A DNA stretch of 63,745 nucleotides, filler included, from Reclinomonas americana ATCC 50394 (taxonomy: Eukaryota): assembly GCA_048213135.1 (NCBI GenBank). It is 8 parts of 4 records of this genome, joined end to end, with 100 filler letters (N's around TTAATTAATTAA, not from the genome) between each part and the next. Parts side by side here need not be neighbours in the genome. Positions count along the whole stretch, not along the records: positions 1 to 14,895 come from PS015671.1; 7 more parts are not named here. One strand, given 5' to 3'. The notes beneath the pieces are model-generated. The model saw only the letters and a list, made by a program, of their open reading frames with translations, searched no databases and had not been told where the DNA came from. How positions within the stretch are numbered: position 1 is the first letter of the stretch; every line of letters begins with the position of its first letter. The position numbers and the translations under genes are program-made. This document shows positions 1 to 63,745 of the stretch, in pieces.

Positions 1-72
1 CCGTACCGTCCGTACCGTACGTCTACTCTCTCTCTCTCTACTCTCGTACTCTCTCTCTCTCTCGTCTCTCTC

Positions 73-167
<95 letters not shown>

Positions 168-334
168 CTCTCTCTCTCTCTCTCTCTCTCTTTTCTCTCC
201 CGGTCTGCATGCAAGACACTGACTCCATGCCTGCACGTGTCTCTCTCACACTGTCTCACTCTGCATCTCTCCCTCCCCTTCCCTCCCTCTCCCTCTCTCT
301 CTCTTCCCTCTCTCTCTTTCCCTCATCACTCAAC

Positions 335-582
335 TCCGCCACCAACCACGTCTTGCCTGCCCCGCGAACTCCGTGAACCACCAGCGGCTGTCGCACGACT
401 GCTCTCCCGCCTCCTTCTTCTCCCTCTTCACCCTCTCTCACATCATCATCACTGCGCAGTGCGCGGCTTACGGATTGCACATATGCTGCATTGCCGATGG
501 GAGGTGGAGGATGTGAGGGGTGTGTGAGGAAGGAGAGGAGCGCGGAGGAGAGGAGAGGCCGGCGTATGGTGAGCGGAAGCAT
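335..582 (-). CDS. Putative first exon of a P-loop NTPase gene (rest not identified; probably continues left of the window)
   Basis: ATG at 582; the ORF ends ...RQPLVVHGVRGAGKTWLVAE, a hydrophobic strand plus a GxxGxGKT Walker A motif, followed by a GTTGAG donor-like site and microsatellite sequence. Confidence 0.45.
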
Positions 583-955
583 GCGCGACGTTGAGGACAG
601 AGTCAGAAGTTTCGGATTTGAGGGAAGAGTGAGACTTGCTGTGCTGCAAGTCGGTGTGGCACTACCAGTGCTGCCGTGTGTGTTTGCTTAGCACGTGCAG
701 GGATGCTCTACGTGTTTTGACGTTGCTGTCGGATTCCATCGCGCGAGGACAATCCGGCAAGCGACTGTTGTGGAGAGTGCGATTTTTGGAGAGACTCTGA
801 CGATTGAAGTCTGCTGTGGGCTGTGGAGTGGTGGGCCTTTACAGGTAAGCCTTGCAATCACCTGGAGGGAGAGAGAGCATGAGAAAGAAAGAGAGAGTTG
901 GTCTCGGGGGCAAGAGTGCGTGTTCATTGCGAATAGTCTCGCAGGAAGCAAGGGT

Positions 956-3900
956 ATGAGTGTTGAGACGAGGCAGCCTTCTGGCGACATCATCGCCAGT
1001 GTCGATGTGTTGACTCCACAGTTGCGAGAGGAGCGGGCTCGAGTGGAGCAACTGTCTCAGCTGGTGGCAGACTTGACTGCTGAGAAAGACGAGAATGTGC
1101 GCCAGGCGAAAGAGTTTTATCAACACGCTGAACGTATGCTTATGCTGCTCGAAGAGGCCGCCGCACGTGAATGTCAACTGAAGTCTTCTCAGACGCAACT
1201 CAACGCCGAACTGGACGACATCAATCAGCAACTTGTGGCCGAGCGACAGGCGCCGGCGCTACTGTCTGCTGAGCTTCAACGCGTCCAGGAACTATCGGCC
1301 ACGCAGGTGGACGAACTCAGTGCCGAAGTCGATCGCCTCAACGCCGCCATACAGGCGCAGCGAACTGCTACCGAGGACGAGGTGTTGCGGCTCAAGTCGG
1401 ACCTGGAGCAGCGGCAGCTGGAGTGGTCGGTGAAGGTGGCGAACGTCTCCGGCGAACTGCAGGCGGCGCTGGCAACTGCCGCCGAAGCAGAGGCTCAGCA
1501 TGCAGTGGAAATGGAGGCCGCCAAGCGTGAACTGGAGGCCATCAGGCATCTGGCTTCGGAGACTGTTTCGAAGCTGACCAACGAGCTGGAGGAGACGAAC
1601 CACTCTTTGCAGACTCTAACCAAACGATCGGCTGTCGAGCGGCAAGCAGCTTTCACGACGATTGCGGAACTCACCAACAAGCTGGAGGAGCAGCAACGTC
1701 TGTGGGCGTCCCAGAGCGAGGGTACAAACTCCGTGGTGGCACAGCTTGTCGACAAGACGGAGGAACTGAGCGTCCAGTTGAGACGAGCGACGGAGGAGCT
1801 GGGGCAAGTGACTTCTGAGCGGGATCAGCTGCGTGACGAGCTTGAGACAACCAAGTTGCAGTTGGGCGTGCAGACTGCACAGTTGGAGACGGCCGCCACT
1901 CGGGAGGTGCAGCTCATAGCCAGCGTTGACCGACTCAGTGGCGAACTCAGCGACAGTCACATGCACGAGAAGCAGCTCAACGCCGAAGTGTCGCGGCTTA
2001 CGGTGGACCTGGAGCAGTGCGACCTGGAGTGCTCGGTAAAGTTGGCGAGCATTGCAGGCGAGTTACGGGTGGCACGGGCGACTGTTGCCGAAGTGGAAGC
2101 TCAGCGTGCGGTGGATCTGGAGGCCGCCAAGCGCGAACTAGCCGCTCAGCATGAGGGCGCGCTGGCGGCCATGAGACTATCAGCGACCCAGCTTCGGGTC
2201 GAGCTGGAGGAGGCGAAGACATGTTACCAATCGCATGCCGAACGATGGGCTGAGGATCGCCGGTCGGCAGCCGCCAATATCTCGGAGCTCAACAACAAGC
2301 TGGAAAAGCAGCAACAGCTTATGTCATTCCAGAACGAGAGTGCAAGCTCCTTGGTGGCGCAGCTCACCGCCACCGTGGAGCAACTCACCGCCACCGTGGA
2401 GCAACTCAGTGGCAAGCTTAGCGCCAGTCAGCGCCGGGAGGAGGAGCTCACTGCCGACGTAGAGCGGCTCAATGGCGAATTCTGTGCCAGCCAGCTGCGC
2501 GAGGAGAAGCTCAACGGCGAGGTGGAGCGACTCTATGGGGAGCTCACCAAAAGTCAGCAGCGTGAGGCGCAGCTCAATGCCGAAGTGGAGCGACTCAATC
2601 ACGAACGCAGCGCCAGTCAGCAGCATGAGGCAGAGCTCACCACCGACGTGGAGCGACTCACTGCCAACTTGGAGGGACTCACTGGCGAGCTCAGCGCCAG
2701 CCAGCAGAGTGAGGTCGAGCTCACCGCCGTCGTGGAGGGCCTCAGTGGCGAACTCAGCGACAGTCAGGAGCGAGAGGAGCAGCTGGTCGCTGACCTGCGC
2801 GCGGCACGCGAGGCAGCAGCATCTACGGAGGCTCGCCTCAGCGCCGAACTGGAAGCCGTCAAGGAGAAGCTGGTCGCCGAGCACGCGACCGCAGTGCACC
2901 TGTGCAACGAACTGGCCACATGCCGGCAGCAGCTGACGGCTGTCCAGGTCGAGCTGACCAAACTGCAAGTCGACCTCGGCCAGCAGTTTTCAGCTTTGTG
3001 TAAGAGCCAGTACGAGCTGGAAGCGGAGAGGCGCGGACATCAACGCACGCTCAAGCTCATCGCCGAACTGCAGGAGCAAGTGGCCAGCGAGGAGCGTCAG
3101 TTGGAGGAAAGTGTAGCGGAGCTGGAGCGCGAGCGGGAGCAACACGCCAAGGTTCAAGCTGATGTCGAGCAGCTCACCACGCAGCTGGCTGCTGCACGGC
3201 GAGAACATGAGGTTTGACTGTGTGCGCGCGTCTCGAGTGCTCTCTTACTCCGTGACCCTTACTGTCGACTGGCACAGATCGTTACCGAAGAGTTGCAGCT
3301 GGTCAAAGAGGATCTGGTGACGAGCTCGATTCAACTCGACACTGTTGTGAATAGACTCAACGAAAGTAAGCACCGGGAGGAGCAGCTCGACGCAGATGTG
3401 GGGCGGCTTAGAAGCCAGCTGCACGCGCTGTTCGAGATGGACTTCCTCAGGTTCGTCCTTGACATGCACGTGCATCCGTTCTGCCTTGCCTTTCGTATTC
3501 CTCACTGTTGTTTGCTTGTGCAGCGATCGGCGTCGGATCCTGATGCTCACTGAGGTCGTGCACGAAATCATTCCACTCGCTCTCGGTTCGCTGCTCCAGC
3601 AGTTGGTTGCTGGATTCTTCCCTGGCGAGTTTGACATTGAGCAACTTTGTGCTGCGGATCCTCCCTTGAGGTGTGTAATATGGATTGTTCACTCTCTATC
3701 TTTCTTGCTCTGTGTACTAAACCTCGCACTACTTGCTAGATATCATCGATGGACTGTCGACATGTGTGGTTCCACTCGCTTGCGCTCAGTCAAAGTGTTT
3801 CCCGGCAATTACGCCGCGGTGCGTACGTTCAAGACAACTGGAGCGACGACGGATATGGACGTGACATTGCTGAGCAGTCTGCTGAAGTACACCAGCTTCG

Positions 3901-4992
3901 TTTCTGCCGCAAGTTGCTGCGACAGTGACTTGAGGCTTGTGCGCATCGATTCTGATACAAAAGAAGACCGATTGGCTGTACGACTTCTCGCTGACCCCGC
4001 CAAGGTATGCTTTTTTTCATACCGCGAATGTCTACTGCGAGTTCTCCTCACTGGGTGCCCTGTGTTGAAGATTCGAGCAGTGGAGAGCCTGCGTGATGTG
4101 CGCCATCGCGTGGCACATCTGGCTCGCCTTTCCACCCTCGACGATGCCGAGTACGTGAGCGTCCTGCGATTGGTTCGCGACTCGCTCCACACGCTGTTCC
4201 CTGACGGAAAACACGAGAGCGTCAGTCAGTTGTTCCAAGCGTACGACAGTTGCGTTGCTGGCTCTCCTGGTGTATTTCGCCTGGCTCTGGCGTCTTACCT
4301 GTCACACAGGGGTGAGCCGTATCACTGTGACGGCTGAGTTGGTGACTGAGAGGACCGCGAGACTTGCTGTCCATGCTCCAGCTGTGCCGTTCACCGACTT
4401 GACAATATCGAAGGAACTTGCAGTGGGTGAGAGAGCTTCTCTCTTCAAGGCAGACAAATACGTGCTCATGATGCCCAATTCCGTCCATAGGTCAGAACTC
4501 TGTCTCTCGTGCCAGTCTGCGTTTCGACGGTGAATTGCGCAGTGTTGCATACAAGCGGTATAACACCAGGAATGCGGGCGCTGCTCACCAAGTTCGTGCA
4601 AACTTCGAGGACGAACAGTCGCTGCTGTTGCTGCTCGAGTTGAGTGTGTGTGTGTTCCAGTCGAAGATCTTTGCTTTCTCAGTCACTGACATGCATCTAT
4701 TCAGTCACCCGCACATTGTGAAACTGCTGGCCGTGTGCGACGGCGATCCAAGCGGCGTCGGTCTCATTCTTGAATACGTCGGACAAGAGGAGGAGACTGG
4801 AAGTGCCGAAACTTTGCACGACCTTGTTGCAGCTGGACACGTCACGACACTACATCTGCTCCTGCTGCTCGTGCAAGTGGCTTTAGCGGTGGTGTACGTG
4901 CACTCGCGTCGAGTGGTGCATCGTGATCTGAAGCCTCAGAGTTGCGACTTTCAGAGAGGCCAGGGAGTGTGAAGCACATAAGTGTATGTGTG

Positions 4993-5030
<38 letters not shown>

Positions 5031-5763
5031 TATGCGCACGTCGCATCTGGTAACTGCATCGTTCATAATGAGCTGTTGTTTCTCGTGACTGAATTCGTGA
5101 CTTCTCTCGATAGACATTCTCGTCAGCGAGGACCGTCTCACTGTCAAGGTCTGCGACTTTGGAGAGGCTAGAATTCACGGAACGCTTGGCAAAATGCAGT
5201 CCACCCACGGCACCGCAGCGTATGCTGCACCCGAAGCCATGTTGGAACAAGAGGTGCACAGCTGACAGTTGTTCTTCTCAGTCTGACACAGGATTCACTG
5301 ACGGTTCTGTCACTGTCCGCAGTACGACGAGCGTGCAGATGTGTACGGACTTGGTTCTCTGCTCTGGTTCATCGCCACTCGCCGAGAACCGTTCAGAGGA
5401 CTGAAACTGCCGGCTATCATGCGTCGCATGCATGACGGCATCCCACCAGGCAACCTTGACGACGAGACTATTCGGTCAACTGTATCGGAGGAGATTCGCA
5501 ATCTAATTCGACAGTGCTGGGTTGCGTGCTGGTGATGTGCGACAGGCGGCGTGTGATTTAGGTGTTTATTAACCGTGTGTGTAATGATAACGATGCAGCG
5601 GCCTCAAGCATCACGAGTGTCTGCATCGTATGTGCACGACGAGCTGAAGCACTTGTGTGACAAGATGGCTGCGGCCGACGCGGCTGTGCCAGGAAGTGTT
5701 TCTGGCACGGCTGCGCCTGGCTCTCCAGAGGCAGGAGTTGCGGCGGCGAGCGGATCGATGTAG
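956..5763 (+). CDS. Multi-exon gene: long coiled coil + DZIP3-like HEPN domain + TKL-like protein kinase (paralogue 1)
   Basis: Exon 956-3211 is an E/L/Q/A-rich coiled coil. Spliced GT-AG exons give MDFLSDRRRILML..., DMDVTLLSSLLKY, SLRDVRHRVAH (4101-4118 = RHRVAH), then kinase motifs VAYK, LDHPHIV, HRDLKPQNIL, DFG, GTAAYAAPE, DVYGLG and CW. Stop TAG 5761-5763. Start codon uncertain. Confidence 0.8.
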
Positions 5764-6789
5764 CCAGCAATCCGAGACTGCAATGGAGTTGTGCAGTTTT
5801 TGAAACCAATGAATAATCAATCAACACCACCGTTGCCCCGCTTCCTCTTCTTGACCCCATGCACGCACCAGGAAGAAGAAATCACCACCGAGTTCTAATG
5901 CAACGTCGTGCAGATGTCCTGCGTGTTGAATCGTTCTGTCGCGCATTCTCTCCGCCCTCTTCCCTGTTGTGCACACCCCACCCCCATCATGAGCACCTCC
6001 GACTCAGAAACCACCCCGTACGTTCCCCCCTCTCTCTCTACCCNNNNNNNNNNNNNNNNNNNNAGAGAGAGAGAGAGAGATAGAAGGAGAAGGGGACGTG
6101 AAGCGAGAGAGCAGCAGAGAAAGTGGCCTGTCGATCCTCGACCTTCGTTCGTTTCACGCGTGCACTCTTCTCTGATCCGCATGCCTTTTCCTTTCTTCTC
6201 TCACGACAGAGGGAAATGGAATGTGTTAAATGATGTCAAGTGAGACTGCTTGCGTGTTGGCTGAGGGAAACAAAGGGTGAGAAAGCGACAGAGTGGAAAT
6301 GACCAGCTGAAAAATGAGAGGGTATGTGATTGCTGGATTGAGTGCGGAAAGGAGGAAGACTTGAAGGGCGCTCGTCTGTTCGCCTCACCTCCTCAGTCAT
6401 CCCCCCCACCCTTTCTCACTCCCCTATCCCCCTTCCCCCCTCTCTTCCCCTTGTCTCATCAACTCTCCTGCTACCTGTCCACTCTCGCGTTCGCTCCTCT
6501 CCTTCGCTCTCTCTCCTCACATTTATCCTCCCGTCTTCCTCCGTGTCACTCTCCCGTTCACTTCCCGCTCGTCTGTTCGCCTCATCTCCTCAGTCATCCA
6601 TGCCCACCCACCCTTTCTCTCTCCCCTATNNNNNNNNNNNNNNNNNNNNCAGTGTCATTCTTTCGTTCACTTCCCGCTCGTCTGTTCGCCTCACCTCTCA
6701 GACATCCCCCCACCCTTCCCCCTTCTCTTCCCCTTTCCCTCACCACTCCCCTTTCCCTCTCCCTTCACCCCTGTCGCAGTGCCTGGGAG

Positions 6790-9700
6790 ATGGCCAGCGA
6801 CGGCGAGTTGCACACCCTGCGCCAACTTGTTTCGTGCGAGGGCGCACACACTCTGCTTTCGCGGGAGGAGATGGATCCGAATGGCGGATCGGCATTCTAC
6901 TGTGCGGCATGGCACGGCCACATTGACGTGGTACAGTATCTGTGCGACGAAAGCGGCGTGGGTCCGCAGCTCGCAGTCACCAATCAACTCTTTACGCCTC
7001 TCATCGGCGCCGTCAACAACCGCCAAGTGCGCATGGTGGAGTGGCTGCTGGCGGAGGAGCGGCGATGTCCGTTGGCGATGGTGCGCATGGTGACCAGGGA
7101 GCGGTGGAGTGCGTTGCATTTTGCGGTGGTGGAGGGCGATGAGGGGATGGTGCGGTGCATTGCCGAGCGGTGCCCGGACGTGATTGGGTTGGTGAACGAG
7201 GCGGGCAAGACGGCGGCGCAGGTGGCGCGCGAGGTGGGCGAGGAGCGTGTGGCCGACTTGCTCGACCGCTTGACTGCGCGTGGTGAGGGTATAATGCCTT
7301 TTTGTGATGTTTTTTCTCTTGGCTGACACTCTCCCTTGTCGAAGGAGGTGCCGCGCCTCGCGAGTCGGTCGAGGAGATTGTGGCGGAACGGGATCAACTT
7401 CGTCTAGAGCTGGCTGATGCAAGACACAAAATAGGCGAACTGGCACGCCAGCTGCGAGCTATCGTCGGAATGGATTTTCTTAGGTTTACCATTTCAAGTC
7501 GTTCTCTATCTTTCTCTCTCTTGATTCACTCTCTGTTGGGTGTGCAGTGACCGTCGTCAGATCCTAATGCTCATCGAAGTAGTGCACGAGATCATTCCAC
7601 TCGCTCTCGGTTCGCTGCTCCGCCAGCTGGTCGCTGGATTCTTCCCTGGCGAGTTCGACATCGAGCATCTATGCGCTGAGGATCCCCCTTTGAGGTGTCA
7701 ATAACGGATTGCTCACTCTCTGTCTCTCTTGCTCTCTGTGCTAAACCTCGCACTACTTGCTAGATATCATCGATGGACTTTCGACGTGAGCGGTTCCTTT
7801 CGGCTGCGCTCGGCCAACATATTTTCCGGCAATTACGATGCAGTGCGTACGTTCAAGGCGACTGGTGCGACGACGGATATGGACGTGACATTGCTGAGCA
7901 CTCTGCTGAAGTACACAAGCTTCGTTCCTGCCGCAAGTTGCTGCGACAGTGACCTGAGGCTTGTGCGCATCGATCATTCCACAAAAGAAGACCGACTCGC
8001 TGTGAGACTGCTTGCTGACCCAGCCAAGGTATGCGCATGCTTGCTCCTGGTCCGCCACATATTTTTTCTTAATTGGGTGCGCTACTCTGTAGATCGAAGC
8101 TGTGCAGAGCCTGCGTGATGTGCGACATCGCGTAGCACATCTTGCTCGCCTTTCCACGCTCGATGATACAGAGTATGTTCGCATCATGCGACTTGTGCGT
8201 GACTCGCTCTACACGCTGTTCCCCGACGGAAACCATGATAGTATTCGCCACCTGTTCGAAGCGTATGACAGTTACATCGCGCGTTTCTCAGCAAACTTAT
8301 GGTTCTTTAGCCTCACAAGCTACTCAGACGTGTGTCGCATTGACTCTGCGGCTGAGGTGGTTCAGGATGAGGCAGCCAAGCTCGTCATCCGCGCGCGAAC
8401 CATTCCATTCTCAGACTTGGCCATATCGAAGGAACTTGCAGTTGGTGAGCGCTTTATTTTTGAACGCTCGTGTATCCGTGTGCGAGCACAAGGTCACCAT
8501 GCCTGTTCTCTACGCAGGTCAGAACTCTGTCTCTCGAGCCAGTCTCCATTTCAACGGTGAATTGCACACTGTTGCATACAAGCGGTATACCATCAGGAAC
8601 CCAGGTGCTGCAAAGCGTGTGCGTGCAAGCTTCGAGGACGAACACTCACTGCTGATGCTTCTCGAGTTGAGTTTGTGTTACAGTCGATGCTCATCTCCTT
8701 TGCAGTCACTGATATATATCCATTCAGCCACCCGCACATTGTGAAACTGCTGGCCGTGTGCGACGACGATCCAAGCGGCGTCGGTCTTGTTCTTGAATAT
8801 GTCGGACAAGAAGCAGAGGCTGGAATTGCCGAAACTCTACACGACCTTGTTGAAGCTGGCAACGTGACGAGTCTATATCTGCTCGGGCTGCTCGTGCAAG
8901 TGACTTCAGCAGTGGTCTACATGCACTCACGTCGAGTTGTACATCGTGATATCAAGCCCCAGAGTTGCGGCGATGAGAAGAAAGGAGTTGGTGTGAGATT
9001 AGCAGGTGGCAGCAACATGGTATTGTACAGTAATTGTGAGTGCAGTGTGTGTATATAGAGAGCGAGTGGGTGAGAGAAAAGAGTAAGAGAGGTGCATTTG
9101 AATGCACTTCCGTTGGCACATTCGTTGACTAAGTTGCATACGTGCAGACATCCTCATCAGTGGCGATCGACTGATGGCAAAAGTGTGCGACTTTGGGGAG
9201 GCGAGAATACATGGAACTCTTGGCAAAATGCAGTCAAAGCGTGGGACTCCAGCGTACGCTGCACCGGAAGTCATGTTGGGCCCGACGGTGGACGTGTACT
9301 TGCCTCTCATCTCTCTCCCACTCTCTCACTCTGTCTTTTGGATTGTCAGTCACTCATACCTCTTGCTCAAATTGCAGTACGATGAGCGGGCTGATGTGTA
9401 CAGCATTGGGTCTGTGTTGTGGCTCATTGTCACACGGCAAGAGCCATACTGTGGAGAAACGGTGATGGACTTGAAAGACTTCATGAAGGACGGTCGCTTG
9501 CCGGGAAACCTTGACGATGAAGACGTGCAGAAATCTGTGCCAGAAGGCATTCGCAATCTGATTCGCAAGTGCTGGGTTGCGTGTCAGTGTATTGTCATTC
9601 TCGCTTGTGGTTCGCTCATTGTATACGTTATGCAGCGGCCTCAAGCAACACGCGTGTCATCATCTTACTTGCACGATGAGCTGAAAAGTCTGTACGACGA

Positions 9701-9908
9701 ATTGGTAGAGAAGGCGGCGACAAGTGGAGGTGGCAGTGCATCTGGTGCGGTCGGTTCGGTATCGTTGGGAGCTGCGGCCAGTGCGGCTGTGGCAAGTGGA
9801 GTAGCCAGCGCGGCTGCAGCAGGAGGTGTAGCCGGTGCAGCAGCGGCTAGTGGAGTGACCGCTGCGGCTTCGGGTGGAGATACAGCAAATGGCACTGCGT
9901 CGAAGTGA
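6790..9908 (+). CDS. Multi-exon gene: ankyrin repeats + short coil + DZIP3-like HEPN domain + TKL-like protein kinase (paralogue 2)
   Basis: Ankyrin motifs SAFYCAAWHGHIDVVQYL, TPLIGAVNNRQVRMVEWLL, SALHFAVVEGDEGMVRCI and GKTAAQVA. Spliced downstream exons give DMDVTLLSTLLKY, SLRDVRHRVAH (8123-8140), VAYK, HRDIKPQNIL, DFG and GTPAYAAPE. Intron positions match paralogue 1. Confidence 0.85.
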
Positions 9909-10774
9909 GACAGGGAACGTGACGCTGCAATGCAGTCGTACAATTTTGAGAATCGCAATAAACGAATAATAACAATCACCCCGGCAGGGACCTCGCCGTC
10001 GTGGCAAGCGTGTGGCATGATCATCGATTGCCATGCTGTACTTTGAAACGCCGCCTCACTCTCGTTCGTACGTCCTTGATTCTGGTGCTCTCTCTGAAGC
10101 TGATGATCTCCGTACATCGATTGCTGCTCCCGCTTGAGAGAGACACTTGCCTCATGAGTTCTTCCTATCGCTCTTGTGTACACACGGTTTTGTACACCGC
10201 ACACACAAGAATCGGACACGCCGGCGCCTTTCTCTTCTCTCGTTTCCTCTCCCTCCGCCCTCCCCCCTTCCCCATCATCTCCCCCCCTCCTCAACACCCC
10301 GCCAACCACCCGCACCATTCCTCAAAACCCCCCACACATTTGTCGGAAAGCCGTGTGGTGGACAGGTGCTGCGTGGAGATCCNNNNNNNNNNNNNNNNNN
10401 NNNNNNNNNNNNNNNNNNNNNNNNNNNNNNNNNNNNNNNNNNNNNNNNNNNNNNNNNNNNNNNNNNNNNNNNNNNNNNNNNNNNNNNNNNNNNNNNNNNN
10501 NNNNNNNNNNNNNNNNNNNNNNNNNNNNNNNNNNNNNNNNNNNNNNNNNNNNNNNNNNNNNNNNNNNNNNNNNNNNNNNNNNNNNNNNNNNCTATGTGTT
10601 TTTATATTCTTGGTGTGCCAATGGTCATCGTCGGCAAGGGATTTGTGGACATTTGTCGCATTATTGGAATGTGGTGAATGAAGTGTTTTGTTGTTTTCGC
10701 GCGCGCACGAAATCCATCGCATTTTCGTCACATTTTCTCCTTTCGCGCCACACTTGTGAGAGAAGAAGAAGAAC

Positions 10775-11561
10775 ATGCGCGCTCACCACCCTATCCTCCT
10801 CGTCGTCGTCGCAGCCGCCGCTGTGCTGCTCATCTCCACGCTCGCCCTGGTGCAAGCGGATCCCGAGCAACTCGTCGCGAACCGCGTTGCGTCGATCATC
10901 ATGATGTGATCGATGTGTTCGCGCCCACTCTTCTCATCTCTCCTTCCAGGTCGACCAATTCTACCAGGCACTCGCCGAGGCGCAGTCGTCATCCGCCACA
11001 ACGATCACATACGAGCGGCCGGGGATCACACAGTTCACCTCCACAGGCGTGGCGGGACGGAACGCCATCTCCTGGATTCATCTCCTGCAGGGTCGTCGTG
11101 CCGACCGAGTATGTGGTGATCAGCGGCGGTGTCACCATCACCGGCGGCAATCCCGGCCCGTTCGCCTTGGCGGGCACCAGCTGCGCTGATCCCAACGGCT
11201 TCGCGCTGACCTCGACTTTCCCGTTCTATAACTCCACGTCACAGCAGTACTCTGGTTTGGGGAGGCCAAGGTGTGAGGATTGGGAGGGGGGGGGGAGGAG
11301 ATCGAGAAAGGAGGGAGGGGAGTGGGAGGGGGAGGGAGGGAGAGGGAAGGAGAGGAGAGGAGCGGGAGGGGAGGGAGGAGAGGAAAGGGACGAGAGGAGA
11401 GAGACCAATCAGTTTTGTGTGATGGTTTTAAGATCACACCGGTTTCTCACTCCTGTTAAAGGGACCGTTACGACTATAAAATTCGCATTGGTTGGGAGCC
11501 TTGGCGGGAATTTCTTTCCTCAGTGATGTGTGAGAGAAGACAACTCCAACACTGAGCGGAG
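10775..11561 (+). pseudogene. Secreted protein family copy A, frameshifted; 3' part not visible
   Basis: Signal peptide MRAHHPILLVVVAAAAVLLISTLALVQA is nearly identical to copy C (19146). Exon 2 VDQFYQALAEAQ... shifts frame at a 13-nt insertion (11066-11078). There is an apparent in-frame TGA at 11524. Confidence 0.6.
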
Positions 11562-11633
11562 GTTAGTGCGCGCGTGCGTGTGTCGTGTGTACGTTGAACA
11601 CACACACACACCCCGGCAATGATGCCTTGGTCG

Positions 11634-13535
11634 CCTGCCTTCTCCTCCCTTCTTCTGCCTTCCCCTCCCTTCTCTAATCTTCTCCTGTCTCCTCCTCCCT
11701 CCTCCTCCCTCCTCCTGCCTTCTCCTGCCTCCTCCTCCCTTCACATCCCTTCTCCTGCCATCTCCTCCGTTCTCCTGCCTTCTTCTGCCTTCTCCTCCCT
11801 CCTCCTGCCTTCTCCTGCCTTCTCCTGTCTCCTCCTGCCTTCTCCTCCCNNNNNNNNNNNNNNNNNNNNNNNNNNNNNNNNNNNNNNNNNNNNNNNNNNN
11901 NNNNNNNNNNNNNNNNNNNNNNNNNNNNNNNNNNNNNNNNNNNNNNNNNNNNNNNNNNNNNNNNNNNNNNNNNNNNNNNNNNNNNNNNNNNNNNNNNNNN
12001 NNNNNNNNNNNNNNNNNNNNNNNNNNNNNNNNNNNNNNNNNNNNNNNNNNNNNNNNNNNNNNNNNNNNNNNNNNNNNNNNNNNNNNNNNNNNNNNNNNNN
12101 NNNNNNNNNNNNNNNNNNNNNNNNNNNNNNNNNNNNNNNNNNNNNNNNNNNNNNNNNNNNNNNNNNNNNNNNNNNNNNNNNNNNNNNNNNNNNNNNNNNN
12201 NNNNNNNNNNNNNNNNNNNNNNNNNNNNNNNNNNNNNNNNNNNNNNNNNNNNNNNNNNNNNNNNNNNNNNNNNNNNNNNNNNNNNNNNNNNNNNNNNNNN
12301 NNNNNNNNNNNNNNNNNNNNNNNNNNNNNNNNNNNNNNNNNNNNNNNNNNNNNNNNNNNNNNNNNNNNNNNNNNNNNNNNNNNNNNNNNNNNNNNNNNNN
12401 NNNNNNNNNNNNNNNNNNNNNNNNNNNNNNNNNNNNNNNNNNNNNNNNNNNNNNNNNNNNNNNNNNNNNCCTCCTCCTGCCTTCTCCTGCCTTCTCCTGT
12501 CTCCTCCTGCCTTCTCCTCCCTCCTCCTCTCTTCTCCTGCCTTCTCCTCCCTTCTCCTGCCTTCCCTCCCTTCTCTTCTCTTCCCCTGCCTCCTCCTGCT
12601 TTCTCCTGCCTTCCCTCCCTTCTCTTCTCTTCTCCTGCCTTCCCCTCCCTGCTCCTGCCATCTCCTCCGTTCTCCTGCCTTCTTCTGCCTTCTTCTGCCT
12701 TCTCCTGCCTTCTCCTCTCTTCTCCCTTCTCTTCTCTTCTCCTGCCTTCTCCACCCTTCTCCTCCCTTCCCCTGCCTTCTCCTGCCTTCTTCTGCCTTCT
12801 TCTGCCTTCTCCTGCCTCCTCCTGCCTCCTCCTGCCTTCTCCTCCCTTCTCCTCCCTTCTCCTGCCTTCCCCTCCCTTCTCCTGCCTCCTCCTCCCTTCT
12901 CTTCTCTTCTCCTGCCTCCTCCTCCCTCCTCCTCCCTTCCTATCCCTTCACCTCCCTCCTCCTCCCTCCTCCTGCCTTCTCCTCCCTTCATATCCCTTCT
13001 CCTCTCTTCTCCCTTCTCTTCTCTTCTCCTGCCTTCTCCTGCCTCCTCCTCCCTTCTCCTCCCTTCCCCTGCCTTCTCCTGCCTCCTCCTCCCTTCTCCT
13101 CCCTTCTCCCGCTTTCTCCTCTCTTCTTCTCCCTCCCCCTCCCTCCTCCTCCCTTCACATCCCTTCTCCTGCCTTCTCCTGCCTTCTCCTGCCTTCTCAT
13201 CCCTTTTTCTGCCTTCTCCTGCCTCCTCCTCCCTCCTCCTCCCTTCACATCCCTTCTCCTGCCTTCCCCTCCCTTCTCCTCCCTCCTTCTGCCTTCTCCT
13301 CTCTTCTCCTGCCTTCTCCTCTCTTCTCCTGCCTTCTCCTGCCTTCTCCTGCCTTCTCCTGCCTTCTCATCCCTTCTCCCGCCTTCTCCTCCCTTCTCTT
13401 CTCCCCCTCTTCTCATTAGTCCTCCTCCCTCTCCTCCCCTCTCCTCCCTTCTCCTGCCTCCTCCCTTCTCCTGCCTCCTCCTCTCTTCTCCTGCCTTCTC
13501 CTCTCTTCTCCTCCCTTCTCCTGCCTTCTCCCTTC
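11634..13535. repeat. Degenerate pyrimidine-rich 10-mer satellite (CTTCTCCTGC-like), with an internal N gap
   Basis: Directly visible tandem repeat. Confidence 0.9.
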
Positions 13536-14939
13536 CCTGACAAACAAACACACACACACACACACACACACNNNNNNNNNNNNNNNNNNNNNNNNNNNNN
13601 NNNNNNNNNNNNNNNNNNNNNNNNNNNNNNNNNNNNNNNNNNNNNNNNNNNNNNNNNNNNNNNNNNNNNNNNNNNNNNNNNNNNNNNNNNNNNNNNNNNN
13701 NNNNNNNNNNNNNNNNNNNNNNNNNNNNNNNNNNNNNNNNNNNNNNNNNNNNNNNNNNNNNNNNNNNNNNNNNNNNNNNNNNNNNNNNNNNNNNNNNNNN
13801 NNNNNNNNNNNNNNNNNNNNNNNNNNNNNNNNNNNNNNNNNNNNNNNNNNNNNNNGGTCGGTATCCAGAAGCATCGGATTGCTTCACACCAGCGACGATG
13901 AGGCACGCAGTCTATAGAACGCTTCAGTCCGGCGTGGGAGAGCGTGAGGCTATTGCAGCGTGCAAGGTCGTGGTAACCGGCGCCGATGAGTAGGCGGCCC
14001 GTACACTGGATACAGAGATGGTCTGCAGCGCGCGATCGGTCACCGTCGTCAGCGCAACCTTGATGGGTGAGAGTAAAGAGAAACTGCCGCTCTTCACTCA
14101 TCGATGCATTGAAGAGGAAGAGCGAGAGGGCAAGAGCTCACGGAGACAGCCCTTGAGCAGCATCCAAGACTGCTGCCACCAGTACCTGCACGCGCACCTG
14201 CCAATCAGGTGGTCAGAGCCATAGACACGACAACCTGACCACAATGTCATGACGACTCGAAACGCAACCAGTGCAATCAACCGCAGCAGTTGCTCCGTGA
14301 ATAACGCGGCATGTGAGCGACATCATCGGTGGTGGTAGCCGCTGTGGCTCTTGCGCTTGCACGCGCAGCCTTGTCGGCGCCCTTGGCCCGGTCGGCTGCG
14401 CGTACTATCAATCGAGCAGCCTTCACCCGCGTTCGAGGCGTCATGTCATCCTCATCCTCATACTCATCGGAGCTGTCCACATCGCCAGCGACTAGCACTT
14501 CTCGATCGTAATCGTTCTCGCTGTCCTCGAGCTCGAGATCCTTGACCTCGTCGTCTCCATCATCGGCACTGCTAGATAACCACCGCCGCATGCAGCAGAT
14601 GGTTGTCGGATGCAATCGCTGGCTGCCGAGCTGCGGGCATGATTGGCGGCTGCGGTGGTGAACGACACCTGGTACGAGGTGGAGTTGTCGCGCTCGCGAA
14701 CGTATCACACGCCCAGTTGCCACTGTGGGGGGAGAGCAGCTGTCGGCCCAGTGGCTGTGGCAGAGGCATGCCACGTTCTGCGGTGACACCAGAAGAGACC
14801 ACTGGAGACGTGCGCCGACTGCGCTTCACCGGTGGAGACAGAGCTGCGGTGGCGATAACTGGCCATGGAGATGACGGCACTGCTTGCCGACGTCGNNNNN
14901 NNNNNNNNNNNNNNNNNNNNNNNNNNNNNNNNNNNNNNN

Positions 14940-14951
14940 TTAATTAATTAA
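14940..14951. other. Artificial contig spacer TTAATTAATTAA between N runs (also 29751, 40692, 44184, 45876, 56524, 57940)
   Basis: An identical 12-mer with stops in all six frames, flanked by N blocks, occurs seven times. Confidence 0.95.
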
Positions 14952-16789
14952 NNNNNNNNNNNNNNNNNNNNNNNNNNNNNNNNNNNNNNNNNNNNCTCGG
15001 CGACGGGCGGTGACACAGCACTGACGCTTCGGGCACGTCGACGACTGCGCATTGACTCGCTGTCCATGCATGATCATGCATCGGCACATCTTCCGCTATG
15101 CGCGGTGAAGCCAGCACCCGCTCTCTTGGTGCACGCAGGCGCCGGGGGATGCACCTTGCTCGATCGAGTGGCCGCCACTGCACACGTCTCCACTGTCTCG
15201 GCGGCGAGGGTGGAGCGTGACAGAGGTTGTCATCTGCAAATCGGCATTCAAATGAGATGGCAGGCTGAAGGAAAATGTGCATGCGTGGAAACGACAATGC
15301 AGAGGACACACACACAGACAGACAGACAACTACAGACAGCGCTATGGCTAGCGGCTCGACTGCGAGAAAGAGAAGAGGGAGAGAGAGAGCGAGACAGGGG
15401 ATGCATTCAGAATGCAGACACACGAGCGTACGCCGTACAGCACCAGTGCCAAGGAAAGGGTACAGAACGTCAGTGCAGCCACCAAGGAGCGTTGGCAGTG
15501 CACGAGAGGGCTTGATGTGGTGTTGAGGTGGGCGAAATGGGAGACAGCAACATTGCACGCACTCACCGCCCCCNNNNNNNNNNNNNNNNNNNNNNNNNNN
15601 NNNNNNNNNNNNNNNNNNNNNNNNNNNNNNNNNNNNNNNNNNNNNNNNNNNNNNNNNNNNNNNNNNNNNNNNNNNNNNNNNNNNNNNNNNNNNNNNNNNN
15701 NNNNNNNNNNNNNNNNNNNNNNNNNNNNNNNNNNNNNNNNNNNNNNNNNNNNNNNNNNNNNNNNNNNNNNNNNNNNNNNNNNNNNNNNNNNNNNNNNNNN
15801 NNNNNNNNNNNNNNNNNNNNNNNNNNNNNNNNNNNNNNNNNNNNNNNNNNNNNNNNNNNNNGCCGATGCCGCACACGCTTGAGCGAGCGTGTCGAGGGCA
15901 TCGAAACCATTGTCACACATGATTCACCAAGTGGCGCTGCTCAACGAGTGCGCCAGCGCGTGGTATAAAAATGGCGGGAGTTTCACTGATGTTGACGGGA
16001 CTAACTATAGCAAAATTAAGCAGCAGGTTCGACACTCCCTTTAACATGTTCTTTTTGTGCACTGACGTCTTACACACTGCATCCTTGCCCCCGTTTTTTC
16101 TTCTCCCACGCTCGACCCCAGGATTTCTCTCGTACCATCCCTCCTCCCCCCCCCCCTCCTTTCTCTCACTCTCTCTCTCACTCCCTCCCTTCCTCTCGTC
16201 TGAACGCTGGTTGTTTGTGTCGTCTTTGCAACAGCTGCCTGCCTCATGTTTTATTACTCTCTCTTTCTCTGACTCGCTCTTCTTTCTCTTCCAAGAGCGG
16301 TCCACTCTGTTGCGATTGCATGTGACGCAATGGGCGCACTGTCGACAGACACTGTCACTGCGACGTCCGCTGTCTCAATACCTCCCGCTTGTTTCCTGTC
16401 CCCGGTATTCATTGTTCTCTCACACACTTGCTCTCTCTCTCTCTCTCCCTTTCTCAAACTCGGTTTCTTTGTTGTCCTCGCGTTGACAACTCTAGCACTG
16501 CTGCTGACTGTCACTTCGTGACTCACTCTTGCTCTCTCCTCTATCTCTTCGTCTTCTATGCAAACTCGGTTTCTCTGTCTTGTCTCGCGCCTACCTCTGT
16601 TGCGCTGCTGTTGACTGTCATCTTGCTTTGCAGTGGCATGCTCATGTGACTCTCTGCTTTCTCTCTTTCTCGATCTTGCGTGCATTGTTCTCGTTACCTT
16701 CGCAACAACCGCGTGCCAAGAGATCTTGCTCATGGTTTCTTCCGCACTCCACCTCTTCTATGTACTCGTTGCAAGAGCTGCCTGTCACT

Positions 16790-17170
16790 TTCTCGTGTTC
16801 ATTCTTCCGAATGCCGCCTATTCTAAGTTGTCCTTGCGACAGCTGCCTGTCTCAGGATCGCAGTCGTGTCTCTCTCTCTCTCTCATCACTCTGCCGCCTG
16901 TCTCAAGATTGCAATCGTCTTTCGCAATCCCGCTCTCTCTCTCTCTCTCTCGTGTTCATTCTTCCGAATGCCGCCTGTTCTATGTTGTCCTTGCGACAGC
17001 TGCCTGTCTCAGGATCGCAGTCGTCTCTCTCTCTCTCTCATATCACTCTGTCTGGCTGCCGCCTGTCTCAGGATTGCAATCGTCTTTCGCAATCCCGCTC
17101 TCTCTCTCTCTCTCTCTCTCTTGTGTTCATTCTTCCGAATGCCGCCTATTCTATGTTGTCCTTGCGAAGC
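16790..17170. repeat. Tandem repeat of about 160-170 bp (about 2.3 copies), probably intronic
   Basis: GTGTTCATTCTTCCGAATGCCGCCT...GTTGTCCTTGCGA recurs at about 16795, 16952 and 17123. Confidence 0.85.
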
Positions 17171-17320
17171 TGCCTTTTTCTCATGGTTTACCCCCTCTTC
17201 TTCCCTCTCTTCTCTTCCTCTCCTCCCTCCCTCCCCTTCTCCCTCCCTCTCTCCCTCTCCCTTCATCCCCCCTCCCTTTCCCTTCATTCTCCCTTCATTC
17301 TCACCCCCTTCCAAACCCAG

Positions 17321-18325
17321 GACCGGAGTGGTCTGTGTGTCGCCTCGCTGACATGCACCGCCAATGCCATTTACGATCCCCCCACTCGCCCCGGTGGCCG
17401 CCTGTACGAGATAGTTATCGGCTATAGCGGATATCTTGAGAACAGCACCAACGGCGCGCGGTCCGCTGACTACACGTGCACGGTGCGTCGCGTCTCTCAT
17501 AGCATCCTTTTTGTCGCCTTTTGTTGTTCACATCATCGCTCTCTCTCTCTCTCTGCTCCTCTGCACTCGATAGTTTCAATCTTTCCACTACTCTGGACCC
17601 TGTTATGAAAGGGGGCCGGGGGAATGCACGTGGGCGGCGGAGTTGAGACCTACGGGCGAGGAGGCACCGGCACCTGTTTCATTCAGGGCTCGTACCCGCG
17701 ACCGGGTGCCCCCGGCTGGATCGGCAAGATTACTATGCGTTCCGCGCAAGGAGCTGTTGCGTGCAACTCTCTTGTGCTTTCCGCGCACGCAGCCATTTTC
17801 ATAACTATCCTCCTCATCCTCCTCCTCTTCCTCTTCCTCTTCCTCTTCCTCTTCCTCTTCCTCTTCCTCTTCCTCTTCCTCTTCCTCATCCTCATCCTCC
17901 TTCTGTATGTGTGAACGCAGGCCGACTGCGGTATCAATATCTACTCCATTTGCCTGCGGAGCCGCGTCGCCTCGCGCGTCGTGGAAGCTGTCTTTGTCAG
18001 TTCGCAGTCCAACTGGTCTCCGATGTTCAACGGTGACCGCGTTGGAATTGTCGCCGTCAGCAACCAGTACACCACCATTGGTGGCGGCGCGCTGTTGAAC
18101 GTGTCGTACGGTACGGGCGCCACCGACTGGTGCGCCCCACTCCTGTCGGCCAACGGGCTCCACTTCTTCACCCTGGGCATGCTCACCTCGGATTCGGCGA
18201 TCACCCGCTATCAAGCTGGCTACACGTCCTCGCTCAGCATCGCGCGCAATCGCGACAAGTGTGCGGACAGTCGCTTCTCGATGATCTCCTATTCTGTGGG
18301 CATTAGAGTCAAGGTGACTGCTTAA
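17321..18325 (+). CDS. Secreted protein family copy B, C-terminal exons (5' part probably in the gap or in exon about 15862-16026)
   Basis: Spliced exons DRSGLCVASLTC... / GAGGMHVGGGVETY...TCFIQGSYP...GWIG / ADCGINIYSICLRS...GGGALLNVSYGTGATDWC...DKCADSRFSMISYSVGIRVKVTA* align with copy C. Confidence 0.7.
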
Positions 18326-18576
18326 GGAGAGGGAAAGGGAGGAGAGAGAGATAGAAGAATCCGTCTTCCTCTCTGGACTTGCGTCTGGTGCGAATGTATG
18401 CGCATGCAAGCGCAACACGCTGGCATTGTGGAATAAGGGTGTGATCACCGCAGAAGAGTAACAGACAAGCAAAACACTTCATTCTCCACATTCCAATAAT
18501 GCGATAAGGCCCACAAATCCCTTGCCGACAATGACCCTGGCACACCACATCAGTTCACCAACACACAAGCAGCTTT

Positions 18577-18894
18577 CTTGATGACCAAGTCCAGCCAAAT
18601 CCAAAACACCATTCTTGAGGCAGCAGCAAGCTTTATGTGTGTGTGCTCCGACAAGTCGAGATGAATGAGTCTCTCTGAAATTCAGTTCACGTTGCTCCAT
18701 CAACAAACAGAAAAAGCATAAGCGACTGTTCGTTGACGTCGCTTCCGTTCACTGCAGTCATTGTTTTTATATTTCTCGACAAGGAAACGCGTACGGCCTG
18801 TTCGAAGCTTATAGCGGACACTTTTAAAACCCCCACAGCGGTAAAGCTTTTGAGCCACTGCCGATAGTTTGGATGGGTGGACTTGGTCATCAAG
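18577..18894. mobile_element. MITE-like element with about 28-bp imperfect terminal inverted repeats
   Basis: CTTGATGACCAAGTCCAGCCAAATCCAAA (18577) versus inverted TTTGGATGGGTGGACTTGGTCATCAAG (18868-18894). AT-rich interior. The left arm recurs at about 21110-21228 (+) and 56580-56722 (-). No target-site duplication identified. Confidence 0.5.
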
Positions 18895-19145
18895 CTGGTT
18901 TTTGAAAAGACCGTGGCTGTTTTTCGCCGTTCTGTAGTGCAGTCGTAGACAGCTGCAACTCTTTCCAGTCACTCTTTGAACATCCCCTCCTTTCTTTCAC
19001 TCCCCCACTCCTCAGCACCAGACCAACCCAGCACAAAGATCCCAATTTTCTGCTCTCGGAAATGCAATGCAATTGTTTCGATTTCGCGCGCGCGCGAAAT
19101 CCGCCGCACAACTTTCTCCTTTCACACTGTTTGTGAGAGAAGACC

Positions 19146-20975
19146 ATGCGTGCTCCCCACACCATCTTCATCGTCGCCGCAGCCGCCGCGGTGCTGCTCA
19201 TCACCACGCTCGCCGTGGTGCAAGCGGATCCCACGAACCGCGTGCGTGCGCATGATTGTTTTTCGCGCACTCTCTCTCATCTCCTTCACACTCTCTCCTC
19301 TCTCCCTCCCTCCCTCCTCTCTCTCTCTCTCCATTGCTCCCCAGGTTGACCAGTTCTACGAGGCACTCGCTGCAGCGCAGTCGTCATCCACCACGACGGC
19401 CACAACCTCCGAATTCGAGCGTCCGCTGATCTACCAGTTCTCCGCCACTGGCGAAAAGAAACGAGGTGTCATCTCCTGCACCGTGATCGTGCCGACCGAT
19501 TATGCTCTCGTCAGCGGCGGTGTCACAGTCACCAACAATCGCGACTATCTCGGCNNNNNNNNNNNNNNNNNNNNTTCTTTCTTTCTTTCTCTCTCTCTCA
19601 GTCAAACGTGTTCGCCTTTGCGAGTCTGCCTCCCTGTTTCTCTCTCTCTCTCTGTGCTGATTCCATCTTTCCTGCATTGCCCACGCGTTGACGACGGTGC
19701 TGAGCGTCTCTTAGCAGAAATGTCATGATCGTCTTTCTCTCTCTGAACGCTGCGCCATCTTCCTGCCTGCAGCTGTCCTCGCAGCAGATGCCTGAGTAGA
19801 GATCCATGACCCTCTGCCCCACTCGCTCGCTCGCCTAAGATCGCGCGTGCTCGTCTCATTGGTTCAAAGTCGCCGTTGTCTCTCTCTCTCTGTCGAACGC
19901 CATCATTGCTGTAGTTGTCTTTCCAACAGCTACCTGTCACAAGGTCCACACTCTTCCTTATTCTCTCTCTGTCTCTCTCTCTCTTCGAACGCCGCCTTGC
20001 ATGCGCAATCACTGGTCGATGGTCTTTGTGTTCGGATCAGTGAAGTTCAGCTATTGTTGTTGTCTTTCCAATACCTGTCACAAGTTCGACGCTCTTTCTT
20101 ATTCTCTCTCTCTCTCCCTCCCTCCCTACTCGCTCCTCCTCTCCTCTCCTCNNNNNNNNNNNNNNNNNNNNCATTGTCGGACGTCTCGATAACACGGCGC
20201 TTCGCTCGGTGCGTCACTCATGCACAGCGCGTCGTCTGTCACATTATTAATGTGCTATTTACACGTCATACTCCCCTGCGCAGTTTGATATGCGGCTGGT
20301 CCCGACAGATTGTGGTGCCAACGGGAAACCCGGAACGATTGTGGGAGGCGGAGTTGGAGCTGTCAATCATAACGTATATCCGGGAACATGTTTCATTCTC
20401 GGCTCGTATCCCTACGGTGGCGGTCGCGGCATCAGTCCAAGTGGCTGGGTCGGCCGAGTTGGTTTGGTTTCCAGCCTGGGAGTGGTTGCGTTTTGTCTCA
20501 TTCTCCTTTGGCCCGGCCCCGCAGAGTTCACTTTTTTTATATCTTGTGCGAGCAGGCATCGTGCCGGATTACTACCTACACCATCTGTCTTCGCAGTCTC
20601 GTCGCTTCGCGCTCCTTGTACACGACATTTGAGAGTTCCTCATATGGGCTCAAGGACGTGATATTCAAGGGCGACTACGTTGCAGTTGCGGGCATTTTCT
20701 CTTTATACTCCCTCAATGGTGGTGGTGCGAAGCTGGACGTGACTTACGGTACGGATGCCACCGACTGGTGCCGTCCGCTCTCGTCTGCCCACGGCCTCCA
20801 CTTCCACGCCCTCGGCTTGTCGACCAAGGATCCGCAATTCCTCAGCGCGTTCCGCGGCCTCAGCGACGCGGCCTCGTTCAGTGTCCTGCGCAATCTCGAC
20901 AAGTGTGCAGCGAGCCGCTTCTCGGTGACCACGTACGCCATGGGCATCAGAGTCAGGGTGACGACGTCGATTTGA
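19146..20975 (+). CDS. Secreted protein family copy C (signal peptide + three GG-containing, probably beta-rich modules)
   Basis: MRAPHTIFIVAAAAAVLLITTLAVVQA signal peptide; modules VISCTVIVPTDYALVSGGV, TIVGGGV...TCFILGSYP...GW...TYTICLR and SLNGGGAKL...TTYAMGIRV. Small N gaps inside the gene. Confidence 0.7.
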
Positions 20976-21109
20976 TGCGTCGACGTCGGCAAGGCATTTG
21001 TCGCATTATTGCAATGTGGTGAATGAAGTGTGTTGTTGAATTCCGTGTGCATGGCAGTCAAGTGTGCGAAACAACAACAACAACAATTCATTCACCAACA
21101 AACAAGCAA

Positions 21110-21228
21110 CAGCTGTCTTGATGACCAAGTTCAACCGTATCCGAAACATCAACACAGACACCAATCTTGAGGCAGCAGCAGGTTCCTTGTGTGCGTGTGT
21201 TCGCTCTCGGAGCTCCGAACAAGTCGAG
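21110..21228 (+). repeat. Dispersed repeat copy (arm of the MITE-like family)
   Basis: CAGCTGTCTTGATGACCAAGTTCAACC...AATCTTGAGGCAGCAGCAGGTTCCTTGTGTGC matches 18570-18660 and the reverse complement of 56580-56722. Confidence 0.8.
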
Positions 21229-22554
21229 AACTGCGATCTTCACCGCATACTCCTCGTCTACGACTTCAGAGAAACCCGAGTTCGAGTAACTCCACTGGAG
21301 TCTCGACACTCTATAGACTCTTGTGTCCTCTCCTTAGTCGGCCGTCAGCTGTCGCCACCACTCTGGCTACCGCATTCTCGACCCATTGGTCGGCTCACTG
21401 ACTACTGCTCCACTGACTACCTCAAAACGATGCACCCCATCATGACTAAAGGTTTGACTTCATTTTACATGCCTCTGCTTGACAGGCTCCCGCAACGGGG
21501 CCGGTCATGCTCGTGACCAGCCCATCTCCATCTTCATGGCGTGTGTGCGACCCTTGCTGGTCACGGATCCCTTTCACCGTAACCGTGCGGACAGCTTCGA
21601 AGCACCGATGCCAGCGCCAGCACCTGCGCTTCCACGGCCGTCGAGCGTATGATCACCACAGTAGAGTACCGACCAGGTGGCTTGCTCTCCGAGGAGAGGA
21701 AGCCAACAGAAGCGAACCGAAAGGAGAGGACACAATCGTCAGGGTGTCCTCGACTGAGTGTTCGCAACTCTCCTCTCCCCTAAGTATGCAGGTAACAAGA
21801 GGACTAGATTGCTTGGTTGTCGGTGAGGGAATTGTTTGGCGGATCCCGTGTGCAGCGCGCATTCACCTGCAGTGCGGCAAATGCGATTTCGATTTCGATT
21901 TCGATATCAATCTCAACTTTTTTCACTACTTCAGTTTCTTGTGCTCACTTAAGATGGCAATCTTCATGCAGCTTGAGCCGCAGCCACCGCAATTTCAATA
22001 TCGAGAATGTCTCAGGCATACTTGTACCGCCGGCCACGATCCGGATCCATGGCATGTTCATCTAGATGCGGTGACCGCGGCAATCAGCTGCAGCGCCCTG
22101 CTGACCTTGGTGCACAAAAGTGTTCGAATTCAGAATCCCGATGAACCAACAGTCACCATATAACTCTTTTCTCGCCCGCCTCGCGCGCACCTCCCTTCCC
22201 CCCCTTTCCTCCCTTCCTCTCTCCCACCATGTCCGCCTCCCCTTTCGACGGCCCATCATCGCCAACGCCCGAGAGTCCTCGCAGTCCACCGCCCTCGTCC
22301 GCTCTCCGTCACACACCCTCCAAGGGCACTCCTCGCGTTGTGCGCAAGCCAGTCATTGTTGAAGAAGAACGTTCTGTGCATGCTGCTGCTGCTTCTGTGC
22401 TTGCTGCTGCTATTTCGGTCAACTCACTGCTGCACTCGATGTCTCAGCGTATGACTTTCCCGCCGAGAAGATGTTGCCCGAGTCGGACACGTTGCGCGAG
22501 AGGAGGAGTGGTGGAAGAGTGGTGGTGGAGGAGAAGAGTGAGAGGGTGAGAGGG

Positions 22555-22930
22555 CAAGTGGTGATCTTGATGAGTGTGTAAGTAATGCAGATGACAACTG
22601 AGAGATGAGAGAGAAAGAGAGTGAGTGAGTGAGAGAGAGGGAGAGAGAGTGAGTGAGTGTGTGTGTATGTGGAGAAGGAGAAGGGGGAGAGTGGAGGGGA
22701 GTGAGAGGGGAAGTGATGATCAAGTGATGATCTTGATGATTGTGTTTTGTGATGCAGATGACAACTGAGAGATGAGAGAGAAAGAGAGTGAGTGAGTGAG
22801 TGAGTGAGTGAGTGAGAGAGAGAGAGTGGAGAAGGAGAAGGGGGAGAGTGGAGGGGAAGGAGAGGGAAAGTGATGATCAAGTGATGATCAAGTGATGATC
22901 TTTGCTGATTGTGTAAGTGATGCAGATGAC

Positions 22931-22974
<44 letters not shown>

Positions 22975-22995
22975 AGAAAGAGAGAGAATGAGTGA

Positions 22996-23034
<39 letters not shown>

Positions 23035-23120
23035 TGGAGAAGGAGAAGGGGGAGAGTGGAGGGTAGTGATGATCAAGTGATGATCTTGATGATGTTGTCA
23101 GTGATGCAGATGACAACTGA
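22555..23120. repeat. Four-copy composite minisatellite (TGATGATCAAG...GATGCAGATGACAACTGA plus GA/GT microsatellite)
   Basis: The unit core recurs at about 22557, 22712, 22868 and 23065. Confidence 0.85.
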
Positions 23121-23256
23121 GTGAGTGAGTGAGTGAGTGAGTGAGAGTGTGTGTGTGAGAGAGAGAAGAACTTGCGTGTTGAGCGGAGAGAGAGGACAGA
23201 AGAGGAGATAATCAGCTCTGCTAATCGTTCGTTGTGTGGGTGTGTTAAGCATCACT

Positions 23257-23302
<46 letters not shown>

Positions 23303-24763
23303 TAGTAAGTAGTGTTGTTCGTAGTACGTACGGAACGAACGGTACGGTACGTCCTCTCTACGAACTAACGTAGGTAGGTGGTAGGGAGGGAGAGACGGAG
23401 GAGGAGGNNNNNNNNNNNNNNNNNNNNACGTGTAGTAGTACGTAGTACGTAGTAGTAGGTAGTAGTAGTGACGTAGGGATAGGGAGCGAGAGAGAGAGAG
23501 AGAGAGAGAGAGTAGAGAGAGAGAGAGAGTGTAACAGTGTGTTCTGACTGGACAAGTCGGAGTCTCTCTGACAACTGAGTGTGAGGGAGAGCGAGAGTGG
23601 ACGAGAAGCGATCTGTTGAGCAGATGATGTCTCTGACAACTGAGAGAGAGAGAGAGAAATAGAGTGTGCATGTTTTGCGAGAGAAGAATGCGAGCTGTGA
23701 TGAAGACTGCTGACGATCTTTTGAGTTGCATTTCGAGTTGTCTTGCTCTAACAAGAGATACAGAAGAGTGAGGGTAAGAATGCGAAGCAGGGGCTCGCTG
23801 CTAAATTGCAGCAGTCTCTTACATCCGGGAGAAGCACAGCAGGAAACAACAGAAACAGTGCCGAGAAAACTGCAAAACTGACTCTCTGTCTCTCTCCGCC
23901 CTCTCCTGCTCTCTGTTTCTCTCTTTTGTTTAATTGTCTCGTTCTTTCATTCTTTATTCCACTCTCTCTTTCCCCTTCGCTCTCTCCCCTTCCCCCCTCT
24001 TTTTGTCTATCTCCCCCACCCTCTCCTGATTTCTCCCCACTTCCCTCCTTCTCTCCCTCCTCCCCTCCCGCTCTCTCTTTCTCTCTCTCTCTCTCCGCTC
24101 TCTCTCTCTCTCTCGTACGCCGAACGGACGGAGTAGTACGGTACGAGACAGTAAGTAGTGAGAGGTAACGAAAGAAGGACGTAGTANNNNNNNNNNNNNN
24201 NNNNNNNNNNNNNNNNNNNNNNNNNNNNNNNNNNNNNNNNNNNNNNNNNNNNNNNNNNNNNNNNNNNNNNNNNNNNNNNNNNNNNNNNNNNNNNNNNNNN
24301 NNNNNNNNNNNNNNNNNNNNNNNNNNNNNNNNNNNNNNNNNNNNNNNNNNNNNNNNNNNNNNNNNNNNNNNNNNNNNNNNNNNNNNNNNNNNNNNNNNNN
24401 NNNNNNNNNNNNNNNNNNNNNNNNNNNNNNNNNNNNNNNNNNNNNNNNNNNNNNNNNNNNNNNNNNNNNNNNNNNNNNNNNNNNNNNNNNNNNNNNNNNN
24501 NNNNNNNNNNNNNNNNNNNNNNNNNNNNNNNNNNNNNNNNNNNNNNNNNNNNNNNNTTCCCGTTTCCCTTCCCGTTTTTCCGTTTTTCCGTCTTTCCTTC
24601 TTCCTTCTTCTTTCTTTCTTTTACTTCTTCTTCTTCTTCTTCTTCTCTCTCTCTCTCTCTCTCTCTCCTCCTCCTTCCTTCCTTCCTCTCCTCCCTCCCT
24701 CCTCTCTCTCTCCTCCTCCTCCTCTCTCCTCCTCCCTCCTCTCTCTCTCTCTCTCTCTCTCTC

Positions 24764-24813
<50 letters not shown>

Positions 24814-25019
24814 GCACGTGATCCCTGAATCCTCTTACTGTTTCCTTTGGCACGTTGTTTGTCGCAGTCTACTGCCTCCGTTCTTCCTCTCTCCTTTTCT
24901 CCCTCGCACATTCCATGTCTTTCCTTTTGTTTGACTGCCCCACTCGTCTGCTGACTCCGTTCTTTCAATTCTCTACACCCAATTCATTTGTTTTCTTCTT
25001 TCTCATCATTGCGCCTTAA

Positions 25020-26751
<1,732 letters not shown>

Positions 26752-27159
26752 GCGATGTGTGTGAGTCAGGGAAGGGTGGCCTTTCATTTTTTATTTTGTG
26801 CAAAAGAGTATAGTGTTGTACGAAAATTGTTGAGTTCAGCCCTCTCTTGTGAGGGGCGGCGTTGTTCAAGGTGTAGCTTTGTACGTGTGAGAGCACCTTG
26901 GTAGACGTGCTGTTCAACGCACTGCGCTGCGTTTCGTTTTTAGCACATTGATCGATCCTCCTCTTCCTTTCATCCTGTTGTATTCACTTTCGAAAACACA
27001 CATCGGCTCGCAAAAAGCAACACCGTTGGGAGTTATTCAACACTTCGTTCCACGCTGCCCAGCTCAATTCATTTTGCTCAATGTGGGGTTGTTCTTTTAC
27101 CTGCCGATCACCGCCTCTCCACCCTCTGCTCTTGCATGTGCGTCGTAAACACCAGTGCA

Positions 27160-29500
27160 TCAGTCATGGCCACCAGTCGCACGCACTCTGTGACATGACA
27201 AGAACGTATCAACACACAGCATCTCATCACTTGTGGGGGTCATACAAAACTCACCAGCAGCACACTGCAACGCCACCCGCCGCGTTGACGTGTTGTCGAC
27301 GGCGGCCAGTCGTGGCGGCGGTGGTGGCGGCGGTGGAGGTGATGGTGGCAGTCGCGCCGTGCGTGATGCATCCACTCTCGCGCTTGCACCAGCCAGAGCC
27401 TCGCTTGCCGCCATCAGCGCCTCCATCACCTGCAAATCCACTCGTTCGTCCTCCTCCCGCCACACATCAAACACATCGATCTCATCCTCCTCCTCCACAT
27501 CAGGCAACGATGGACGAGTCACTGCTGATGCGGTGCTCCCCGCAATCCGGTCAAGCAGAGCACCAAGAGGATGACTTTCGCCGAAGGCAACCGCAGCATG
27601 TGTCGGTTTCCCAGCCATGTCGTGAACAGAGGATAATGATGCGCGACCCCGCTCAACAACACCCTCCGGAAACACATCAAACTTATCGTCGTCCACACCG
27701 CCACCAGCTGCTACTGTCTTACGCCCTCGTCCAACCACACCACCGCCCTTCTCCCTGTGCTGCCGTTCAACAACACCCTCCGGAAACACATCAAATTCAT
27801 CACCATCCACACTGCCACCAGCTGCTACTGTCTGGCGCCCTCGGCCAACAACATCGCCTTTCTTCTCTTGCTGTCGCTCAACAACACCCTCCGGAAACAC
27901 ATCAAACTCATCATCGTCCTCACCGCCACCAGCTGCTACTGTCTGACGCCCTCGGCCAACCACATCGCCGTCCTTCCTTTCTGGGTGCCGCTCAACAACA
28001 CCCTCCGGAAACACGTCAAACTCATCGTCGTCTTCACCGCCACCAGCTGCTAGTGTCTGGCGCCCTCGTTCAACCACACCACTGCCCTTCTCCTTTGGGT
28101 GCCGCTCGACAACACCCTCCGGAAACACGTCAAACTCATCGTCATCAACACCGTCACCAGCTGCTACTTTCTGGCGCCCCCGTCCAACCACACCACCGCC
28201 CTTCTCCTTTGAGTGTCGCTCAACAACACCCTCCGGAAACACGTCAAACTCATCATCCTCGTCGTCCATTGTCCATGTCTTGCCAGTCCCGACACCATCA
28301 TCCTTCTCCGTTCGCAGAAACACGTCGAACTCATCAACGTCGTCCTCACCAACAACAGTCACGCCTCTCTCGCCCTCTGCCGAAGCGCTTCCGCCAAGCA
28401 ACAACTGCAAGACTTCCTCTCCCTCCACACTGTCTGCGTCATCCTCTTTCTCCCCAACACCAACGATTCCATGTGGGACCAGCGCCTCGCCGAAGAGTGC
28501 ATCCGTCAGCTCACCCAATGGCGTTGGGAGGCACTGCACGGCAGCCAGAGGGTCCGCAGCAGACGCCGCTGCAAACCAGGGAGTGGGATCGAAGCTGATG
28601 CAGTGTGAGTAGTCACACCTCGCTATTCAGAAAACACAGTGAAACGCAACCGTTGCAAAAGAAGCGATAGTGACTCGTAGTTGCCAGCACCGACATTGGT
28701 CGCGGAAACACCAACCAGCTGGCTGAACACATTGGCCATGCTCTGCACAATGTTGAGCAGTGTGAGCCGCGTTGTAGAGAGGAACAAATCGTTTGTATGC
28801 TCGACCTCTCAACAACAGCTACGTTTCTGTCTGCTTGCCTCAGCTATATCCATCGCTTTAGCTCCGACTCTGCAAAACAACCACGGAATGCATACGCAAC
28901 TCTCACAATAACTACTTCCTCTGTTGCTCTCACTCTCTCACTGACTCACTCCCTCTCTCTCTCTCCTCACCCTTCCCACCTACACGCACCTCGGCAACCT
29001 GCACCTCAATCAACGCTGCGGACGATGGCGACACCTGCATCCTCGCACTGTCAACACACTGGCCCTCCACTCCGCCGCCCAGCCCCCAACGCCCCGTCTC
29101 ACCTGCATCCTCAGCCCGGCCGCATGCCTTTCGCACACCCTACAACATGCCAACTCCCACACACCCCCACCCGGCAGCAACGTCGCATCCTGCTCGAAAT
29201 AGCAAAAATAAGACCCAACTCTCTCCCCATCCACGCCGCGCGAGACTCACCTGCTGTGCCACTCTCAGCCGCGCCAGCACCTTCTGCATGTTGCGCAGAC
29301 GCATCGACACCAATGAAAGAGTTCGGTCGCACAACAGCACCGACACGCGAGTCGGCTCGCGACGCTCCAGCAGCGCGAATTCGCAACGCGATGGCCACGC
29401 TGCGCCGCTGCCACTTCCGTCGGCATTCTCGTCCTTGACGGGCGTGAAGAGCGATGTGTCGGGGTTGCGCTCACCGCCCTGCCAGTAATCGACACGCTGC
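27160..29500 (-). CDS. Putative spliced gene for an unknown protein with acidic 40-aa tandem repeats; upstream exon structure uncertain
   Basis: The terminal ORF 27160-28539 (459 aa) has about 6 repeats of DDDEFDVFPEGVVER..., a poly-Pro tract and a Cys-containing tail. Plausible upstream exons lie at about 28705-28800 and 29251-29500 (GTGAGT donor). Confidence 0.45.
27650..28265. repeat. About 120-bp tandem repeat, 5-6 copies
   Basis: CAACACCCTCCGGAAACAC recurs at about 27657, 27771, 27882, 27996, 28110 and 28224. Confidence 0.9.
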
Positions 29501-29806
29501 ACGAATGGTGAGTGAGAGAGGGACCGCGGAGAAACTGATGCGGCTGTCACGTACCTGAACGGTGGCCGTGTGCATTAGTTGTGCATTCAGAACATTCTGC
29601 ACGCGTTGGCAGCCGAACGCGTCCGCCAGTTGCACAGCCGCCACCGGGCCGATGTTGCTGAGGCAGAGAAGGCCTCGCTATGAGAAGAGAAGGCGGAGTG
29701 AGATTCNNNNNNNNNNNNNNNNNNNNNNNNNNNNNNNNNNNNNNNNNNNNTTAATTAATTAANNNNNNNNNNNNNNNNNNNNNNNNNNNNNNNNNNNNNN
29801 NNNNNN

Positions 29807-29879
<73 letters not shown>

Positions 29880-30304
29880 TGAGTGTACAACGAAGAGGGA
29901 CACACAGTGTGAAAGTGAGACCGATGGATACACTTGCACACAAGAGAGGGAGTGTGTGTGTGTGTGTGTGTGTGTGCACGAGAGAGACCGAAAGGAGAAA
30001 GTTTGCGTTAAGGTGGACGGAGCGTGTGTGCGTAAGGATGACATCGAGTGAAAGTCAAGAGTGCACAGCGATAGAGGCACACACGTGCACCTACACAAGA
30101 TACAGGAGAGATTGTGTAATGAGGCGGCCGGTGTGTGTGTTTGTGAGCGCGTGCGTTGTAACAGCTGAGAGAGTGGAAACGGAGCGAGAGAGTGAAATCA
30201 ACCAAGATAAAATGCTAGAGAAAATGACGAAGGGAAAGAAAATGTGACAAGAAGAAGGGGACACAGCCCCTCTTTGCGACTGTGCTGACATTCCCTCTTC
30301 GCAG

Positions 30305-32400
<2,096 letters not shown>

Positions 32401-33438
32401 GCGGTTGACACTACTGTTTCTTCTTCTGCTGCTGCTGCCTACCGTTATATTGTTCCTCTCTGTTGTGTTTTCCAGTGCAATCTATGTAGCCTCTCTCTCT
32501 GTTTCTCTCCCTCTTCTTTTTCTCCATCTCTTATTCTTTGTGTATGTGTGGCACGTGGCGTGCCAACGAACGTCGCTCGAGGCTTGATCGGTGGCTCTGG
32601 GGCTCCGCGTAGAAGCTGGAGCCCTTTTCGCAAGACCTCGGCGATAGGCCGCCCACCACCACTTCTTTGCTCTATCCGTCTGTCTGTCTGTGTGTTCCCC
32701 TGCTGTTTCATTTGTGTTTGTCTGTTTCTGTGTACAGTTTGCAACCCACTCCCCCAAGTCTCACTTTTTCCACCCCTCGTGTTTGCCCGCTCGCATGCAG
32801 CGGCCATCACTCTTCTTCCTCTTGTTTCACGCGACGGCTGCACGAAAAGTGCAGTGTCGCCCGCCCATCTTTGCTTTTGTTTCCCCACCCATCTTGTTTT
32901 TCGTTTCACCCCAAAGTCTTTACTCTTGTTTTCTTTGCGGAGACCATTGTCTCCCTCACTGCAAATGCATCCCACTCCCCCCTCGATTGAAAAAGAAATG
33001 AACTGGCGTCACTCGCTTGATGATGTGAGATACAATATCGAACTGAATATTCACACTCGTGCGCATCACAACTCCCACACAGAGAGAGAGAGNNNNNNNN
33101 NNNNNNNNNNNNAGAGAGAGAGATCGGTTCTGTCTCTCACACTCAGTGTTCTCTCTCTCTCTCACTCACTCAGTGTTCTCTCTCTCTTTGCTCTCTCAGA
33201 GTCACTCATAAGAGCAGCACCTCACACACACAGAGGGGCAGAAAACGTGAGAGAAAGACAGATGAAAGACTGCTTGCATGCTGTCTAGTTTGTTCAATCT
33301 CTCACTGTCTCTTCCTCTCCTCCTTCTCTCTCCCTTCTCTCTTTGTCTCTTCCCTCCCTTGCCTCTGTCTCTCTCTCTCTCTCTCTCACTCACTCACTCA
33401 CTCACTCACTCTCTTACCTCATTTCTCACGCCGTGCCG

Positions 33439-33482
<44 letters not shown>

Positions 33483-33642
33483 TTTCTTCCTCGCCACCTT
33501 CTCTCTTCGCTATTCTTCGTGTGCCTCTCTGCCTTTCTTGCATCTCTTGCCTCTCTCTTTCTCCCTCTCCCCCCTCCCTCCCTTCTCCTCCCTTCTCTCT
33601 CACTCCCTTCCCTCCCTTCCCCGTCTTGCCTCTCACTTACAG

Positions 33643-36972
<3,330 letters not shown>

Positions 36973-37044
36973 ATTAGCACATGCGATTTTTCTTGTACGT
37001 CTTGTTTTCTATCACTGGCGTGTGGTTTCACATATTTTCTTCTC

Positions 37045-39444
37045 TCATGGTGGTGCGGCGGCGGCGGCGCGCGACGAGGCCAGCTGAATGACGGGGTCGA
37101 GCGCACTCTGCATCGCCGGGTGACCTGTGGCGCGATCGCGCGCCGTGCGCATCAACTCGGCCACGTAGCGCACGCGCTCCGGGTGCACGTTGAGGATGTT
37201 GGTGGCGAAGATGGGTTCCTTGCGGCCGAGCGAGAACACGAAAGCGGTGTCGTAGGCGGCGGCGAGGATGACCTGTGATACACAGCGGGGTGAGGGGGGA
37301 GAAGGGGAAGGGAAGAGGGGGAGGAAGGGGGAAAGGGGAGAAAGGGGAGAAAGGGGGAGAAAGGGGGAGAAAGGGGGAGAAAGGGGGAGAAAGGGGGAGA
37401 AAGGGGGAGAAAGGGGGAGANNNNNNNNNNNNNNNNNNNNNNNNNNNNNNNNNNNNNNNNNNNNNNNNNNNNNNNNNNNNNNNNNNNNNNNNNNNNNNNN
37501 NNNNNNNNNNNNNNNNNNNNNNNNNNNNNNNNNNNNNNNNNNNNNNNNNNNNNNNNNNNNNNNNNNNNNNNNNNNNNNNNNNNNNNNNNNNNNNNNNNNN
37601 NNNNNNNNNNNNNNNNNNNNNNNNNNNNNNNNNNNNNNNNNNNNNNNNNNNNNNNNNNNNNNNNNNNNNNNNNNNNNNNNNNNNNNNNNNNNNNNNNNNN
37701 NNNNNNNNNNNNNNNNNNNNNNNNNNNNNNNNNNNNNNNNNNNNNNNNNNNNNNNNNNNGGGGAGAAAGGGGGAGAAGGGGGAGAAAGGAGAGAGAGAAT
37801 GGGGGAGAAAGGGGGAGAAAGGGGAGAGAGAATGGGGGAGAAAGAGGAGAGAGAATGGGGGAGAAAGAGGAGAGAGAATGGGGGAGAAAGAGGAGAGAGA
37901 AGGGGGGAGAAAGGGGAGAGAGAAGGGGGGAGAAAGGGGAGAGAGAAGGGGGGAGAGAGGAGGAAGAGAAAGGGAAAGAGAGAGGGGGAGAAGGGGGAGG
38001 AAAAAGAAAAAGAAAAAAGCAGAGAGGAGGAGAAGAGACGGGAGATGGCACACAAGAGAATGGCGAGAGGGAAGAGTGACGAGAGAAGAGGCAATGATGG
38101 CAGAGGGACAGTGGAAAGGAGAGGAAAGACGGAGAGGAGAGAGGGATGAAAGGGACAGGGAAGAATGAAGGATTGCAGAGGGAAAGAGGAAGCTGAAGAG
38201 GAAGGGGATACCAAAGCACGAGAGAGCGAGATAGATCAGCGAAGGAGAGTGAGAATCGAATAGAGAGACAACTATTGAAATCTGCAGATCCGCCGACAAG
38301 CAAGGGTACGAACAGAGAGAAGATAACAAATACCACATGCAAAAAAGGAAGTCTCCTTCTTTTCCCTCCCCCTCACCATCGGATCCAATCTGTCCGGCAC
38401 ATTGCTCAGCACGCGCGCCACATCCGTCAGGCAATCGGCGTAATATCTCAACTCGCGCTCGGTGGCCTCCGACGGCGGACTTTGCAGGGCACGAATGATG
38501 AGCGTCCAGTCCAGTTGTGGCACATAGATGTATGGGTTGTCCCAGGGGTCGTTGCGGACGTCGCGCAGGTCGCCGGCCTCAGTCTAAACAAGAAATGGGG
38601 AAAGGAGATAAGCAACGGGGAAAGCGAGGAAAGAGATGAGGAAAGGGAGCAAGCGAAGGGAAAAGCGAGGAAAGAGAAGAGAAAAGGTAGAAAGCAAAGA
38701 GAAAGAGAGATCAGAGAAGGAGACGCAGGGAGGAAGGCAAGTTGTCGACTGCCAGAGGGAACACAAATAGTAAAACTTGGAATCTGCAGTGCCACAGAAA
38801 GAGGATGCGTAGAGCAGTCCAGTGAATGCAGAAGAACAAGAGTTTGGAAACAGAGTTCAAACACAAAGACGAGTGAAGTGGAATGTAAGGAAACCAGGCC
38901 GGCCACGAATGGAAGTTGAGGAGGACAGCGAAAAAACTAAAAAGATGTTGAAGGGGAGCGTCAACAGGGAAAGAAACAGAGCGGCAGAGACGAGTCGGAA
39001 AAGAGATACAAGGGAACACGACAGGCTACCAATGGAAATGAGGATGCCACCAAGAGCGAAGAGACGATCAACGAAGGGGACGAGAACGACTTGGTGCCTG
39101 CTTCCCCTCCACTCACCAGATCCTCCAGCTTTCGCGGATATCTCGAATTCCGTGCATAGTAAATAATCAACGACTGCTGAATGGTGTGAATGTCGATCTT
39201 GGCGTTGGAGATCTTGCTCTCCTCCAGCTGCCGCGTGTAGACGACGCCGACGAGCCCCGAGAACGTGACGATGATGCTGATGGCGATGAGAATCTCGATG
39301 AGGTTGAACTGGCGCTTGCGGCCGCCAACCATGAGCAGCAAATGTCTGTACTTGGTCTGCAGGCGCGACAACAGCTGCGCCGACCGAATCACAAAGGCGA
39401 GGAAGAGACGCTGAATGGGTGCGGGCAGGCCAGGGGGCACCAAG
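37045..39444 (-). CDS. gspG: Type II secretion system major pseudopilin GspG homologue, nuclear and spliced (exons about 39444-39117, 38583-38377, 37272-37045; start unresolved)
   Basis: RKRQ-FNLIEILIAISIIVTFSGLVGVVY (pilin N-terminal helix with E5), AKIDIHTIQQSLIIYYARNSRYPRKLEDL, DPWDNPYIY and FVFSLG. Both introns are phase-0 GT-AG and join in frame. Confidence 0.9.
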
Positions 39445-39507
39445 CTGCTCGGAAAGGGGAGGGTTAGGGAGAAAGAAAAGGAGGGGCGAAAACTCTGGTT
39501 GCACTCG

Positions 39508-39554
<47 letters not shown>

Positions 39555-40072
39555 TGCAAAAGACAGCGTGTCGTGCAGTCATGAAGTCCTTGCTGCATGA
39601 TCAGCGCCGTCACACATACTCTCTCTCAGTCTGTCTATGCAGCAGCACTCACTCGTTCTACCCAACGGCAGAGCACTAGGGCCCTCATGCACACTCATTC
39701 TGTTGTATCGCAATCTCTCAACGTTTCATAAACGATGTGCTTTCAACAAGAGTGTCCAGATTCTCCCTCATGCACACTCACTCGGTTCTCAGACTCTCGA
39801 CGCAGCACACCCATGCTCTGTACCGCAATTACGCATGTTCCATCTGGACACGCAGTCTCTCGACGCTGCGCACACACAGCCAACCATGCACGTTGGCGAG
39901 AATCTTTCGCGAGTGCGTGTATCCAGCACGACAGGGCAAAATCGAGCCATTCAACCGAGAGACAGGCACTTTCCTCAGCCCCGATTTTGTCAAACCATTC
40001 TCACTCCACACCTCCCTCCTCTTGTATACCTCCCTCTTCCCTCATCCCTCCCTGTCCCCCCAATCACGCAAC

Positions 40073-40381
40073 ATTCCCATCAAGTCCTGCTCATCCTTCT
40101 CCAGCATCACCTGCGCCTCCCTCACCACCGACATCAACGCCATGGCCAGCGCCAACGCGCCATGCTTCGTCAAACTGTCACCCAAGTGCGGCATCAACAC
40201 CTGCGCCACCACTCCCTGCGCCACCGCGCTCACCGAGCCGCCCTCCGGCAGCAGGTGCTTGTTGAAAAAGTCGGCAATGTACGTGAAGATAAAGGTGTCG
40301 GCCGAGGCCAGCGCCGTCATGCGAGTCAGTGAGAGCGCAGAGCGGCCAACCACGCGAACGAGTGACATGAGCTTGTCTCTC
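40073..40381 (-). CDS. Internal exon of an unknown helical protein upstream of gspG on the same strand
   Basis: Open frame DKLMSLVRVVGRSALSLTRM...EAQVMLEKDEQDLMG, bounded by a CAG acceptor and a GTTGCG donor. Confidence 0.5.
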
Positions 40382-40914
40382 CTGTGCGAGAAGGGCGAGG
40401 GGTCAATCACTGGCGTGGCAAGGCGAGCTGTGTAATAGGACAGGCTGGCGAAAGGACCCCTCCTCTCTCTCTCTCTCGCAATCTCAAGATATGCCCTTCG
40501 GTCGCCTGCTGCTTGTAATGGATCAGCACCGTCTTTCTCTCTCACTCTATTCTCTCTCACTCACAAACACATGCACACGGTGGGCAAGTAAACTTGCTTT
40601 GCGAGTCGCCTGCAGACTACCAAGGCAAAGTTACCCGTCTCTCGCCCNNNNNNNNNNNNNNNNNNNNNNNNNNNNNNNNNNNNNNNNNNNNTTAATTAAT
40701 TAANNNNNNNNNNNNNNNNNNNNNNNNNNNNNNNNNNNNNNNNNNNNTCCTCTCCTCCTCCTCCTCCTCCTCCTCCTCCTCCTCCTCCTCCTCCTCCTCC
40801 TCCTCCTCCTCCTCCTCCTCCTCCTCCTCCTCCTCCTTATCTTCATCCTCCTCCTCCTCCTTGTCCTCCTCCTCCTCCTCCTCCTCCCTCTCATCCTCCC
40901 TCACCCCTCCTCAG

Positions 40915-43900
40915 CTTCCACGCCACCAACGTCGTTGTCAACCTGCCCGACGGCACTCTCCCGTTCTACGCCGACACCTTCTCGCCGACCTCTGTCAACG
41001 CCAACGATGCCTCCGTGACGCTCAATGTGGTGTACGTGGGCGCGCCGACGACATTTGCTGCGCGACTGGAGCCCACTGGTGTGTGCGCCACTACACCCGG
41101 TGCGGGCTCGTATGCGCTGACGGTGACGGGAGGGATGGCGTCGAGTCCTCTGGTGCTGTCGGTGCCGGACTTGCTGTTGGCCGCGAATACGTATACGCTG
41201 TGTGTCAGCATGGTGAGTGAGGGAAGGGGTGGGGAAGGAGAGGAGAAACAGAAAGCAGCTGTGAATGAGAAGACGCCAGAGTGGAGCGGGAGAGGGGAAG
41301 AGGAGTCAGGAGATTGAGGACAGACATCGAAGAAAGCATCCTCACTGTCGCTCCCGCTCCACTTGGAGGCTCCCTCCTCTTCGTTCACTGTCTGTTTCTC
41401 ATTCTTCGAAGAGAGGATCGCAACAGAATACAGTCCATTGACAAGTTGGAGAGAGGAAGGCGGAGAGAACACAGACGAGGCAGCGAACAACTAGTTGTGG
41501 AGTTATAGGAGAGTGAGCGAGTCACTGCATTCTGTTCCACTTTCTACACCCTCTCCACGCTCTTTCTCTCCCCTCCCACTCTTCTACCTCTCTCACCTCT
41601 CTCGCTGCTGCTTCCTCAGTATTAGTCTCCACCCGCTCGCCCTCCCACGCCTGCCTCCGTTTCCTCTCTCCCCTCTCCTCCCCTCTCCTCCCCTCTCCTC
41701 CCTATCTCCTCCCCGCTCCTCCTCCGCCTCCCTCTCCTCATTCTCCTCCTCTCCTCGCTCTCCTCATTGCTCTGCAATAGGGCTATCGCGCGACGGTCGT
41801 CACCGACGGCACGGCGGATAATTTTGCCGGGGGCAACGCCAACTTGGCACCCAGTTCGGGTCTCTTGTTGTGGCTTGCCGGCAGCCCACCGGATGGGCTC
41901 GACTTGTTATTCGATGTTGGCTACGACGACCCGACAACGAGCAGGTTAGTGCACACAATCATTCCCCCCTTCCCCTTTTCCCTTACCTCTTCGCTCATAC
42001 CCGCCTTCCCTTTATTCTTCCCCTTTATCCCTTCCCTTATTTTCCTAGCCGCGTGGCCATCTCCTTCACCTTCATCGCCGACACTCCCGGCGCCGACATT
42101 GTCGTCATCGAGGCCCGCATGCGCCCGCTGGCCACCGCCGCCTCCGTCGACGACAAGCTTTATTTATTGGTCACCGACAACGGCAGCGGCGCGCAGTTGG
42201 CGTTGCAGGCGGTATCGCTCGACGCCTACACCACCAGCTGCTGCTCGTTGAACTGGCAACTCGACGCCAGCAACTACCCATTTCCGGCCTCCCAAATCTT
42301 CACCATCACCGTCAACGGCAGTGTTCTCGCGCAGCTCAACTCCAACAGCAAGCTGGATGTGGTGGTGGGCGACAACACCGAGGTCGACTATATCACCATG
42401 ACCGTGAAAACAGTTATGTCCCTCTCTGCCTGCCGCTCCTCTGCTTGGTGTGGGTCTGCTGACTCACCCCATTGCCGTGTTCAAGATTCTGACCATGGCG
42501 GCGCCTGGAACACTGACGGCTGGTGCATCTTTGCTACGAATGCACCGCGTATCCGACCTCCTTTATTTGACATTGACCTTCCCCTTCCCCTTCCCCTTCT
42601 TCTCCGCCTCGTGCGCAGTGGTTCCTTCATTTACTGATTTTTCGCCTCATACCATTGGACCAACCGCGCCAGAAACAATTATTATAACGGGAACCGACTT
42701 GCGAGACTTATCAGCCGACTCGGTCGCATTCATCATTGCAAGCTCATGCACTACGCCCTCAGCAACGAGCCCAACTCCCGTCGCTGGCACATCCGTGTCG
42801 TCGGCAGCGCCTGTCTTCTTTAATTTGACAGTGACAGTCAATGCGTCTGCGGCGACTGCTGGCCAGTATCAGCTGTGTGTGCGGTGGTTTGTAAGCGTAG
42901 ACATCCTCTGTGCCAGCAGTCGTTGTTATTCAATCTGCGATGAACGTAGGTCCACGGCAACCGACTACGTGTTGGCTGACAATACCACTGCAGTGCTGAA
43001 CATTGGTAAGTTTTCACACGTCACGCTTCACCGTTTTCTTATCGACTGCCTGAACATATAATCCCTTGCATACGTGTTCGGCACGCAGGCGAGGCAACGT
43101 CGTTTTCGCCAGCCTCGATCCTGCCTTCGGCATCGACGACAATGGTCACCATCACTGGCCAGTTCCTGTCGACCTCCATATCGATCCTANNNNNNNNNNN
43201 NNNNNNNNNNNNNNNNNNNNNNNNNNNNNNNNNNNNNNNNNNNNNNNNNNNNNNNNNNNNNNNNNNNNNNNNNNNNNNNNNNNNNNNNNNNNNNNNNNNN
43301 NNNNNNNNNNNNNNNNNNNNNNNNNNNNNNNNNNNNNNNNNNNNNNNNNNNNNNNNNNNNNNNNNNNNNNNNNNNNNNNNNNNNNNNNNNNNNNNNNNNN
43401 NNNNNNNNNNNNNNNNNNNNNNNNNNNNNNNNNNNNNNNNNNNNNNNNNNNNNNNNNNNNNNNNNNNNNNNNNNNNNNNNNNNNNNNNNNNNNNNNNNNN
43501 NNNNNNNNNNNNNNNNNNNNNNNNNNNNNNNNNNNNNNNNNNNNNNNNNNNNNNNNNNNNNNNNNNNNNNNNNNNNNNNNNNNCGCCGAAAACTCCACAC
43601 ACACAGAAAACGTGTCGGGGCTCGCGCTCGGCAGAAGCAGACCTGACCCGCCCACAGTCGCCACCACCTCCGTCAGGATCGAGCTGCTCAGCGATGCCGC
43701 CGTGGTGGCCCCAGCTGCCGGCGTGCACGCAATGCCGGGTACAAATCGCACTTGTGAAACAGAAGTGCTCACCGCCAGACCGGCTCCTGTCACCGTCACC
43801 GTCACACTCGCCACCTCAGCGGCGATCGACGACGGAGAGAAGCTCGATACAGACGCTGTGCGTTGTCGCAAAAGGAGATCAGCTCTTCGCCCGCGACGTC

Positions 43901-46900
43901 TCACTCACGCCTGGCAGCAGCAGGAAATCAACGCAACGAATGTACATCAGAGTGGATCCGACCTTGAAATACGACCCCGAGGCAGAGAAGCGTACACACA
44001 CGCTGTATACGCCACCCACAGTCACTCCTGTACCACCGACATCCTGCGCGAGTGTAGTGCCACCGCCTCCACTGGCGCCCGTAAGCGTCACAGAGCCGGC
44101 CATTGTGCCGGCCGCCGTACAGGTGGCACTCGGTTCCAGNNNNNNNNNNNNNNNNNNNNNNNNNNNNNNNNNNNNNNNNNNNNTTAATTAATTAANNNNN
44201 NNNNNNNNNNNNNNNNNNNNNNNNNNNNNNNNNNNNNNNATGCGGGGACGTGGGTGAAGGTTTCATCTTCGTTGCTGACTGGCGGTGAGTGTGTACCATG
44301 AAGGACGATTTGTGGCTGTCATAGAATATCTCAATTCTCTTTTCCCCCAGTGGCCAATGCGACGTCGTTCACACCGTCGTCGATTGCGGCGGAGACTGCG
44401 GGCGCCAGCATAACGATATCAGGTCTGGCACTGCGAGCGACCGACGTGGTGCGCTTGGAGGCAGGTGTGACGTGTACGGCAAGCGGAGGCGGGAGTTTGC
44501 TGACAACCGGCACACTTGGCGGGATGGTTGGTGCGTGGACGCTGACGGCGAGCGCATCGTCGGCGAGCACAGTTCCAACTGGATCGTTGTCTGTGTGGTG
44601 AGTGAGTGGAGCGCAGATGGAAAGGATGTTGCGGCTCACCACGCTTACTGTGATCTTCTGTCGCACACAGCATCCAGTACGGTGGCGGGGGGTCATTTGT
44701 GAAAGTCGGCAGCACTGAGGTCGACGCAGGTTCGTCCTGTCATTAGATTTTCCCTTGACCAGCAGCACGCTGACTCTCATTCCTCTCTGCCCAGTGGCTA
44801 CAACCACTGGATTTTCACCGTCGTCCATTTCGGTGTCGAGTACGTACGATAATGTCATTGTTGCCGGAGCTGGGCTGCAAAGCACCGACATTGTCGAGTT
44901 GCAACTCGGTGTAACTTCGTGCGCTACTGCTGGTGGCGGCATTGGTCTCGCCTTCCAGAGTCTGGGCGGCTTTGCTGGCTCGCGTTCTCTAGTGTTCAAG
45001 GCTGCATCATCGTCGACCCTAACCGTGCTCGGCATGTATGCTGTGTGCATCAAGTTTACTGGAGCCTCTACGTTCACCACTGTCGGCTCGACGCAAATTA
45101 CCGTTGGCCCTTACCCTTTCGTCACCTTGGACGCCACCGGCATCACTGCGGTGTCGGCGCAGCTGCAAGGCTCCGTCGACCCGCGAGGAGGCTTTCTGTT
45201 CAACGGCTTTGAGCTTGCCGTGGCGTCGTCGGCGTTTGGTGCGACGGTCACGTCCAGCTCGCTGGCTGGGACCATGAACTCGGCATGGGTGCGGTGATCA
45301 GAGTCATTTATCATCCACTCCTGAAGCTTTTTTGCTGATCTCGTTTGTGTGGTGTAGGGTGTTGCCCCGCTGGCAAACGGCGATGTGTTGGTGGCCGACT
45401 CGCTGTGAGTGAACTCGGAATGTGCAGGGTGTGGAAGCTTGCGAGCTCATATGTATTTTTCATACAGCAATCACGTTTTGCGACTGATCTCAGGATCAAC
45501 TGTCACTGTGGTCGCTGGATCTGTGGGAATGGCAGGCAATGTTGATGACGTGGGCACAGCGGCGCGACTGAATGAGTACGTTCGAGTGATTTGCGCTTGC
45601 GTGTCTGTGCGAAGACTGACTTTTTGCCTGCAGACCGGCCGACATTGAGGCGGATCCGCTGACCGGCGCCGTGTTTGTTGCTGCGGTGTGTGGCGGAGGC
45701 ATCGTGATGCACACAAAGAGTGCTCGTGAAGCTCACCTGTTTTTCAACAGAACTTGAACCACACACTGCGAAAGTTCGACACCGGAAACATGCTATCGAC
45801 GGTGGCCGGAGCTGGTACATCGGCCGGCTGCNNNNNNNNNNNNNNNNNNNNNNNNNNNNNNNNNNNNNNNNNNNNTTAATTAATTAANNNNNNNNNNNNN
45901 NNNNNNNNNNNNNNNNNNNNNNNNNNNNNNNAAGCTGTATGTGGTGGAGCAGGCCGGCCAAGTGATTCGAAGAATCAGTCTCAGCACACTCACGGTGACG
46001 ACCGTCGCTGGTCAAGCGGGTACGACGGGAACAACTGATGGCGGGGCACTCAGCGCGCGATTCAACGGACCAGTGAGCATTGCACTCGATGTGGTGTGCA
46101 ATGTGGCGTATGTGACCGATGTTGCGTCGGCGTTGTCTGTGTGGTCGTGATGGATCGTCTCGTGCCTGCGCCATCGATGTTCACTGTGTATGCCACAGAC
46201 GGGAAACAACACTGTGCGGCAGTTGACGAACGACGGACGAGTGGTGACTATCGCGGGCGTGGCAGGTATGTCGACGGTGACAGATGGCACGCAGCCAGGC
46301 ATCTCGTTCGCTACGCCGGTTTGTGTGTTTGTGTTGTTGAAGGTGGTGTTCCTCTCTGTCGCTAATGTGAGGCGGCACGCAGCGGGGTGTTGCGTACGAC
46401 CCGTGGCGTGGGGTACTGGTTGTCGGAGGTAAGGATGAAGGGGACTGCGTGATGTGACTTGTGTTAAACTCATTTCTCACGTGTTTTCCTTCTTCTTCCC
46501 GTGTCCTCAGATCAAACCAAGGTGCGATCGCTGACACTGCCGGCGTGTTTGGTGACGGCGTCGCCAAGCACGTCGACGGGCTCGGGTTTCACAGGGACAT
46601 CGGCTGCAGTGTCGCAGTTGCTGCCTCAGACTACATATTATTTCCGGTCTGTTGACGCATCGAGTTTTCAACCTGGCAATCAAAAATCATTCACCACACT
46701 TGTTGGTATGTGTGATCGGATGAGTCACCGAATGATGGCAGCTCATTCTTGTTGATGACTTTATTGTGATCCTTTACAGCTCCGACGTTGGAGACGCAAG
46801 CGGCATCTGGCATCACGGCGGTGGCGGGTGTGCTGAATGGCTCCGTCAACGCCAACAACGGGCCGAGTGTCAGTGTGCAGTTTGACATGTCGACGGACCC

Positions 46901-49900
46901 GCTGGTTGAGACGAATGTGACTTCGCTTGGGGCTGACACTCCATCGTCTGCTGTGATGGGTTCTTCGACTGTGACGGCGAGGAAAGCAGTTAGCGGGCTG
47001 GCACCAAACACCACGTATTACTATCGTCTTGTGGGTGACGTTGGCAGTGGAGTTCAGTTGAGGGGAAGCATTCAACCACTACTCACATCACGAGTTGCAA
47101 CCGCGACAAGTAATGCAGCGGTGGTGACGAGTGCAGTGTCAGCGACGCTGAGTGGCACCGTGAATGCTCAGAATGGATCCGCGGCCTCGGTGGCGATTGA
47201 GTACTCGACATCGATGACGTTTAGCAGCGGCGTGGTGAGTGCGCCTGGCGTGATGCCTGTCACCGTCAGCGCGTCAACGGATACTCCAGTGACTGTGAAT
47301 GTGAGTGGGCTGACGCCGAACATCACGTACTACTTCCGTGTTGTGGCAGCAACAGGCAACGGTGCACCCGTGCAGTACAGTTCAGTGCAGTCATTCACGA
47401 CTCCGCAATTGCAGACGTCAGTCAGCAATGCGGCTGTGGTAACGAGTGCAGTGTCGGCGACGTTGAGTGGCACAGTGAATGCGCAGAACGGTCCGGTGGT
47501 GACAGTGTCGATTGAATACTCGACTTCAATGACTTTCAGCAGCGGCGTGGTCAGCGCACCTGGCGTGATGCCAGCGACAGTCAGTGCGTCGACAGATACG
47601 GCTGTCACTGTCGATGTTACATCGTTGACGGCGAATACCGCGTACTATTTCCGTGTTGTGGCGACGACAGGCGGTGGTGCCTCTGTTGAATTCAGCAGCG
47701 TACAGCCGTTCACAACTTTGCAGCTGGCAACAGCAATCAGCAATGCAGCTGTGGTGACGAGTGCAGTATCGGCGACGTTGAGTGGCACGGTGAATGCGCA
47801 GAACGGGCCAGCGGTGACGGTATCGATCGAGTATTCGACTTCAATGACGTTTAGTAGCGGCGTCGTGAGTGCGCCTGGCGTGATGCCTGCCACAGTTAGT
47901 GCGTCGACCGATACGCCGGTGACTGTCGACGTTGCGCCATTGACGCCGAACACGGCGTACTATTTCCGTATTGTTGCGACGACGAGCGGTGGTGCTCCCG
48001 TGCAATACAGTTCTGTGCAATCATTCACGACGTTCAAACTGGCGACGGCAGTCAGCAATGCAGCTGTGGTGACGAGTGCAGTATCGGCGACGTTGAGTGG
48101 CACGGCCAATGCACAGAACGGTCCGTTGGTGACGGTATCGATCGAGTACTCGACGTCAATGACTTTCAGCAGCGGTGTGGTTAGTGCGGCTGGCGTGATG
48201 CCTGCCACAGTCAGCACATCGACGGATACGCCAGTGTCAGTGGGAGTTAGCGGGTTGACGCCGAACACAGCGTACTATTTCCGTGTTGTGGCGACGACGA
48301 GCGGTGGTGCTCCTGTTCAGTACAGCGCCGTGCAACCGTTCACCACGCCACTGTTGCCAACTACGGCGAGCAATGCAGCTGTGGTAACGAGTGCAGTATC
48401 GGCGACGTTGAGTGGCACGGTGAATGCGCAGAACGGTCCGGCGGCGACGGTATCGATTGAGTACTCGACGTCAATGACTTTCAGCAGCGGCGTGGTGAGT
48501 GCGCCTGGCGTGATGCCTGCCACAGTTAGTGCGTCCACCGACACGCCAGTGACTGTCGACGTTGCGTCATTGACGCCGAACATCACGTACTATTTCCGTG
48601 TGGTGGCGACGACAAGTGGCGGTGCTCCCGTGCAGTACAGTTCTGTGCAGCCGTTCACGACGTTCAAGCTGGCGACGGCAGTCAGCAATGCAGCTGTGGT
48701 GACTAGTGCAGTGTCGGCGACGCTGAGTGGTACGGCCAATGCACAGAACGGTCCGACGGTGACGGTATCGATCGAGTACTCGACGTCGATGACATTCAGC
48801 AGCGGTGTGGTGAGTGCGCCTGGCGTGATGCCTGCCACTGTCAGTGCGTCGACCGACACGTCAGTGACTGTGAGTGCGAGTGGGCTGACGCCGAACACAG
48901 CGTACTATTTCCGTGTGGTGGCGACGACGAGCGGTGGTGCTCCTGTGCAATACAGTTCTGTGCAGCCGTTCACGACGTTCAAGCTGGCGACGGCAGTCAG
49001 CAATGCAGCTGTGGTGACTAGTGCAGTGTCGGCGACGTTGAGTGGCACGGTGAATGCGCAGAACGGACCAGCGGTGACGGTATCGATCGAGTACTCGACG
49101 TCAATGACTTTCAGCAGCGGTGTGGTGAGTGCGCCTGGCGTGATGCCAGCAACTGTTAGTGCGTCCACCGACACGCCAGTGACTGTCGACGTTGCGTCAT
49201 TGACGCCGAACACCACGTACTATTTCCGTGTGGTGGCGACAACAAGTGGCGGTGCTCCTGTGCAATACAGCTCCGTGCAACCGTTCACCACGCCACTGTT
49301 GCCAACTACGGCGAGCAATACAGCTGTGGTGACTAGTGCAGTGTCGGCAACGTTCAGTGGCACAGTGAATGCGCAGAACGGTCCGACGGTGACGGTATCG
49401 ATCGAGTACTCGACATCGATGACATTCAGCAGCGGTGTGGTGAGTGCGCCTGGCGTGATGCCAGCAACTGTGAGTGCGTCCACCGACACGCCAGTGACTG
49501 TCGACGTTGCATCATTGACGCCGAACATCACGTACTATTTCCGTGTTGTGGCGACAACAAGTGGCGGTGCTCCTGTGCAATACAGTTCTGTGCAACCGTT
49601 CACCACGCCACTGTTGCCAACTACGGCGAGCAATACAGCTGTGGTGACTAGTGCAGTGTCGGCAACGTTCAGTGGCACAGTGAATGCGCAGAACGGTCCG
49701 ACGGTGACGGTATCGATCGAGTACTCGATATCGATGACATTCAGCAGCGGCGTTGTGAGTGCGCCTGGCGTGATGCCTGCGACAGTCAATGCGTCGACCG
49801 ATACGCCGGTGACTGTCGACGTTGCGTCATTGACGCCGAACACTGCGTACTATTTCCGTGTGGTGGCGACAACAGGTGGTGGTGCTCCCGTGCAGTACAG

Positions 49901-52900
49901 CTCTGTGCAGTCATTCACGACGTTCAAACTGGCGACGGCAGTCAGCAATACAGCTGTGGTGACGAGTGCAGTATCGGCGACGTTGAGTGGCACGGTGAAT
50001 GCGCAGAACGGTCCGACGGTGACGGTATCGATCGAGTACTCGACGTCAATTACGTTCAGTAGCGGCGTGGTGAGTGCGCCTGGCGTGATGCCTGCCACAG
50101 TCAGCGCGTCCACCGATACGCCAGTAACTGTGAGTGTGAGTGGGTTGACGGCGAACACGGCATACTATTTCCGTGTTGTGGCGACGACAAGTGGCGGTGC
50201 TCCCGTGCAATACAGTTCTGTGCAACCATTCACGACGTTCAAACTGGCGACGGCAGTCAGCAATACAGCTTTGGTGACGAGTGCAGTATCGGCGACGTTG
50301 AGCGGCACGGTGAATGCACAAAATGGACCAGCGGTTACGGTATCGATCGAGTACTCGACGTCAATGACTTTCAGCAGCGGTGTTGTGAGTGCACCTGGCG
50401 TGATGCCTGCCACAGTCAGTACATCGACGGATACACCGGTTACTGTGAATGTGAGTGGATTGACGCCGAACACGGCGTACTATTTCCGTATTGTTGCGAC
50501 GACGAGCGGTGGTGCTCCCGTGCAATACAGTTCTGTGCAACCGTTCACCACGCCACTGTTGCCAACTACGGCGAGCAATGCAGCTGTGGTGACGAGTGCA
50601 GTATCGGCGACGCTGAGTGGCACAGTGAATGCGCAGAACGGTCCGACGGTGACGGTATCGATCGAGTACTCGACGTCAATGACTTTCAGCAGCGGTGTGG
50701 TGAGTGCGCCTGGCGTGATGCCTGCCACAGTTAGTGCGTCCACCGACACGCCAGTGACTGTGAGTGCGAGTGGGCTGACGCCGAACAGCACGTACTATTT
50801 CCGTGTTGTGGCGACAACAAGTGGCGGTGCTCCCGTGCAGTATAGTACGGTGCAGTCATTCACAACGTTCAAGCTTGCGACGGCAATCAGCAATGCAGCT
50901 GTGGTGACGAGTGCAGTATCGGCGACGTTGAGTGGCACGGTGAATGCGCAGAACGGTCCGGCGGCGACGGTATCGATTGAGTACTCGACGTCAATGACTT
51001 TCAGCAGCGGCGTGGTGAGTGCGCCTGGCGTGATGCCTGCAACAGTCAGCACATCGACGGATACGCCAGTGACTGTGAGTGTGAGTGGGTTGACGCCGAA
51101 CACAACGTACTATTTCCGTGTGGTGGCGACGACGAGTGGCGGTGCTCCTGTGCAATACAGCTCTGTGCAATCATTCACGACGTTCAAACTGGCGACGGCA
51201 GTCGGCAATGCAGCTGTGGTGACGAGTGCAGTGTCTGCAACGTTGAGTGGCACGGTGAATGCGCAGAATGGTCCGACGGTGACTGTATCGATCGAGTACT
51301 CGACCTCAATGACATTCAGCAGCGGTGTGGTGAGTGCACCTGGTGTAATGCCAGCGAGTGTGAGTGCGCCGACCGATACGCCAGTGACTGTCGACGTTGC
51401 GTCATTGACGCCGAACACGACGTACTACTTCCGTGTGGTGGCGACGACGAGCGGTGGTGCACCTGTGCAGTACAGCACTGTGCAGTCGTTCACGACACTT
51501 GCTCCGCCGGTGGTTCAGTCAATTGTCACTGCTCTCGTTCGGTCAACGGTGGCGTATTTCGACGTGACAGTGAATACGATGGGCTCATCCCCCGGTTTTG
51601 TGACGTGCACGGTCGAATGGTCCGACCGACCTGACTTCTCTGTCATTCTTGGTTCTGCTCCTTTTCCCGCTCCTCTTAGCGGCAGCGTCGACATTACTGG
51701 CCGATTTAAGCTTGACATGCTTCCACCTTCCACTGCGTTGTACCTTCGGGCCGTACTGCGAGTCGGCACATTGACGATCAATAGTTCAACAACTTCTTTC
51801 TCCACCTGGCCTGTGTGTCTTGCAGTCTACTTCTGGACCACCTGCTCAGGTGACATATCATTGCTCGCTCGCTGCCGCTTGTGACTTGGTTCTCATCGCC
51901 TTTACAGCTTCCGCGACAGCAATAAGTCCATCTACTGCCGTTGTTTACGGCACCACAATAGTCACTATTCGCGGTAACCAGCTGCTCTCCACTGGTGCGC
52001 TTTTTCCCATTCTCGTTTCATTGTGCAAATTGATTGTCTCTGGCTCACTTGTTTTCCACTATTCTCTGCTCGCCAGACACCTTCTCCTTCACTCGCAATC
52101 CGAGCAACTGCAGTGCGCAACTCCAACCACCACTTGGCACCTCCGAGTTGGTGCCCGACAATAGTCGCGTGCTTGTGTCCGCCGATGGCAAGACTGCCAC
52201 GGTGCCGGTTTCGTGGTCACTGGCTGCCAGCTCATCTGTCACGACCGACACTGTGTTCTTTGCCTGTCTGCGGTGCGCTGGGTTGGCGCTGTTGTTGTGA
52301 TGCTGGGCGCAGACAGGAGACGTCTCACTTGCTCTCTCGCAGTCGCTCGTTTGACAATGTGGAGGATCGGTTCCTCGTCGGTGGAACGGGCATTCGCTTG
52401 GACAACACTTGTTGCGTGGTGCCGGTGTTGGATCGTGCTCGTGTCGCTCCGTGCGCCTGGCGTGACGAGTATTTATCTTTATGTACAGTGCCACAAGTGA
52501 ACAGCATCTCGCCGACCGTGCTGAGCAACGTGGAGACCACAGTGGTGACGCTCGTTGGATTCGGGGTTCCCATCGATGGTGTGGAAGGCAAGCTGGTCGA
52601 CGCCAACCTGCTCAACTGCGACACGAATAGCGCGGCGGTTGGCACTTCACTTGGCGGCTTTTCGACTTTTGTGCTATCCAGTAGTCCGAGCGGTGGACTG
52701 CCAGCCACGTCCACGACGGTGGTGTTCTCGCCGTCGGAGGTTCGTGCTGGTGTGTTTCCGGTGTACCGGACGCTCATGGTGTGCTTGAGGTGAGTGCGAA
52801 GGGATTGAGGGAGTGAGGGCGGAAGAGAGAGAGACACACAAGTGTTCGAGAGGGTGTGCCTTGGCGGTGAAATTACAAGTGTGACTCTCATCTTCGAAGA

Positions 52901-55900
52901 AGAGAAGCAGGACAAGCGCGAGTGAGGGCAGAAGAAAGAGAGACACACATTCAAGGGGGCCATTGCGATAACACAAGTGAGACTCGCATCCTCGAAGCAG
53001 AAGGAGGGCAAGAAGAGGGATGGTGGGGCGGAAGAGATGCACACTCGCGAGTCACACGGTAGGCAAGCAGTAGTACGGTGATTCATGGAAGCTAGTGTTC
53101 AGAGGGCATGACTTGCATCGTCGAAGAAGGAAGTTAGCGAATGAGAGAATGCGTGGAAGCCGTTGTGATGCAGAGAACGCCAGTGTGGAACTTGTGTGTC
53201 AGCAGCTGACGCCTGTCTCCTGTCAGGTATGCGGCGGGTGTGCCGTGGGTTCGAGTGGCGGTGCGATTCACGGTCTCCGTGACTGGTCAGTTGACTGTTG
53301 CTATCGTTCATGTTGCTTATCTTGATGCTAATTTGCTCGCGTTCCGCGCGCAGCTCCGTCGTTCTCGTCCGTGTTCCCCACTTGGGTCACCAACTTTGCT
53401 GCGTCCACGCTGAGCGTCAGCGGACAGCTGCTACCGTCGACCACAGATGTGCAGGTGGTGCTTCGCCGGAAGACATCCGCCTCCACCTCACCGTGTGGTG
53501 GTGGCAGTGCAGCCGCACTCACCACGGATGTTTCTGATGTGAATCTCGCGTCGCCCGTGTCGGTGGTGTCGTCGTCGCTGCTGACGGTGAGCATCCAACC
53601 GGTGCAATCGTCCACTGGCACTCGACCGGTCTACAACAACAATCTTGTGCTGTGCATTCGGTTGCGTGTCGTCACAGTGTTTGGCGTTGCATGGTTCTGT
53701 GAATGTGACGTGGAGTTTGTGATGCATGTGCACAGGCCGACATCGCGGCATGCGTACGTGGAACTGGGTCCGCTGACTGTGGATGGTATGTGTGTGTGTG
53801 ATTCAATGGCTGTTCAGCAGAAGACAACTCACCTGTTTGCTTTTCGTGCAGCACCGGCCTTCACATCGTTTAGTCCGACGACGGTGCGACCCGCCATTCC
53901 GTCCGTGCTCACACTCAACGGTCGCGGCTTCCACCCCGATGATCGAGTGTACGTGTTCAAGAGTGGAACGGCTGTCAGCAGCCGGAATCGGTGAGTGCCA
54001 CTCGTGAGCGCGCGTGTCCAGCTGACGACTCTCGTATTCATGTTGTGACATTGTAGGACTGGAGTGCGAGACAGCACGTGCGGCGGTCAACGCCTGGACG
54101 AGAGCGTGGTGATTCAGAGCACGTTTATCTCGGCGGTGCAGCGCACTATCCAGTTGCAGATTGCGGGAGACGACGATTCGTGGTTGATCTGCATTCGACC
54201 AGTTGGCTTTGACATCGTCCTGGCGGTACCTGCCACTGGAGTGGTCAACAGCACGCTCCAGATTCGCCGTTGCGTTGGGGGAGAGGGATGGAAACAGGGA
54301 AGAGAGAGCGGGGGATAGGAAAGAAGCTGATGGGAAGGCAGAGAGAGAGAGAGCAGGAGAGAGGGAGCAGGAGAGAGGGAGCGAGAGAGACGATGAGTAG
54401 CGGAGAGACAGCGAGGACGGCAGGAGGGATAGAGAGATAAGCAGGAAGAGAGCGGGAAAGAGAGGGCTGTGGACATTAGGTGAGGAAGGGACGATGACTA
54501 GCGGAGAGACAGCGCGGACGACAGGAGGGATAGAGAGACAAGCAGGAAGAGAAGGGGGCATTGGAGAGACAGGAGGGAAGAGATCAAGAGTAGAAAGAAT
54601 GACGGAGAGAGAGGCAGCAGGGAAGAGAGGAGAGAGAGAGAGGGAGGGAGGAGAGAGCGCACGCACGTGTACATGAGAGTGGGAATATCTGTCCGACCTG
54701 TGTGGCAATCCGGTTGCTTACGCTCTCGTGCTTGCTCTCTCTTTCTGCTTTCCCTCTCCCCAATAGGTCCGGCGTTCCTGTCAGCCAATCCACCGAGTGC
54801 CACTGTGGGAACAGAGGTGACCATAACCATTGCCGGTCAGGGCCTGCTGGCCACCGACTGGTTTGTCATTGCACCGGCCAGTGTCGGTTGTTCGTCAGCG
54901 GTGGTGGCTGGAGCCAGTGGCGGAGTGGCCACGTGCAGCAGCGGCTGCAACGTGCTGGACCGTCCGCTCGCATCGCAAGTCGATCCGTGAGTCACTCGCG
55001 CTGTTCATGTGCTTGTGTGTGTGCATTCAATTCACCGGCTGACCACGCGCGTCCATCCGCATTAGAACGACGGGTCNNNNNNNNNNNNNNNNNNNNNNNN
55101 NNNNNNNNNNNNNNNNNNNNNNNNNNNNNNNNNNNNNNNNNNNNNNNNNNNNNNNNNNNNNNNNNNNNNNNNNNNNNNNNNNNNNNNNNNNNNNNNNNNN
55201 NNNNNNNNNNNNNNNNNNNNNNNNNNNNNNNNNNNNNNNNNNNNNNNNNNNNNNNNNNNNNNNNNNNNNNNNNNNNNNNNNNNNNNNNNNNNNNNNNNNN
55301 NNNNNNNNNNNNNNNNNNNNNNNNNNNNNNNNNNNNNNNNNNNNNNNNNNNNNNNNNNNNNNNNNNNNNNNNNNNNNNNNNNNNNNNNNNNNNNNNNNNN
55401 NNNNNNNNNNNNNNNNNNNNNNNNNNNNNNNNNNNNNNNNNNNNNNNNNNNNNNNNNNNNNNNNNNNNNNNNNNNNNNNNNNNNNNNNNNNNNNNNNNNN
55501 NNNNNNNNNNNNNNNNNNNNNNNNNNNNNNNNNNNNNNNNNNNNNNNNNNNNNNNNNNNNNNNNNNNNNNNNNNNNNNNNNNNNNNNNNNNNNNNNNNNN
55601 NNNNNNNNNNNNNNNNNNNNNNNNNNNNNNNNNNNNNNNNNNNNNNNNNNNNNNNNNNNNNNNNNNNNNNNNNNNNNNNNNNNNNNNNNNNNNNNNNNNN
55701 NNNNNNNNNNNNNNNNNNNNNNNNNNNNNNNNNNNNNNNNNNNNNNNNNNNNNNNNNNNNNNNNNNNNNNNNNNNNNNNNNNNNNNNNNNNNNNNNNNNN
55801 NNNNNNNNNNNNNNNNNNNNNNNNNNNNNNNNNNNNNNNNNNNNNNNNNNNNNNNNNNNNNNNNNNNNNNNNNNNNNNNNNNNNNNNNNNNNNNNNNNNN

Positions 55901-56479
55901 NNNNNNNNNNNNNNNNNNNNNNNNNNNNNNNNNNNNNNNNNNNNNNNNNNNNNNNNNNNNNNNNNNNNNNNNNNNNNNNNNNNNNNNNNNNNNNNNAATT
56001 GTCACTGAGTGGGCGAGTTGTGTTCCAGAACTCGGGCTCCTACTCGCTGTGTGTGCTGTTCGATCTGGGGCCGGCGGGCGCGTCGAACACGAGTGTGGTG
56101 GCCGCACAGGCGTCGACGCGAGCTGCATCGCTGTCGGTGGCGACGGCTGCCGCCGGTGCGACACCAGTGGTGCCGGGGTCGACGGCAGCGGGTGAGTCGA
56201 AGATTTATCATCTCTTTTTGCTATTGCGGCAGTTGCTCATTGACGTGCAGGTGGCGGAGTGTCGACGTCGAGCGGTGGCGGCAGCTGGTCGATCCCGCTG
56301 ATTGCGGGTGTGACGGCGGGAGCTGTGGCGGTGACGTGTGGGTTGGTGGCGCTGATTGTGGCGATGGTGATTTGGCGCCGGCGACGGCACGAGAAGCAGC
56401 GCAGGGCGGTGGAGATGGCGCAGGTTCAGCCGCTGCATGTGGGTGAGCTGACGGTGGAGGGCGATGTGGAAAACAGTCC
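40915..56479 (+). CDS. Giant type I membrane/surface protein (IPT/TIG-like modules, NHL repeats, FN3-like array, C-terminal TM helix); fragments across gaps, probably one gene
   Basis: Repeated FSPxS...VTxxG...YxLC modules; NHL repeats (VIRRISLSTLTVTTVAGQAG..DG..ARFNGP, about 45470-46300); a 5-kb repeat exon; TM helix LIAGVTAGAVAVTCGLVALIVAMVIW followed by RRRRH at about 56298-56390. Confidence 0.7.
43584..44139 (-). CDS. Fragment of the same IPT-like module family on the opposite strand
   Basis: The minus strand gives GGVYSVCVRFSASGSYFKVG and SSFSPSSIAAEVASVTVTVTGAGL, resembling plus-strand TSFTPSSIAAETAGASITISGL at 44362. Flanked by gaps on both sides. Confidence 0.7.
47095..51500 (+). repeat. 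Coding tandem array: 14 x 315 bp (105 aa) FN3-like repeats
   Basis: The YYFR codons recur every 315 bp from 47328 to 51423; unit SATLSGTVN...SIEYSTS...LTPNTxYYFRVVAT...FTT. Confidence 0.95.
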
Positions 56480-56579
56480 NNNNNNNNNNNNNNNNNNNNN
56501 NNNNNNNNNNNNNNNNNNNNNNNTTAATTAATTAANNNNNNNNNNNNNNNNNNNNNNNNNNNNNNNNNNNNNNNNNNNN

Positions 56580-56722
56580 CCTCGACTTCGTGTTCCGCAG
56601 CTCAACACTTCCATCACGAATTCGAACACACAGGCACACAAGGAACCTGCTGCTGCCTCAAGATTGGTGTTAGTGTTGATGTTTTGGATGCGGTTGAACT
56701 TGGTCATCAAGACAGCTGTTGG
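56580..56722 (-). repeat. Dispersed repeat copy (arm of the MITE-like family) upstream of GCP2
   Basis: Reverse complement of 21110-21228. Confidence 0.8.
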
Positions 56723-57099
56723 ATGAATTTGTCGACGTCTGTTTTCGAATTCGCTCTCAGGGCATCGTGAACAGCAATCTTCGCTGCGTGAGCACCAATA
56801 GAAATTACCAAGTGATTGCTCACTAATGTCACGTGAACCTCGTATATACTGCAGCAGCCGAGGTCGCCCATCTCGACGTCGACGTCGAATTTCTCCTTGC
56901 ATCCGTTTCGACGTTATTCGATCGTAAATCGTAAACCTGCTGCTGCTCTTCAGGACCCGTGTTTGGATACATGTGTAGCGACGGTTGCACTTTCGTCATC
57001 ACCGCAGCAGCAGCAGCCCTTCCTCACACTTGCAGATCGACCGCCCAAACCGACCGATCGATTTTACATTTTTCGCGCCAAAACCACGCTCACACTCAC

Positions 57100-57862
57100 A
57101 TGGAGCCATCGTCACGCTCATCGCGTCTGGCATCGACCATTCGCGAGAGCTCCTCTGTGCGCGAGTCGTCCTCCACCACGACAGTGACCACGCGCTCTTC
57201 TGCCTTGTCCACGCACACGCAAGTGTCAGTTGCCTCCTCGGCCTCCTCAGCAGGCGGAGCGGGAGCGGCTTCTGCGGCTGTGCAGGAGACGATCCGTCGA
57301 TCGGTGAACGTGCTGCTGGCGCACTTGCGGTTGGATGGACGGGTGCCCGCTGAGGCGTTTGTCGATCACTTGTCCAGGCATGCGGCGTCGTATAATATGA
57401 CGAATGTGAGTGGATGAGAAGAGAGGAGAAGGGGGAAGGGAGGAGAGGGAGAGGGGGATGGGAGAGAGAGAGAGAGAGCAAGAGAGAGAGAGAGAAAGAG
57501 AGAGGGAGTAAGAGAGAGGGAGTGAGAGAGAAAGAGAGAGAGAGAGAAGAGAGAGAGAGAGGAGAGTGAGAGAGAGGATGAGAAAGAAGGAACGAGGAGA
57601 GAGGATGTGAGAGACAGAGGCAGAGGGCGTGACGCACTAACAGATTAACAAAGAGTGAGAATGAGAGAAGGATTTCTTGTTGAGACGCCTCTGATGTCTT
57701 TGAGTGCTTCACTGTGGCTCGCAGCAAGTGTGCGTCAGTCCCTTAGTTTGTGAAGGCCACTCGCCGGCAAGCAGCGAGATCGTTCTCATTCTGTTTCTAC
57801 AATCCGTTGCCCTTCAAAAAAAAAGGAGAGGGAGACAGACGGCGCGAAGGAAGTGCAGAGCG

Positions 57863-57895
<33 letters not shown>

Positions 57896-63745: not shown

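Follow-up and report, generated by a model that had tools for sequence, protein, structure and literature searches.

The textbook case of eukaryotic RNA cleavage under signal control is that of the kinase-coupled HEPN RNases, Ire1 and RNase L being the examples, and HEPN RNases build their active site across a dimer. To our knowledge, the RNase of every described kinase-coupled member is a KEN domain located C-terminal of the kinase, the order being ankyrin-pseudokinase-KEN in RNase L and lumenal sensor-transmembrane segment-kinase-KEN in Ire1. The DZIP3/hRUL138 family presumably combines an F-D-x-T-L-L..LLRN helix with R-N-x3-H, a pattern that resembles the DVTLL..LLKY and RHRVAH of the proteins described below. 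The main HEPN paper (PMC3710099, in excerpt) gives the KEN family in its Table 1 as a HEPN domain that occurs in fusion with S/T/Y kinase and ankyrin. N-terminal HEPN effectors ahead of a signalling module are known from cnidarian HEPN-NACHT proteins (PMC8260672), and oyster TRADD-N proteins carry an N-terminal HEPN RNase (PMC8195603). DZIP3/hRUL138-type HEPN domains (PF18738), which occur in animal NLR-like and death-domain proteins, likewise precede a signalling module as does the candidate domain of the present proteins, but are described mainly from animals and are not listed as fused to a kinase in the excerpted text of PMC3710099. Bacterial-type active versions of the Swt1-family HEPN domain (PF18731) stand alone in Naegleria, dictyostelids and Daphnia and are listed as solos in eukaryotes, as opposed to the kinase fusion reported here (PMC3710099, in excerpt). 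In Las1-Grc3, a HEPN nuclease and a kinase also cooperate in one machine (PMC10942766, in excerpt), but these are two separate proteins concerned with rRNA processing, the kinase being a P-loop-type RNA 5'-kinase rather than a protein-kinase fold in the same chain. The full-text literature searched contained no description of a eukaryotic protein kinase with a HEPN domain on its N-terminal side, although supplements of the main HEPN paper might list one.

Two tandem paralogues were noted on the + strand of the window, which is the whole stretch of 63,745 nucleotides from Reclinomonas americana ATCC 50394 that was analysed. Gene 1 lies at 956-5763 and gene 2 at 6790-9908 (gene models from window coordinates), and the window holds these two copies only. 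The spliced products, of 1349 and 786 aa respectively and each from 11 exons, have the same order, i.e., coiled coil or ankyrin repeats, a short coiled-coil stalk, a 197-aa helical domain, a variable linker and a Ser/Thr kinase. These models agree with an earlier note on this DNA as to the presence and location of the two genes, the order of their domains and the difference between their N-termini, and we read the arrangement as a new domain architecture built of known parts. Gene 2 is like RNase L in uniting ankyrin repeats with a protein-kinase fold and with a candidate HEPN-type domain that carries R-x4-H, but differs from it in order (ankyrin-coiled coil-HEPN-like-kinase), in a kinase that keeps all catalytic residues where RNase L has a pseudokinase, and in that nothing here suggests 2-5A sensing. 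The likeness to Ire1 consists of a single chain with a kinase (here predicted to be active), a candidate HEPN-type RNase and an N-terminal oligomerising part; compared with Ire1, the HEPN-like domain is N-terminal of the kinase and does not belong to the circularly permuted KEN type, a transmembrane segment is not evident and no kinship to the Ire1 kinase appears among the best 60 of 97 PDB matches.

The linker, Ser/Thr kinase and Ala/Gly/Ser-rich tail were assigned from Pfam Pkinase matches and splice models to 4310..5763 (+) of gene 1 (exons 4310-4426, 4491-4643, 4683-4940, 5114-5253, 5323-5520 and 5599-5763, with a TAG stop at 5761-5763) and to 8328..9908 (+) of gene 2 (exons 8328-8444, 8518-8670, 8706-8963, 9148-9287, 9378-9575 and 9636-9908, with a TGA stop at 9906-9908). 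Matches to Pkinase (PF00069) were above the cut-off of 31.7 bits in both cases (42.6 bits for gene 1, 42.6 and 47.4 bits for gene 2), and both spliced kinases contained VAYK, the catalytic K, the alpha-C E, HRDLKPQN, DFG and APE, in agreement with the motifs reported earlier; the N of the catalytic loop arises by splicing. Kinase activity is likely from these residues, and full activity is not certain because the Gly-rich loop is degenerate (A-x-G-x-x-S, the actual residues being A-V-G-Q-N-S). Identity between the paralogous kinases was 73%, with a dN/dS of 0.27. No special likeness of this kinase to those of RNase L or Ire1 was apparent. A query limited to the exon that runs from N-lobe to catalytic loop gave 97 PDB matches at E <= 0.001, and the best 60 of these, among them AMPK, SIK3, MARK, CDK6, SNF1, CaMKIV, CDPK, TAK1 and FAK, included no Ire1 or RNase L kinase. 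A KEN domain was also absent downstream of the kinase, where there is just an Ala/Gly/Ser-rich tail of 54 and 90 aa; the last exon of gene 2 matched no RNase family in Pfam, and in gene 1 the last exon, of 54 aa, is too short for a KEN domain.

The helical HEPN-like domain, 197 aa in each splice model, is encoded at 3524..4248 (+) in gene 1 (exons 3524-3670, 3740-4004 and 4071-4248; introns 3671-3739 and 4005-4070) and at 7548..8270 (+) in gene 2 (exons 7548-7694, 7764-8028 and 8093-8270), as compared with the 3524-4248 and 7548-8271 given previously. It is the best-conserved part of the two proteins, with 84% identity overall, 90, 84 and 78% by exon (tblastn, gene 2 against gene 1) and a dN/dS of 0.18, and both it and the kinase are under purifying selection. 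The two motifs that had drawn attention to this domain are real in both genes and were read directly from the sequence: DVTLLSSLLKY at 3858..3890 (+) of gene 1 corresponds to DVTLLSTLLKY at 7882..7914 (+) of gene 2, and LRDVRHRVAH is found at 4089..4118 (+) and 8111..8140 (+), with an identical RHRVAH (i.e., R-x4-H with a polar residue following R) at 4101-4118 and 8123-8140.

Resemblance of this domain to HEPN domains was centred on the second of these motifs. According to Anantharaman 2013 (PMC3710099, in excerpt), HEPN motifs follow the rule R-x4-6-H, with N, D or H as the usual residue after R. RHRVAH fits this rule in both copies. When the motif exon was compared with 24,736 Pfam families at E <= 10, HEPN_Swt1 (PF18731) was the sole match for either copy, with E values of 0.075 for the gene 1 exon, 0.024 for the gene 2 exon (15.4 bits) and 0.16 for a longer gene 2 ORF. 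Scores of 12.7-15.4 bits were below the cut-off of 27.5, and the match spanned profile positions 78-107 of 115 only, which is where the motif of the profile is located. A custom HMM made from 41 bacterial Swt1-type HEPN domains scored the two loci at 9.2-11.2 bits (gene 2 at 11.2), whereas the 471 decoy ORFs from the window scored 3.2 bits at best, despite 39 chance occurrences of R[NDH]xxxH in the 56 kaa of those decoys. In hhalign comparisons with the same 41 domains, a score of 28.1 was obtained over 29 columns (P 4.5e-4, probability 33%); other template sets gave P values of 0.004 and 0.0013, and the probability ranged from 8 to 33% across sets. This score was reached by none of 110 shuffles in which RHRVAH was held fixed (mean 14.3, sd 2.3, max 21.7), and within the same two proteins, 4 windows that included the segment scored 25.4-28.2 whereas 15 windows that lacked it scored 9.5-20.6. 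LRDVRHRVAH forms the core of both the HEPN_Swt1 and hhalign matches, the aligned segment being PAKI.AV.SLRDVRHRVAHLARLS..DD as compared with ...ERSLVSELR.VRNRWAHQ..FS.DD of the 41 bacterial Swt1-type members.

Different evidence came from language-model neighbours (Atlas) of the whole domain. Among the matches listed, with scores of 0.88-0.93, the named families were DUF4559, HEPN_DZIP3 and HEPN_Swt1, carried by 11%, 11-38% and 20%, respectively, of the members of the clusters concerned, and the two best neighbours had 187-188 of 256 features in common with the domain. Against the HEPN reading, only three of the ten best named matches belonged to one clan. The Atlas 'recognition' value of 1853 was under the level attained by 91 of 100 known families, and the middle exon alone had no HEPN neighbour in Atlas.

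The same results bear on a competing explanation, which we consider rather unlikely, that the helical domain lacks HEPN ancestry and serves the kinase as a lineage-specific module for regulation or dimerisation, the likeness over some 29 residues being due to chance or to convergence in an R-, H- and D-rich amphipathic helix. Consistent with this explanation, every HEPN signal was sub-threshold and restricted to one helix. The domain was similar to the Swt1 type over about 29 residues, and outside this stretch no similarity was detectable: the scores of the N-terminal 134 and last 33 residues were at shuffle level (attained in 16 of 40 and 6 of 40 shuffles, respectively), and when flanks were shuffled around a fixed core, the observed score was attained in 84 of 100 cases and the summed posterior in 7 of 100. 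DVTLLSSLLKY could be aligned at low stringency with the WD..LL..MW segment of bacterial Swt1-type HEPN domains, the D of DVTLL falling on the conserved D of WD..LL, in an alignment that is not significant alone. No exon or read-through matched Pfam HEPN_DZIP3 (PF18738) at E <= 10, searches of PADLOC and NCBIfam were likewise negative, and PDB sequence searches gave no HEPN. Assignment to the DZIP3 type, as proposed in the earlier note, therefore failed in the Pfam search, and its one lead is the Atlas clusters in which 11-38% of members carry PF18738. AlphaFold2 models of intron-retaining read-through sequences were all-helical and unusable (pLDDT 39.3 for 241 aa and 44.3 for 169 aa), although in the low-confidence 169-aa model a helix ended 3 residues past the motif H, with a 5-residue loop leading into another helix (local pLDDT 62-67); in HEPN domains the motif closes helix 3, immediately ahead of the loop to helix 4 (PMC3710099, in excerpt). 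The bare R[NDH]xxxH is as frequent by chance as the decoy count indicates, no homologues of the two proteins that might show R and H to be important were found in any collection searched, and conservation of these residues says little because the two paralogues are the only known members. Against an origin outside the HEPN group are the match to one Pfam family alone, at the motif position of its profile, the failure of motif-preserving shuffles to attain the hhalign score, the gap between the two loci and motif-bearing decoys in the custom HMM search and the three different HEPN families indicated by whole-domain neighbours.

On this evidence, we lean towards the view that the genes encode tandem functional multidomain Ser/Thr kinases in which the domain ahead of the kinase is a very divergent HEPN-type domain, nearest to Swt1-like or DZIP3-like forms, with R-x4-H kept. 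HEPN identity of the helical domain is plausible from sequence comparison: the R-x4-H stood up, as did the resemblance, going beyond the bare motif, of about 29 residues to a Swt1-type catalytic helix; similarity outside this core was at shuffle level, and a HEPN fold is putative. That the domain is an active RNase is conceivable but on the whole doubtful. A further explanation, which appears unlikely, is that the domain is derived from HEPN but is not a nuclease and either binds RNA or nucleotide or just dimerises, so switching a kinase that would be the only effector. Such a role would be in keeping with the use of inactive HEPN domains as binding modules, including the binding and sensing role proposed for the possibly inactive HEPN domain of eukaryotic Swt1 (PMC3710099, in excerpt). 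The kinase can be the output because all of its catalytic residues are kept, and a clear acidic partner motif is lacking. Thus, E-x3-[KR] was not evident in the candidate helix of either spliced model; in many HEPN families, but not all, helix 2 holds a further conserved acidic residue, typically within E-x3-[KR] (PMC3710099, in excerpt). This explanation is at odds with retention of R, the following polar residue and H in both copies at a dS of about 0.5, the pattern being a mark of active HEPN RNases (PMC3710099, in excerpt).

If the favoured HEPN-type reading is followed, the coiled coil, which both genes have in short form and gene 1 also in long form, would hold two chains in parallel, which would bring two HEPN-like domains together and place two kinase domains next to each other for trans-phosphorylation. 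The module might then cleave RNA, or might regulate the kinase by binding RNA or nucleotide, and the differing N-termini (ankyrin repeats or a coiled coil of about 800 aa) could send the same HEPN-kinase cassette to different partners or places. An RNase L-like mechanism may be inferred, as may a dimerisation-activated part in antiviral or stress signalling. The strongest form of this proposal, which we regard as improbable, sees here a dual enzyme of Ire1/RNase L type that arose independently, in which a coiled-coil-dimerised HEPN RNase and an active kinase regulate each other, the N-terminal modules act as exchangeable sensors or targeting devices and the whole serves as a protist switch for stress or antiviral RNA decay, derived from a bacterial-type Swt1-like HEPN domain and not from KEN. 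Were this true, a second kinase-HEPN chain of reverse order would have been assembled independently, and the coupling would have evolved more than once; there would be a natural test of whether dimerisation geometry matters, rather than a particular domain order; and protein kinases would join the NACHT, death-fold and TRADD-N modules of animals as recruiters of N-terminal HEPN effectors. If the domain is not HEPN, the locus represents an ordinary lineage-specific kinase duplication.

The N-terminal modules were clearly different between genes. Exon 1 of gene 1 (956..3211, +) encodes 752 aa of coiled-coil-like repeats, begins at the first ATG (956) of an open frame that extends from 692 to 3217 and ends at a GT donor at 3212; its Pfam matches to Filament (E 3.9e-4) and Rootletin (E 3.4e-3) were weak and under cut-off. 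Together with the 57-aa coiled-coil stalk of exon 2 (3278..3450, +; splice model), these repeats account for the approximately 800 aa of coiled coil described earlier. Exon 1 of gene 2 (6790..7282, +; ATG at 6790, donor at 7283) encodes the ankyrin repeats also recognised at that time, with matches to Pfam Ank_2 (E 7.1e-14, 52.6 bits, cut-off 27.3) and Ank (41.8 bits, cut-off 21.1) as well as to Ank_3, Ank_4 and Ank_5, and is followed by a 45-aa coiled-coil stalk in exon 2 (7345..7483, +; splice model). The stalk exons, which lie immediately upstream of the helical domain in both genes, align with 13 invariant columns that include a terminal MDFL. Thus, the proposed exchange of N-termini was correct insofar as the modules differ but is not a simple swap, given the short coiled-coil exon common to both genes.

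By splice-site and phase logic alone, the N-terminal exons are predicted to be joined to those downstream. It is very improbable that they belong to separate transcripts, or that one or both copies are pseudogenes, such that no single sensor-HEPN-kinase protein exists: the draft assembly contains 31 N runs and there are internal Met codons near the end of exon 2, but both models are open throughout, donor and acceptor of intron 1 agree in phase, dN/dS is 0.18-0.27, exon 2 of gene 1 carries on the repeat of exon 1 (blastp matches at 5 places, E 5e-5 to 4e-4) and homology between the genes starts already in exon 2. The likeness of the two copies exceeds chance, with 76% identity and a dN/dS of 0.25 over the 486 aa in common and a dS of approximately 0.5-0.6, and the genes appear to be functional tandem duplicates of a short-intron eukaryote. 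Each contains 10 introns of 35-184 nt, identical between genes in position and phase, and all 20 have GT-AG boundaries. Introns 3, 4 and 7 of gene 1 are stop-free and of lengths divisible by 3, whereas intron 3 of gene 2 contains TAA and introns 4 (64 nt) and 7 (35 nt) of that gene break the frame; the spliced reading alone leaves both genes open and therefore provides independent support for the gene models. Compared with flanking exons, introns were less alike between copies in 9 of 10 cases.

Exon models scripted from coordinates, using the stop-to-stop open reading frames and the DNA itself, indicated two tandem paralogous genes on the + strand, both interrupted by very short introns. Gene 1 (956-5763, +) comprises 11 exons encoding 1349 aa and gene 2 (6790-9908, +) 11 exons encoding 786 aa, each with 0 internal stops after splicing. 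All 20 introns (20/20) are GT-AG and 35-184 nt in length, with positions and phases that are identical between the two genes. Introns 3, 4 and 7 could be read through in gene 1, being in frame and stop-free, but in gene 2 each has either a stop or a length that breaks the frame, so that the two reading frames both stay open only after splicing. The kinase catalytic-loop sequence HRDLKPQN obtains its asparagine from the exon join at intron 8, in gene 1 as in gene 2. The coordinates that the earlier note assigned to the helical domain preceding the kinase, here called the middle domain, agreed with the exon models to within 1 base (3524-4248 in gene 1 and 7548-8270 in gene 2). GC content was approximately 0.52-0.59 across the region of the two genes, and genes of this type were present in only 2 copies within the window.

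Some introns had features of their own. Intron 3 (3671-3739 in gene 1 and 7695-7763 in gene 2) is 69 nt long in each gene with 86% identity between copies, which matches the conservation of the flanking exons, while the remaining nine introns were 56-78% identical. The minimum of dS, 0.15-0.29, was noted over exon 4, which adjoins intron 3, and this pattern would fit either local gene conversion or constraint on intron 3 itself. The gene 1 copy is in frame and stop-free and, if retained, would add a hydrophobic insert of 23 aa; in gene 2 it contains TAA. Intron 7 (4644-4682 in gene 1 and 8671-8705 in gene 2), which lies inside the kinase N-lobe, is extremely short at 39 and 35 nt and must be spliced since it shifts the frame of gene 2. 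The donors of introns 5, 8 and 10 have the unusual form GTTGCG.

The predicted proteins differ at their N-termini and share the remainder. The first 752 aa of gene 1 are coiled-coil-like repeats that weakly match Filament and Rootletin of Pfam, and gene 2 begins with ankyrin repeats (Ank_2, 52.6 bits versus a Pfam cut-off of 27.3). Next in both genes is a short coiled-coil exon with terminal MDFL, which in gene 1 adds one more unit to the repeats of exon 1, with blastp matches to five places there (E 5e-5 to 4e-4). The suggestion that N-terminal modules had been swapped therefore needs qualification: the N-termini do differ, coiled coil as opposed to ankyrin, but the change was not a simple swap because the coiled-coil stalk is present in both genes. 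Downstream of the stalk, the order is a middle domain of 197 aa, a variable linker of 26 aa (35% identity between paralogues), the kinase and an Ala/Gly/Ser-rich tail. DNA homology between the genes starts at 3517 and 7541, respectively, and reaches the 3' ends, with 78% identity over 1,449 bp and then 65%. Over the 486 shared codons, dS was approximately 0.6 and dN/dS 0.25, and constraint was strongest on the middle domain (84% identity, dN/dS 0.18), compared with 73% identity and dN/dS 0.27 for the kinase. These values indicate, at the level of codon substitution, that both copies are functional genes to which the middle domain is important.

The middle domain contains the motif RHRVAH, which satisfies the rule given for HEPN domains in the text of the 2013 survey (PMC3710099), namely R-x4-6-H in which R is followed by N, D or H. 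In a search of 24,736 Pfam families (E <= 10), the motif-carrying exon of either copy matched HEPN_Swt1 (PF18731) alone, with E 0.075 and 0.024 for the two exons and 0.16 for a longer open reading frame. This match covers profile positions 78-107 of 115, which is the place of the family's own motif. Bacterial PF18731 members were collected from two phyla (46 of 401 genomes in the first and 12 of 401 in the second) and from 18 further regions, both for an alignment view and as a control for the region having been chosen by its motif. In the alignment, PAKI.AV.SLRDVRHRVAHLARLS.LDD of the middle domain was opposite ...ERSLVSELR.VRNRWAHQ..FS.DD of the bacterial proteins. An HMM built from 41 bacterial PF18731 sequences scored 9.2-11.2 bits at the two loci, and the best of 471 decoy open reading frames from the window, which include 39 R[NDH]xxxH motifs by chance, scored 3.2. 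Comparison of the middle domain with the PF18731 set by hhalign gave a score of 28.1 (P 4.5e-4, probability 33%, 29 columns), which none of 110 shuffles with RHRVAH held fixed attained (mean 14.3, sd 2.3, maximum 21.7). Similarly, windows of the two proteins that included this segment scored 25.4-28.2 (n=4) and those that lacked it 9.5-20.6 (n=15).

The opposite reading, that the middle domain is not a HEPN at all, draws on the narrowness of this likeness, which ends at the edges of the core of about 29 residues, and on HEPN scores that were all below accepted thresholds. The first 134 residues and the last 33 were at shuffle level (16 of 40 and 6 of 40 shuffles, respectively, attained the observed score), and when the flanks alone were shuffled around an unchanged core, the observed score was attained in 84 of 100 cases and the summed posterior in 7 of 100. 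The hhalign score was no higher after 12 Pseudomonadota members had been added to the Swt1 template (probability 18%, P 0.0013). No match to the middle domain was noted in PADLOC or NCBIfam at E <= 10, and sequence and profile searches of the PDB returned only noise at E 0.1-0.7, without a HEPN; the candidates at that level were a citrate transporter, LptE ("rare lipoprotein B") and the FAT domain of protein-tyrosine kinase 2-beta.

Evidence from protein embeddings and modelling fell on both sides. In the ESM Atlas, the whole domain had neighbours from three named families, DUF4559, HEPN_DZIP3 and HEPN_Swt1, with scores of 0.88-0.93, and the two best neighbours shared 187-188 of 256 features with it. 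We take DUF4559 to be the CXorf38 family, entered as HEPN in the 2013 survey. Recognition of the domain was flagged low (1853), with one clan covering 3 of the 10 best named matches, and the middle of its three exons, taken alone from gene 2, had no HEPN neighbour in the Atlas; its neighbours were beta-barrel and DUF clusters of bacteria, with 110-142 shared features, a number expected by chance. AlphaFold2 models of two intron-retaining read-throughs (pLDDT 39.3 and 44.3) were unusable as models of the domain; in the latter, the motif was at a helix end followed by a loop and a further helix, with local pLDDT of 62-67. Placement of the motif at the end of helix 3 before a loop is that described for HEPN domains in the text of PMC3710099.

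On balance, a divergent HEPN-type module is the reading of the middle domain that we favour by a modest degree, and activity of this module as an RNase is less likely than not. Assignment to the DZIP3-type family, as the earlier note had proposed, did not hold: the middle domain had no Pfam match to HEPN_DZIP3 and so could not be placed there. No alignment of DZIP3 or CXorf38 occurs in the supplementary text of PMC3710099. By sequence comparison, the nearest measurable relatives are Swt1-type HEPNs, and bacterial-type Swt1 HEPNs are described in the text of PMC3710099 as stand-alone proteins of several protists. Some divergent bacterial members of the Swt1 family (L117 and L120) carry ...VRIATMHARVVTLDD.... 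and are nearer than the family consensus to ...VRHRVAHLARLSTLDD... of the window, both in the motif and in the T-L-D-D after it; this type may be the subgroup nearest the eukaryotic domain.

Homologues were not recovered elsewhere. A phmmer search with a 241-aa read-through against 1.84 billion representatives gave 0 matches at E <= 0.001. Word-based searches gave none for the middle domain at E <= 0.01 (longer lengths) or E <= 10 (near lengths) and none for a kinase exon among longer lengths at E <= 1e-5, although such searches need shared words and blank results from them are weak evidence. Alignment scans of metagenome contigs with the middle and last exons of the domain gave 58 and 598 pattern matches, and a scan of viral contigs 135, of which 0 were confirmed. 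Conservation of the R and H is thus known from the two paralogues only.

For the kinase, Pkinase scored 42.6-47.4 bits versus a Pfam cut-off of 31.7, and the spliced models have the complete set of VAYK lysine, alpha-C glutamate, HRDLKPQN, DFG and APE, with a degenerate Gly-rich loop (A-V-G-Q-N-S). The best 60 of 97 PDB matches, among them AMPK (E 2.2e-7), SIK3, MARK, CDK6, SNF1, TAK1 and FAK, did not include the kinases of Ire1 or RNase L, and no KEN domain was present C-terminal to the kinase. These features suggest a Ser/Thr kinase that is probably active and otherwise unremarkable.

The active site of HEPN RNases is assembled across a dimer, and dimeric kinases trans-phosphorylate. In the most probable working of the present proteins, a parallel coiled coil just before the middle domain would pair two chains, so that their HEPN-like domains and kinases would lie next to each other, and the differing N-termini would bring this cassette to different partners. 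By analogy with Ire1 or RNase L, cross-regulation of RNase and kinase is conceivable. Those proteins contain the same kinds of parts but differ from the present ones in domain order, presence of KEN and kinase lineage. In animal immune proteins, as described in the texts of PMC3710099, PMC8195603 and PMC8260672, N-terminal HEPN effectors precede NACHT, death-fold or TRADD-N modules. In line with the earlier note, which knew of no described protein with this order, full-text literature searches, which covered the text of PMC3710099 without its supplementary architecture lists, yielded no account of a HEPN N-terminal to a protein kinase. The novelty is thus one of architecture, built from known kinds of domain, with the HEPN fold of the middle domain being a prediction.

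The window, 63.7 kb in length, is a draft eukaryotic assembly with 31 N runs totalling 4,868 N. Microsatellites of (GA)n/(CT)n and related types are plentiful (1-700, 11500-13900, 22400-23250, 61500-62200 and elsewhere) and yield long spurious open frames on both strands (SLSLSL, ERERER and "EGRRRQEK" repeats); these frames and the 31 gaps make lists of open reading frames unreliable outside conserved genes. The other genes of the window are of typically eukaryotic kinds. They include a DEAD-box helicase exon with C-terminal motifs (about 32100-32250, +; Helicase_C E 3.3e-12) and a gene for a gamma-tubulin complex component (58589-63745, +; GCP_N_terminal E 1.3e-35 at 60149-60733, GCP_C_terminal at 61171-61500 and 63332-63745), which is broken by N gaps and by lengthy low-complexity sequence of the (GA)n / Ser-Leu type and continues past the window end. 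A third, a giant Fn3-repeat protein, is represented by a tandem-repeat frame of 1704 aa (46770-51881, +) that matched fn3 at E 8e-56 and Fn3 of the PhoD_N and Pur_ac_phosph_N types down to E 5e-81. This frame probably belongs to a giant protein of the cell surface or the extracellular space, and related open frames were noted at 44.7-45.3 kb and 53.3-54.0 kb.
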